The notes under the pieces were generated by a model. The model saw only the letters and a list, made by a program, of their open reading frames with translations. It ran no database searches and was not told where the DNA came from. Below, in pieces: positions 1-64,000 of a DNA stretch of 64,000 nt. Where the stretch lies: assembly GCA_944384825.1 (NCBI GenBank), contig CALWUT010000021.1, positions 4,399 through 68,398 on the forward strand. The letters run 5' to 3'. The position numbers and the translations under genes were made by a program. Numbering within the stretch: position 1 is the stretch's first letter; each line of letters opens with the position of its first letter. This stretch comes from an uncultured Clostridia bacterium (lineage in GTDB: Bacteria > Bacillota > Clostridia > Oscillospirales > Acutalibacteraceae).

Positions 1-1882
1 TGACAGTTTTTATCGCAATCATTGTGGTAAAAATAGAACTCAGTGAAATTGCCACTAAATCAGAATGCTCCATAAGCCATGAAACCAAGCTCATCAGCGT
101 TGGCAGAATATTTGTAATCATATCACTTGCTTTTTCGATTAAATTTCCCGCACTTTCTGAGATTTTATCAAGTGCGTCTTTTAATTCTCCTGATTCACTC
201 GCTTTTTGAAAGAATTCAGTAAGTTTGGTAGCTGCTTTTTGAAGTGGTTCTTGAACCTTGTCGTAAAGAGTTAAACCCATTTCGGTAAACGTATTTTTAA
301 GAATTTGAACTTTACTTTCGGTGGTTTCATAGCGTTTCCTAGCTTCCTCGGTAAGAGCTGAATTTTCGCTCCAAGCCTCATTCGAGGTCTTGACAGCATC
401 TGTAAATAGTTCACTTGCGTTGGAAGCTCTAAGTAGAGCGTCTCTTAACCTTGTTTCACTGATTCCCATATCGTCAATAAATTTGAGTGCACTTTCGTCT
501 TTTAAATTTCCGAGTCCTGAAATGAAGGCAGTGAGTGCTCCCGTCGCATCCTCAGCAAAATATTTTTGAAAATCAGAAGTTGACATTCCCGCAGCTTTTG
601 CGAAATACTGCAAATCTTCACTTCCGGTTTCACAGGCGTTCGCCATTTGAATTATTGCCCTTGAAATTGCTGTACCGCCGCCCTGAGCCTCCAAACCAAG
701 TGAAGATAATGCCCCTGCAACACCTAAAATGTCAGCTTCCGTCATTCCAACTTGCGACCCTGCTGCTGAGATATTTAGTGCCATTTGTGTGACTTCTGAT
801 TCGGTGGTTGCAAAATTATTTCCAAGTGCCACGATTGACAAGCCTAGCCTATTAAAATTGTCTTGGCTCATTCCAGTGATATTGGCAAGTCGGGCAAGAG
901 AAGTCGCTGCTTCATCAGAGCTCATATTGGTGGCAAATCCTAAATTCGCCATAGTTTCGGTAAACGTCAAAAGGTTTTCATTTTTAATTCCAAGCTGTCC
1001 TGCTGATTCAGCGATATTTGCAAGTTCAGATGCTGTCGTCGGCATAACCTTCGACATATTCCGAAGCCCTTTTTCAAATTCATCGAATTCTTCATCAGTT
1101 GCATTTACGGTCTTTTTAACTCCGGCAAAAGCACTTTCAAATTCGATTCCCGTACTGACAACGGACTTTGCAAGGTTTACGCATTCACGAGCCAATTTTT
1201 TAATCGCATCAGAAATTAGATTTGCGATAACGCCTTTCATAACCGTAAAACCTTCGCTTAAACTACTCGTTTTCTTTTCTGTGTTATTAAATTCATCGCC
1301 CAGTTTTTCTGTCGCAGATTCGGCCTCATTTAGCTTATCTTTGTTTTCCTTGATGTCGCTGTTCAAACTCTTTATTTCTCCGGCAAGTTCTTTAGCTTCT
1401 GTGCTGTTTTTGCCCTGTTCTAAAACAACATTTTTATATTCAGTTTGTAGTAGATGTAACTTTTCACCCTGCTCTAAAAGTTCGGTATTTAGCTTATCAA
1501 GAGGAGTCTGAGATTTCTCCATTTCAGAGTTTACTTCACTAAGGCTTCCTTCCATTTTAGAAAGCTCAGCTTCTGCCTTGTTAAGCGACGTTCGCCAATT
1601 GTTTGTGTGTTTATCGTTTTCGCCGTACTTTTCGCTTGATTGCTCAAGTGCCGCCTTTAAAGTTGAAATTTTTTCCTTTTGCCTTTCAATTTGCTCGTTT
1701 AAAACTTTACTTTTTGAGGCAAGGGAAGAGGTAGAAGTGTTATTTTTACCAAACTCTGCTGTGACTTTGCTCATCTCACTTGCTAAAACTTTTAAATCCG
1801 AATTAATTTGTGAAATGGCTCTCCTATATTCTTTTTCGCCTCCGAGTTTAATTGTTCCGCCGAATGTGTTACTTCCTGCCAT
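1..1882 (-). CDS. phage tail tape measure protein, N-terminal ~627 codons (3' end lies beyond window start)
   Basis: ATG at 1882-1880 after an AAAGAGG RBS. Translation starts MAGSNTFGGTIKLGGEKEYRRAISQINSDLKVLASEM..., then a long K/E/S/A-rich coiled coil, open to position 1. The + strand ORFs 729-1511 and 1578-1961 are its antisense shadows. Confidence 0.85.
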   Translation of the reverse strand, partial: MAGSNTFGGTIKLGGEKEYRRAISQINSDLKVLASEMSKVTAEFGKNNTSTSSLASKSKVLNEQIERQKEKISTLKAALEQSSEKYGENDKHTNNWRTSLNKAEAELSKMEGSLSEVNSEMEKSQTPLDKLNTELLEQGEKLHLLQTEYKNVVLEQGKNSTEAKELAGEIKSLNSDIKENKDKLNEAESATEKLGDEFNNTEKKTSSLSEGFTVMKGVIANLISDAIKKLARECVNLAKSVVSTGIEFESAFAGVKKTVNATDEEFDEFEKGLRNMSKVMPTTASELANIAESAGQLGIKNENLLTFTETMANLGFATNMSSDEAATSLARLANITGMSQDNFNRLGLSIVALGNNFATTESEVTQMALNISAAGSQVGMTEADILGVAGALSSLGLEAQGGGTAISRAIIQMANACETGSEDLQYFAKAAGMSTSDFQKYFAEDATGALTAFISGLGNLKDESALKFIDDMGISETRLRDALLRASNASELFTDAVKTSNEAWSENSALTEEARKRYETTESKVQILKNTFTEMGLTLYDKVQEPLQKAATKLTEFFQKASESGELKDALDKISESAGNLIEKASDMITNILPTLMSLVSWLMEHSDLVAISLSSIFTTMIAIKTV

Positions 1883-1922
1883 TCTTTTTACCTCTTTTAT
1901 TTCAAAAAATTTGTTTAATATA

Positions 1923-1951
1923 TTTACAATGTGTGTATATTATGATATAAT
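1923..1951 (+). promoter_or_regulatory. sigma-A type promoter of the dinJ-yafQ pair
   Basis: TTTACA (1923-1928), 17 nt spacer, TATAAT (1946-1951). Direct repeat ATATAATAA at 1945-1953 and 1956-1964 overlaps the -10 and may be an operator. Confidence 0.5.
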
Positions 1952-1981
1952 AAGCATATAATAAATCAGGGAGGGATTATC

Positions 1982-2248
1982 ATGAGTGCTACAACAATGA
2001 ACATCCGTGTGGACAGTGAAATAAAGGATACTGCCAAACAAATTTTTGCCGAACTTGGATTGGATTTAACTACGGCGGTAAATATTTTTTTAAGACAGTC
2101 TATCAGGGAACATGGTATACCATTTGACCTTAAGCTGAGTATTCCAAACGAAGAAACAAAAAAAGCTATAAGAGAAGCTGAAAATGGTATCGGAATGAGT
2201 AAAACATTCAATTCAACCGATGAATTATTTGAAGATTTAGGAATTTAA
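1982..2248 (+). CDS. dinJ: RelB/DinJ family antitoxin
   Basis: 88 aa. MNIRVDSEIKDTAKQIFAELGLDLTTAVNIFLRQSIREHGIPFDL matches the DinJ ribbon-helix-helix consensus. GGGAGGG RBS. Stop lies 4 nt before the toxin start. Confidence 0.8.
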   Translation: MSATTMNIRVDSEIKDTAKQIFAELGLDLTTAVNIFLRQSIREHGIPFDLKLSIPNEETKKAIREAENGIGMSKTFNSTDELFEDLGI

Positions 2249-2252
2249 AATT

Positions 2253-2528
2253 ATGATGGAAATTAAATATCACAATAAATTCAAAAAGGACTTAAAAACT
2301 CTGAAAAAAAGAAATTTTAACATGAAGCTGTTAAAAGATGTCATTACCATGCTTGCAAATGAACAAGTTTTACCCGAAAAATATCTGAATCACAATTTAA
2401 TCGGGGAGTTCAAGGGATATATGGATTGTCATATTCAAAATGACTGGATTCTTATTTACAAAGTAGATAAAGAAGTTTCCTTACTGTCTTTGTATCGAAC
2501 AGGCACCCACAGCGACCTTTTTAAATAA
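2253..2528 (+). CDS. yafQ: YafQ family type II toxin (mRNA interferase)
   Basis: 91 aa. FKKDLKTLKKR...HNLIGEFKGYMDCHIQNDWILIYKV...LYRTGTHSDLF is the YafQ signature, including the catalytic H and the C-terminal GTHSDLF. Confidence 0.8.
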   Translation: MMEIKYHNKFKKDLKTLKKRNFNMKLLKDVITMLANEQVLPEKYLNHNLIGEFKGYMDCHIQNDWILIYKVDKEVSLLSLYRTGTHSDLFK

Positions 2529-2530
2529 TT

Positions 2531-2761
2531 TTATGGCAGCCATTCATCAGTGTTTTGATGAGTGGCTCTTTCTTCTTTAAAAAGCCCTTGTTTTTTGCAA
2601 AAATTATGATATGTTTTGAAGTGATTATATAAAAGCGACCACTTTTTCAGAGTAAAATGCCCGACTTCTTTTTCATTAAAGCCGAGCATTTTTGTTTCGA
2701 CAAAGAGTAACCACAAAAAATCTAGTTTTCCATCTGATTCTTCGTGGGTAGTGCGTTTTTT
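2531..2761 (-). CDS. -1 frame extension of the tail chaperone (gpT-like part of a G-T fusion)
   Basis: The -1 frame is open from the slippery site to the stop at 2531. It reads KRTTHEESDGKLDFLWLLFVETKMLGFNEKEV...DEWLP. There is no convincing independent RBS or start. Confidence 0.6.
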   Translation of the reverse strand, partial: KKRTTHEESDGKLDFLWLLFVETKMLGFNEKEVGHFTLKKWSLLYNHFKTYHNFCKKQGLFKEERATHQNTDEWLP

Positions 2762-3099
2762 GAAGATTCACCAGTTTGTACGCTCCCTGACACCACAGCT
2801 TCGATTTTTTCAGTCAGATTAGAAAATCCAACTTCTGTGAGTATTCTGCCAACCTGCTTAGACGTTAAGAGCTTTCTTTTTTCTCCATGCTTTTCATTTT
2901 CAATTTCTATTCCTTCGTTAATTGCCTCAGTCATAAAAAATTTTAACGCTTTTATATCCGGCTCTTCGCTTTTTTGAGCCAAATTAGTCCACTCGTTTAA
3001 ATTTCCGTATTTTTCTTGAAGCGCTTCCATGACGTTCAAAGTAAATGCCATGGGATATTTTTCTGTTTTAGTCTCTAAATAATTTATTTTGTCTATCAA
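2722..3099 (-). CDS. phage tail assembly chaperone (gpG-like)
   Basis: 125 aa acidic protein in the canonical slot between the major tail and tape measure genes. Contains an A_AAA_AAC slippery heptamer 11 codons before its stop. Confidence 0.7.
   Translation of the reverse strand: MIDKINYLETKTEKYPMAFTLNVMEALQEKYGNLNEWTNLAQKSEEPDIKALKFFMTEAINEGIEIENEKHGEKRKLLTSKQVGRILTEVGFSNLTEKIEAVVSGSVQTGESSKNALPTKNQMEN
2755..2761 (-). promoter_or_regulatory. programmed -1 ribosomal frameshift heptamer A_AAA_AAC
   Basis: Minus-strand tcA AAA AAC in the gpG frame (S-K-N). + strand reads gtttttt at 2755-2761. Confidence 0.6.
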
Positions 3100-3111
3100 A
3101 TTTTTTCACCC

Positions 3112-3681
3112 CTATACTTGTGAATCAGATTGAACAAAAAATCCGATTAGAGCAGTATTCGCTGCGGTCTCAGTATCACATATTTGATGCTTTTCCCAAT
3201 CGCCATTGTCGTTTTCAAATATTGTTGCTTCAACTGATGGAGTTGTAAATTCCAAGCTGTCGCCTTTAGTCTTGGAATCTGCAATAAATGGTTTGAACTT
3301 GACCTTGGGGAAGAATTCCACTTTGTATTTTTTTACTCCGCCAACAAGTTTAGGAACGATATGTCCAAACCCAACGTAAATCGGCAAATCATTGACGTTT
3401 GAAGTGACAACGCCTGTTTCTTCATCAACTGTTTTCCCTAGAAGTTCTGCGAAAACTGTGTCGTCATCATCGTCAATTCCTGCAGTCATGGTTCCGCTTT
3501 TGAAAAGCGATACCTGTTCTTTTAGTGTGTCGTCGGCATAAAGCGTAGCTTCTGACAAATCAAGCGTAACTTTGCATTCAATCGCTCCCGCGAGTGTTTT
3601 CACCTCTCCATAAGTCTTGCCATCTTCATTCAATTTTGCGTATTTAAAACTTTTAAGTCCTATTCCTGCCATTTTTATCAA
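3112..3681 (-). CDS. phage major tail protein (phi13-like family)
   Basis: 189 aa. The GIGLKSFKYAKLNEDGKTYGEVKTLAGAIECKV N-terminus is typical of siphovirus tail tube proteins. Start could be 3672 (MAGIG). Confidence 0.75.
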   Translation of the reverse strand: MIKMAGIGLKSFKYAKLNEDGKTYGEVKTLAGAIECKVTLDLSEATLYADDTLKEQVSLFKSGTMTAGIDDDDDTVFAELLGKTVDEETGVVTSNVNDLPIYVGFGHIVPKLVGGVKKYKVEFFPKVKFKPFIADSKTKGDSLEFTTPSVEATIFENDNGDWEKHQICDTETAANTALIGFFVQSDSQV

Positions 3682-3689
3682 TCTCCTTT

Positions 3690-4027
3690 TTAAGTTTGTA
3701 AATTACCTGAGTAATAAAAATTCACCGGAACATGATAATAACCTATGTCTTTCTCAAGACTTTCGGGGCCATTATCTGTCCAAATGAATCCATTTTCTTT
3801 TAATTTGTTTTTACCCTCTTTAAAATACCTTTGAAGTTGCATTTTGAGAAAATGTCTATTGTACCGTAATCTATTTCTGCGTGGTGTTCATCGTTGTAGA
3901 AATTTTCGGGCTTTTCATACTAAGTGTAGTAGGTGAGGTAGATGTCTGAATTGCCCGTATAGTTTAGAAATGCAATTGGAATCTCTTTATCCCCAACCTT
4001 AAATTTTTTAAAAGTCTCCTCAATCAA
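3690..4027 (-). pseudogene. tail terminator/tail completion-position gene, inactivated
   Basis: TTG start at 4027. Reads MIEETFKKFKVGDKEIPIAFLNYTGNSDIYLTYYT, then an in-frame TAG (3920-3922). It continues YEKPENFYNDEHHAEIDYGTIDIF, then a frameshift near 3835 into ...KENGFIWTDNGPESLEKDIGYYHVPVNFYY. Confidence 0.65.
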
Positions 4028-4047
4028 TAGACTTATGTTTATTTATA

Positions 4048-4437
4048 TTACCTCACTTTCTGATTAAATGTTTTCTCCATCGCTGACCTGATACTGCCCT
4101 CACAGCTTTTAATCGCAGACATGACGAAGGGCTGAGCTCCTTGATGCCGAGTTCCATATTCAATCCAAATTGCCTTATACCAGTTCTGCATACCATTTTT
4201 GTCTTTACCGTAAAACTTGACTCGCCCGACTGCAGCACCACTTCGATTAATTGTGGGCTTGGAGCATTTGACCGAACTTGCCATACTTCCTGTCTTTCTG
4301 TGTTTTGAAGCCCCGCTTTGAATGCTTTCCCGCATAACTTCCTGACCTGCTTTTACCATATCAAGCACTAAATTTTCATCATTTAAGCCTTTGGGAAATA
4401 TATAATCCAAGTCTATTCCAAAAGTAAATTTTGCCAT
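4048..4437 (-). CDS. HK97 gp10 family phage protein
   Basis: 129 aa. The WIEYGTRHQGAQPFVMSA motif is typical of the gp10 family. Position in the head-tail joining module fits. Confidence 0.75.
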   Translation of the reverse strand: MAKFTFGIDLDYIFPKGLNDENLVLDMVKAGQEVMRESIQSGASKHRKTGSMASSVKCSKPTINRSGAAVGRVKFYGKDKNGMQNWYKAIWIEYGTRHQGAQPFVMSAIKSCEGSIRSAMEKTFNQKVR

Positions 4438-4766
4438 TACTTCATCACCAACTCAGCCATGATTTCGGTGTACTTTTTGTCATAAGAATAATCGTTAATA
4501 TACAATATGTTATAAATATTTCCTCTAAATTTAATATACATATCTTTATTTATCTCTGTTTTTGAGGTTCGCAGTAAAAATCGGGTTTTAACTTGTGAAA
4601 AGTCGGAATTCGACCGCAAAATCTCAGTTCCACTGATGTTTGTAACCTGTGCCCACGTATTTAAAACACTGACTTCTGTTTTATTTTCAAAACCATCAGA
4701 ATCTTTTCTAACCTCATATTTTATGATTTCAATCTTTTTATCAAAACTTCCTGGGTTTATCTGCAT
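4437..4766 (-). CDS. phage head closure / head-tail adaptor protein (SPP1 gp16-like)
   Basis: 109 aa. The MQINPGSFDKKIEIIKYEV start is typical. Start overlaps the upstream stop (translational coupling). Confidence 0.7.
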   Translation of the reverse strand: MQINPGSFDKKIEIIKYEVRKDSDGFENKTEVSVLNTWAQVTNISGTEILRSNSDFSQVKTRFLLRTSKTEINKDMYIKFRGNIYNILYINDYSYDKKYTEIMAELVMK

Positions 4767-4778
4767 ATTTAATCACCT

Positions 4779-5075
4779 TTAAAGAAGATTCACCGAGTGC
4801 ATACCCAAAATCATTTCAACTACTCGATTTAAGCTACTTTTATCAACATAAAGAGTACGATTGTCGTACATATCCTGAACTAAAACATAAACCGCAATTA
4901 CAAAGGTTTCGTGAGTATCAATTTGAGTAGAGGTCAAGCCTGTATAATCTGAAATAAAACTCTGTGCTGCTTGTAAAAATGTCGCCAGTTCCAAAATTTC
5001 TTCTTCTGAAAGTGATTGATAGTTAAGTTTTAAGTAATCGGCTAAGTTTTTAACTGTAATTTCACTGACTTTCAT
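4779..5075 (-). CDS. gp6-like head-tail connector protein
   Basis: 98 aa. VKNLADYLKLNY...LQAAQSFISDYTGL matches the gp6-like/QLRG-type connector pattern. Confidence 0.7.
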   Translation of the reverse strand: MKVSEITVKNLADYLKLNYQSLSEEEILELATFLQAAQSFISDYTGLTSTQIDTHETFVIAVYVLVQDMYDNRTLYVDKSSLNRVVEMILGMHSVNLL

Positions 5076-5076
5076 A

Positions 5077-5307
5077 TTAATCAGCCTCCATAAGCCCCGA
5101 TGCCTTTAACTTTGAAAGCAAAGAATTAAAATCTGTTTTTAAATCGGCAATGGTTGTGGCTGTGCTGTCTGATTGATTTGAAGCACATGGGAAGCCACTG
5201 AGTGTGGCTCCCTCTTTAAGCTCTAATATCCCGCCGATTACTAAATTATCTCCGTCTTGATAGTTTTTCGTATTAAAACTAACCTGTATCGCTCCTTTCA
5301 GTCGCTC
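5077..5307 (-). CDS. small phage head-module protein, start uncertain
   Basis: The C-terminal ~75 codons (QVSFNTKNYQDGDNLVIGGILELKEGATLSGF...LKASGLMEAD) look coding. The upstream part of listed ORF 5077-5526 overlaps the + strand gene and is an artefact. No canonical start codon follows the AAAGGAG at ~5293. Confidence 0.35.
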   Translation of the reverse strand, partial: ERLKGAIQVSFNTKNYQDGDNLVIGGILELKEGATLSGFPCASNQSDSTATTIADLKTDFNSLLSKLKASGLMEAD

Positions 5308-5308
5308 C

Positions 5309-5326
5309 AATTTACAATTTACAATT
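5309..5326. repeat. left arm of inverted repeat flanking the four-helix-bundle cassette
   Basis: aatttacaatttacaatt. Its reverse complement matches 5696-5713 at 17 of 18 positions. Confidence 0.7.
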
Positions 5327-5356
5327 AAGATAATTCTTAAGTTAGGAGCAACATTT

Positions 5357-5710
5357 ATGTCTGATAATATAATCTTTAATAAAAGCAAAATATTTGCTAT
5401 TAGAATAATTAATTTATATAAATATTTATGTTCGAATAAAAATGAGTACGTTCTTTCAAAGCAATTGCTTCGTAGTGTAACAAGTATCGGTGCAAACGTC
5501 CGAGAGGCAACTGTAGCACAAAGCAAAAAAGATTTTATTGCTAAAATGAATATCGCCTTGAAAGAAGCTGCAGAATCAGAATATTGGCTAGAACTTCTAT
5601 ATGAAACTGATTATCTGTCAGAACCTGAGTTTGAAAGTGTAAGTGCAGATTGCTCAGAAATAAACAAACTATTAATATCAATTATAAAAACATCAAATTG
5701 TACATTGTAA
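5357..5710 (+). CDS. four-helix-bundle protein (23S rRNA intervening-sequence protein / Avd-like family)
   Basis: 117 aa. FAIRIINLYKYL...QLLRSVTSIGANVREA...SKKDFIAKMNIALKEAAESEYWLELL is the family signature. TAGGAG RBS. Antisense to the phage head operon. Confidence 0.8.
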   Translation: MSDNIIFNKSKIFAIRIINLYKYLCSNKNEYVLSKQLLRSVTSIGANVREATVAQSKKDFIAKMNIALKEAAESEYWLELLYETDYLSEPEFESVSADCSEINKLLISIIKTSNCTL

Positions 5711-5713
5711 ATT
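5696..5713. repeat. right arm of inverted repeat flanking the four-helix-bundle cassette
   Basis: aattgtacattgtaaatt. It overlaps the stop of the cassette gene. Related ttgtacatt repeats continue to 5730. Confidence 0.7.
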
Positions 5714-5725
5714 ATACATTGTACA

Positions 5726-6889
5726 TTAAGTTGTTGCTGCCATTTTAAGTCCGGCAATCATCTGATTATTTTGAATTTTGGAATCGCACTCAGCCCAACC
5801 GACTATTCCGACTGCGTTTTTGTCGATATATTTTTCACGCATTAATTGGATTTCTAAATCTTGTGATATTTTCATTGCCATACCCGAAAAATCGCCATAG
5901 AGAACAGGAACATTGTTCGCTGACGTTGCTTCCGGCATATTTTCGGAAATATAGACGGGTTTTCCTAGTAGTTCCCAATCGAAACCACCTGTTATACCCT
6001 TGCCATAAGCCATGTAATGGTTACCGTTACCGTCTTTGAGTTTCCTAATTTCATAAAATATCGCCTTGTTCATAATCCACATTGCATTTTTCTGATACTG
6101 CTGAGGAACCGCAAGTTGTAAACTGATTAAATTATCAATTCTAGCCGCATTTGCTGCGGTATATGTTGTGTTTCCAGTTGCTATCAAATTTGTTGTTGAG
6201 ATAGCTCCAGTCATGTGATTATTGGTTGCTCCCGTACCTACAAGCAATTCTTTTTCCCAGAACTCTGCAAAGGCCTGAGCCATTTTATTCGTTAAAAAGT
6301 TTGTGACGTCTATATCTGTGTTATTTAAAAGTTTACGGCTAATTACAGATAAAGCTCCGTGTGAATAGCCTTTAAGTTCAACAGATGTAAATTTTCCTTG
6401 ACCTGCAACAAGTGATGTGAATTCATCGCCTTGATATGCCACATTTACGCTACCTGTAGGTACTATCCACACTTGAATCTGCATCATAAACTGGTATTTC
6501 AAGTGTACCTTTGGTGTGGAATTTTTCGACTTTTTCATAAATAGAGGAAAGCTCTTTGACTTTTTCTATGATTTTCTTTGCAATGGTTGTCGGGACAATC
6601 GCACCATTGTTGCCATAAGACATTCCGGGGCTTGTCGCCCTCTCTTTACCGTTTACGATGTAATCTATAAAAGCGCGTTCTTCTTTTTGTGTTTCTTTGG
6701 TTTCTTCAGGTGGCACTTCCTCTGTATTTTGTTTTTTCTTTTCCTTAATATCCATTTTTCTTGATTCCTCTTCGGCTTTTATAGTTGCGTCAATTTCTTC
6801 AATGAGTTTTTTAGTTCACCCCATTTTTTGATTTCTTCTTCGCTGAGTGCCCTTTTTTCAGATTTTGCCATATTTAATATTTTTTGCAT
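5726..6889 (-). pseudogene. HK97-family major capsid protein, at least two frameshifts
   Basis: Delta-domain start MQKILNMAKSEKRALSEEEIKKWGELK breaks at a T6/A6 run (6807-6812). The next frame gives LIEEIDATIKAEEESRKMDIKEKK...EIPVYDADSS. A second shift near 6450-6480 leads into VNVAYQGDEFT...GLKMAATT. Confidence 0.8.
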
Positions 6890-6914
6890 TTGCTCTTGAT
6901 TTTCCACTCTTTTT

Positions 6915-7580
6915 TCAGTTAGATATTTCAATTCCATAACTTAACATCTCCTCTAAAATTTTTTCATATTTCGAATAGTCGACTTCTTGGTCGCGGGAAC
7001 TTGTCACAATATTTTCACTTTTTAAACTGCGCGAATTAGCTCCAGCGCTTCGCCGGTCAATAATTTTTGGCTTAAATTCTTCACCTCTGTATTCTGTTTT
7101 TATTTGTTTTTCGGCTCTTGTTTCTATGCTTGTACCTTCATAACACGGAATTTTTTGCTCATCAATGATTGAAATTTCAAATAAATTCATTTCATCAATA
7201 AACCTACGTTTTAAATTTTCTCTAGCTGTTTCTTCATGCTCTTTTACCGCTTCAAATCCAAAACTCCAACCTCGAAGTTTATTATTTTTTGCTTTTTCCA
7301 TCACCTCTGAATCTGTAATCTCACAAATCGCTCTGAGTCCGATATTATCTTCAAAAAGCTCAATATTTCCGTCTTTTGTTGACCCAAGTTTTCGGTTTGG
7401 CTCATGGTTTAAAAGACATAAAACATCGTCACTTTTTTCAATAGCTCTTTGAAATGTTTTAGGTGTTATCTGTTCCACAAATTTTTCTCCGTTTTCGTCA
7501 AGCATCGGCTTTGAATCTCTTGCTACCGCATTGACGTAACCTTCTAAAAGTACGCTGTCATTTCTGATTTCTATCCGCAT
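6915..7580 (-). CDS. HK97-family prohead protease
   Basis: 221 aa. LEGYVNAVARDS...LLNHEPNRKLGS...RGWSFGF is typical of the prohead serine protease. Sits between portal and capsid. Confidence 0.8.
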   Translation of the reverse strand: MRIEIRNDSVLLEGYVNAVARDSKPMLDENGEKFVEQITPKTFQRAIEKSDDVLCLLNHEPNRKLGSTKDGNIELFEDNIGLRAICEITDSEVMEKAKNNKLRGWSFGFEAVKEHEETARENLKRRFIDEMNLFEISIIDEQKIPCYEGTSIETRAEKQIKTEYRGEEFKPKIIDRRSAGANSRSLKSENIVTSSRDQEVDYSKYEKILEEMLSYGIEISN

Positions 7581-8823
7581 TTTTTATTTCACCTCCACTT
7601 TCGACATTCGTAATTTGGTTTGTATTTGGTGTATAGATTTCTTTAGTAACGGGATTAAATAACACGTCTTGAAGCCCCAGCTTTACAAAATTAAGTCCAA
7701 GCGGTTCAAGGTTTTCTAAATATCTGCACTCATCTATCTGCATCAGGTTTGATTCCAAAGCTGTTTTGTATGCTTCAAAACGTGTCTTGATATCGCCTTT
7801 GATGATTTCTTTTGTGTCAAAGGCAAAATATAAGGACTTCTTTTCTTTTTCAAGAAGTAAGTCCCGATTTAAAGCACATTCAATTGCGGTTAATATGGGC
7901 ATAATGGCAGTTTTTATAAATGTTTCCCAATTAAAATCTATTGGTACTCCAAAGACGTCTAAAATTGAGTTGCTAAGAGAAGTTTTGTTTTCATTTAGCT
8001 GCATTTCGGTTGAGGTACTGCTTGCCTCCTTAAAATCAAGATTATCGTTTAAAACAATCACGTTGTTTTCCGTATTGCAGTAAAGTTCTTGCCACGCTCG
8101 TTTTAAGTTGTCCATTGATTCTTTTGTAATTTTTTTCTCAGCTTTTATGAACCCTTTTTTGCTCCCGCCTGTTGAAACAAGATTTTGCTCAAATTTTAAT
8201 GTCAGATAAGAAGTCTTTAAAAGTTCTCTATTTTCCTCAATGATTCCTACTCCTTGTGCTCCGTTGGTGGTTGACCTCAAAACCTTTAAAAATTCAAATG
8301 GTTTGTACGTTTTTTCCACAAACTATAATGTTGTAATCCTTAAAAATTGGGTCGGAATTTTTACTTATCATTACATTTCCGCAATCTACATAATTGAGCG
8401 ATTTCACAATATTTCTTCGCTTGTTAATAAACACATAAGCTTTTCCTTCAAGCAAGTAATCTCTTACTATTGCTTTTTTAAGCTGCACACCGTCAAGCGT
8501 GTCTTTCGTGTGTCATTTAAGAGGTCGCATCGTGAATCAGGGATTTCAGTCGTTTTTCTTTTTCCGTCGCCACGTTCGCTTTGTTCGCATGGTGAACCCA
8601 TTCGGGCTGACGACTTCGTCGCCATAAATTCTTCTTTGTAAAGTTTTATCGGAATCATGGAAACGGTATCTGAAATCAAATTCACGCACCTTGCCACCGC
8701 CGGAATGTTGAGAGCCTCAGTTTTGCCAATCGTATTTTCACTTAAAATGCTTTTGAGCAATAAGTCATCAGTTATATTCTGATTGGTTTCCATACTTCTT
8801 TTCTTAAAGTTAAATAATTTCAT
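7558..8823 (-). pseudogene. phage portal protein (HK97 family), two frameshifts
   Basis: Three consecutive ORFs (8467-8823, 8294-8488, 7558-8319) in frames 1, 2, 1. Together they read as one portal protein (...ALNIPAVARCVNLISDTVSMIPIKLYKEE... LKKAIVRDYLLEGKAYVF... PFEFLKVLRS...). Confidence 0.8.
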
Positions 8824-8838
8824 ATTTCACCTCTTTCT

Positions 8839-10524
8839 TCAATACTGCACTGTCCAACCACTGTCATCAAAAATAATGTCCTGCTGCAGGAGATAAATTG
8901 CGTTAATCAGTGCGATCACCATATCCACTTTTCCGCTTGATTTTTTCTTAGTTACATACCGATTCATGTTAGTATCGTAAGTACACCTTGCATTTTCAAA
9001 ATTGATTTCAAACAAAGTGTTATTTTCATATTCAAACTCCTCATTTGTTATTTTCTCAGACAAAAGTTTTGTTGGCGGGTGGAGTGTATCGCTGTGCTGC
9101 CGAATCTCTACTGTATTATATTTTTGATTCCATTTCTGAGCACTTGAAATTGCGTTATAGCGGTCAAACCCTATTGCTTTGACTGTCACGTTGTACTTTT
9201 CCTCAATTTTAAAGACAAAATCTTCAACCACACCATAATCAATAGTTTTGTTGTCACAAGCTATGCATTTTCTATCATTAATAAATCTTCTGTAATCAAT
9301 TTTCTCAAATTTATTTTTCTCATCAATTCGGCCTTCGGGTATAAAACAAATAACGTCAGTGAGGATTTTGCCATCTTCTTCGGCACATATCGCAACTGCT
9401 GTATTATCGTTACTCATTGACAAATCAACCCCAACATAGACCTCACGACCTGCCCAATCAATTTTATTTACCCTGCAATTTTGTAAATCTTTGATGTCGA
9501 TAAAACTTTCTGTTCCGGCACCTTGATATATGATATTGCAGTGCTTAGTCAAAAAGTTTTCTCTCGCCGATTCAACCGTTATCGCCCTTGCTCTCTTTTT
9601 TATTAAATCTTCCCATATTTCGGGAATTTCTAAAGCTACGGGGTTTGCGTGTTTTAAAATCATGTCATCGGGTACCCAATTTTCTGTATCATCGGGCTCA
9701 TATAAAAGAGAAAAGGCAGTTTCGTCATCTTGAACTCCATCTAAAACTTTTTTGGCATAATTTACTTCATCTTCAAATGGATTGTTTGCATTTGGATATT
9801 TAGTTGAAATTATGCAGCCAAGCTTGTTTAAAATGTTAGGCTGCCCCGACCGCATGGCTTCTATTGCATAACTATTTGGTAAAGCTCCAACTTCATCAGC
9901 TAAAAATACATTCGGGAGCTTTCCATCCATTCGGGAATTACTGTAATTTAGCGGAATATACTTGCTGTCAAGCAAAGAAAATTCTATATAATCACGCAAT
10001 ATTTTAAATCTCGGTACTGTGTTTCTGTAATAAATAATCGGGCTTGATTTTAGTATTTATTCAATTGCTGTTTTAACTTCTCTTGATAAAGCTCCGTCAG
10101 GGGCAACCGAATAAAATTTAGAGAATTTCGGCTCTAATAAAAATAAGAGTATAAAAACCGTTGCAATTGTAAAGGTTTTAAAATTCTTTCTGCCGACTTC
10201 CAAAATCACGGTTTCATACCTTCGTTTTTGAGGATTCTCCCTGTAAACAATGCAGAGTGCCGATGCATACAAGATCCACTGATACCCGCATGAGCACTCA
10301 TAAATGCTTTGTCCTGCTTTTAGACCTCTCGGCATGACAAGTAGCTTTAAAATGCTGTCAATTTTACTTAGTTTTTCTTCATCAATAAAATATTTGTCTG
10401 ATTTTCCGTCGCAAATCTCTATAAATTTTTCGCATTGTTTTATGACGTATCGGGGAGCAGGAATTTCACGATTTATCACACCTTTCGCATATTTATAACT
10501 TCTGTGTTCTTCAATCTTTATCAC
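8839..10524 (-). pseudogene. terL: terminase large subunit interrupted by one in-frame TAA
   Basis: ORFs 10057-10524 and 8839-9999 share one frame. The reading is ...EVKTAIE-TAA-ILKSSPIIYYRNTVPRFKILRDYIEF.... TAA lies at 10057-10059. The nuclease half (VYVGVDLSMSNDNTAV) is present. Confidence 0.8.
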
Positions 10525-10566
10525 CCCTAATTTAAAAATTGTTAATTGTTCTTTGTTATTTGTTCA

Positions 10567-10920
10567 TTAAATTTTACCTTGTAAAATTTGTAAAAGTGGG
10601 TCAGGTTCGTCTCCGTCTTGGCGGTCTCGAAGCGTTGTGATTATCTTCATAAGTGTTACGACTGTCTTATTTGCACTGTCAGTTGTTCGGTTATAGTCAG
10701 AAATAGCTGGATGAGAATACACATTTTTTCTGCCTTTGACATATTCCTTTGTCACTAGGATTCCATCTTGCTTAATGGTTTTTTCCAAGTCATTAAGTAT
10801 CTGAAGCTGTACTTGATATCGTTTATAAGTCGTAAGAAAAAAGAAATTTTGCTCTACATCGTGTTTTTCGGCAATTCGCAAAATTTCCTGTGCTTGTTCG
10901 TTTAATGATATTTTATTCAT
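10567..10920 (-). CDS. terminase small subunit (P27 family)
   Basis: 117 aa. YKRYQVQLQILNDLEKTIKQDGILVTKEYVKGRKNVYSHPAISDYNR is typical of the P27 family. Immediately upstream of terL. Confidence 0.7.
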   Translation of the reverse strand: MNKISLNEQAQEILRIAEKHDVEQNFFFLTTYKRYQVQLQILNDLEKTIKQDGILVTKEYVKGRKNVYSHPAISDYNRTTDSANKTVVTLMKIITTLRDRQDGDEPDPLLQILQGKI

Positions 10921-12203
10921 GTCCTTGTCCTTCTTTTATTTTTACCGCTGTTTTTCCTGTAAGTTTTTCCCACATACCTATAATTACATCAACATATTTA
11001 GGTTCAAGCTCCATCATATAGAACTTTCTATTTAACTTTTCACAAACAATAAGTGTTGTACCTGTACCACCAAATGGGTCTAACACGCTTTCTGTCGAAA
11101 AATTTTCCACAAAGTAACTCGCCAATTCCATCGGGAATGTAGCATTATGTATGTCGTGATATTTATTCCTTGTCTGCTTTTGAAAATGTATTATGTTTTT
11201 TAAGGTTCCTCTAAACTGTTTTGTTCCAATGGCACGATTCTCTTTTGAACTGAAAACATGGATATATTCAAATTCGCTGTTTAAAACATTCTCAGCCATA
11301 GAGGGTTGCGACAACATTTTATTCCAAATAATTGTGTCGGCATAAATGCCTTGATTTTTATATAGCAAATCTATTAATGCAATTTTGTTATTACTTATAG
11401 ATTGAATATTCATAAATGAATATTTGCTAAAAATCATCGTATGGTGTAAATATTCATTAAGAAAATTTAAATATTGCTCAGTAGTTTTATTGTCGTCATT
11501 TCCATTGTATTTTGTTGTTTTTGCATTTTAGATTCTGTTGGAGTTTTGCCCGCATTATAAGGTGGAGAAGTAAAAGTAATGTCAGCAATTTTATCGTTCA
11601 TAAGTTTTTTATGTCATCTATATCTGTGCTATCGCCACACATCAAGCGATGATTTCCAAGTTTATAAATATCGCCTAATTTTGCTTTAGGCTTTTCAGGA
11701 ACATCAGGAATCTCATCTTCAACTAGTTCTTGATGGTTTTCATCTTTAAAATCTAATTTTTCAAAACCAAAATCTGACATATCAAAATTGACTATACTAT
11801 CAAGCTCTAAATTCAGCGTATCAAAGTCAAATTCCGTGTTCATTGTAAGTTTATTGTGAGCCAAAATATATGCCTTTTTCTGTTGTTCGTTCAGATGTGT
11901 CAGCCTGATAAGTTCAACTTCTTTAAAATCAAGCTGTTTTAATGCTTCCAATCTTCCATGTCCCTCGATTATTACATTGTTTTCATCAATCGCAATTGGG
12001 TCATTTTTTCCAAATTCTTCAATTGATTTTTTAATCTGTTCAATTTGTTCAGTTGGGTGAAGCTTCGCATTGTTTTCATACGGTTTAATTTCTTCTATAC
12101 TTATTTTTTCTATTTTCACATCTTTGCTCCTTTTCAAAAAATTCACATTTAGTACATTCGGTGTAAATGTAGTGGCGCTGTCGGTGTTAAGCGTTTTTAT
12201 CAA
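10913..12203 (-). pseudogene. ParB-like nuclease domain / DNA methyltransferase fusion, two frameshifts
   Basis: N-terminal part is ParB-like (PYENNAKLHP...IIEGHGRLEAL). Frameshift at the A6/T6 run near 11605-11610. Middle frame carries ADITFTSPPYNAG (motif IV). Second shift near 11525. C-terminal part carries VLDPFGGTGTT (motif I). Confidence 0.75.
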
Positions 12204-12491
12204 AAAATGTTTTGAGTGGTGGGAGATAACAAAAAATCCCTTGGTTAAATTTTCACCAAGAGATTCAAAATCATTGTTTTATTTAAAACTATGTGTTAAG
12301 TTCATGGTACGCTTTGCGATTTTCCTTAATTGATTGCAATATATGCTCTCTAGCATCTTCATATGCATCAGGTATATCTTTTATTTTTATTTTTTGGTGT
12401 GTTTTATCTGATTCGAAATATAATTGATATAATCGTTTATCTAAGGATTGTATTGTTCCTTTGTCATTATTTAAAATAGTGTAATCTTGAG

Positions 12492-13763
12492 TTAATTCTT
12501 TTTTTTCTCCAACATATTAAGAAGGTTAGCAAATTTTTGTTTTTTAATTGTGATTTGGTCTTTAACTATTTTTTTAGCGTTCTCACTCAATTTATTTAGC
12601 ACACCAACCAAATTTAAGTATGATTTGCTTTCACTATTCCCTAAAATGTCACGCGTTATATCAGCTTTACCAGTTATAAGCCAATCAGCTTGTCGCATAC
12701 CACCTTTATGATATATTTTTTTATTTCCAGGCGAAGATTTTGCAGGGGTATAGTATGCATTTCTATCTTCTACAAACAAATTACCAAACTCTTCAGAAAA
12801 TTCTTCGGATTTTCCAACAAACACTACTTGAAAAGGATTTACACACCCTTTTCCTATAAGTCTCTCAACTTTTTCAATAGATTTTCTTTCCCATTTTCCA
12901 AGTGTTGGATTTCTAACTTGACTTGATTCTGCAAAAAGCAAGCATCCGCACAGCACCGCTGCACTCGACAATTCGTCTGGCGATAGCTTACTTCTATTGA
13001 CAAAGCCATAAATTTTTAAGCTATTTAACACTGTTTGAGTGTCTTCGACAATATTACTAAATTTAACTTTTTGATTTATATATTTTTTTATACACGAAAT
13101 GAAATTATTGCGTTCAGTCTCACCTAGTTTACTTAAAGCATTATCCAAATTTGTTGCCATTGTAGTGTAAGGCAAATCCTCTTTATCTCCATATTCGGCG
13201 GAAATCATCCTCGTTTGATAGCCATTTTGAAATTTACAATTTATTCTAATTTCGCCAAATGGAGTATCGCAAAAATAATTTTTGTTAGTGGTTTCATTAA
13301 TAGCACTCATTTTTTCTGTTGAACTTAAAATTTCTGCAAGTCTGACGTATTCTTTTTCATTGCCGAATCTTCTTGATTTAACTCTTAACTCAAACTTTTT
13401 TTGTTCTTTTGCCAATTCAGCAACTTTTAAGGCACCCAAATATTCTTTTATCTGATTTTCCGTTAATTTTTTTTTACCGTAATTTGTTTTGTCTAAAATT
13501 TGTTGGCAAATCTTCCCTACAACTTTTAATGCTTTATAATTGGAATACATTTTAATTAGTGCTATTTCTTTATTTTTGATATTCGAAGATTTATGAAATT
13601 TATCGATATAAAGTTTCCACAGTTTTTTTGCTTCCTTTGATATTTCTATATTTGAGTGTTCGAGATATTTTTCAATCACATCTCCTGTAGAAGCTAACTT
13701 ACACAGTTTAGAAGACAGTTCTTGTTTTATAGCAGTTATTTCTTTATTTGTATCGAAACTCAT
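12492..13763 (-). CDS. hypothetical protein (423 aa), no recognisable family
   Basis: Long ORF with RBS AAAGGAGAT. K/E/N-rich. Ends right after an A8 tract (T8 at 12499-12506 on +). Another frame stays open for ~70 more codons, to 12289. Confidence 0.6.
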   Translation of the reverse strand: MSFDTNKEITAIKQELSSKLCKLASTGDVIEKYLEHSNIEISKEAKKLWKLYIDKFHKSSNIKNKEIALIKMYSNYKALKVVGKICQQILDKTNYGKKKLTENQIKEYLGALKVAELAKEQKKFELRVKSRRFGNEKEYVRLAEILSSTEKMSAINETTNKNYFCDTPFGEIRINCKFQNGYQTRMISAEYGDKEDLPYTTMATNLDNALSKLGETERNNFISCIKKYINQKVKFSNIVEDTQTVLNSLKIYGFVNRSKLSPDELSSAAVLCGCLLFAESSQVRNPTLGKWERKSIEKVERLIGKGCVNPFQVVFVGKSEEFSEEFGNLFVEDRNAYYTPAKSSPGNKKIYHKGGMRQADWLITGKADITRDILGNSESKSYLNLVGVLNKLSENAKKIVKDQITIKKQKFANLLNMLEKKKN

Positions 13764-13867
13764 TTTTTAAATCTCCTTTTAAAAATTTAATTTTGTATTG
13801 ATTTTATTATAAAATTATGTTCTAATTAATATTAAATAATATTAAAAGTATAGTTAGGAGTTTTACA

Positions 13868-14338
13868 ATGAATAAAAAAACGAAATTTGTAGTAGCAACA
13901 GCAATTTTATTATCTGCCTTTTTCCACCAACAATCTTCTGCTATGCCAATCCCCATAATATGTGATACTTACAATATGGAATTTAAAGTCGAGGGGTTAT
14001 CACCAAGCTTTTTTCACAATAGAAGAAATGATTTAAAAGTACTCATGGGCAAAACTATTGACTCGGAAAGTGAATTGTTTAGGTCTCTCAAATCCTTAGA
14101 TAGTGAATATAATAAACATTATTGGGAAGCCAAAATCTTGGGTGAAAAATTATTTGATTCAGCTATGCAAAAAGATACAGCAGAACTTTGGAGACAAAAA
14201 GATTGTGTAAATTTCGATTTTGACCAATACATAAGAAAAGAAACTGATAAACCAAAATTAGATGCTTTGTGGAAGAACGTCTATGAAATAGAATCTAAAA
14301 TGAAAAAACTGATTCTGTCTTACTTTGGTTTAGCATAA
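13868..14338 (+). CDS. hypothetical secreted protein (156 aa)
   Basis: TAGGAG RBS. N-terminal signal peptide MNKKTKFVVATAILLSAFFHQQSSA. Divergent from the 423-aa gene and on the opposite strand to the phage genes. Confidence 0.6.
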   Translation: MNKKTKFVVATAILLSAFFHQQSSAMPIPIICDTYNMEFKVEGLSPSFFHNRRNDLKVLMGKTIDSESELFRSLKSLDSEYNKHYWEAKILGEKLFDSAMQKDTAELWRQKDCVNFDFDQYIRKETDKPKLDALWKNVYEIESKMKKLILSYFGLA

Positions 14339-14387
14339 ATCATTAATAGGTATATGATACTATATCATTAATTAAAATTCAAGTTTT

Positions 14388-14753
14388 TTATGAATTTTGT
14401 TTGTTAATAATTTGTTTAACTTCGTTAAGTGTTATTTTTCCGCTGTCGCAAAGCCTGTGATGATAGCTACAAAGCGTTATTAAGTTGCTCCTATCAAGTG
14501 CCAATTTTTTGTTTTGCTCAATCGAAACGGCGTGGTGAACTTGCAATCCTTTAGAATTATATTTTCGCTTTGTGTTATACATCTCTCGAATACAAATTTG
14601 ACAAAGATAATTATCACGCTCCTTAATATGCTTTCTTTTCTTTTGCCACTTTGGGCTGTTTCTAAATCTAACAATATCGTCTGTCTTTTTCTTTTTGACA
14701 GGCTTCTTGTCGCATTTATAATTTTCGTCGTGTATTTTGCCACAGTATTTGCA
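14388..14753 (-). CDS. HNH endonuclease (start codon unclear, possibly inactivated)
   Basis: The stop-to-stop frame reads CKYCGKIHDENYKCDKK...ERDNYLCQICIREMYNTKRKYNSKGLQVHHAVSIEQNKKLALDRSNLITLCSYHHRLCD (HNH motif). The only nearby ATG (14752-14754) is in another frame. Confidence 0.65.
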   Translation of the reverse strand, partial: CKYCGKIHDENYKCDKKPVKKKKTDDIVRFRNSPKWQKKRKHIKERDNYLCQICIREMYNTKRKYNSKGLQVHHAVSIEQNKKLALDRSNLITLCSYHHRLCDSGKITLNEVKQIINKQNS

Positions 14754-14796
14754 TTATTTTTGGATTTTAAACCCTCCTTCTAAATACAAAAATAGA

Positions 14797-14815
14797 GTGT
14801 CTGAATTTCAGACAC
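14797..14815 (-). terminator. hairpin between the late-regulator and HNH genes
   Basis: Perfect palindrome gtgtctgaa-t-ttcagacac, followed on the minus strand by a T-rich run. Confidence 0.45.
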
Positions 14816-14871
14816 CCATACGAGAAAGGCTATAAGATATTATCTTACACTATTATTTTAGCACATAACAG

Positions 14872-15285
14872 TCAGGAATTTCGGGAAAGTTTCAAAAAGC
14901 GATTGTGTTTCTTCCGTTCAGTGCTTCCATCCCCTAAGATCCCCATGATTTCTGCTATTTGTTGCCAACTTAAACCCTGTGAGTACCTAAGTGTTAATAT
15001 TATTCTCATCTCACTGTCATCTACGCTTTGAATGTATCTGTCAAGACGATTTAATTCATAAAAACACTTTTTTAGATTTAAGTCTAAAAGACTTTTTAAA
15101 TCAGCTATCTGAGCGGCATAGTTCCCAATTTTATCATTGATACCTGTTCCATGTGGAAGTCCTGTTATTTTTGCAGTACAAGACATTGCTATTGTTTCAA
15201 GCTCTTCAAACCTTCGTTGTTGTTCTTTGATTTCTTTTTTTAAATAGTAAAGCTGTGATAGTTCCTTCTTTGTCATAAGCTTCAC
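14872..15285 (-). CDS. phage late-transcription regulator, sigma-70 region-4-like (DUF1492/ArpU-RinA type)
   Basis: 137 aa. LSQLYYLKKEIKEQQRRFEELE...ITGLPHG...MRIILTLRYSQGLSWQQIAEIMG matches the pattern of small phage sigma-like activators. Confidence 0.6.
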   Translation of the reverse strand: MKLMTKKELSQLYYLKKEIKEQQRRFEELETIAMSCTAKITGLPHGTGINDKIGNYAAQIADLKSLLDLNLKKCFYELNRLDRYIQSVDDSEMRIILTLRYSQGLSWQQIAEIMGILGDGSTERKKHNRFLKLSRNS

Positions 15286-15309
15286 TTCCTTATATACTTT
15301 TAAGAAGAA

Positions 15310-15591
15310 TTAAGAGCTTATTGCCAATCCGTCCATAAACTCTTTTTTCCAGTTATCAAATTTTTTGCACTCATCTTTGTACCTTTCATCAGAATTGCCA
15401 AGCAAATAGTCGGTTGTTGTATCAAAGAAATTTGCAAGTTTGCACACCATATCATAGCTAGGTCGATTTTTCCCATTCTCCCATTTAGTGTATTTAGAAC
15501 TTTCTACACCTAAACTCAGTGCACACTGCTTTTGACTGATTCCTTTTTCTTTTCGGAGCTTTGAAAGTCTTGCCGAAAACATAACATACAT
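15310..15591 (-). CDS. XRE-family helix-turn-helix regulator
   Basis: LSKLRKEKGISQKQCALSLGVESSKYTKWENGKNRPSYDMVCKLANFFDTTTDYLLG is a classic Cro/C1 HTH. Confidence 0.75.
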   Translation of the reverse strand: MYVMFSARLSKLRKEKGISQKQCALSLGVESSKYTKWENGKNRPSYDMVCKLANFFDTTTDYLLGNSDERYKDECKKFDNWKKEFMDGLAISS

Positions 15592-15598
15592 CTCCTTT

Positions 15599-15826
15599 TT
15601 AAATTTGGTCTCTTGTCAGGACTTTTTCAAGCGGAACAATTATGACCGACCTTTTACAAACCGTATCTTGCAACTCAGCTTGATAGTAAAAATGACTTTT
15701 CTTATCAAGCCTTAAAATACAAGCACTTAAATAAAAATCTTTAATACTGCATCCTTGAACATCCATTTGCCCTGTATCGTAATAAACAATTTTCCCCATA
15801 AATCTTTTAACGAGTTTTATATCCAT
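15599..15826 (-). CDS. hypothetical phage protein
   Basis: ORF with a plausible start at MDIKLVKRF (15826). No family recognised. Confidence 0.4.
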   Translation of the reverse strand: MDIKLVKRFMGKIVYYDTGQMDVQGCSIKDFYLSACILRLDKKSHFYYQAELQDTVCKRSVIIVPLEKVLTRDQI

Positions 15827-15889
15827 ATAATTTTCATCCTTTCTGATATTTGTCAGGTGCGTGAGGCAAAACTGACGTTTCCACAATTT

Positions 15890-17290
15890 TTATACGCGAA
15901 ATGCTCCACCGCTAGGTGGTCTCCAATCTCTTTTCACTTTTGATTCTTCATACTTTCTATCCAGTTCTAAAAAAGTCATATAATTTCCATTAAAATTCAT
16001 CATCACAATACCTGAACTCCCACGTCTGTTAAGTGCTACGTCTACACCAATTGTTTTTGACTGAACCACTCCGAGTTCGTTAAAATTCTTCTCTATGCAC
16101 CACATTAAAATCAGTTTTGAACAGTTCTGCTCGATTTCTCCGCTATCTCTCAAATCGCATGGTGATGGTATTTTTTCTTCATCGTTAGTACGATTGAGCT
16201 GTGATAAACATAAAATCGGAACAGAAAGTTCAGACGCTAAAATCCTGAGTTCTCGGCTTATTGCTCCAACTTATTGATTGCGGTTATCATGCTTTTTAGT
16301 AGACTTCATGAGTTGCAAGTAATCAACAACTATAAGCCCTAAGTTTTTAATCATCCGGCACTGAGTCCTAATTTCATTTACTGAAATATTAGGCTTATCA
16401 TTGATTTTTAGAGGTAAAATTTTTAAATCCGTCATTACTTTTTCGATTCTTGATAATTCCTCATCTCTTATAGTCTGAGATCTTTTTTTATCGTTGAATC
16501 GTCTGTCAATGAGCGTATTCATCGGAATTTTTGCTATGCTTGAAAGCAATCTTCCGTAAATTTCAGAGCTTTCCATTTCCATACTGTAAAAAGCAACTGT
16601 TTTGTCTAACTTTGCCACATTCAGGGCTAGCGATAGGGCAAAAGCTGTTTTACCTATTTTGGGGCGAGCTGCCAAAATTATAAGATTGCCCGCTGACATT
16701 CCCTTCAAAATTTCATCAAGTTTAGAAAACCCTGTATAAGAGCGATTTTCTAAATCTTTGTCAGTATTTCTGTAACTTTCTAAAACCTGACATCCAATGT
16801 TATCTATGCTTTGAAGTTGCTTTTTGCATTGCTCGGAAAGTAAATCATAAAGCTCTCCCATAACTTCATCGGCGACTTCATTTGCGTTTTCTGCGTGAGC
16901 ACCGTCAAAAGTAAGTTTCATTCCGATTTGCTGAAGTTTTCTTGCTTTTGAGCTGTCAATTACAGTCTCGGCATAATTTTTGATTTGAATGATAGACGGA
17001 ACAAGCTCGGCACAGTCAAGCAGCAACCTCTTAGTTTGTACTTCATCATAATTCCCTTTAGCTGTGAGCTTTTTCAGTACCGAAACAAAATCAATGTGTT
17101 TCCCTTCACTCGATAGCTCCAAAATTGCTCTGTAGCAGTCTTTCAGATTATCAAAATAAAAATGCTCCGGCTTTAATGTGTCTATCACATTTACCAAAGC
17201 TCTCTCATCAATTAATATAGAACCGACAACGCACATTTCAGCACTTTGTGCTATTTCATTGTATGTTTCCATTTTAACCTCCGTTCCCAT
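15890..17290 (-). pseudogene. dnaB: DnaB-type replicative helicase interrupted by one in-frame TAA
   Basis: ORFs 16271-17290 and 15890-16153 share one frame. The reading is ...VVDYLQLMKSTKKHDNRNQ-TAA-VGAISRELRILASELSVPILCLSQLNRTNDEE...DLRDSGEIEQ. Walker A ARPKIGKT is present. TAA at 16271-16273. Confidence 0.8.
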
Positions 17291-17358
17291 GAATTCTTAT
17301 TCGCGTGCGATAATCTTTAAATTTTTATAAGGCTTAAAACGCGAATTACCAGCGGGTG

Positions 17359-18084
17359 TTACCCGCCCATTCGCATCCTGAGCTGTTGATATTTTTCTCT
17401 GAGTTTCTTGCCGGACAAAATATTGCTTCGCCAAAAGCTATCTTTTTGACACCACTCTATAACTTCAGCAATATCATCAGCATCAATTTTGTCCCTGCGA
17501 ATCATCAAGTCGAAATCTTTAGCCCAACGCTGACGTTGCGATTCGCTCTGCGGAAACTTTGGATTGTTTTCTGCAATATTCTTTTCTAAAAATCGAGCCA
17601 GCAAATATGGGTCGCTGTCAGCTCCAAAAATTTTCCTGTTACGAGCTCTGTTGTCGTTGATTTTTGTCCTTTCAAAAATCTGCGACGAAGATATATTATT
17701 AATTGTATTATTCTCTGCGAAGTTTTCTTCGTGGGGTTCAGGAACTTTTTTTCGTGAGGGTATGGAAGTTTTCATCAGGTGGGTATCGAAATTTGCTTCC
17801 ACCTTCAAACATCTCATTTTGACTTTCTGATTGCTGTTATCAAGAACAAATTCTGCTGAAATATATCCAGCATCGCAGAGTGATTTTATCCAAGTTGAAA
17901 TTGTCCGTTTGCTTACAGAATAAAGACGACTGAAATAGTCATTAATTGCCCAGCAGTAGCCTTTCTCATTGCAAAGTGCCGTTATTTCACCATAAAGAAG
18001 TTTAGCACTCGGAACAACATTACTATCATATCTGACAGTCGCCGGAATTACTGTATAATATGATTTTTTAATATCCGAATTCAT
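17359..18084 (-). CDS. phage replication initiator / replisome organiser with N-terminal HTH
   Basis: 241 aa. AKLLYGEITALCNEKGYCWAINDYFSRLYSVSKRTISTWIKSLCDAGYI is a winged-helix pattern. Sits upstream of dnaB. Confidence 0.55.
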   Translation of the reverse strand: MNSDIKKSYYTVIPATVRYDSNVVPSAKLLYGEITALCNEKGYCWAINDYFSRLYSVSKRTISTWIKSLCDAGYISAEFVLDNSNQKVKMRCLKVEANFDTHLMKTSIPSRKKVPEPHEENFAENNTINNISSSQIFERTKINDNRARNRKIFGADSDPYLLARFLEKNIAENNPKFPQSESQRQRWAKDFDLMIRRDKIDADDIAEVIEWCQKDSFWRSNILSGKKLREKYQQLRMRMGG

Positions 18085-18097
18085 TTAAAATCCCCCT

Positions 18098-18490
18098 CTA
18101 AAATGGTAAATCATCATCGAGCAGCCCTTCTCCGGTTTTTTCGATTTCCTGTTCAGTTATAAATTCACGCACAATAAAACCTTTGTAATATTTGCCTTGG
18201 GCTTGTTTTGAATAATATTTGGCTATAAGCCAAATTTCGTCTTTCGGCTTGTACTCTTTTAAAATCTTCTTTGCAATCTCTCCAAAGGCTGTACAGTCTG
18301 CAAACGTAGGCTTGTTCCATTCATCTGTAGCTTTATCTTTTCCGTTGCTTAATTGTAAAGAAAATTTCACCCCACTTTGACCGACTTCTTTGAAATTCCC
18401 GTAAATTCTTCCTCTAAAAATTACTGTGTTTACATAGCAGTTTCCGCTATAAATCTCTTTTTCATTACTATAAATCTTAGTTGTTTTCAT
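18098..18490 (-). CDS. ssb: phage single-stranded DNA-binding protein
   Basis: 130 aa OB-fold-like protein ending in the acidic SSB tip DDDLPF. Confidence 0.75.
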   Translation of the reverse strand: MKTTKIYSNEKEIYSGNCYVNTVIFRGRIYGNFKEVGQSGVKFSLQLSNGKDKATDEWNKPTFADCTAFGEIAKKILKEYKPKDEIWLIAKYYSKQAQGKYYKGFIVREFITEQEIEKTGEGLLDDDLPF

Positions 18491-18909
18491 AAATTAATCT
18501 CCTTAATTGTTATTGTTGTTGCCGGAATTTCAGCGTATTTTTTCTCAAAATAAATTCTGCAAATTTGAGCGTCATCGTGATAGCAAACTCCGTTTAATGC
18601 ATCTAAAATAATCTTGATGATATTATCTGAATCGGGTTTCTTTGTCGGCAAAATATTGCCTTTCAGCATCGAATTTTTTAATTTTTTACTCACGCTTTTC
18701 GGGATAGAAAAAAGAGCAGTTATACTTATTTCAAGCGGTGTATCTCTTTCAAAAAATATCTTTGAAACCGCAGTATAACTTGCTCTAATCAGTTTTTCAT
18801 ATTCAGTTGTCTGTTTCGGCGTATAAGTGATTTTTCGACCTTTAATCCGGCTCATACGAGGTCGCTGTTTGCCCCTCGGATTTCCCGATACTATGAACTT
18901 TATTTCCAT
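18487..18909 (-). CDS. rusA: RusA-family Holliday junction resolvase
   Basis: MEIKFIVSGNPRGKQRPR...TKKPDSDNIIKIILDALNGVCYHDDAQI is the RusA signature. Start chosen at 18909 rather than 18951. Confidence 0.75.
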   Translation of the reverse strand: MEIKFIVSGNPRGKQRPRMSRIKGRKITYTPKQTTEYEKLIRASYTAVSKIFFERDTPLEISITALFSIPKSVSKKLKNSMLKGNILPTKKPDSDNIIKIILDALNGVCYHDDAQICRIYFEKKYAEIPATTITIKEINL

Positions 18910-19549
18910 TTTTTGTCTCATTTCTATGTGATATCTGGTTAAGCCCTTCAAGAATCTCTATTCGCTGTTTTTGTGTCAATTCCTTGAAACTTTTAACGTT
19001 GTACCGATTTAAAAGAGCTGCGTATAACTTATCAGGTTCTTCAAAACTTTTTACAACACTTTTTAAAATACTTGCATCCTTTGCTGTGATTTTTTCAGTC
19101 TCGATTTCCGGCAAATCTTCTCCCGAATAGATGTAGAGCCCCAAACCGAACATAGCTAAATTCTTGACCAAACACCGCATTATTGTTTTGTTCACGTCAA
19201 ACATTGTTGCAGGTTCGACTGGAATATCTTTTCTGAATTTCGTGTCATAAGTGTAACCCTCAGACTTCATTGCTTTGTTGGCTCCATCCATGACGGGCAA
19301 CCACATTGTATGTGTTAATCCGTTAATCGTGACGTCAGTAAAGACCATATATCCGACACCTTCATCAAAAAAATAGGGAAGCTGCTTTTCTCCAAATTGG
19401 TGAATTTTATATGTTGCAGTTGGATATTGTTTTTTCACCGCAGCCCACGCATACGGCCAAGATAGATACGTCAAATCCTTTTTTCTTTCAATATGGTCGT
19501 TTACATTGATTTCAAATAATGTTTCAAAAATTGATTTATTTTCATTCAT
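18842..19549 (-). CDS. Rad52-like single-strand annealing protein (Sak/DUF1071 type)
   Basis: LTYLSWPYAWAAVKKQYPTATYKI...WLPVMDGANKAM...RCLVKNLAMFGLGLYIYSGEDLP matches the Sak family pattern. The 3' end overlaps rusA by ~68 nt. Confidence 0.65.
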   Translation of the reverse strand: MNENKSIFETLFEINVNDHIERKKDLTYLSWPYAWAAVKKQYPTATYKIHQFGEKQLPYFFDEGVGYMVFTDVTINGLTHTMWLPVMDGANKAMKSEGYTYDTKFRKDIPVEPATMFDVNKTIMRCLVKNLAMFGLGLYIYSGEDLPEIETEKITAKDASILKSVVKSFEEPDKLYAALLNRYNVKSFKELTQKQRIEILEGLNQISHRNETKNGNKVHSIGKSEGQTATSYEPD

Positions 19550-19557
19550 ATTTTTAA

Positions 19558-19789
19558 TTACTCCTTCAAATCGTGATATTCTAAATCTGTCATTTCTGCT
19601 TCATAGTCCGGGGTTTCTGCGGTAAATTTAAAGTGAACATTTAAACATTCCTCACAACAATCGAAACCATTTAACACATAGTAGTCATCACCTTCGTAAA
19701 TATCTTCATCACAGAAAAAACATTTTAAAACAGATTTTGCTTCGTTGCCGGGGGGGTTCGAGATATGCTCTGTCGTCTAATAATCCCAT
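19558..19789 (-). pseudogene. small Cys-rich (zinc-ribbon-like) phage ORF broken at a C7/G7 tract
   Basis: ATG at 19789 gives MGLLDDRAYLEPP, then the G7 run (19750-19756). With one base fewer the frame continues GNEAKSVLKCFFCDEDIYEGDDYYVLNGFDCCEECLNVHF...HDLKE. Confidence 0.45.
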
Positions 19790-19936
19790 TTATTTACTTT
19801 CCTTTCTTGTATTGATTTTTTGACATACAATTCTGAACGCATCAAGGGTTTTTCTTTCAAGTTCTCGTATTTCTTTCCCTTGATGCACTACTATACCAAT
19901 CAGAATTAAAATGATTACTAATAAAAATATTTGCAT
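19790..19936 (-). CDS. small membrane protein (48 aa)
   Basis: AAAGGAGAA RBS. MQIFLLVIILILIGIVVHQGKEIRELERK.... Stop abuts the next ATG. Not in the ORF track because it is under 60 aa. Confidence 0.4.
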   Translation of the reverse strand: MQIFLLVIILILIGIVVHQGKEIRELERKTLDAFRIVCQKINTRKESK

Positions 19937-20319
19937 TTTTTAAATTCTCCTTTTCTGTAAATAAAAAATCGCCTTGAATTTTTCAAGACAATTTTATTTG
20001 CGTATTTTCATTTTTGTGCTATACTAAATTTATAAGATTTATCAAAATGTGTCCGGATAGCTTTTTTTGTAAACATTGTAGTTGGCTCAAACCTGCATTA
20101 TTACTGGGTTTCTTCAAGCACCTATTGGTTATCCGCACAAGTTGTAAAAAATGGATCTGTTACCGCTTATTTGAGCTGTTTTACGCTTCCTTCTGTATTT
20201 TGAAAATATTTTTTTGGGTGTTGTGGCACATCAAAACCCAAGCACAGTCATAACTTAAGTTCTCAAGCCGTTCATCATTTGGAAAATTAAATGGGTGTAT
20301 GATCGTGTCTAACAAAAAA

Positions 20320-20335
20320 GCGAGGATTCCCTCGC
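20320..20335. terminator. bidirectional hairpin terminator
   Basis: gcgagg-attc-cctcgc, flanked by an A-run upstream and a T-run downstream. Confidence 0.5.
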
Positions 20336-20373
20336 AGATTATTTTTTCTTTTTATGAAAGCCCGGTTCTGAAC

Positions 20374-20548
20374 TTATTTGACGATTTTGAGTTTATCACC
20401 AACAATTTCTTCTCCATAAAGTTTTATCGGAATCATTGAAACTGTAATTGAGATTAAGTTTACGCATTTTGCCACCGCCGGAATATTAAGAGACTAAGTT
20501 TTACTAAAAGTATTTTCGTTTAAAATAATTTTGATAAGCAAATCAAGG
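20374..20548 (-). pseudogene. 5' fragment of a second portal gene (paralog of 8620-8790)
   Basis: By eye, ~75-80% nucleotide identity to the resident portal N-terminus. Reads KT-TAG-SLNIPAVAKCVNLISITVSMIPIKLYGEE, then diverges and stops. Confidence 0.65.
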
Positions 20549-20720
20549 AAAACACGAGATACTCAGCATCCAAAAAAACAATTCAAGCCGCTAAAAAAGA
20601 ATTACAAGGACAGCTTTCAAATTACGATTTATCAATAAATCAGATGAATAATCTCGCCATCAATGCAATGGGTTTATTCTAGACCGCTGAAATTCAAGAT
20701 TACGACGAAAAAATTTATTA
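20548..20720 (+). pseudogene. fragment of a phage tail/receptor-binding structural gene
   Basis: Reads ...QAAKKELQGQLSNYDLSINQMNNLAINAMGLF-TAG-TAEIQDYDEKIYY. It ends abruptly at the tRNA boundary. The motif resembles distal tail proteins of Firmicute siphoviruses (recalled from memory). Confidence 0.4.
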
Positions 20721-20797
20721 TGGTACGCCCGGAGGGATTCGAACCCCCGACCTTTTGGTTCGTAGCCAAACACTCTATCCAGCTGAGCTACGGGCGC
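20721..20797 (-). tRNA. tRNA-Arg (anticodon ACG), CCA encoded
   Basis: Reverse complement GCGCCCGTAGCTCAGCTGGATAGAGTGTTTGGCTACGAACCAAAAGGTCGGGGGTTCGAATCCCTCCGGGCGTACCA folds as a cloverleaf. Anticodon loop is CTACGAA. Confidence 0.9.
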
Positions 20798-21030
20798 TTA
20801 AGCAATCTAAAGTAGATTATATCACTATCTTTTTGGAAAGTCAATAGAGAATTTAAAATTATTCATAGTTTTTTTACTTCAAAAAACTGAGAGTGCCCAC
20901 TTCAGAAAATAAAACTTATATTTTATCTTTGAGTTTTATTTATCCTAATTTTAGACACACTCTTTTTAAAAATATTTATCAAGATTGTTTGTTATTACTT
21001 TTAAGGCAAATAAACTATAAAAAACAAATA

Positions 21031-21609
21031 TTAAGATAAGTTAAAGGTTAATCTTAAAATTGCATATATCGCTAATTTAAGCACATCCTCTGGAACACCG
21101 AGTTTTATCCTATGTAACTCATAAATACACTTTTTCTCATTCTCAGACACATCTATAAATAAACGTTGTTTCTTAATTTCTGGTGTAAACTCATACTTAA
21201 GTTTATAACTCCTACCTCTTGAATAATCTGTAAATAATAACGTACCATCTTTTTTAACCTTCTTAATCTTACACCAAACTAAATCCTCGCTACCGCGACG
21301 AGCATCTAGTATGTCCCATCTTTCTCCATGATTTTCAAGCCTAAATACATAATTACCACCTGGTATATTTTTTAAAACTAAAGTTTTTTTGTCTCTTAAA
21401 AGCTTAATTAGATATGCAGGATTCTCATCAGACAACCTCTTTATACCCCATTTTTTCGAAGGGACAACTGTTTCAATACTATACACTTTACGTTCTGATA
21501 AGTCTATAACATCTACTTTATTTCCGCCCACAGAAAACGCATGGCTTGTACTAACCAAACACAAAGACAAAGCTAGAAGTGTTTTGCATATATTTTTAAA
21601 AAAACTCAT
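21031..21609 (-). CDS. hypothetical secreted protein
   Basis: GGAGGA RBS before MSFFKNICKTLLALSLCLVSTSHA/FSV (signal peptide). No family recognised. Confidence 0.6.
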   Translation of the reverse strand: MSFFKNICKTLLALSLCLVSTSHAFSVGGNKVDVIDLSERKVYSIETVVPSKKWGIKRLSDENPAYLIKLLRDKKTLVLKNIPGGNYVFRLENHGERWDILDARRGSEDLVWCKIKKVKKDGTLLFTDYSRGRSYKLKYEFTPEIKKQRLFIDVSENEKKCIYELHRIKLGVPEDVLKLAIYAILRLTFNLS

Positions 21610-22125
21610 AAAATCCTCCAAATAATAAATAAACCAATAAATAAATTTTTTAAATCAATTTGGCTCTAATATGTTAACAATAAGAAAATATTGATTTTAA
21701 AATATTCCCTTGAGCCTATTATTTACACTCATCTTCCTAGTCTCCTTTTTACTAAAAAATAATACGTCAAACATTCTTGATACAACTTGGGATACACTTA
21801 CAAAATTAATTTCCTTTATATCCCAATAATATTCTATTTTAAATTTATAAAGACGTCAACGTATTTGAAAAAATCTCTTTAATAAAAAATTTTTTTGAAC
21901 AATATATGTTTTTATTATGCATATATGTATATATGGTTAAATATATTTATAAAAGTTTAAACAAATTCTCCGATACACTAGTAAAAGTGTCTAATCAACA
22001 CTATATAATTTGATGAAAAAACGGAAAGAAAAATTTGGTATTGTTAAATCTTAAATAGAATAAATGCATATTTTAATTAATTTTTTCCTTGGCTTGATTT
22101 TGACACTCTCAAAAAACAATCTTAC

Positions 22126-22154
22126 TTGACTATTTAAATCTTTAATGATAGAAT
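22126..22154 (+). promoter_or_regulatory. sigma-A promoter of rpsF-ssb-rpsR
   Basis: TTGACT (22126-22131), 17 nt spacer, TAGAAT (22149-22154). Confidence 0.55.
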
Positions 22155-22184
22155 TTTAAATGGTTAATATAATACCAATCCTTA

Positions 22185-22216
22185 CTTCGAAAATTTCTTA
22201 TGTAGAAATGTCGAGG
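22185..22216 (+). promoter_or_regulatory. structured rpsF 5' leader hairpin (possible S6:S18 autoregulatory element)
   Basis: CUUCGA-AA-AUUUCU-UAUGU-AGAAAU-G-UCGAGG. Two 6-bp helices separated by an internal loop, ~28 nt upstream of the rpsF start. Confidence 0.35.
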
Positions 22217-22243
22217 TCTAATGTCCAAAAGGAGGTGTTAAAA

Positions 22244-22531
22244 ATGTTAGAAATTAAATCATGTTATGAATTTGTTTTAGTAGTTTCAGTAAAACTAGGC
22301 GAAAAATCAGACGAGTTAGTTGAAAAGTTTAAAAACTTAATTGAATCGAAAGCTGAACTAGTTAATATTAACAATTGGGGAAAGAAAAAACTTGCTTACC
22401 CAATAAAGAAAGAAGCTGAAGGATTATACGTTGTATTTGACTTCAAAAGTGAACCCAGTTTCCCAAAAGAATTAGATCGTATAAGTGGCATAACAGACGG
22501 CATATTAAGATCTATGATTATAAGGAAATAG
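22244..22531 (+). CDS. rpsF: 30S ribosomal protein S6
   Basis: AAAGGAGGTG RBS, then MLEIKSCYEFVLVV...WGKKKLAYPIKKEAEGLYVVFDF. The rpsF-ssb-rpsR order is conserved. Confidence 0.85.
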   Translation: MLEIKSCYEFVLVVSVKLGEKSDELVEKFKNLIESKAELVNINNWGKKKLAYPIKKEAEGLYVVFDFKSEPSFPKELDRISGITDGILRSMIIRK

Positions 22532-22552
22532 CTTTGGAAAAGGTGGCTAAGG

Positions 22553-22996
22553 ATGTTAAACGTTGTGGTTTTAACCGGAAGGCTTGTGGCTGATCCTGAA
22601 CTTAAACATACTCCTAGCGACGTAGCAGTTACTACCTTCACGATCGCAGTCGGTAGGAGATTCGCTAAAGCAGGTGAAGAAAGACAAACAGATTTTATAG
22701 ATATTGTTGCTTGGAGAAATACTGCTGAATTTGTATGTCGCTATTTCAAAAAAGGACAAATGATTGCAGTAGAAGGCTCTATTCAAACCCGAACATATCA
22801 AGATAAAGAAGGAAACAAAAGAAAAGTATTTGAAGTATGGGCTAATAATGTCCAGTTCGTAGAGTCCAAAAAAGAAGCGGGAAATAATGAATCGTCCGAA
22901 AAACCGGTAGCTAAAAATATAGATTTATCTGCATATAGCAGCGGCGATGACGATGATTTTCAGACTATTGAGTCGGATGATGATTTACCTTTCTAA
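22553..22996 (+). CDS. ssb: single-stranded DNA-binding protein (chromosomal)
   Basis: MLNVVVLTGRLVADPELKHTPSDVAVTTFTIAV...FIDIVAWRNTAEF..., ending DDDLPF. Confidence 0.9.
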   Translation: MLNVVVLTGRLVADPELKHTPSDVAVTTFTIAVGRRFAKAGEERQTDFIDIVAWRNTAEFVCRYFKKGQMIAVEGSIQTRTYQDKEGNKRKVFEVWANNVQFVESKKEAGNNESSEKPVAKNIDLSAYSSGDDDDFQTIESDDDLPF

Positions 22997-23036
22997 ATGA
23001 AATTTAAAAAATTTATATGTAAGGAGGTACTGTATA

Positions 23037-23288
23037 GTGGCTGAAAAAACTGAAAAACGCGATTCAAGAAATCGTAGATCAAGAAAAAAAGTATGTAGTT
23101 TTTGTGTTGATAGATCTTTATCAGTGATAGATTACAAAGAACCAAATAAGCTCAGACGGTTTATTTCGGAAAGAGCTAAAATACTCCCAAGAAGAATAAC
23201 AGGTACTTGTGCCGAACATCAGCGTAAGCTTACTACAGCTATTAAGAGAGCTCGTTATTTAGCTTTGCTCCCTTATACACATGACTAG
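23037..23288 (+). CDS. rpsR: 30S ribosomal protein S18
   Basis: [13 protein letters not shown]...[53 protein letters not shown] start. Confidence 0.9.
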
Positions 23289-23317
23289 TTAAAATAAATT
23301 GTTTACAAATATTGTTT

Positions 23318-23350
23318 CCAGTGAAAAATTCACTGGGAATTTTTATTTTA
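23318..23350 (+). terminator. rho-independent terminator after rpsR
   Basis: CCAGTGAA-aaa-TTCACTGG, followed by GAATTTTTATTTT. Confidence 0.65.
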
Positions 23351-23458
23351 AATTTAGAATTTGAAATTTTTAACTGACCTTGGCTATTTTAAAAGAATAC
23401 AAAACTTTACATTTTTTACATTTTTTAAAAATTTAGTTTAATTTTAATATTTTTTTAC

Positions 23459-23487
23459 TTGACAATTCCGAAATTTTATATTAATAT
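23459..23487 (+). promoter_or_regulatory. sigma-A promoter of the 23526 orphan
   Basis: TTGACA, 17 nt spacer, TAATAT. Confidence 0.5.
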
Positions 23488-23525
23488 CATACTGAATTAT
23501 ATAATTATAAAGGAGTTGGTGAGAT

Positions 23526-24194
23526 ATGGCGTTTCCAGAATTTCCTAAAACGGGTTATAATTTTATTGACGATTTCACTGAATGGGTAGGTTTGAGAACC
23601 CCTACTGCTGAAGAGCGGATTATGGATTTTATTGGTGGTGGATACAAACAAGCTGGTCAAAAATTGAAAGAACTTAAGGATGAATTAGCTGAAACTAAAC
23701 GTAAAGATGAAAAAAAAGAAGTTAAAGATAAACTTTTTAAAAATTTTAATGTTAATATCAAAGGATTGGATAAGCTTAACAAGGAGCATCCTCAACTCAT
23801 TCCAAATCTTAAAATATTAAAAAGAAAAGTTAAAACATCAGCTAAGGATTTAGAAACGTCGATTAATTATTTAGAAGACTGGTATAATTTGGCTGAAGAC
23901 ATATTTAAGGCGGATGCCTGCTTTTATAGTCTTAGTGTTAATTCCAACTACTTGAATTTCGCAAAAAAGATCAATAATTTCGCTCAAGACTTGAAAAATA
24001 AGCCTATAAATAAAGCAAAATTTTATACTCTCATGAAAACCTACGAAGCCTTATTAGGAGAGTTAAAATCTGTAAGGGAAATAGAAAATAAAAAAATAAA
24101 ATCAGCTCCATACCCATCGACTTGTCTAAAAGTGATTCACTTAAACATACTTTTAAATTTTTTTGGAAAAATTCCATCGCAAATAAAAATTTAA
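23526..24194 (+). CDS. hypothetical protein (222 aa), K/E/N-rich, no signal peptide
   Basis: AAAGGAG RBS. It has its own promoter and terminator. No family recognised. Confidence 0.55.
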   Translation: MAFPEFPKTGYNFIDDFTEWVGLRTPTAEERIMDFIGGGYKQAGQKLKELKDELAETKRKDEKKEVKDKLFKNFNVNIKGLDKLNKEHPQLIPNLKILKRKVKTSAKDLETSINYLEDWYNLAEDIFKADACFYSLSVNSNYLNFAKKINNFAQDLKNKPINKAKFYTLMKTYEALLGELKSVREIENKKIKSAPYPSTCLKVIHLNILLNFFGKIPSQIKI

Positions 24195-24284
24195 AAATTG
24201 AAAAATAGGTTTTAAATTTCTCAGTGGGTGCTTTTAATTTATTTAAATTTGAGCTTAAATAAAATAATTTAAGTTGATAATATT

Positions 24285-24311
24285 TCCTAGTGATTTTCAC
24301 TAGGATTTTTT
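24285..24311 (+). terminator. rho-independent terminator
   Basis: TCCTAGTGA-ttt-TCACTAGGA, followed by a T6 run. Confidence 0.65.
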
Positions 24312-24397
24312 ATTATTATATTTAACTTTTAAATATAATATTATGTTTAAAAAATATATATAAATTAACAGTTTTTGAAAAATATATTAAAAAAGTA

Positions 24398-24426
24398 TTG
24401 ACTTAAATCTGTCAGTATATTATAAT
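24398..24426 (+). promoter_or_regulatory. near-consensus sigma-A promoter of the 24470 gene
   Basis: TTGACT, 17 nt spacer, TATAAT. Confidence 0.6.
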
Positions 24427-24469
24427 TTAATCAGCGCAGTAAAAATCATAAAACTTAGGAGGACAATTA

Positions 24470-25225
24470 ATGGACAAAAAAGTTATCTCTAAAATTCTAT
24501 TAGGAAGTATTTTGACGCCACTATTTATGACAAGTAATACTCAAGCTGCACCACCTAAATTAGGATCCGCGGGGTTAATGGCTGTAATGCATCGTTTACA
24601 AGGCCATGATAGAGATGGAAGTCTTATGGAAAACTTTAGGATGGTAAGTAGAAATGCCGGTCAAGTTGCGGATAATTCATTCTTCTATGATATAAGTCTA
24701 ACAGACATTTTTAATCATGGTTACGGTTACTCACCAAAATTAGAAATGGATGAGGGCAGAAAGGGTTTAGAGAGAATTAGAAGAATAAATCCAAAAGTTA
24801 GAAAATTAAGGTTAAATAATAGACAATCTTATAAGCTTAGACGAGATGACGATGTATTTAGAGCTTTTAAAGCTAGTGGCATTGAATGCGTTCAAATGCC
24901 CCACATATTAGCTGATGAAGACGATATTGACATGCTGGAAAAGGGAATGAAGCTTGAATCCGATACCTTAATGCTAGCGGTAGCGGGGACTTTAAGCGAT
25001 TTGGAAAATGTTTTAAGAGAACTGAGAACCAGGCTAGGAGATCGCGCTGCTTATAAAATTCAATGTCTAAGGCTCTATGACTATCATCTCCACTCAAAGG
25101 ATGAGTGGGAGGGTACACCTAAATGTCGGGAGGAAGTTCACAAACGGGACGTGAGAAGAATAGCAAAAATAAAACGATTAGTTTTAGGATATTTTCCTAA
25201 TATCAAAGAAGTCCGTATTTGGTAG
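24470..25225 (+). CDS. hypothetical secreted protein (251 aa) with atypically high GC
   Basis: TAGGAGGA RBS. Signal peptide MDKKVISKILLGSILTPLFMTSNTQA/AP. Hand counts give ~45% GC in 24560-24670 against a ~28-30% background. Weak leucine-rich periodicity. Confidence 0.65.
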   Translation: MDKKVISKILLGSILTPLFMTSNTQAAPPKLGSAGLMAVMHRLQGHDRDGSLMENFRMVSRNAGQVADNSFFYDISLTDIFNHGYGYSPKLEMDEGRKGLERIRRINPKVRKLRLNNRQSYKLRRDDDVFRAFKASGIECVQMPHILADEDDIDMLEKGMKLESDTLMLAVAGTLSDLENVLRELRTRLGDRAAYKIQCLRLYDYHLHSKDEWEGTPKCREEVHKRDVRRIAKIKRLVLGYFPNIKEVRIW

Positions 25226-25292
25226 AAGTTACTGTGATCCAATCGTAGTTGGTAGAATAAATGAAAACAACTAAAAAGCTTTAACTATTTAC

Positions 25293-25321
25293 ACCATCTT
25301 AAATTTATAGTTTAAGATGGT
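25293..25321. terminator. bidirectional terminator between convergent genes
   Basis: ACCATCTTAAA-tttatag-TTTAAGATGGT, an 11-bp perfect stem. Confidence 0.65.
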
Positions 25322-25348
25322 ATTCCTTTTAGATAATATAAATAATTC

Positions 25349-34326: not shown

Positions 34327-35922
34327 TTATTTTAACAGATCCCACAGCAAATTAGCTAAAGAATTAATATTAAATATCTTTCCAATTATAGTAGCTACAA
34401 CTTTTATCCAGTTTTCAAAACTGAAATTAGAATTTTTGAGCTCATCTAATGTTAGAGTAATTTCTTGGGATATATTTAAGCTACGATTCACTAATTCATA
34501 CTTATTCCAATAAGCGGCAGTTAAAGATTTTACTATTATACAAATTGTTTTTTTGAATCCATTCAATTCTGAAAAATCGTCATCTTTAATTGAATATATT
34601 AATTCAAAAATGTCTTTGAATTGCGCAGCGTATTTATAGGATAATCTTTTTAGAATATTGATTATATTTTCTTTATTTTCAAAACTTATATTATTTTCTT
34701 GCAAAAGCTCAAAAAGAGAATCTGAAAACTCTTTCAAAGAAGATTTATCTGCAAGTTTTAGAATATATTGGACTGTTTCCTCGATCATATCACTTTCAGG
34801 AGCAAGCTCAGAAATATTAAACTTTTCCGCTGATTTTTTAAAATAAAACTCATTTACTTCCCATGAAAAAGTATCATGCTGCGAAATGCCTGACGAAAAA
34901 CTATTAATACATTTAAAATTATCGTCATGTGATTCATTCATTATTCTTCCTATTACCGATGATTGTGGAGCAAAAGTAAGCAATTTATTTTTTAGTTTTT
35001 TATAGGTATTAAAAAGAGTGCTTCTAATATCTGCTCTTAGTCCCGGACCATCAAAGTTGAAAATATTTATAATACTTTTCCTTATTTTAGAGCTTTCATA
35101 GGATGATTTCATACTTGCATAAACTGCCAGATTTCCGCCTTTTGAATGTCCTCCTATATAAAGCAATGAATTAGGATATAACTCACTTACTTTACATAAA
35201 TAATCTTTAGCGTCATTCTGAGAGGGAATTTCTTCTTTCCATGATAAATCAACGTCTTCTTTCCATCCCGCAAGAGTAGAATCGGTTCCGCGATACATAA
35301 CCGCTTTGTTTCCGTCATTAAGTGTAAAAGTAACTGCTGCAAACTGTTTAGGTTCAGGCTCTTTAATATCAACGTAATTGCCGGAAAAATCACTTATAGT
35401 TATTTCTTTATATCTTGGACACTCTGCTAAATATTTTAAAAGCCTTAATCGCCTTTCTAAGTATTTGTTTTCAGAATTACAGTTCTTAATATAAAATTCT
35501 GTATTATGTTTATCTTCATCATGTAAATATAAATCAGTCATATCTTTCTTTTCATTTATTATCGAAGATAAACCCTCATACCACTTTTTTAATGTTATAC
35601 CTCGACAAGGTGTGCTAGAATCTATACATGGAACCATACACATTGGTAAGTAAGAAACTGTAGATAATATCATAGCATCTACTTCGTTGAACGGAAAATC
35701 ACATGACATTTCCGGAATATTTTTTGCACTTTCAGAACTAAGTAAATCTAAAATTAACTTATTGCTATTATTTGAAGATTTAGCGCTCTTTAAATTAATG
35801 CTATTCATAGAGTCTTGAAATACCTCTTGAGCTTTGACATTTCCAAAGCTTGTTGATGAAAATGTTGAAAGTAAATGTAAAAATATAACAAAATTAGTTT
35901 TACATTTTAAATTAAATTTCAT
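34327..35922 (-). CDS. secreted Mbeg1-like (DUF2974) alpha/beta hydrolase, lipase-like
   Basis: Signal peptide MKFNLKCKTNFVIFLHLLSTFSSTSFG. Core AVTFTLNDGNKAVMYRGTDSTLAGWKEDV...YIGGHSKGGNLAVYASM matches the family, including the GHSxG nucleophile elbow. Confidence 0.75.
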   Translation of the reverse strand: MKFNLKCKTNFVIFLHLLSTFSSTSFGNVKAQEVFQDSMNSINLKSAKSSNNSNKLILDLLSSESAKNIPEMSCDFPFNEVDAMILSTVSYLPMCMVPCIDSSTPCRGITLKKWYEGLSSIINEKKDMTDLYLHDEDKHNTEFYIKNCNSENKYLERRLRLLKYLAECPRYKEITISDFSGNYVDIKEPEPKQFAAVTFTLNDGNKAVMYRGTDSTLAGWKEDVDLSWKEEIPSQNDAKDYLCKVSELYPNSLLYIGGHSKGGNLAVYASMKSSYESSKIRKSIINIFNFDGPGLRADIRSTLFNTYKKLKNKLLTFAPQSSVIGRIMNESHDDNFKCINSFSSGISQHDTFSWEVNEFYFKKSAEKFNISELAPESDMIEETVQYILKLADKSSLKEFSDSLFELLQENNISFENKENIINILKRLSYKYAAQFKDIFELIYSIKDDDFSELNGFKKTICIIVKSLTAAYWNKYELVNRSLNISQEITLTLDELKNSNFSFENWIKVVATIIGKIFNINSLANLLWDLLK

Positions 35923-35980
35923 TTTTAACCTCTTTTTTATATTTCTTATGTTATAATTATACTACGTTATAACAGTGATT

Positions 35981-37363
35981 TCAAGCTCTATTATATTCAT
36001 TAATTATAAGTTCCACTATTTGATCAGTATGCATCCCTCTTGAACCTTTTATTAATATCTTGTCTTGTGCTGAAATCATTTCTTTTATCTTCCGGAAAGC
36101 TTCTATATTATCAGAGCAATGCTTTGTTATAATATCTTGATTTACACATTTAGCGCCGTCAGATAAATATTTAGAGTCTTTCCCTATAGTAATAAGTACA
36201 TCTATTTTTTCCATTGCTATATATCTGCCCGTTTCAAAATGAATTTCTTTAGAACGATCTCCAAGTTCTAATATATCCGCTATTACTACTATGTTTTTTC
36301 CAATTGACTTAATATTTTTAAGTATGCTTACTGAGCTTTTTATGGAATCCGGACTGGCATTATACGAATCATCTATTAAAGTTAGATTTTTAAGTTTAAG
36401 TATATTTTGTCTTCTATCGGCGTTACGAAAATTTAATAACCCTCTCTTTATATCTTCCAAATGCATTCCCATATCTCGTGAAACAGCAATAGCTGCCAAA
36501 GCGTTATATACATTATGCAGTCCCAAGCAAGGAATAATAATATTTTCACGAAGTTGAAAAGTAGACAGTACAAAACCAGTTTTTTCTTCGTTATTATATA
36601 TTTCTTGGCATTTGTATGGATATGCCCCATTTATGCCAAAATAGGTAATTAAAGCTTTACTTTTATTTTCAATATTTGTCAGTAATGGAGAATCTCCATT
36701 TACATATAGTTTCTTATTTTCTCCGCTTACAATTTTTATTTTTTCGTCTTTGGTATTTTCAAGAGATTCAAAATTTTCTATATGAGACAAACCTATATTC
36801 GTTATAACTCCAATATTAGGATTTGCAATTTTATTTAGCCTGTCCATTTCTCCCGGTTTACTTATACCCATTTCCAGTACTGCTGCTTGATAACTGCTGT
36901 CCAACTCAAAAATTGTTAAAGGCAACCCTATTTGACCATTATAGTTCCCCTTAGTTTTAAGGACTTTAAGATTTTCACCCAAAACCGAAGCTATCATTTC
37001 TTTAGTTGTAGTTTTACCCACACTTCCGGTTACTCCTATTATAGGAATTGAAAATTTAGATCTGTAATAAGCTGCTAATTGTTGTAGCGCAATAAGTGTA
37101 TTGTTAACTTCTATTAGCGATCCGTATATCCCTTTTATTTTGTTATTTCCTACTTCACATAAAGAAACAGAAGCGCCAAATTTAAAGGCGTCTTTGATAA
37201 AATCGTGTCCGTCTCTTTTTTCTCCTTTTAGTGGAACAAACAGGCATCCTTTAGTAACTTTTCGGCTATCAATAGATACCGAAGTTATAAAATCATCCGT
37301 ATTTCCTGAAAGCAACGTACCTCCTGTAGCGCTCAAAATTTTACTTATACTAACTTTTTCCAT
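35981..37363 (-). CDS. murF: UDP-N-acetylmuramoyl-tripeptide--D-alanyl-D-alanine ligase
   Basis: GVTGSVGKTTTKEMIASVL P-loop, Mur ligase domains, located downstream of murE. Confidence 0.85.
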   Translation of the reverse strand: MEKVSISKILSATGGTLLSGNTDDFITSVSIDSRKVTKGCLFVPLKGEKRDGHDFIKDAFKFGASVSLCEVGNNKIKGIYGSLIEVNNTLIALQQLAAYYRSKFSIPIIGVTGSVGKTTTKEMIASVLGENLKVLKTKGNYNGQIGLPLTIFELDSSYQAAVLEMGISKPGEMDRLNKIANPNIGVITNIGLSHIENFESLENTKDEKIKIVSGENKKLYVNGDSPLLTNIENKSKALITYFGINGAYPYKCQEIYNNEEKTGFVLSTFQLRENIIIPCLGLHNVYNALAAIAVSRDMGMHLEDIKRGLLNFRNADRRQNILKLKNLTLIDDSYNASPDSIKSSVSILKNIKSIGKNIVVIADILELGDRSKEIHFETGRYIAMEKIDVLITIGKDSKYLSDGAKCVNQDIITKHCSDNIEAFRKIKEMISAQDKILIKGSRGMHTDQIVELIINEYNRA

Positions 37364-37387
37364 ATTATACCTCAACTCGTAGGATAA

Positions 37388-38845
37388 TTATAAATTTTTT
37401 AGAATCTCTGCAACTACTGATCTTTCATCAAAGGGATATTTTACTCCTTTAATTTCTTGATAATCTTCATGCCCTTTTCCTGCCAGCAGTATCATATCCC
37501 CGCTTTTAGCATTTTCAATGCAATATTTTATTGCTTCTTTTCTATCCGGCACTATAACGTAATCTCCTTTAGTCTTATCCATACCTTTTTTGATGTCGTT
37601 AATAATTTCAAGTGGATCTTCAAATCTTGGATTATCGCTTGTAATTACGCATAAATCTGAAAGTCTGCCTGCTGTTTCCCCCATTTCAAACCTGCGGACT
37701 TTAGGTCTGTTTCCACCGGCGCCAAAAAGAGTTATTATTCTTTTGGGATTATATTCTCTTAGGGTTTTAAGTACGTTTTCCATACTTAAAGCGTTATGAG
37801 CATAATCAATAAATACAGAATAATCTTGCTTATGAACTACTAGTTCTACTCTGCCTTTAATTTTAATTTTTTTAAGTCCGGAAATTATATTTTTCTTTTC
37901 TATTCCCAAGTGATTACATAAAGATGCAGCTGCTAAAGAATTATATACATTGAATTTCCCGGGTACAGAAATAAAAATATTATCTATATTAAGCTTACCT
38001 TTAAGATTAAAACTCACTCCTATAATATTTTCTTTATTGACTGCTTTTAAATCTTTTGCCAAATAATCTGCCGGATTATTTATTCCAAACGTAACTATCT
38101 TACAGCTTCTATCTTTTATAATTCCGAAATAGTTTTCATCGTCAATATTTATAAACCCTGTTTTACATTTTTTGAACAGCAAACTTTTAGCTTGTAAATA
38201 TTCTTCATAGCTTTCATGTTCGTTTTTTCCTATATGATCATGTGAAAAGTTAGTAAATATTCCATAATCAAAAACAAAGAAGTCTAAACGATTTCGAGAA
38301 AGACCTAATGATGAAGCTTCAATTATAGCAAATTCATATCCTTTTTGTACCATTAAATTCAAATATTTTTGAACTTCGTAAGATTCAGGAGTTGTATTGC
38401 GAAGAGGAATAACTTCGTTATCTAATATAACTCCCATAGTACCTATAATTCCTGATTTTATTTTTGCACTTTTTAATATCGACCTTATCATAAAAGATGT
38501 TGTAGTTTTTCCTTTAGTACCGGTTATACCTATAGTTTTTATTCTTTCAGCTGGGTGATCAAAAAAATTAGCTGACATATGTGCAAGAGCAGTTCTGGTA
38601 TTCTCCACTACAATAGTTGTAACTCCAGGTATATTTACTTCTTTACTTGCTACTATTACCTTAGCTCCTGCATTTACAGCGTCGTTAATGAAATTATGGC
38701 CGTCCGAGCCATATCCTTTTAGACAAACAAAAATGCTGTTATTTTTTACTTTACGAGAATCATATACTAAATCTGTTATTTCTATATCAGTATTTCCGTG
38801 AATTGAACTGAAATTTAAGTCTTTGATTATAAAATTTAAATTCAT
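37388..38845 (-). CDS. murE: UDP-N-acetylmuramoyl-L-alanyl-D-glutamate--2,6-diaminopimelate ligase
   Basis: GITGTKGKTTTSFMI. The DNPR motif (TSDNPRFEDP) is associated with meso-DAP-adding enzymes. Confidence 0.85.
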   Translation of the reverse strand: MNLNFIIKDLNFSSIHGNTDIEITDLVYDSRKVKNNSIFVCLKGYGSDGHNFINDAVNAGAKVIVASKEVNIPGVTTIVVENTRTALAHMSANFFDHPAERIKTIGITGTKGKTTTSFMIRSILKSAKIKSGIIGTMGVILDNEVIPLRNTTPESYEVQKYLNLMVQKGYEFAIIEASSLGLSRNRLDFFVFDYGIFTNFSHDHIGKNEHESYEEYLQAKSLLFKKCKTGFINIDDENYFGIIKDRSCKIVTFGINNPADYLAKDLKAVNKENIIGVSFNLKGKLNIDNIFISVPGKFNVYNSLAAASLCNHLGIEKKNIISGLKKIKIKGRVELVVHKQDYSVFIDYAHNALSMENVLKTLREYNPKRIITLFGAGGNRPKVRRFEMGETAGRLSDLCVITSDNPRFEDPLEIINDIKKGMDKTKGDYVIVPDRKEAIKYCIENAKSGDMILLAGKGHEDYQEIKGVKYPFDERSVVAEILKNL

Positions 38846-39060
38846 AATTTTCCCTTCGGACTTTAAAATTATTAATTAGCCTCTTAACTATATCAAATTT
38901 GACCATTTATCGCAATACTTTAAATTATTATATCTACTATATAATAATACTCTGCTTCACTATACTTAATGTCTTTTATAGCGAATAAGCCAAAATTTGA
39001 TAACCGAATTTAACTCTTTCCATATTTTTTATTTTTTATATAAAAAAATAAATAAAAGTA

Positions 39061-39089
39061 TTGACAATTTATTTTATATAGTGTACAAT
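39061..39089 (+). promoter_or_regulatory. sigma-A promoter of the Nif11-leader peptide gene
   Basis: TTGACA, 17 nt spacer, TACAAT. Confidence 0.55.
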
Positions 39090-39122
39090 TTGATTATTCT
39101 AATTTAAAGGAGTGTTGTAATT

Positions 39123-39554
39123 ATGGAAAATGTAACAGAAAAGATTAACCAGCTTTTAAGAAGTCAGGATTTTACCGATCAGCTTGGTAATGCTCAATCA
39201 CAAGATGATATTAAGAAGCTTTTTGCCAGTAATGGAGTAACATTAAATGATGAAGATGTAAATGGTTTTGCGCAGGAATTGCAGAAAAGAGCTTTAAATC
39301 TTTCTGGCTCCCAGCTTGACGAAATATCAGGAGGCAAGTGCGCTATTGGTACAATAACGGAAGGTGTTGGAGATATAGCCAAAGGAGTAGGACGCGGAAT
39401 CGGATATACTGCCGGCGGAGTAGCAAAAGGTGTTGGTTCTTTTGCTTATAATACAGGTAAGGGAGTAGGAAAAATTGCCTGGGGAACGGTTAAAATTCCT
39501 GCCAGTGTAGTTGTTGAAGCAGGAAAAGGATTCTGGAAAGGATTAACTAATTAA
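39123..39554 (+). CDS. Nif11-type leader peptide precursor with GG cleavage motif and Gly/Lys-rich repeat core
   Basis: AAAGGAG RBS. The 71-aa leader MENVTEKINQLLRSQDFTDQL...DIKKLFASNGVTLNDEDVNGFAQEL...LSGSQLDEISGG/K resembles Nif11-derived leaders. The core carries KGVG repeats. Confidence 0.65.
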   Translation: MENVTEKINQLLRSQDFTDQLGNAQSQDDIKKLFASNGVTLNDEDVNGFAQELQKRALNLSGSQLDEISGGKCAIGTITEGVGDIAKGVGRGIGYTAGGVAKGVGSFAYNTGKGVGKIAWGTVKIPASVVVEAGKGFWKGLTN

Positions 39555-39580
39555 GGTTTCAAATAAAAAGCAAATGTGTT

Positions 39581-39623
39581 CTGTAGCAAAGCTGTTGCGC
39601 TTTGTTACAGATTTTCGTTTTTT
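39581..39623 (+). terminator. rho-independent terminator
   Basis: CTGTAGCAAAGC-tgttgc-GCTTTGTTACAG (one G-U pair), followed by ATTTTCGTTTTTT. Confidence 0.65.
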
Positions 39624-39641
39624 AACACTTATTATTTAATC

Positions 39642-39833
39642 TTAATAGGTATCTTTTTCATGTGAATTAAAGTTTTCGTCCGATATGTACTCTAAAATAT
39701 CCTCTACTTTACATTTTAATAATTTACAAAGAATATCAATAAGATTTGTAGATATTCCGCCGTTGTGTTTTAACCTATGAACAGTATGACTGCTAAAACC
39801 GTACTTTTCAATTAACTTGTAAATTAAAATTTT
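39642..39833 (-). pseudogene. promoter-less, start-less 3' two-thirds of an XRE-type HTH gene
   Basis: Frame opens right after a TAA (39834-39836). Reads KILIYKLIEKYGFSSHTVHRLKHNGGISTNLIDILCKLLKCKVEDILEYISDENFNSHEKDTY. No start codon. Confidence 0.6.
39728..39814. repeat. left copy of an 87-bp perfect inverted repeat
   Basis: The reverse complement of 39728-39814 is identical to 39984-40070. Homology continues a few nt further with 2 mismatches. Confidence 0.85.
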
Positions 39834-39922
39834 TTATTTGTAGTTTAATCGTATGGTTCATATTTGAAGTATGTATAAATTTGTGCCTATGTTTTATTCT
39901 TTAATATAAGGGGGTGATAAAT

Positions 39923-40084
39923 GTGATTGTGTATGATCCACTTTGGAAAACTTTAAAAAGTAGAGGAGTAACAACTTATAAGCTAATTGAAAAGTACGGT
40001 TTTAGCAGTCATACTGTTCATAGGTTAAAACACAACGGCGGAATATCTACAAATCTTATTGATATTCTTTCTAAAATTGTATAG
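39923..40084 (+). CDS. short XRE-type HTH protein (53 aa, C-terminally shortened variant)
   Basis: GGGGGTG RBS and GTG start. VIVYDPLWKTLKSRGVTTYKLIEKYGFSSHTVHRLKHNGGISTNLIDILSKIV. Not in the ORF track because it is under 60 aa. Confidence 0.55.
   Translation: MIVYDPLWKTLKSRGVTTYKLIEKYGFSSHTVHRLKHNGGISTNLIDILSKIV
39984..40070. repeat. right copy of the 87-bp perfect inverted repeat
   Basis: taattgaaaagtacggttttagcagtcatactgttcataggttaaaacacaacggcggaatatctacaaatcttattgatattcttt. Confidence 0.85.
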
Positions 40085-40141
40085 TAACAGTAAGACGTTT
40101 TTATTGCAGTCATTAGATGACTTTAAAAGGAGACTGTGTAA

Positions 40142-40477
40142 ATGAAAGTGGCAATAGTAGGATCACGACGATTAACAAATATCACAATTTCAAAATACAT
40201 ACCTAAGGAAACAACACAGATAATAACCGGAGGAGCTAAAGGAATTGATACCTTGGCAGAAAAGTACGCAGACGAAAATAACATAACTAAGACTATAATT
40301 AAGCCTGAATATAAAAAATACGGAATTCACGCCCCACTTATAAGAAATAAAGAGATAGTAGAAAAAGCAGATTTAATAATAGCAATTTGGGACGGAGAAT
40401 CTAAAGGAACTAAATCTGCTATTGATTACGCAAAAGAGCTTAACAAAAAAATAAATTTATATATTTTAAATATTTGA
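40142..40477 (+). CDS. SLOG-fold protein (DUF2493 / DprA-Smf-like Rossmann module)
   Basis: 111 aa. VAIVGSRR...IITGGAKGIDTLAEKYA...RNKEIVEKADLIIAIWDGESKGTKSAIDYA. AAAGGAG RBS. Confidence 0.6.
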   Translation: MKVAIVGSRRLTNITISKYIPKETTQIITGGAKGIDTLAEKYADENNITKTIIKPEYKKYGIHAPLIRNKEIVEKADLIIAIWDGESKGTKSAIDYAKELNKKINLYILNI

Positions 40478-40598
40478 AAATAAAAATTACTCTTTTGACT
40501 TTAAGTTAAGAGAGTTTTTTCAGCTAAAAATTCACTACTTAACGTTTATCTCCATAAGCTGTTAAAGAAAATATTTATAAAATTTTAATCTAAGAGAG

Positions 40599-40859
40599 GT
40601 GAAAGAATTGAAAACCACGACTTTACTTCCTTTAAATAAAGCTTACCCAGGAAAATGCTATAAGGTCGTAGATATACGTTTAAATAACAATCATCGCAGA
40701 AGAATTCTAGATTTAGGACTTATCCCTAAGACTACTCTTAAAGTATTGCAAAAAAGTCCTTTAGGAGATCCTGTGGCATATTTAATCCGAGGAAGCGTCA
40801 TCGCTTTAAGAGAAGAGTATACTAAAAAAGTCATTGTAAAGGAATTAGAAACAAATTAA
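40599..40859 (+). CDS. feoA: ferrous iron transport protein A
   Basis: LNKAYPGKCYKVVDI...RRRILDLGLIPKTTLKVLQKSPLGDPVAYLIRGSVIALR. Start may be the TTG at 40608. Confidence 0.8.
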   Translation: MKELKTTTLLPLNKAYPGKCYKVVDIRLNNNHRRRILDLGLIPKTTLKVLQKSPLGDPVAYLIRGSVIALREEYTKKVIVKELETN

Positions 40860-40898
40860 TTATATTCTAGACTTTTTAGCATCGGAGCTGAAGTTATA

Positions 40899-43058
40899 GT
40901 GAAGAGTAATAACATATCAACAATTGAATTGAGAACTCCGAAAAATAAAACATCTATTTGTAAAAATTGCAAGATTATAGCAGTAGCCGGAAATCCAAAC
41001 GTTGGAAAAAGTACAGTATTTAACGCACTTACAGGCCTTAATCAACATACAGGAAATTGGCCGGGTAAAACTGTAGAACGTGCCCAAGGAAAGTACACTT
41101 ATAATGAAAAAGAGTATAGTCTTATCGATATCCCGGGAACTTACTCACTATCATCTAATTCTCCGGAAGAAGAGATTGCAAGAGATTTTATTTGTTTTGA
41201 AAATCCGGACGCCGTAATTGTAGTAATGGATGCTACATGCTTGGAAAGAAACCTTAATTTAACTCTTCAAATTTTAGAACTTACCCGCAATGTAGTAGTA
41301 TGCTTAAATTTAATAGACGAAGCGAAAAGAAAAAATATTACTATAGATAAAGACGAACTCTCTTTACAGTTAGGAGGCGTTCCTGTAATAGAAACTAATG
41401 CGAGAGATAAAGTAGGAATTAAAAACTTAATGGACGCGGTAGAAAGTGTGAGCGAAAGAAAAACTAAAGTATTTAATATAAAAACAAATTATGGTGAATG
41501 TTTGGAAAATTCAATAGAAAAAGTGCAGAAATCATTGATTCCGGATAACCATAATCAATATTTAAGTAACTATATAGATTATAGATGGCTGAGTATTCGA
41601 CTGTTAGAAGAAGATTCAAGCTTTAAAAAATCTTTTAAGACTTATTTTGGCGAAGACATTTGTGAAAATCCTGAAATTTTACAAGTGATTTCCAATGAAA
41701 GAAAAAAATTAAAACTTGAAAATATAAATTCTCGGACTTTAAAGGATAAAATAGTAGAATCGGTGGTTAAAAAAGCTGAAACCATATATAAAATTTGTGT
41801 AAGTGAAAAAAATGCAGATTACCAATGTGCTGATAGAATTATTGATAAATTCCTCACTTCCCCATTAACCGGTTTCCCTACTATGATTATTCTTCTTTTG
41901 GGTATATTTTGGATAACAATTACAGGTGCCAACTATCCTTCGGAATTAATTTCAAGCGTACTATTTGGATTTGAAGAAAAATTGATTGAGATTTTTAGTA
42001 CATCCGAAGTTCCTCCTTGGCTTTACGGAATTTTAATTTCAGGAGTTTACAGAACACTAGCATGGGTAGTTTCCGTAATGCTTCCGCCTATGGCCATATT
42101 TTTTCCGTTATTTACACTACTTGAAGACGTAGGATATCTGCCGCGAATTGCTTTTAATCTAGACAGTATTTTTAAAAAATGCGGTTCACATGGAAAACAA
42201 GCTTTAACAATGTGTATGGGATTTGGATGCAATGCTTGCGGAGTCACAGGCTGCCGAATAATAGATTCGCCGCGTGAAAGATTAATTGCAATTTTAACCA
42301 ACAATTTTGTACCTTGTAATGGAAGATTTCCTATACTAATCTCAATAATAGGAATGTTTTTTATTGGACAGTCGTTTACTATTGCAAATTCAGTATTATC
42401 TACCTTGATATTAACGTTAACAATTATATTTGGAGTAGGCATAACTTTTATAGTTTCAAAATTACTGTCTCTTACTTTACTTAAAGGCATTCCTTCGTCT
42501 TTCATACTGGAACTTCCGCCTTACAGAAAGCATCAATTTGGAAAAGTTCTTATAAGGTCGCTGCTTGATAGAACCATTTATGTTCTGGGAAGAGCAGTAG
42601 CAGTAGCTGCGCCTGCAGGACTTATAATATGGATAATGGCTAATACATATATAAATCAAATGAGTTTATTAGCGTACTGTTCTAATTTTCTGGATCCATT
42701 TGCAAAAATGATAGGTCTTGATGGAGTAATACTAATGGCGTTTATACTTGGATTTCCGGCTAATGAAATAGCTTTTCCAATAATTATAATGAGTTATATG
42801 TGCGGAGATTGTTTAATTAATGTACCTACTGCTTCAGAACTTCACACACTTTTAGTATCACATGGTTGGAATTATACAACTGCAATTTGTGTAATGCTTT
42901 TTTCTCTCATGCATTTCCCTTGCGGAACAACCTGCTGGACAATAAAAAAAGAAACAGGTAGTCTAAAATGGACTGCTCTAGCTTTTTTACTCCCTACTGC
43001 TGTCGGAATAATAATATGCTTTATTGTCGCAAATTTAATGAGATTAATAGCTATTTAA
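40899..43058 (+). CDS. feoB: ferrous iron transport protein B
   Basis: 719 aa. G-domain AVAGNPNVGKSTVFNALTG...DIPGTYSL, then a polytopic membrane domain. Confidence 0.9.
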   Translation: MKSNNISTIELRTPKNKTSICKNCKIIAVAGNPNVGKSTVFNALTGLNQHTGNWPGKTVERAQGKYTYNEKEYSLIDIPGTYSLSSNSPEEEIARDFICFENPDAVIVVMDATCLERNLNLTLQILELTRNVVVCLNLIDEAKRKNITIDKDELSLQLGGVPVIETNARDKVGIKNLMDAVESVSERKTKVFNIKTNYGECLENSIEKVQKSLIPDNHNQYLSNYIDYRWLSIRLLEEDSSFKKSFKTYFGEDICENPEILQVISNERKKLKLENINSRTLKDKIVESVVKKAETIYKICVSEKNADYQCADRIIDKFLTSPLTGFPTMIILLLGIFWITITGANYPSELISSVLFGFEEKLIEIFSTSEVPPWLYGILISGVYRTLAWVVSVMLPPMAIFFPLFTLLEDVGYLPRIAFNLDSIFKKCGSHGKQALTMCMGFGCNACGVTGCRIIDSPRERLIAILTNNFVPCNGRFPILISIIGMFFIGQSFTIANSVLSTLILTLTIIFGVGITFIVSKLLSLTLLKGIPSSFILELPPYRKHQFGKVLIRSLLDRTIYVLGRAVAVAAPAGLIIWIMANTYINQMSLLAYCSNFLDPFAKMIGLDGVILMAFILGFPANEIAFPIIIMSYMCGDCLINVPTASELHTLLVSHGWNYTTAICVMLFSLMHFPCGTTCWTIKKETGSLKWTALAFLLPTAVGIIICFIVANLMRLIAI

Positions 43059-43178
43059 ATTAGTTTTTAATTAATTTTAGATATCATACTGTTTATAATG
43101 AAACTGCTAAAATTATATTCATTTAAAATTCTTCTCATTTATAATAAGCTTAAAAAAGCTAATATTTTTTTAATTTTA

Positions 43179-43705
43179 TGCGGAAGTCACATGAGTTTTA
43201 CGGAAAAGGGATTTATAAAATTTCAGATAATTGTTATAGCTTTTGGTATAAATTTGTTTTTCCAAATATAGGTGCAATTGAAAGTGAAAACGGTTAAATT
43301 GTTTTAAAGCAAATGGTTATTCCAAGGCTTTCTGAATATATCGGAAAGCCATTTAAAAATATTTGCACTCAGTATATGCTGAGAAAAAACAGAGAAAATA
43401 AACTTTCATTTCAGTTTGTAGAGTGCGGAAGATGGTGGAGTGAGTACGGATAAAGAGCTTAAAAGCGAAGCTGAAATTAATTTTGCCGCCACTTTTGAAA
43501 GAAATATAATGCTTGGTGAATGTAAATGGAGGAGTGAAATAAACGATGTTTCAGAATTAAATAAATTAATAGAAGAAGTAAAATTCTTCAGAGCATATAA
43601 AGAGAAATATTTTTATTTTTTCTAAATCATCATTTTCAAATGAATGCAAAAAGCTATGATATGAAAAATTTATTCTTAATTGAAATTCCGGATTTATTCA
43701 AGTAA
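43179..43705 (+). pseudogene. remnant of a DUF234-type ATPase gene (C-terminal part, multiple stops and shifts)
   Basis: Fragments GIYKISDNCYSFWYKFVFPNIGAIESENG, VIPRLSEYIGKPFKNICTQYMLRKN...ECGRWWSEYG and NFAATFERNIMLGECKWRSEINDVSELNKL lie in different frames. Confidence 0.5.
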
Positions 43706-52544: not shown

Positions 52545-53300
52545 TTAAAGATCTAATAAATGGTTAAAAAAGTCTAAGGCTTTAAAGTTATCTGATACAT
52601 GAATTTTAACGTATTTTTCTGTAATCTTTGATAAATTATTTAAATTACTATCAGAAATTGCAAAATTAAATAAATTTTCAAGAGACGAGTAAACTATATG
52701 CCTTAAGGTTGAAAGTACGGAAGAATTAATTAAATCGGCAAAGCTTACAGTATAATCGTCTATACATTTACTGCAAAATAGTTTACCCTGTCTTGAAGAA
52801 AAGTACATTTTATCTGCATTATAAAGCTTGCAGCTACTGCATGAAACAAGCATGGGTGCATACCCACATAGTGAACAGGTTCTTAATTCAAAAATGCATT
52901 TTATAAGTCTTAAATCTCTTTTCTTATTTGATAAATAAAATAAACAATTTAAAATAACTCTAAGAAATTCAGAAGATATTTCCTTGTCAGGATAAAGTGA
53001 TAAGGTTAACTGAGAAAAGTACTGAGCTAATGCCAAACACTTTAAATCATTTCGAATTTCAAAAAAACGCTCTTTTATTTCAAAATCATTTATAATATAA
53101 CCATTTTTAGCAACATAAATATTAAATTTACAGTACATAAAAATCTCAGTAAAAAATTGTCTATTATTATACTTTCGATTTTTGGAATTCTTTATAAAAG
53201 CTGATATTATACCCATTTCACGAGTAAGTATGTTAATTACTTTATTGTTTTCCGTGAGATTCTTTTCCCATATTATTATTCCATTCACATCTATTTTCAT
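52545..53300 (-). CDS. recO: DNA repair protein RecO
   Basis: 251 aa. OB-fold N-terminus, Cys4 cluster CSLCGY...CSSCK...CSKC, conserved era-yqzL-recO order. Confidence 0.8.
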   Translation of the reverse strand: MKIDVNGIIIWEKNLTENNKVINILTREMGIISAFIKNSKNRKYNNRQFFTEIFMYCKFNIYVAKNGYIINDFEIKERFFEIRNDLKCLALAQYFSQLTLSLYPDKEISSEFLRVILNCLFYLSNKKRDLRLIKCIFELRTCSLCGYAPMLVSCSSCKLYNADKMYFSSRQGKLFCSKCIDDYTVSFADLINSSVLSTLRHIVYSSLENLFNFAISDSNLNNLSKITEKYVKIHVSDNFKALDFFNHLLDL

Positions 53301-53451
53301 TTTCTACTCCTTGAAACGGGGATACATTAATCAAACTATTTTGAACGTTCAACGCCATATTATTTTTGGACTGCAGCTGTATACGATAATTTAAATAATC
53401 TGAAATCGCACCAGTAGCTTCAAATTTTTTCCAAGCTGAGTCAGCGCTCAT
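53242..53451 (-). CDS. yqzL: YqzL-family small protein
   Basis: MSADSAWKKFEATGAISDYLNYR matches the YqzL N-terminus, and its position between era and recO is as in Bacillus subtilis. The 3' end overlaps recO. Confidence 0.55.
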   Translation of the reverse strand: MSADSAWKKFEATGAISDYLNYRIQLQSKNNMALNVQNSLINVSPFQGVENENRCEWNNNMGKESHGKQ

Positions 53452-53578
53452 AGTTATTCCTCCTTTTTTGACCCATAATTTTACTTTAAAAAATGAATGT
53501 GTTCAGCATAGTTTGATTATACAATATTATCTAAAAAAATATAAGATGTTTTTAAATTTTTCTAAGATTTTAATATTT

Positions 53579-54484
53579 TTAATTATCCATATATCCTAAG
53601 TCACGTAAAATATATTCTTTATCCCGCCAATCCTCTTTTACTTTAACAAAAAGATTCAAATTCACTTTATAACCTAAAAGCTCTTCTAATGCTTTACGAG
53701 ATTCTGTCCCTATTTTTTTGATCATCTTTCCACCTGAACCGATAATCATTCCTTTATGGCTCTTACGTTCACAGTATATAGTAGCACTAATATCGCGAGT
53801 GCCGGAATTTTTTTCTTTAAAGTATTCAATAAATACTGCTGTACCATGTGGAAGTTCCTTGTCTAGAAAAAGCAGTAACTTTTCACGTATTATTTCGCCA
53901 GCTAACACTTTTTCGGTTTGGTCAGTTATATCTTCCTTTGGAAAAAAGAATACTGAAGGTTTAGATAATTTTTTAATTTCTTCTATAAGCTCTTTTTTGC
54001 CTTCACCTGTTTTAGCTGAAATAGGAATTATCGATACATAATTAAATAATTTATTGAATTCTTCCATGTACTTTATAATTTCTGATTTATTTTTTAATGT
54101 ATCTATTTTATTTATAACTAGAATCACTTGTAATTTAAGCTTATTAAATTTTTTTATAAGACTTAAATCTGTTTCAGAAATTAAGTTATTAGGTTCCACG
54201 ACGTGTAAACATGCTTCTGCACCATTAAGTGATTGATCTACCTGTGCAGTCATATAATCTCCTAACCGATTCCAAGGCTTATGAAGTCCGGGAGTATCTA
54301 TAAAAACAAGTTGAACATTTTTATCCGTAAAAATTCCTCTAATTCTACTTCTAGTGGTTTGTGGTTTAGGTGAAACTATAGATACTTTAGAATTTATAAG
54401 CATATTCATAATTGACGACTTTCCTACGTTAGGTCTACCTACTAGTGATACAAATAATGAACGAGTACAGTCGATGTTCCCCAT
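53579..54484 (-). CDS. era: GTPase Era
   Basis: VSLVGRPNVGKSS...DTPGLH...NKID, plus a C-terminal KH domain. Confidence 0.9.
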   Translation of the reverse strand: MGNIDCTRSLFVSLVGRPNVGKSSIMNMLINSKVSIVSPKPQTTRSRIRGIFTDKNVQLVFIDTPGLHKPWNRLGDYMTAQVDQSLNGAEACLHVVEPNNLISETDLSLIKKFNKLKLQVILVINKIDTLKNKSEIIKYMEEFNKLFNYVSIIPISAKTGEGKKELIEEIKKLSKPSVFFFPKEDITDQTEKVLAGEIIREKLLLFLDKELPHGTAVFIEYFKEKNSGTRDISATIYCERKSHKGMIIGSGGKMIKKIGTESRKALEELLGYKVNLNLFVKVKEDWRDKEYILRDLGYMDN

Positions 54485-54535
54485 TTTAATTTCCCCCAGA
54501 TTTTAATATGAAATATTTCAATATGCATATGATTG

Positions 54536-55066
54536 CTAATCTTGCTTTTCAACGTTTAATTCTGATTTCTCATTTTTACGTTTTATTCGATATAGTAGGC
54601 CTTTAAACCGATTTTTCATTTCTATTGGGCCTAAAAATATATATTTATAACTAATAAAAATGCAGAAGCTTAGTAATAAAATGAGTATTGGGTGTGCATA
54701 AAAAAACGCCCACATTTTAATGTAAGCGCTAAAATCGTTAAAAAGCATTGCTCCAATAGCTATGGCGGTTCCACACATTATTAACACCGCTCCTGCCGCT
54801 ACATCCTTTGCAACTTTAGCTGCAGCATTATAATCTTTCGAATACAAGTCTATTAAATTTTCTATTGCACTATTAAACATTTCGGCCATTATAACTAATC
54901 CAATTGCTAAGATTAAAATAGCATATTTAAGAAACGTCATATCAAAGAACAATGAAAATATTAACACATACATAGCAACTACTGTATGAATTCTCATATT
55001 GCGTTCATTCTTTACTGCGTAAATTATGCCTTTAATTGCAAACTTTAAACTTTTTATCGTATTCAT
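54536..55066 (-). CDS. dgkA: diacylglycerol/undecaprenol kinase
   Basis: FAIKGIIYAVKNERNMRIH...SAIENLIDL...AKDVAAGAVL. At 176 aa it is longer than usual (extra C-terminal hydrophobic segment). Confidence 0.8.
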   Translation of the reverse strand: MNTIKSLKFAIKGIIYAVKNERNMRIHTVVAMYVLIFSLFFDMTFLKYAILILAIGLVIMAEMFNSAIENLIDLYSKDYNAAAKVAKDVAAGAVLIMCGTAIAIGAMLFNDFSAYIKMWAFFYAHPILILLLSFCIFISYKYIFLGPIEMKNRFKGLLYRIKRKNEKSELNVEKQD

Positions 55067-55597
55067 TTATTCTTCATCTTCTGTGATGTATGAAACAGCG
55101 TTAGAAAATCCAAGTAAATCAAGAACTCTTTCTTCGCGCTCTCTCATATGTCTCTTTTCCATACCACCGCGTTCATGATCATATCCAAGTAAATGCAGCA
55201 TACCGTGGGCAACTAAATAAGCAATTTCTCTTCTCATGGAATGTCCGTATATCTCGCTTTGATCTATTACTTTTTCCATTGAAATGACTATATCGCCCAG
55301 TATTTGAGCATTGGTTTCAGGATCAACCTCATAAGCGCCATTTTTAGTCATAGGAAATGATAATACATCCGTAGGTACGTCTTTATTTCTAAATTGTTTA
55401 TTTAGACTTTGTATGTACGGGTTGTCCACAAATGTTACACTAACCTCTGCTGACCCTTTAAATTTTTCTAATTTTAATACAGCATTGCAGCACCTTCTGA
55501 CAAGCATTCTTATGCCTGTAGGAATTTTTATTTCTTTTTGTCTGTTTACTATGATTACTCTGGTTCTGTCTACCACTATTGATGTCATCCTTTCCAT
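55067..55597 (-). CDS. ybeY: rRNA maturation endoribonuclease YbeY
   Basis: Zinc motif HGMLHLLGYDH. Confidence 0.85.
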   Translation of the reverse strand: MERMTSIVVDRTRVIIVNRQKEIKIPTGIRMLVRRCCNAVLKLEKFKGSAEVSVTFVDNPYIQSLNKQFRNKDVPTDVLSFPMTKNGAYEVDPETNAQILGDIVISMEKVIDQSEIYGHSMRREIAYLVAHGMLHLLGYDHERGGMEKRHMREREERVLDLLGFSNAVSYITEDEE

Positions 55598-55882
55598 AAC
55601 AAACGAATTTTCTAAATTATTACTTATTAATTAACAAAAATCTAAAATTACTAACAGTTTTTAAATTTTCAATCTTTAAGTCTCAATAATTTTTATTTGC
55701 TGAAACTTTTCTTTTTTCTATCTAAACAAATTAAATTCATTATTACTTAAAGAAGATTTTTAAAAACATTGTGCAGAAATTAATTATAAAATTTTTTAAA
55801 ACAACTGTCAAATATTTTTATGTTAAAAATTTTAAGGATAATTTACGATTTTATGTAATAGTATAACAAATAGTCACATTGC

Positions 55883-57070
55883 CTATTCAGAATTAAATGA
55901 AATTCCTTGCTTTTCAGCTATATTTTCTATGCAAGTAAACGTAACTTCAGAAATAAACTCTTCTCCTTCTTCGTGATTTTCTACATCTTTGGAAATTATT
56001 TTTAAATCTTTTAATTCTTCTTCTTTCTCTTTAATAATTTCATTCATACACTTTTCCGCTTCATCTTGAGAAAGTATTTTTTCTTCACATTCTTGATGAT
56101 AACACACTTCCTTATTTAAAATAATCGGCAAATCAAATCCAAAAAAGTTTAGCTTATTGCTAATTTCTTCAATTCTGTATTGATCATCTACACTTCTCCA
56201 GGGAGTAAGAGGAATTTCCTTTCCCAAAGTATTTATACTAAGCTTTTTGACGATTTTTCCACTATCTACAGCATAAAGTTGATTCATTTTTATTTTTTCA
56301 GTAATTTTGCGCTTAGTTTTTGCGAATACTTTTCCTTCAGCCCCTACAAAACTTGTTTTTCCTTCTTCTTCCTGAAGCACTCCGCTTATGAGTATTTGAC
56401 CTTTCGTTACTGCGTCTCCTTCTTTTACAATAGGGTTACCACTATAAGATTCCAAGCGCTCAATCTGTCCTTCGCTTGATGCTACAATATTACATGGTTC
56501 ACCTTTTTTCGCTATTTCGGGAGACTTAATCTTCTCTTTTATGGAAACGTTTACACAGCTTCCATTTACATTAATTGACATCCAAGATATATCAGTTATT
56601 TTAGACATCACCTCTTGTTTTAGAAGAGCGGAATTGATATGTGTTTTTAACGCTCCCGGTTTTACCCCTAAATCTTTCATTACTGCAGTTATCTCAGAAG
56701 TAGTTATTAATTCATTTCCGTAAACATTTATATTCCAAATGTAGAGTGAAAGAAATTTAAGAATTCCTACAAATATAATCGTTCCTATAATTATTCCTAT
56801 ACGTTTTTTATACTTAAAAGCAAAAAAAGGCCATCCGTATTTTTTCTTAATTTTTATTTTTGAGTTGGCTTTACGAGATCTGCTTCGAAGTAATTTATAA
56901 TCTGACGCTAAAACTTTTGCATAAAGACTTCCATTAATCTTTTTTAAATCCCATAAATTTATACGCTCTTTAGCTACATTATTTACAAATTTTTCCGGAA
57001 ACTCTCCTGTTAGTTTAAAGGATACATATCCACATACCCATCTTATAGCTTTAATTATCAAAATTTTCAC
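55883..57070 (-). CDS. yqfD: sporulation protein YqfD
   Basis: 395 aa. GYVSFKLTGEFPEKFVNNVAKERINLWDL N-terminus, central TM segment, downstream of yqfC. Confidence 0.75.
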   Translation of the reverse strand: MKILIIKAIRWVCGYVSFKLTGEFPEKFVNNVAKERINLWDLKKINGSLYAKVLASDYKLLRSRSRKANSKIKIKKKYGWPFFAFKYKKRIGIIIGTIIFVGILKFLSLYIWNINVYGNELITTSEITAVMKDLGVKPGALKTHINSALLKQEVMSKITDISWMSINVNGSCVNVSIKEKIKSPEIAKKGEPCNIVASSEGQIERLESYSGNPIVKEGDAVTKGQILISGVLQEEEGKTSFVGAEGKVFAKTKRKITEKIKMNQLYAVDSGKIVKKLSINTLGKEIPLTPWRSVDDQYRIEEISNKLNFFGFDLPIILNKEVCYHQECEEKILSQDEAEKCMNEIIKEKEEELKDLKIISKDVENHEEGEEFISEVTFTCIENIAEKQGISFNSE

Positions 57071-57105
57071 CCCTAACCATAAGCTTAAAATGTATCCTTT
57101 TTAAG

Positions 57106-57399
57106 TTACGTGATAAATTCTATAGAAGTAATAAATCCGCGAATTATTAATGAATCAGAAGTTAAATATTTGATTTCCAGTTTCCTGCCAAAAAAAGATA
57201 TGGACATTTTATTCATTTTTACTTTTACTATATTTTCATCATATAGTGAAATGCTTTTACAACCTTCAACAATCACTTCACGATTGCCCTTTATCTCTAA
57301 ATTTACAGGGCATAACATAATTCCTGCTGAAGAATCTTTTAAATTTTCAAAGCTTAATAGATTCTTATATTTCTTTATGAGACTCTTTTTATTAGGCAA
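57106..57399 (-). CDS. yqfC: sporulation protein YqfC
   Basis: 97 aa. LEIKGNREVIVEGCKSISLYDENIVKV...LEIKYLTSDSLIIRGFITSIEF. Confidence 0.75.
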   Translation of the reverse strand: MPNKKSLIKKYKNLLSFENLKDSSAGIMLCPVNLEIKGNREVIVEGCKSISLYDENIVKVKMNKMSISFFGRKLEIKYLTSDSLIIRGFITSIEFIT

Positions 57400-57530
57400 T
57401 TCGTAAAGTCACCTTCTTTCACTATAAAACTACTATAAATTTATATATTATTCTTCTTTTAAAATAATATGCTTGTGTATAAATAAAAATCACTTTCCTC
57501 TACATATACATAAAGGAAAGGTGGTTTATT

Positions 57531-58679
57531 GTGAAAATTACTATTAAAGAAAAAAAATATATATACCAACTAATTAAGAAAATTTTTTTGACTGTAATTG
57601 TATTGATGGCTGGATATACAACTTTAAAATGTCCACAAGCTGCTTACCAAGGTGTTTTAACAGGCATAAAATATTGTATTGAAATATTAGTTCCTTCCCT
57701 TTTCCCTTTGATGTTTCTGTCTAAATTTATTGTAATATCAAGCTTGCTGGATTTTTTCAAAAAACCTATGAATCTTATTACCAAGCTTTTATTTTATCTT
57801 CCCGGTACTGCAGCGCCTACTATATTACTAAGTCTTATAGGAGGGTATCCCATAGGAGCTTTAGGAGTTAAAGCCTTATATGATAGAAAAGAAATAAACT
57901 CCGAACAGTTAAACAGAATGATGTTTTTTAATATTAATGCAGGCCCTGGATTTATTATAAATGTAATAGGATTTTCATTGCTAAAAAAACCATTTTTAGG
58001 AGTAATAGTCTTGGTAGGGCAAATATTCATATCTTTATTTATAGGAGTAATTTGTGGAATTTATGCCCGCTTAACAAATAAGCTTATGTACTATAAGGTA
58101 AATAATAAACGTGAAGAAATATTATTCTCTCAAGCTTTTATAGAAACTACTTCTCAAATATCTTACACTTTAATTAATATGTGCGCGTTAATAATAATCT
58201 TTAGCTACTTAATAGCTATAATTAAAGAATGGAGAGTACTTGAAGCGGTAGAATTCATTAGTTCTCATTTTAAAATAGAACCAAATAATATATTATTTTT
58301 ATTAATTTCCAGCCTGGAAATAACTTGCGGATGCTCACTTATAACAAACAAGCTTATCCCTTTGCCTATCATAGCTCTAGCTCTAGGTTATGGAGGAATA
58401 TGTACACATTTTCAAGTCTTAGATATTTTGAAGAATACTAAGTTCAACTATTTAAAATTTACTTTATTCAGACTGATAAATGGTATTAGTTCTTTAATAA
58501 TAACTCATATTCTACTGAAAATAACTCCAACAACTCTTTCAACTTTTTTTTCTAATATAAATTCTTCGGTACCTTCACTTAAAACTACAATATGCGGTAG
58601 TATAACAATATTAATATTATGTACCTACTTCACATTAATTCTAAACCGATATAATAATTCGAATCAAGCTTTTAAATGA
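57531..58679 (+). CDS. ylbJ: sporulation integral membrane protein YlbJ-like (nucleoside-recognition domain)
   Basis: 382 aa polytopic protein. AAYQGVLTGIKYCIEILVPSLFPLMFLSKF matches the YlbJ N-terminus. GTG start. Confidence 0.6.
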   Translation: MKITIKEKKYIYQLIKKIFLTVIVLMAGYTTLKCPQAAYQGVLTGIKYCIEILVPSLFPLMFLSKFIVISSLLDFFKKPMNLITKLLFYLPGTAAPTILLSLIGGYPIGALGVKALYDRKEINSEQLNRMMFFNINAGPGFIINVIGFSLLKKPFLGVIVLVGQIFISLFIGVICGIYARLTNKLMYYKVNNKREEILFSQAFIETTSQISYTLINMCALIIIFSYLIAIIKEWRVLEAVEFISSHFKIEPNNILFLLISSLEITCGCSLITNKLIPLPIIALALGYGGICTHFQVLDILKNTKFNYLKFTLFRLINGISSLIITHILLKITPTTLSTFFSNINSSVPSLKTTICGSITILILCTYFTLILNRYNNSNQAFK

Positions 58680-58949
58680 TTTTATTCTTTGAAAATTTTT
58701 GTTAACTAAAAATATTCATAAAATTAAATAAAATAAGAAAAAACGAGATCCTTATATAGTTAGCAAATCAGTAATATATATTATCAAAAGGTATTTCTAT
58801 TTCAGGGTTCCTGGTTTTACACAAAACACAGATATTGTGTACCTAAAATCTTTAGGGTCAATATTATCTATATAATTTCGTCTTAGTTTTTCTTTTGCTT
58901 TCCCGCTCAATTTTTCATATTTGTACACAAGTCGATATTTTGATAAAAT

Positions 58950-59315
58950 TCATATAGAATCGGAGATTTACTGCAATTAAAATTTTCTGATTTCTTCCAT
59001 CAAGATTACTCTTACAAAAAAGAGCTTGATGTGTTTTAGAAAAAACCAATTAGAGGATTTTATCTTGATAGATATGTTTTCAGAAGTCAAAAATGGTAAA
59101 ATAGTCCGATTGCCAAATCTTGCGCAAGAAAAATATTTAATGAAATAACAATAGATTTAAAACTTCCGTATCATTGTTCGACGTACTTTCTCAGAAAAAC
59201 CTTTGCGTATTGGTTTTTGCAAGTACATAAAAATAACATGACCGCACTTGCAACACTTCAAGATATTTTAAATCACAGCTCCGAAAAAATGACTCTTAAA
59301 TATTGCAGTGTCTAA
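58950..59315 (+). pseudogene. tyrosine recombinase remnant (C-terminal catalytic region, multiple stops)
   Basis: ...LPYHCSTYFLRKTFAYWFLQVHKNNMTALATLQDILNHSSEKMTLKYCSV carries the H-x-x-R, H and Y catalytic pattern. The upstream frame is broken by stops. Left boundary is approximate. Confidence 0.5.
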
Positions 59316-59369
59316 AACGAACGAAAAGAGCATATACTTAAAAGCTTAGAAAATTTGTGATAACAAACA

Positions 59370-59792
59370 CTAAACGAAATCATCATATTCACTGTTCCAT
59401 AGTTCTAGTGTTTGAGAAATTTCCGAAAATATTTCAGCATCTCTTTTATCTATATTACTTAATTTCCAATCAGTTGTTTTCAAATGAGTCATTTGATTTG
59501 TAAGAACAATTTTAGACTTAGAATATTTTTCTTTCTTTTTCTCAAAATACCCATCACCAGCTTGAATATTTAGTTTTTTCTCAAGCGGAAGTTTGTTACC
59601 AACATGCTTTATTTTTTCCTTTATAACTTCTTCGCTAACCTTAGCAAAATAAGAATTTTTATATTTATGAGGTAATATATGTTCTATTTTCCATTTTTTA
59701 GGTAAAAGACCATCTTGCAGATTATAGGCTAAAATTTTCAATATCATTGGTACGAGATATCGACTTGGCAATTTTAAATTTTCTTTTAGCAT
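59370..59792 (-). CDS. DUF1524 (GmrSD C-terminal HNH-like nuclease) domain fragment
   Basis: 140 aa. WKIEHILPHK...HVGNKLPLEKKLNIQAGDGYFEKKKEKY resembles the DUF1524 motif. It lacks the DUF262 N-terminal half, so it is probably a remnant. Confidence 0.5.
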   Translation of the reverse strand: MLKENLKLPSRYLVPMILKILAYNLQDGLLPKKWKIEHILPHKYKNSYFAKVSEEVIKEKIKHVGNKLPLEKKLNIQAGDGYFEKKKEKYSKSKIVLTNQMTHLKTTDWKLSNIDKRDAEIFSEISQTLELWNSEYDDFV

Positions 59793-59851
59793 AGATATAT
59801 CATCTTATTTGAAGTTGAAGATAGGTGTAGAGGATTCTATGATACTGACAT

Positions 59852-60950
59852 TTAACTGTAAAATTTCAATTTTTCCTGCTCTTCATGTTCCCATAGTTCC
59901 TTACCTTTACCACCATAAAGCTGCTTCTCTACAGTAAACAATTTTTCTTTATATTCAAACTCAGACTTAAGAAGTGAATTTTTCTTTTCAAGCTCTAAAA
60001 TTTCTTTTATGTTACTTCCTATTTTGTCTCTTATAGCGGTAATTTGTGCCATGTATTCAAAAATTTTATTTTCTAAAAACTCCCTCATGTCTTTACTAAG
60101 AGACGGAGAAGATAGCATATTTTGTACTCTGCCTAAATTATAAGATAAAATTCTGAACTTCTGAGCTATTAAATCTGCCTCTTTTGCTTTCCCTTCAAGC
60201 GTCGTTACATGACCTAAAGCTTTAAGTCTTTTTTCTACAATATCAAACGGTATTTCAAGGTCCGATACCTTTTCTTTTAACTCATTAAGAGCTTTATTTG
60301 CCTCATTTCTTGGATTAGATGCAGTACTTCGAGAACTGTGAGGAGTGGATGAGCGAGTTCTACTAGCTCTGGGTATCGATGTCCTCGGCGTTCTTGGTGT
60401 TCGTGGAGTAGACGTTCTTGCCCTTGATCCACTCGAAGAACGCAAAACCTTACTTATTTACGCTTTGCTTGTGCTTAAAACATTGTCCATTAGCTGCTTA
60501 TAATTGTTATATGAAGAAACCGCAGCCTTAACCCCTTCGCTCGCTCCTGAATACTCGACCATGCCATCTTCATTAACTTTAAATCCCGTTAATGACTTTA
60601 ATTTATCAAATCTGTCCGCTAAAGCTAAATTATTATTTTTGATAGCATTTGTATGAGCATCAATAACTCCGGACTGCGACTCGGTATTTCCTGTTAATTC
60701 TCCGGTCGCAGCAGCTGCATCACGCTCGGCAGCAGCTAAAGCCTCAGTTAAAACGGAGTCAAGCATCGTAATTTGTGTATCTTGCATTTTTGCTGTAAGC
60801 ATATCTCTTAACGCTTGTTCATTTAACACTAATTGCCCATTTTCTACAGAAAGCAAAGAAATATATTCGCTGCCTAAAGATAAAAGACCTTCAGCGGACT
60901 TACTGGATGATGCTGATTCGGATAATAAGAATGGATTAAGTCTAAATTAT
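59852..60950 (-). pseudogene. 5'-truncated coiled-coil/tape-measure-like gene with in-frame TAA and an S/T/P/R-rich linker
   Basis: Frame opens after a TAA near 60950 with no start. Reads ...SAEGLLSLGSEYISLLSVENGQLVLNEQALRDML...STSKA-TAA(60458-60460)-ISKVLRSSSGSRARTSTPRTPRTPRTS... Confidence 0.55.
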
Positions 60951-61191
60951 GATTAATTTCAGCTATAATTTCTTTTGCTTCTCGTGTTATATTCAAACAC
61001 TTAATACTATCTCTTAACTCAAATGTTCTCTCGTAAATTTTTTGGAAATACGAAGAGCATACAATCTCATCAATTTTAGACTTTAAAGCATTTGCTATAC
61101 AATCTCCCAATCCATCATTTTCACTTATAGCTAATTTAGTTTGATTTAGTATATACTCCTCATGTTCTTCGATGCTGCTTACTTCTTTCAT
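60874..61191 (-). CDS. hypothetical protein (105 aa), third cassette position
   Basis: GGGGGA RBS before MKEVSSIEEHEEYIL.... Follows the third PINYPDGA-type junction remnant. Confidence 0.45.
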   Translation of the reverse strand: MKEVSSIEEHEEYILNQTKLAISENDGLGDCIANALKSKIDEIVCSSYFQKIYERTFELRDSIKCLNITREAKEIIAEINHNLDLIHSYYPNQHHPVSPLKVFYL

Positions 61192-61350
61192 TATTTGTCC
61201 CCCATAAAAATAAATAACCATACGTCGAACGTACAGTTATAGTAAATTTTCTTTAATTAAAAAATTATTTTATTTCTTGCTCCAAATTTTTAAACTCTTG
61301 CGCTCCATCAGGGTAATTTATTGGCGAATATGTGCTATGCTACTATGAGT

Positions 61351-61638
61351 TTATATTGTTCTATTCCATACTCTTACCTTAGTAATTACATCACGCAAAC
61401 GATACTTTCCCACCATATACTCTAAAACTTCGTCCGCATTTGCACAAATTTTCTCAGTTTCCTGTTTATTCGCTTCATATATTGCTATACCATTAGAATC
61501 CGCTACTATTCCATAAATTTTATCTTCCCATTCAAACTCTACTTCACTATTAGAACTCATTGCCCATTTAAATTCATTTATTGTCTTAAATCTATTTTCT
61601 TCAAAGTATTCATCATTTGGTACATTTCCATTATTCAT
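61351..61638 (-). CDS. 95-aa protein paralogous to the C-terminal module of the DUF4417 fusion
   Basis: NRFKTINEFKWAMSSNSEVEFEWEDKIYGI...ADEVLEYMVGKYRLRDVITKVRVWNRTI aligns with NRFETISEFKWCVDNGGEVEFEYNDVIYNI...AEEVLEYVIEGKKLREIIKDIIVWNRTL. Confidence 0.65.
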   Translation of the reverse strand: MNNGNVPNDEYFEENRFKTINEFKWAMSSNSEVEFEWEDKIYGIVADSNGIAIYEANKQETEKICANADEVLEYMVGKYRLRDVITKVRVWNRTI

Positions 61639-61721
61639 ATTAGCTACTCCTTCGTAACTTTTAAATTCAGGTGCTCCGTCTAGATAATTTATTGGTTAAC
61701 AGGTAATATGCTCATGCGAAT

Positions 61722-64000: not shown

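What the first reader, a model, noticed from the sequence alone, without database searches (positions are those of the whole stretch)
39123..39554. Nif11-type long leader peptide with GG site and a KGVG-repeat core in a Firmicute
The first 71 residues resemble Nif11-derived leaders: an N-terminal helical region, ...DDIKKLFASNGVTLNDEDVNGFAQEL..., and an end of LSGSQLDEISGG/K. These leaders are best known from cyanobacterial natural-product precursors exported by C39 ABC transporters. The 72-aa core is Gly/Lys-rich with repeated KGVG units (AKGVGRGIGYTAGGVAKGVGSFAYNTGKGVGKIAWG) and one Cys right after the cut site. The gene has a consensus promoter and a strong terminator. Together with the GG peptide at 33924, it brackets murE-murF. 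No modification enzyme or exporter is nearby.
Basis: partly seen in the sequence, partly recalled or inferred. Interest (0 to 1): 0.65.

Follow-up and report, generated by a model that had tools for sequence, protein, structure and literature searches.

The report
Orphan long-leader peptide with 11-residue repeats
A gut Clostridia bacterium carries a real, conserved small gene with a long Nif11-type export leader ending in Gly-Gly, followed by a new 72-residue, positively charged, glycine-rich peptide made of six 11-residue repeats that probably lies on membranes; no exporter lies within the 64-kb window, and its function is untested.

Summary
Window 39123-39554 (+) is a genuine 143-aa gene with homologues under purifying selection, a conserved promoter and RBS, and a strong terminator.

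Residues 1-71 are a Nif11-type double-glycine leader. The direct TIGR03798 hit is below cutoff (13.8 vs 32.3 bits). Profile evidence is strong: hhalign gives 98.8% probability (E 1e-16) against relatives that reach the cutoff. An HMM of 136 other leaders scores it at 72 bits. Of 147 sequences scanned, 118 hit TIGR03798.

The core is a new, very small family, always joined to this leader. It is more ordered than "KGVG repeats": six 11-residue repeats whose amphipathic signal peaks at 97-98° per residue, the geometry of an 11/3 helix (as in alpha-synuclein and apolipoproteins). Fourteen of 15 family members share this. None of 70 control cores does.

The gene is solitary and vertically inherited, in two conserved housekeeping settings. 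No C39 exporter, immunity gene or modification enzyme lies in the window or within ±10 kb at relatives' loci.

Most likely it is the precursor of an unmodified, membrane-active secreted peptide, processed by an exporter encoded elsewhere. Nif11 leaders are already known in Firmicutes. The new elements are the core architecture and the orphan, conserved status.

The parts
39061..39089 (+). Sigma-70-type promoter: TTGACA (39061-39066), 17-nt spacer, TACAAT (39084-39089). An A/T-rich tract lies upstream.
   Evidence: 11 of 12 matches. The -35, -10 and the upstream AAATAAAAGTATTGACAA block are conserved in orthologous loci L001 and L003.
39106..39112 (+). Ribosome-binding site AAAGGAG, 10 nt before the ATG.
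   Evidence: Sequence. Invariant in L001 and L003.
39123..39554 (+). Precursor gene: 143 codons plus stop. The full-length product is 14.8 kDa, pI 6.3.
   Evidence: dN/dS 0.16 versus orthologues. Mass and pI.
39123..39335 (+). Leader, residues 1-71. It is a Nif11-type, acidic (net -6, pI 4.2), four-helix domain ending in LSGSQLDEISGG. The predicted cut is after G71 (GGA GGC = 39330-39335).
   Evidence: hhalign 98.8%, E 1.2e-16. Leader HMM 72.2 bits. TIGR03798 aligns residues 15-71 to profile 17-68/68 but scores only 13.8 bits. AF2 pLDDT 87-97 for residues 1-50 and 83 for 51-60; helices 4-13, 15-22, 27-36 and 43-69. Cut-site consensus.
39336..39551 (+). Core, i.e. the predicted mature peptide, residues 72-143. 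It is 72 aa, 7055 Da, pI 9.85, net +6, 25% Gly, with one Cys at +2.
   Evidence: Core dN/dS 0.09-0.11 and 86-89% identity versus 65-66% for the leader. A core-only profile finds only 114-150-aa proteins carrying the same leader.
39357..39551 (+). Six 11-residue (hendecad) repeats, residues 79-143: TEGVGDIAKGV / GRGIGYTAGGV / AKGVGSFAYNT / GKGVGKIAWGT / VKIPASVVVEA / GKGFWKGLTN. The fifth repeat carries the family-invariant Pro126.
   Evidence: Autocorrelation z 4.7 at lag 11 and 5.7 at lag 22, with side peaks at 4, 7, 15 and 18. The hydrophobic moment peaks at 96-98 degrees per residue. At 98.18 degrees muH is 0.35, z 5, reached by 0 of 5000 shuffles; it falls to z 1.5 at 100 degrees. The feature is family-wide. 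There is no DNA-level tandem repeat.
39580..39621 (+). Intrinsic terminator: 13-bp stem with 6-nt loop (39580-39611), then TTTTCGTTTT.
   Evidence: Fold -22.5 kcal/mol, z -3.5.

Best explanation
The gene encodes a solitary precursor of an unmodified, secreted, membrane-active peptide.

Shown: it is a real gene under purifying selection. Its first 71 residues are homologous to the Nif11-type double-glycine leaders that are abundant in Clostridia. Its core belongs to a small new family built from six 11-residue repeats.

Inferred: the acidic four-helix leader keeps the basic core neutral and inactive in the cell. The leader presents the L(-12)/L(-7)/I(-4)/G(-2)G(-1) motif to a peptidase-C39 ABC exporter (PCAT) encoded elsewhere in the genome. 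That exporter cuts after Gly71 and releases a 72-residue, 7.06-kDa, +6 peptide.

Inferred from sequence periodicity: the free peptide is disordered in water because it is 25% Gly. On an anionic membrane it folds into one long 11/3 amphipathic helix. This helix has a hydrophobic stripe (repeat positions g, k, d, h), a lysine stripe (b, f) and small Gly/Ala faces that allow close packing. This is the geometry used by alpha-synuclein, apolipoproteins and group-3 LEA proteins.

Most speculative: the consequence is membrane perturbation of competitors, i.e. a class II-like bacteriocin. The conserved, immunity-less, single-copy status leaves a non-killing extracellular role open.
For: Leader homology:
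- hhalign 98.8% probability, E 1.2e-16, over columns 2-73.
- Leader HMM built without the close family scores 72.2 bits, E 3e-21.
- 118 of 147 sequences scanned hit TIGR03798, 34 hit the class IIb cerein 7B/lactobin model and 17 the CTB bacteriocin model. 32 hit Pfam Bacteriocin_IIc and 19 hit Nif11.
- The cut-site consensus is matched.

A typical relative of the leader family, P0039 in L012, sits with at least three such precursors (the leader HMM also gives a weaker, 24.8-bit hit to a fourth ORF, L012 2407-2685), a HlyD-like gene and a C39 domain 2.8e-35 to LahT150. LahT150 cleaves Nif11-type leaders at GG and needs only the last 13 or so leader residues (PMC6363468).

Core:
- Net +6 versus a -6 leader.
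- Periodicity at lags 11 and 22.
- Moment maximum at 97-98.5 degrees in 14 of 15 family members, z 3.75-6.6. The 70 control cores give mean z 0.5 and maximum 3.3.
- P0155 has an exact 11-residue tandem duplication.
- The core-only AF2 model is one helix, residues 4-71, at low confidence.

Selection: dN/dS is 0.09-0.11 for the core and 0.21-0.23 for the leader.

Expression signals are conserved.

A second GG-leader peptide lies 5 kb away and is also conserved in L003. This implies that a GG-processing exporter exists in this lineage.
Against: - The direct TIGR03798 score is far below the curated cutoff.
- No C39, HlyD-like, immunity or modification gene is in the 64-kb window. None lies within about 10 kb in nine relatives' loci with usable flank (L003).
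- The gene is single-copy, syntenic and vertically inherited among housekeeping genes. Its core is more conserved than its leader. Typical N11P or bacteriocin loci show the opposite: paralogue swarms, hypervariable cores and strain-variable islands.
- The high Gly content disfavours helix. In the full-length AF2 model the core (residues 70-117) has pLDDT below 50 and is coil.
- The only sequence similarity to alpha-synuclein is E 1.4, so this is an analogy only.
- No activity, cleavage or export data exist.
Confidence: 0.6

Rival explanations
1. It is exported and cleaved as above, but the mature peptide is not a weapon. It would serve a conserved, lineage-wide extracellular or envelope role, such as coating the producer's own membrane or vesicles, acting at the surface or in a matrix, or signalling. 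That would explain why it needs no immunity gene and is inherited vertically.
For: The gene is single-copy and syntenic in two housekeeping settings. One is murF-murE <> gene (window, L001, L003), with a Mur ligase <> GG peptide + P0029 in L011. The other is PEPCK > gene > TrmA-like in L004, L014, L015 and L016 (in L009 IspD follows). There is no adjacent immunity ORF. The core is under strong purifying selection. The sigma-A-like promoter is of consensus strength and conserved, with no obvious quorum-type direct repeats. There is no match on plasmids or phages.
Against: Nothing links the peptide to a particular cellular process. Cationic amphipathic peptides of this size behind GG leaders are, where tested, mostly bacteriocins. 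Relatives with the same leader carry class IIb/IIc-like cores. One lineage (L015/L016) carries a stop codon in the leader, which is unexpected for an essential function.
Confidence: 0.2
2. It is an intracellular protein that is never cleaved. The Nif11-like domain and the Gly-rich tail would act together in the cytoplasm, for example as a membrane-curvature or lipid-binding factor on the inner leaflet. The GG would be only a relic of ancestry.
For: There is no exporter in the window or near any relative. The leader folds as a confident compact helical domain and is itself under purifying selection, dN/dS 0.21-0.23. The full-length protein is near-neutral, pI 6.3.
Against: The leader residues that stay invariant or nearly so across 144 relatives are exactly the PCAT recognition positions: L-12, L-7, V/I-4, G-2, G-1 (A2 summary). 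Homology ends at the GG. In L015/L016 a copy retains only the C-terminal part of the leader, with the GG motif, after a nonsense codon. The core family is never found without this leader. A second GG-leader gene in the same locus argues that the lineage has such an exporter.
Confidence: 0.12
3. It is a RiPP precursor whose core is post-translationally modified by enzymes encoded elsewhere. Examples would be a lanthionine or other crosslink involving Cys73 and Ser/Thr. This is how cyanobacterial N11P and prochlorosin precursors work.
For: Nif11-type leaders classically guide LanM or cyclodehydratases, and precursors can lie far from their enzymes (PMC2887384). Cys73 is invariant in the six close homologues, and the core has eight Ser/Thr.
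Against: The core has only one Cys. That Cys is not conserved in the wider core family: P0006 and P0008 have Ser at that position, and others lack it. No LanM, LanKC, YcaO, radical SAM or other tailoring enzyme was found among the Pfam-scanned genes of the window, which cover about 25-51 kb almost completely and the larger ORFs elsewhere. The core is long, conserved and repeat-structured, not short, hypervariable and Cys/Ser/Thr-rich. Many relatives with this leader carry unmodified class II-type cores.
Confidence: 0.07

Closest known systems
Nif11-type double-glycine leader precursors of Clostridia, e.g. LahA1-9 of Lachnospiraceae bacterium C6A11 with the PCAT LahT (PMC6363468); TIGR03798 / N11P family (PMC2887384)
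   Same: Both have a leader of about 70 residues, acidic and helical, with the F...(E/D)E.QKLFA..G(V/I).L(S/T).EE pattern, ending in LSxx(E/D)LxxVSGG. Homology stops at the GG. Profile-profile homology is 98.8%.
   Different: The window protein scores below the TIGR03798 cutoff on its own. It is a single gene with no adjacent paralogues, PCAT, HlyD-like gene or LanM. Its core is conserved rather than hypervariable, is 72 aa long, and is built from 11-residue repeats.
Unmodified class II bacteriocins with GG leaders (class IIb lactobin A/cerein 7B family TIGR03949, Bacteriocin_IIc PF10439, class IId)
   Same: Both have a GG leader, a cationic Gly-rich mature peptide under 10 kDa, GxxxG-type small-residue motifs and no modification enzymes. 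Dozens of proteins sharing this leader match those core models.
   Different: The window core matches none of those models. The leader is about three times longer than a classical class II leader. There is no immunity or partner peptide gene. The core has no hydrophobic transmembrane-like stretch, only a surface-type amphipathic pattern.
11-residue-repeat (11/3 helix) membrane-surface binders: alpha-synuclein KTKEGV repeats, exchangeable apolipoproteins, group-3 LEA proteins
   Same: Both have about six imperfect 11-mers. Amphipathicity stays coherent only at about 98 degrees per residue. Lys flanks a narrow hydrophobic face, small residues are abundant, and the unbound state is predicted disordered.
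   Different: There is no detectable homology (phmmer E 1.4). The protein is bacterial, sits behind a secretion leader, is much richer in Gly, and has a conserved Pro in the fifth repeat. This is an analogy of design only, and membrane binding is untested.

Membership tests
Nif11-like leader peptide family (TIGR03798, N11P) | Scores at or above the curated cutoff of the family model (32.3 bits) | tested here: not met
   13.8 bits, E 0.054; residues 15-71 align to profile positions 17-68 of 68.
Nif11-like leader peptide family (TIGR03798, N11P) | Leader region homologous to bona fide members | tested here: met
   hhalign 98.8%, E 1.2e-16, against six relatives, three above the cutoff and two within 0.4 bits of it. 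118 of 147 sequences scanned hit TIGR03798 at E<=0.01. An HMM of 136 other leaders scores the ORF at 72.2 bits.
Nif11-like leader peptide family (TIGR03798, N11P) | [quoted passage not shown] | tested here: met
   LSGSQLDEISGG fits L-12 S-11 (D/E)-8 L-7 (V/I)-4 (S/A)-3 G G, derived from 144 relatives. The alignments end at G71.
Nif11-like leader peptide family (TIGR03798, N11P) | Co-occurrence or clustering with a C39-peptidase ABC exporter | tested here: inconclusive
   None in the 64-kb window or within about 10 kb of relatives. The rest of the genome could not be searched.
Nif11-like leader peptide family (TIGR03798, N11P) | Several paralogous precursors with a hypervariable, Cys/Ser/Thr-rich core and a tailoring enzyme | tested here: not met
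   There is only one such leader among all window ORFs. The core is more conserved than the leader. The core has one Cys. No tailoring enzyme was found among the Pfam-scanned genes of the window.
Class II (unmodified) bacteriocin | GG leader plus a small cationic mature peptide without modification genes | tested here: met
   72 aa, 7055 Da, pI 9.85, net +6. No modification genes were found among the Pfam-scanned genes of the window.
Class II (unmodified) bacteriocin | Match of the core to a known bacteriocin family model | tested here: not met
   No Pfam or NCBIfam bacteriocin model is hit by the protein or by four family cores, even at E<=10.
Class II (unmodified) bacteriocin | Adjacent immunity gene and dedicated transporter or accessory genes | tested here: not met
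   The neighbours are murE (divergent) and an HTH fragment, then a SLOG/YAcAr protein and FeoAB. The same solitary arrangement is seen in relatives.
Class II (unmodified) bacteriocin | Antimicrobial activity of the mature peptide | not testable with these tools
   Needs synthetic or expressed peptide and indicator strains.
11/3 amphipathic-helix repeat proteins (alpha-synuclein / apolipoprotein / LEA3 type; a structural class, not a homologous family) | Tandem 11-residue periodicity with amphipathicity maximal near 98 degrees per residue | tested here: met
   z about 5, reached by 0 of 5000 shuffles, seen in 14 of 15 family members and in none of the controls above z 4.
11/3 amphipathic-helix repeat proteins (alpha-synuclein / apolipoprotein / LEA3 type; a structural class, not a homologous family) | Lipid-induced folding into a surface-bound helix | not testable with these tools
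   Only low-confidence AF2 models are available: coil in the full-length model and a single helix at pLDDT about 55 in the core-only model.

The most novel reading that the evidence does not exclude
A small clade of gut Oscillospiraceae-like Clostridia has turned the Nif11-leader/PCAT bacteriocin export route to a conserved, vertically inherited 'housekeeping' secreted protein. This would be a bacterial, alpha-synuclein-like hendecad-repeat peptide that coats or remodels membranes (its own envelope or vesicles, or host or competitor membranes) rather than acting as a strain-variable toxin. It would also be the first described GG-leader cargo built from 11/3-helix repeats.
Probability: 0.2. Interest if true: 0.7.

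Novelty: new member of a known kind. Interest (0 to 1): 0.45.

Why it matters
Long Nif11-type leaders are mostly discussed as handles for RiPP tailoring enzymes in cyanobacteria. This search shows hundreds of Clostridia-type peptides that use the same leader for apparently unmodified cargo, and this gene is an unusual case among them.

It is unusual because it is a conserved, single-copy, exporter-less locus whose cargo has the repeat geometry of eukaryotic membrane-surface binders. If the peptide is secreted and active, it adds a new structural type to gut bacteriocins or secreted membrane effectors. It also offers a simple sequence rule, 11-residue periodicity, for finding more.

If the peptide is not secreted, the family would be a counter-example to reading every Nif11+GG protein as a natural-product precursor. 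The family comes from uncultured gut and other metagenome-assembled genomes and is annotated only as 'hypothetical protein'.

Tried and rejected
- Direct family models: Pfam gave nothing meaningful, only DUF4479 and SctB2 at E>0.2. NCBIfam gave only sub-threshold Nif11, DsbA and SseD hits. The SseD/SctB translocon hits were rejected as compositional.
- Giant proteins P0009, P0010, P0028 and P0113 matched core positions 67-130 in many stretches. On reading them they are cadherin/VCBS-like Ig repeats, so the hits are a composition artefact.
- Foldseek of the full-length model against the PDB found nothing at E<=0.001, only weak EF-hand-like helix pairs.
- The PDB sequence search with the core gave lysozyme, endolysin and alpha-synuclein at E 0.4-1.4, none significant.
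- Tandem Repeats Finder found no DNA-level repeat in the core, so the 11-mers are old and diverged.
- Rfam on 38700-40200 found no riboswitch or leader RNA.
- The metagenome locus scan with alignment A3 failed because no stretch was conserved enough and was not repeated.
A search for a C39 exporter in the same MAG was therefore impossible.
- tblastn against plasmids and phages gave no match, so an origin on a plasmid or phage in those collections is unsupported.
- The lanthipeptide reading was considered and set aside: one non-conserved Cys and no LanM-type enzyme.

Full report
**1. What is in the sequence**

Window 39123-39554 (+) is an uninterrupted 143-codon ORF.

- It has a near-consensus promoter, TTGACA-17-TACAAT, at 39061-39089.
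- An AAAGGAG ribosome-binding site lies 10 nt before the ATG.
- The terminator has a 13-bp stem plus a T-run at 39580-39621. It folds at -22.5 kcal/mol, z -3.5.
- The -35, -10 and RBS are conserved in two orthologous loci.

There is a 71-residue N-terminal part ending LSGSQLDEISGG, then K-C and a Gly/Lys-rich 72-residue tail. The Cys is at +2.

The other GG peptide in the window (33924-34310, -) is separated from murF by a 531-aa Mbeg1-like gene (PF11187, 1.2e-57). So it does not strictly 'bracket' murE-murF.

**2. It is a real gene**

The 5.8-billion-cluster database holds five homologue clusters, all exactly 143 aa, at 72-99% identity. A GTDB representative MAG ('uncultured Eubacteriales', Hadza gut) has one at 76%.

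Against two orthologues, dS is about 0.9. dN/dS is 0.16 overall, 0.21-0.23 in the leader and 0.09-0.11 in the core. Mean pairwise identity is 67% in the leader and 82% in the core.

The organism is an AT-rich (about 30% GC), spore-forming Clostridia-type Firmicute. A YqfD gene is in the window. A family member is annotated 'Oscillospiraceae bacterium'.

**3. The leader**

Alone, the protein hits TIGR03798 (leader_Nif11) at only 13.8 bits, E 0.054, against a cutoff of 32.3. The alignment does run from residue 15 to G71 and ends at the last profile position. Pfam gives nothing.

A profile of the six close sequences was searched with HMMER against 1.84 billion representatives. It finds 365 proteins at E<=1e-3. 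Nearly all are peptides of 80-200 aa whose first 70 or so residues align to the leader and end in GG.

- Of 147 sequences scanned (146 hits plus the window protein, which does not hit), 118 hit TIGR03798 at E<=0.01, best 8.4e-10.
- Four of ten checked individually exceed the curated cutoff.
- 19 hit Pfam Nif11.
- hhalign of the window family against six such relatives gives 98.8% probability, E 1.2e-16, over columns 2-73.
- An HMM built from 136 leaders, excluding the window's own core family, scores the window ORF at 72.2 bits, E 3e-21.

The cut-site consensus over 144 relatives is L(-12) S(-11) x x D/E(-8) L(-7) x x V/I(-4) S/A(-3) G G. The window has L S G S Q L D E I S G G.

AlphaFold2 with the 147-sequence alignment models residues 1-50 at pLDDT 87-97 (83 for 51-60), as helices 4-13, 15-22, 27-36 and 43-69. 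Foldseek finds no significant PDB neighbour.

The leader assignment is therefore supported by homology, although the curated-cutoff membership test is formally failed.

Nif11-type leaders are already known in Firmicutes. LahA1-9 and LahT occur in a Lachnospiraceae, and LahT150 needs only the last 13 or so leader residues (PMC6363468). Pelotomaculum has seven N11P precursors (PMC2887384).

**4. The core**

The core is 25% Gly with net charge +6. The leader is -6, so the precursor is near neutral.

The 'KGVG' units are the visible part of an 11-residue repeat that starts at residue 79:

- TEGVGDIAKGV
- GRGIGYTAGGV
- AKGVGSFAYNT
- GKGVGKIAWGT
- VKIPASVVVEA
- GKGFWKGLTN

BLOSUM autocorrelation peaks at lags 4, 7, 11, 15, 18 and 22, with z 4.7 at 11 and 5.7 at 22 against shuffles. 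This is the signature of 3.67 residues per turn.

The hydrophobic moment over the whole 72 residues is maximal at 96-98 degrees per residue. At 98.18 degrees muH is 0.35, z 5.0, reached by 0 of 5000 shuffles. It falls to z 1.5 at the canonical 100 degrees.

The same holds in 14 of 15 members of the core family, down to 26-40% identity: maxima at 97-98.5 degrees, z 3.75-6.6. The 70 unrelated cores (at least 40 aa) behind the same kind of leader give mean z 0.5, maximum 3.3.

One member, P0155, carries an exact 11-residue tandem duplication. There is no DNA-level repeat, so the repeats are ancient.

AF2 is uninformative for the core. It is coil at pLDDT below 50 in the full-length model. It is one continuous helix, residues 4-71, at pLDDT about 55 in a core-only model.

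No Pfam, NCBIfam or PDB sequence match is significant. The alpha-synuclein hit (E 1.4) is only an analogy of design.

**5. The family and its genomic setting**

Proteins sharing both leader and core form a very small family. Its motif is W-G-x4-P-x2-(L/V)-V-x3-G-K-G-x3-G, and Pro126 is invariant.

A core-only profile finds 14 clusters. All are 114-150 aa and carry this leader. None carries a name other than 'hypothetical protein'.

The gene is always solitary, in one of two conserved settings:

- Divergent from murE-murF and followed by a SLOG/YAcAr gene and FeoAB: window and L001 (downstream genes seen); L003 shares the upstream side, and its contig ends after the gene. The distant member P0029 is likewise divergent from a Mur ligase, next to a short-leader GG peptide.
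- Between PEPCK and a TrmA-like methyltransferase: L004, L014, L015, L016. L009 has PEPCK upstream and IspD downstream.

No PCAT, HlyD-like, immunity or tailoring gene lies within the available flanks.

In the window itself, Pfam annotation of 25-51 kb and of the larger ORFs elsewhere shows the following:

- a prophage at about 1-21 kb
- PFOR, ProRS, ribosomal proteins, DegV, Mur ligases and FeoAB
- a glycosyltransferase island
- RecO, Era, DAGK and YqfD

phmmer with a C39 domain and a HlyD-like protein, both taken from a typical relative's cluster, finds nothing in any window ORF of at least 30 aa.

That typical relative shows what a canonical locus looks like. P0039 in L012 has at least three Nif11-leader precursors (the leader HMM also gives a weaker, 24.8-bit hit to a fourth ORF), a HlyD-like gene, and a C39 domain 2.8e-35 to LahT150, PDB 6mpz.

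The protein has no match on plasmids or phages.

In L015/L016 the gene has an in-frame stop at codon 12. Only the C-terminal part of the leader, with the GG site, remains translatable.

**6. Interpretation**

Best explanation (0.6): a solitary precursor is exported and cut after G71 by a C39 ABC exporter encoded elsewhere. This releases an unmodified 7.06-kDa cationic peptide that folds on anionic membranes into a long 11/3 amphipathic helix.

- Shown: gene reality, leader homology, cut-site motif, core periodicity and its family-wide conservation, and absence of local partners.
- Inferred: cleavage, export, membrane binding and biological role.

The bacteriocin role is only the default reading. 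The vertical, single-copy, immunity-less pattern, with a core more conserved than the leader, is atypical for bacteriocins. It keeps a non-killing extracellular role alive (0.2). An uncleaved intracellular protein (0.12) and a remotely modified RiPP (0.07) are less likely, for the reasons given under the rival explanations.

**7. Novelty and score**

The kind of system, a Nif11-type GG-leader precursor, is known, including in Firmicutes. The new elements are the core family, its hendecad architecture, and its orphan, conserved status.

I file it as a new member of a known kind, interest 0.45. There is a 0.2 chance of the more novel 'housekeeping secreted hendecad protein' reading.

Noticed in passing
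window 39640-40084 (inverted-repeat arms 39723-39825 and 39973-40075): A 103-nt inverted repeat, 96% complementary and 147 nt apart, lies just downstream of the finding's terminator and flanks the promoter-proximal half of a Cro/C1-type HTH_26 gene. In the present orientation the + strand ORF is truncated (56 aa, ending SKIV). Inverting 39723-40075 in silico joins it to the - strand C-terminal half, giving a full 79-aa HTH protein. This looks like an invertible (phase-variable) switch or a decayed duplication. A weaker version (74 nt, 84%) exists in the orthologous locus L001 5192-5455.
   Followed up: partly
window 30465-31487 (-): A 340-aa protein between ProRS and rplM has a classic C-terminal RING-H2 finger, CVICQ...CGHSFHKECLELW...CPTCRK (PF13639, E 1.6e-12). 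This eukaryote-type E3-ligase-like domain is unusual in a gut commensal Firmicute. Relatives' contigs also carry a Ras/Roc-like GTPase (L009 530-1057) and a Myb DNA-binding protein (L011 12822-13364).
   Followed up: no
window 33924-34310 (-) and 34327-35922 (-): A second double-glycine peptide has a short leader ...LESSELEYVTGG and a 93-aa core with two Gly-rich hydrophobic segments. It gives weak Bacteriocin_IIc and CTB-bacteriocin hits at E about 0.1. It lies 16 bp downstream of a 531-aa Mbeg1-like alpha/beta-hydrolase gene (PF11187, 1.2e-57). Both are conserved in L003, where the site reads VNAG. The pair may share the unknown exporter with the finding.
   Followed up: partly
window ~1-21000: This is a prophage or prophage remnant on the - strand, at higher GC (33-39% vs about 30%). 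It carries a major capsid, an S78 prohead protease, a portal (only the C-terminal two-thirds of the profile), the TerL nuclease domain, a DnaB-type helicase (truncated), an HTH_36 protein and a Sak single-strand annealing protein. Several genes look shortened, which suggests decay.
   Followed up: partly
window ~43100-52500: An island is absent from the orthologous locus L001, where FeoB is followed directly by RecO. It carries a 921-aa GT2+GT8 glycosyltransferase with four ricin-type lectin repeats, UDP-galactopyranose mutase, a DUF1796 papain-like protein and a BppU_N (phage baseplate) domain protein.
   Followed up: no
L011 9709-9978 (+): Immediately upstream of the distant family member P0029 is an 89-aa ORF. 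It has a short GG leader (...NKELESISGG) and a CxxC...CxxC zinc-ribbon-like core. This is another unusual GG-leader cargo in the same lineage.
   Followed up: no
L015 9398-9817 and L016 1609-1953: The family member in this lineage has an in-frame stop at codon 12 of the leader (MSINIEKVNEC*KK...). The gene was called from an internal Met as a 114-aa product that keeps the GG site. It is either a decaying copy or evidence that the N-terminal half of the leader is dispensable.
   Followed up: partly
Relatives P0013, P0039, P0070, P0109, P0132, P0136, P0152, P0156 and others: Many unrelated cores behind this Clostridia-type Nif11 leader end in a basic-Trp C-terminus (...RRW, ...KKW, ...KW). This recurring C-terminal motif was not explained here.
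   Followed up: no

Follow-up and report, generated by a model that had tools for sequence, protein, structure and literature searches.

A 343-bp locus, counted with both of its inverted repeat arms, is probably a recurrently inverting, functional switch (at a probability of about 68%). It lies within the window, the whole 64-kb stretch of DNA analysed here. The arms of the locus fall inside the reading frame of a small helix-turn-helix (HTH) regulator gene, and the segment between them carries the beginning of that gene. In the orientation assembled here (state R) the head of the gene runs into a partial decoy copy and ends as a stub, and in the flipped orientation (state L) it continues into a natural C-terminus. 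The strongest argument that the intact gene is used comes from selection acting on the C-terminal fragment, which has no start of its own. The structure matches the class of gene-altering or partial intergenic invertons, and the locus is probably an active, new example of this known kind of switch.

Structure of the candidate invertible locus

The two arms, at 39728-39814 and 39984-40070, are reverse complements of each other at all 87 positions, and homology between them reaches further, to 39723-39825 and 39973-40075 (103 nt at 96% identity). Exact inverted pairs of 87 nt are expected by chance about 3e-39 times in 64 kb of the window's composition. A 24-nt core of the repeat has two sites in the window, both within the arms, with no further copy there and no matches in 100 shuffles; the 64-kb window holds no comparable second inverted repeat. 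Both 87-nt arms sit inside the HTH reading frame.

The C-terminal part of the gene lies on the left and reads on the minus strand. Tail 1 (39642..39727) encodes HTH_26 codons 50-77 (CKLLKCKVEDILEYISDENFNSHEKDTY), with the stop at 39642-39644 and the first base of codon 50 at 39728, in the arm. The left arm (39728..39814, exact over its 87 nt) encodes codons 21-49 (LIEKYGFSSHTVHRLKHNGGISTNLIDIL) in frame with tail 1. This tail is the natural C-terminus, comprising the end of helix 4 and helix 5, and as assembled has neither a start nor a promoter of its own. The minus-strand frame of the left copy opens just past a TAA at 39834-39836 and reads KILIYK-LIEKYGF...DIL-CKLLKCKVEDILEYISDENFNSHEKDTY to its stop, the initial KILIYK (39816-39833, minus strand) being a remnant of codons 16-20 that lies inside the invertible segment. 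In state R this copy lacks a start codon, an RBS and a conserved promoter.

The invertible segment (39815..39983, 169 bp) holds the remnant of codons 16-20, a block homologous to a back-to-back divergent promoter region, the RBS and HTH codons 1-20. The HTH head (39910..39982, plus strand) points right and consists of the RBS at 39910-39917 (GGGGGTGA), a GTG start at 39923-39925 and codons 1-20 (MIVYDPLWKTLKSRGVTTYK); across four lineages described below, the start column reads GTG, TTG, ATG and TTG. From the head the frame passes into the right arm (40070 being its last base and 39984 its first, plus strand, 87 nt exact), which is a decoy copy of codons 21-49, and then into tail 2 (40071..40084, plus strand), which adds SKIV to the stub before the stop at 40082-40084. 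Tail 2 differs among lineages, reading KLNFII and a stop in lineage B and LDSEKLNFKKY and a stop in lineage C.

A preliminary description of this DNA, made from its letters, had reported an 87-bp perfect inverted repeat whose arms share one HTH frame, a 169-bp segment bearing the RBS, the GTG and the first 20 codons in rightward orientation, a 53-aa product ending in LSKIV, and a start-less left copy whose frame opens right after a TAA. All of these elements are found at the positions given above. It had further predicted that inversion would create an in-frame 77-aa regulator, and flipping 39815-39983 in silico does produce a single 77-aa ORF.

The intact regulator and the stub

The flipped state is an intact HTH gene, in which head, core and left-hand tail form the natural protein. 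The fused 77-aa sequence, searched against 5.8 billion protein clusters, had only eight relatives; seven of these (P0001-P0007) are full length, measure 68-81 aa and carry the tail CKxLxCKVEDIL. These homologues bear out the earlier proposal that a flip restores a full-length regulator. No protein identical to the flipped product is present in the 5.8 billion clusters, where the best match is 87%, and this weighs against the switch.

The fused protein matches Pfam HTH_26 (PF13443) at 52.4 bits, against a cut-off of 22, over model positions 2-63 of 63; the 53-aa stub scores 25.9 bits over positions 2-47 of 63. A sequence relative in the PDB is 3tyr (E 5e-9). An AlphaFold model of the fused protein, built from an 8-sequence alignment and with a mean pLDDT of 72.8, displays five helices (6-13, 18-24, 29-36, 43-53 and 57-61), and its nearest solved folds are generic XRE regulators such as ClgR, C.BclI, HigA and CapH. 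Based on this five-helix model and the extent of the HTH_26 match, the stub is predicted to be cut inside helix 4 and to lack helix 5.

Lineages that share the design

The arrangement recurs in related DNA. Lineage A consists of the window, L070 and L071 (exact repeat 87 bp, spacer 169 bp, stub 53 aa). Lineage B consists of L005, from a MAG labelled 'uncultured Eubacteriales bacterium', with L076, L077, L078 and L081 (exact repeat 41 bp, spacer 164 bp, stub 42 aa), and lineage C of L004 (exact repeat 30 bp, spacer 205 bp, stub 47 aa). Lineages B and C are 70-78% identical to the window DNA. In all three, the head points towards a gene of the SLOG family and the start-less copy with the natural tail lies opposite.

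Over 5 kb, L070 and L071 match the window at 99.96-99.98% identity and have the same repeat in the same orientation. Exact-protein look-ups with two flanking genes retrieved six contigs of the same species, two of which span the switch and four of which (L072-L075) break at or just outside the arms. Elsewhere the design is rare. Among 65 HTH_26 loci from a scan of contigs of species-representative genomes (genome_contigs) it is found only in L005, and none of 29 loci from JGI metagenomes has it. Scanning JGI metagenome contigs (metagenome_contigs) with the fused protein retrieved no member of the repeat clade, the best match being 65%, and the relatives that two scans of viral contigs (viral_contigs) brought up were all distant (30-45% identity). 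Although SLOG homologues are common in phages, the locus is not phage-borne.

Concerted evolution and selection

Each of lineages A, B and C has two identical arms whose sequence differs from that of the other lineages, and the lineage-specific bases are mirrored in both arms: AGC, ACTGTT and AAACACAACGGCGGA in lineage A, AGT and ACGGTT in lineage B, and AGT and ACTGTG in lineage C. The two arms of the window differ at 0 of 87 positions, as against 8 of 87 between the orthologous tail copies of A and B, and the probability of zero arm differences, had the arms evolved independently since the lineages split, is about 3e-4. The arms have therefore been homogenised after the lineages separated, as evidenced by both these counts and the mirrored bases.

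The start-less tail has acquired no stops or frameshifts in any of the three lineages, and its changes are nearly all synonymous. Codons 36-66 of this start-less copy give dN/dS values of 0.027 between A and B (Fisher p 1.6e-8), 0.034 between A and C (p 5e-8) and 0.128 between B and C (p 4e-4), with synonymous differences (pS 0.49-0.70) near saturation. Head codons 2-20 give a dN/dS of 0.08-0.10 in the pairs among A, B and C. No conserved alternative start was found in the tail copy. The tail of lineage C carries E58Q, a change at a site that does not vary across the family alignment and thus a hint that constraint is relaxed in this lineage.

Because a fragment without a start is under purifying selection in lineages that are assembled in the broken state, the intact arrangement must occur regularly. 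Such a fragment would either be joined to the head on a regular basis or have been separated from it by a recent, independent flip in each lineage, and both would amount to recurrent inversion. An intact HTH paralogue elsewhere in the genome could also explain the conserved tail, via gene conversion.

Orientation in assembled genomes

The preliminary description had suggested looking for the alternative orientation in other strains. Within the species, all resolved assemblies (three of three: the window, L070 and L071) share one orientation, and no flipped copy occurs among the six contigs from the flanking-gene look-ups. All resolved lineage-B contigs are likewise in state R. The uniformity in each of these two lineages argues against a switch.

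The opposite orientation appears in lineage D (L001 and L002), a related lineage that is 84-93% identical. Over 700 bp its contigs are collinear with the flipped version. The intact 80-aa protein they encode, P0001, is convergent with a 143-aa gene, and the middle segment of the contigs shares 92.6% identity with lineage B but is inverted relative to the tail. Lineage D is the sole source of state L, at a contig coverage of 1.4x. L001 and L002 have one and the same sequence and a common end point, and may thus stem from the same reads. They also stop 38 bp before the expected decoy arm, for which reason the decoy is not demonstrated there and a mis-join through the repeat is a possible origin of their intact form. 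The orientation of lineage D is accordingly supportive, not decisive. Taken together, the repeat design, the selection and lineage D support the candidate invertible switch put forward in the preliminary description; reversible switching within one population is only what we infer, as is flipping frequent enough for phase variation.

The SLOG gene and the putative promoters around it

To the right of the locus lies a SLOG/DprA-like gene (40142..40477, plus strand; 111 aa) with its RBS at 40126-40132. Its protein matches PF10686 (YAcAr) at 33.2 bits, against a cut-off of 28.2, and falls marginally under the cut-off for DNA_processg_A (29.2 against 29.6); it also matches phrog_289 (E 5.5e-20). 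No terminator was found between the truncated HTH ORF and the SLOG gene, and a terminator-like hairpin at 40489..40515 (plus strand) ends the transcription unit of HTH stub and SLOG gene. On the other side, a second such hairpin at 39580..39611 (plus strand) separates the 143-aa gene from the end of the HTH tail. Its upstream flank is rich in A and its downstream flank rich in T, so it could serve both of these convergent genes. A Nif11-type leader, considered as a candidate identity for the 143-aa neighbour, has no Pfam or NCBIfam match to support it. No known RNA family was detected across 38800-41000 at E <= 1.

The closest plain pair is L202, in which an intact 81-aa HTH_26 gene diverges from a SLOG gene across 119 bp without a decoy. 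Its HTH and SLOG proteins are 74% and 68% identical to those of the window. L202 has two promoter-like sites placed back to back, TTGAAC-17-TATAAT facing SLOG and TTGGAA-18-TATACT facing HTH, and this promoter block aligns within the invertible segment of lineages A-D. At the position of the second site, the window has a putative HTH promoter (39864..39893, plus strand; TTGAAG-18 nt-TATGTT). It matches 8 of 12 consensus positions, which is under the scan threshold and counts against the switch, and we therefore treat it as putative. The position homologous to the SLOG-type promoter (39850..39878, minus strand) is occupied by TTGAAC-17-TATAAT in L202 and TGAACA-18-TATAAT in lineage B, and its hexamers are degenerate in the window (TTATAC ... 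CATACG); as assembled, it is aimed at the start-less tail copy. Lineage B in state R likewise has its TGAACA-18-TATAAT facing the start-less tail copy. A promoter scan inside the window's invertible segment gave no site over threshold.

The preliminary description held that a flip would disconnect the SLOG gene. This is probably too simple, since the segment is homologous to a divergent intergenic region with two promoters, and a flip would most likely swap the promoter that faces SLOG. The claim may be nearly right in the window lineage itself, because the SLOG-type hexamers are degenerate there, and the SLOG gene of this lineage may depend on the HTH promoter.

Probable origin from a divergent gene pair

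In this family, a SLOG gene is almost always accompanied by a divergently oriented small gene for a DNA-binding protein. The partner is an HTH_26 gene in L202, an HTH_3/HTH_19 gene in L200, an RHH-like 60-aa gene in L116, a 57-aa gene in L201, and a 67-aa gene within the gap between the phage TerL and portal genes in L082-L085. HTH_26 genes also accompany a 156-aa SLOG-like protein in L086, L009 and L032. Because the promoter block of L202 aligns inside the segment, the decoy appears to have been inserted between the promoter block and the SLOG RBS. The ancestral event would have been a partial inverted copying of HTH codons ~17-53, which became the decoy between the shared promoter region and the SLOG RBS. 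With the decoy in place, the whole promoter block and the HTH head can flip.

Proposed working of the switch

Recombination of the decoy with the matching stretch of the real gene would flip the 169-bp piece, which is proposed to carry the back-to-back promoters, the HTH RBS and codons 1-20. In state L, the HTH promoter and head would join the core and tail 1 to make the 77-aa, five-helix regulator, and the SLOG-type promoter would face SLOG through the decoy, much as in the ancestral regulated pair. In state R, head and decoy would yield the 53-aa stub and the regulator would be destroyed. Transcription from the HTH promoter would then continue through the stub into SLOG, the first terminator-like hairpin being that at 40489-40515, and the other promoter would face the start-less tail. 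Given these two states, the switch would set the regulator on or off and at the same time change what drives SLOG. The roles of both promoters in this scheme are deduced from sequence and homologous position.

Candidate enzymes were sought by Pfam scans of 48 window ORFs, which include all but one of those of at least 170 aa and several shorter ones. No intact recombinase is present among these 48 ORFs, a finding that weighs against a switch. The only recombinase trace is a degenerate 135-aa C-terminal Phage_integrase fragment at 63175-63582, with stops upstream, 23 kb away. This agrees with the earlier remark that no recombinase is adjacent. The repeats of all three lineages have in common a core of ~22 bp, TTTTAGYAGTCATACNGTNCAT. 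The best guess is a recombinase encoded elsewhere that acts on TTTTAGYAGTCATACNGTNCAT, while homologous gene conversion maintains the identity of the longer arms; a mechanism purely of the RecA type and a trans-acting site-specific enzyme are about equally likely. The identity of the arms over their full 87 bp, combined with the mirrored substitutions, would imply homologous gene conversion. Site-specific recombination alone does not maintain identity over the full 87 bp, which is a point against the switch. A hix-like site of the Hin/Gin type in the arm (GAAAAGTACGGTTTT) was considered and rejected, as the lineage C repeat lacks it.

The SLOG fold family includes DprA, a RecA loader. It is conceivable, if far-fetched, that the SLOG/DprA-like protein itself promotes recombination between the short repeats without a dedicated invertase. 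The locus would then be a self-regulating toggle between a state with the regulator on and SLOG controlled and one with the regulator destroyed and SLOG constitutive; it would have its origin in a phage-type regulator-SLOG cassette and would allow bet-hedging, phage defence and DNA uptake being two possible settings.

Alternative explanations

Recurrent programmed inversion has to be weighed against flips of the RecA type that are rare and unprogrammed and that, together with gene conversion, occur over evolutionary time, with no dedicated recombinase or phase-variation role and an orientation that is effectively fixed in each strain. The absence of an intact recombinase from the scanned ORFs of the 64 kb would fit such a history, as would the single orientation in every assembly of a lineage, the variation in arm length among lineages (87, 41 and 30 bp) and the end-to-end identity of the 87-bp arms, which points to homologous gene conversion. 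Nevertheless, this explanation is unlikely. At 30-41 bp, the arms of lineages B and C do not exceed the minimal length that efficient homologous recombination usually requires, yet they stay perfect. The non-coding decoy has survived about 25% sequence divergence, suggesting selection for invertibility, and the strong purifying selection on head and tail in lineages found in the broken state requires the intact state often.

A more static history, in which one ancient inversion killed the HTH gene and left a two-piece pseudogene, with its promoter captured for SLOG and no flipping since, could draw on the state R seen in all resolved contigs of lineages A, B and C, on stub lengths that differ and are not conserved, and on the degenerate SLOG-type promoter of the window. 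It is improbable in view of the start-less tail, which has a dN/dS of 0.03-0.13 at a nearly saturated pS of 0.49-0.70 and no stops or frameshifts in three lineages; it also conflicts with arms that are identical within a lineage and different between lineages, and with the opposite state of lineage D. The preliminary description had named an assembly artefact as one of the things that would undo its proposal, and a false inverted repeat made by a chimeric or hairpin join in assembly or library preparation would be such a case. The repeat does trouble assemblers, as the four contigs L072-L075, from the same species and two samples, break at or just outside the arms. However, L070 and L071 are independent assemblies by different software that span the structure identically, the design is common to three diverged lineages, and the flanks are unique and syntenic on both sides, so that an artefact has next to no likelihood. 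A recurrently inverting switch remains the preferred reading.

Significance and relation to known systems

The best-known inversion switches act on surface structures or on the specificity of restriction enzymes. The present locus would switch a small transcription factor and, with it, the way in which a SLOG gene is connected to promoters; the SLOG family has been associated with nucleotide sensing and with conflicts between phage and host. The locus is tiny and sequence-defined, and its origin is visible, with a plain pair in one relative and the pair plus decoy in others. Selection on a start-less fragment, combined with concerted repeats, offers a route to active invertons that needs no reads and is usable for uncultured gut Clostridia represented by assemblies only. 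If flipping is confirmed, it would also give a handle on the role of the SLOG gene, because natural on and off states would exist.

The plain HTH_26/SLOG pair (L202, and also L086, L009 and L032) shares the regulator and SLOG families and a homologous intergenic promoter block with the present locus. It lacks the inverted partial copy and therefore cannot flip.

Topologically the closest known system is sap of Campylobacter fetus, in which one promoter on an invertible segment serves opposed genes that share conserved 5' coding sequence, in a recA-dependent manner. As in sap, a promoter segment would flip between head-to-head coding repeats here, and no adjacent invertase would be needed. The sap repeats are ~600 bp long and bound a kilobase segment with two full alleles, whereas the present arms measure 30-87 bp, the segment 169 bp, and one of the two products is a stub.

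Invertible promoter switches include fimS (FimB/FimE), Salmonella hin, the RecV switches of Clostridioides difficile and the Mpi-type invertons of Bacteroides; the C. difficile and Bacteroides switches can be served by a recombinase encoded at a distant site. Like these, the present locus would have a putative promoter segment of a few hundred bp between inverted repeats, and orientation would pick the neighbour to be transcribed. Their repeats are non-coding and usually 9-40 bp long, whereas those described here are in-frame coding sequence. A flip here would in addition restore or cut short an ORF, and the two back-to-back promoters appear to exchange their targets.

Gene-altering programmed inversions are characterised by a long repeat, a short distance between two coding sequences, and an asymmetry between the copies, one of which is missing all sequence from the transcription start up to the first repeat (PMC9881135, Milman et al. 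2023). The present locus resembles them in each of these respects, its repeats lie within coding sequence, and a flip would alter the protein made from one start; structurally it also fits the category of partial intergenic invertons (Chanin et al., bioRxiv 10.1101/2023.03.11.532203). Several features set it apart. In gene-altering inversions the variable 3' ends usually flip, whereas here the putative promoters and the 5' end are inside the flipped piece. The target is a small HTH regulator, a class depleted among genes tied to predicted inversions (ratio 0.69 in the enrichment tables of PMC9881135), and no recombinase gene is nearby, as is true of some other invertible loci (PMC9881135). Finally, the second 'allele' is a stub of 4-11 codons, so the outcome would be on or off, unlike the change of specificity that gene-altering inversions bring about.

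Strain-level Variation beside the Probable Switch

The DNA adjoining the probably invertible segment on its left has undergone a strain-level rearrangement in lineage B, one of the groups of related contigs compared with the window. Lineage B strain L076 and its relatives L077, L078, and L005 encode identical SLOG proteins and are 99.3% identical in the DNA to the right, but their left neighbors differ: L076 has MurE and a 143-aa gene, and the other three have a GHL10 hydrolase. The breakpoint (L076:2392) lies just past the terminator of each left neighbor and ∼70 bp past the stop codon of the HTH gene.

The 143-aa gene is also conserved to the left of the switch in lineages A (which includes the window), C, and D. 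Its product in the window (39123-39554, + strand) is glycine-rich, displays a double-glycine-like motif (…LDEISGG|KCAIG…), and may be a secreted peptide precursor; it has no match in Pfam, NCBIfam, or PHROG. A possible Nif11-type leader was not confirmed by any Pfam or NCBIfam match.

To the right of the switch, two independent contigs from the window's species (L070 and L071) both have their right ends at window position 42481, within feoB, a coincidence that hints that the boundary there varies between strains or is that of a repeat. The feoB region of L077 is called as two ORFs (395 and 309 aa) rather than as one of 719 aa.

Both repeat arms carry an outward-facing promoter-like match, TTGAAA-17-CATACT (9/12), at 39783-39811 (- strand) on the left and 39987-40015 (+ strand) on the right. 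The region holds five such matches in total versus 5.8 expected, which is chance level.

Mobile Elements and Other Proteins in the Window

The left part of the window (∼1-21600) is a prophage remnant, in which an integrase was not found. It encodes a capsid protein (5726-6538), an S78 prohead protease (6915-7580), partial portal (7558-8319) and TerL (8839-9999) proteins, an N6_N4 methylase (10913-11437), DnaB (16271-17290), an HTH_36 protein (17359-18084), and a Sak single-strand annealing protein (18842-19549). At the right end, a minus-strand cluster (59370-63582) resembles the margin of a mobile or defense island that has decayed. It comprises a GmrSD_C nuclease-domain ORF (59370-59792), a DUF4417 protein (61722-62804), and a 135-aa C-terminal fragment of a tyrosine recombinase, which is degenerate and has stops upstream (63175-63582).

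Between them, a 340-aa bacterial ORF (30465-31487, - strand) ends in a RING finger (zf-RING_2, E 1.6e-12, residues 289-333), a domain unusual in a bacterium. Other products are a 531-aa Mbeg1-like protein (34327-35922, - strand) and a 921-aa protein (44043-46808, + strand) that has several ricin-type lectin repeats in addition to GT2 and GT8 glycosyltransferase domains.

SLOG Homologues in Phage

The SLOG protein of the window matches phrog_289 (E 5.5e-20). A 74% identical homologue (in L082-L085; L083:389-730) is flanked by phage genes for TerL and the portal protein, and a 67-aa gene diverges from it; this arrangement suggests mobility of regulator-SLOG cassettes as phage morons.
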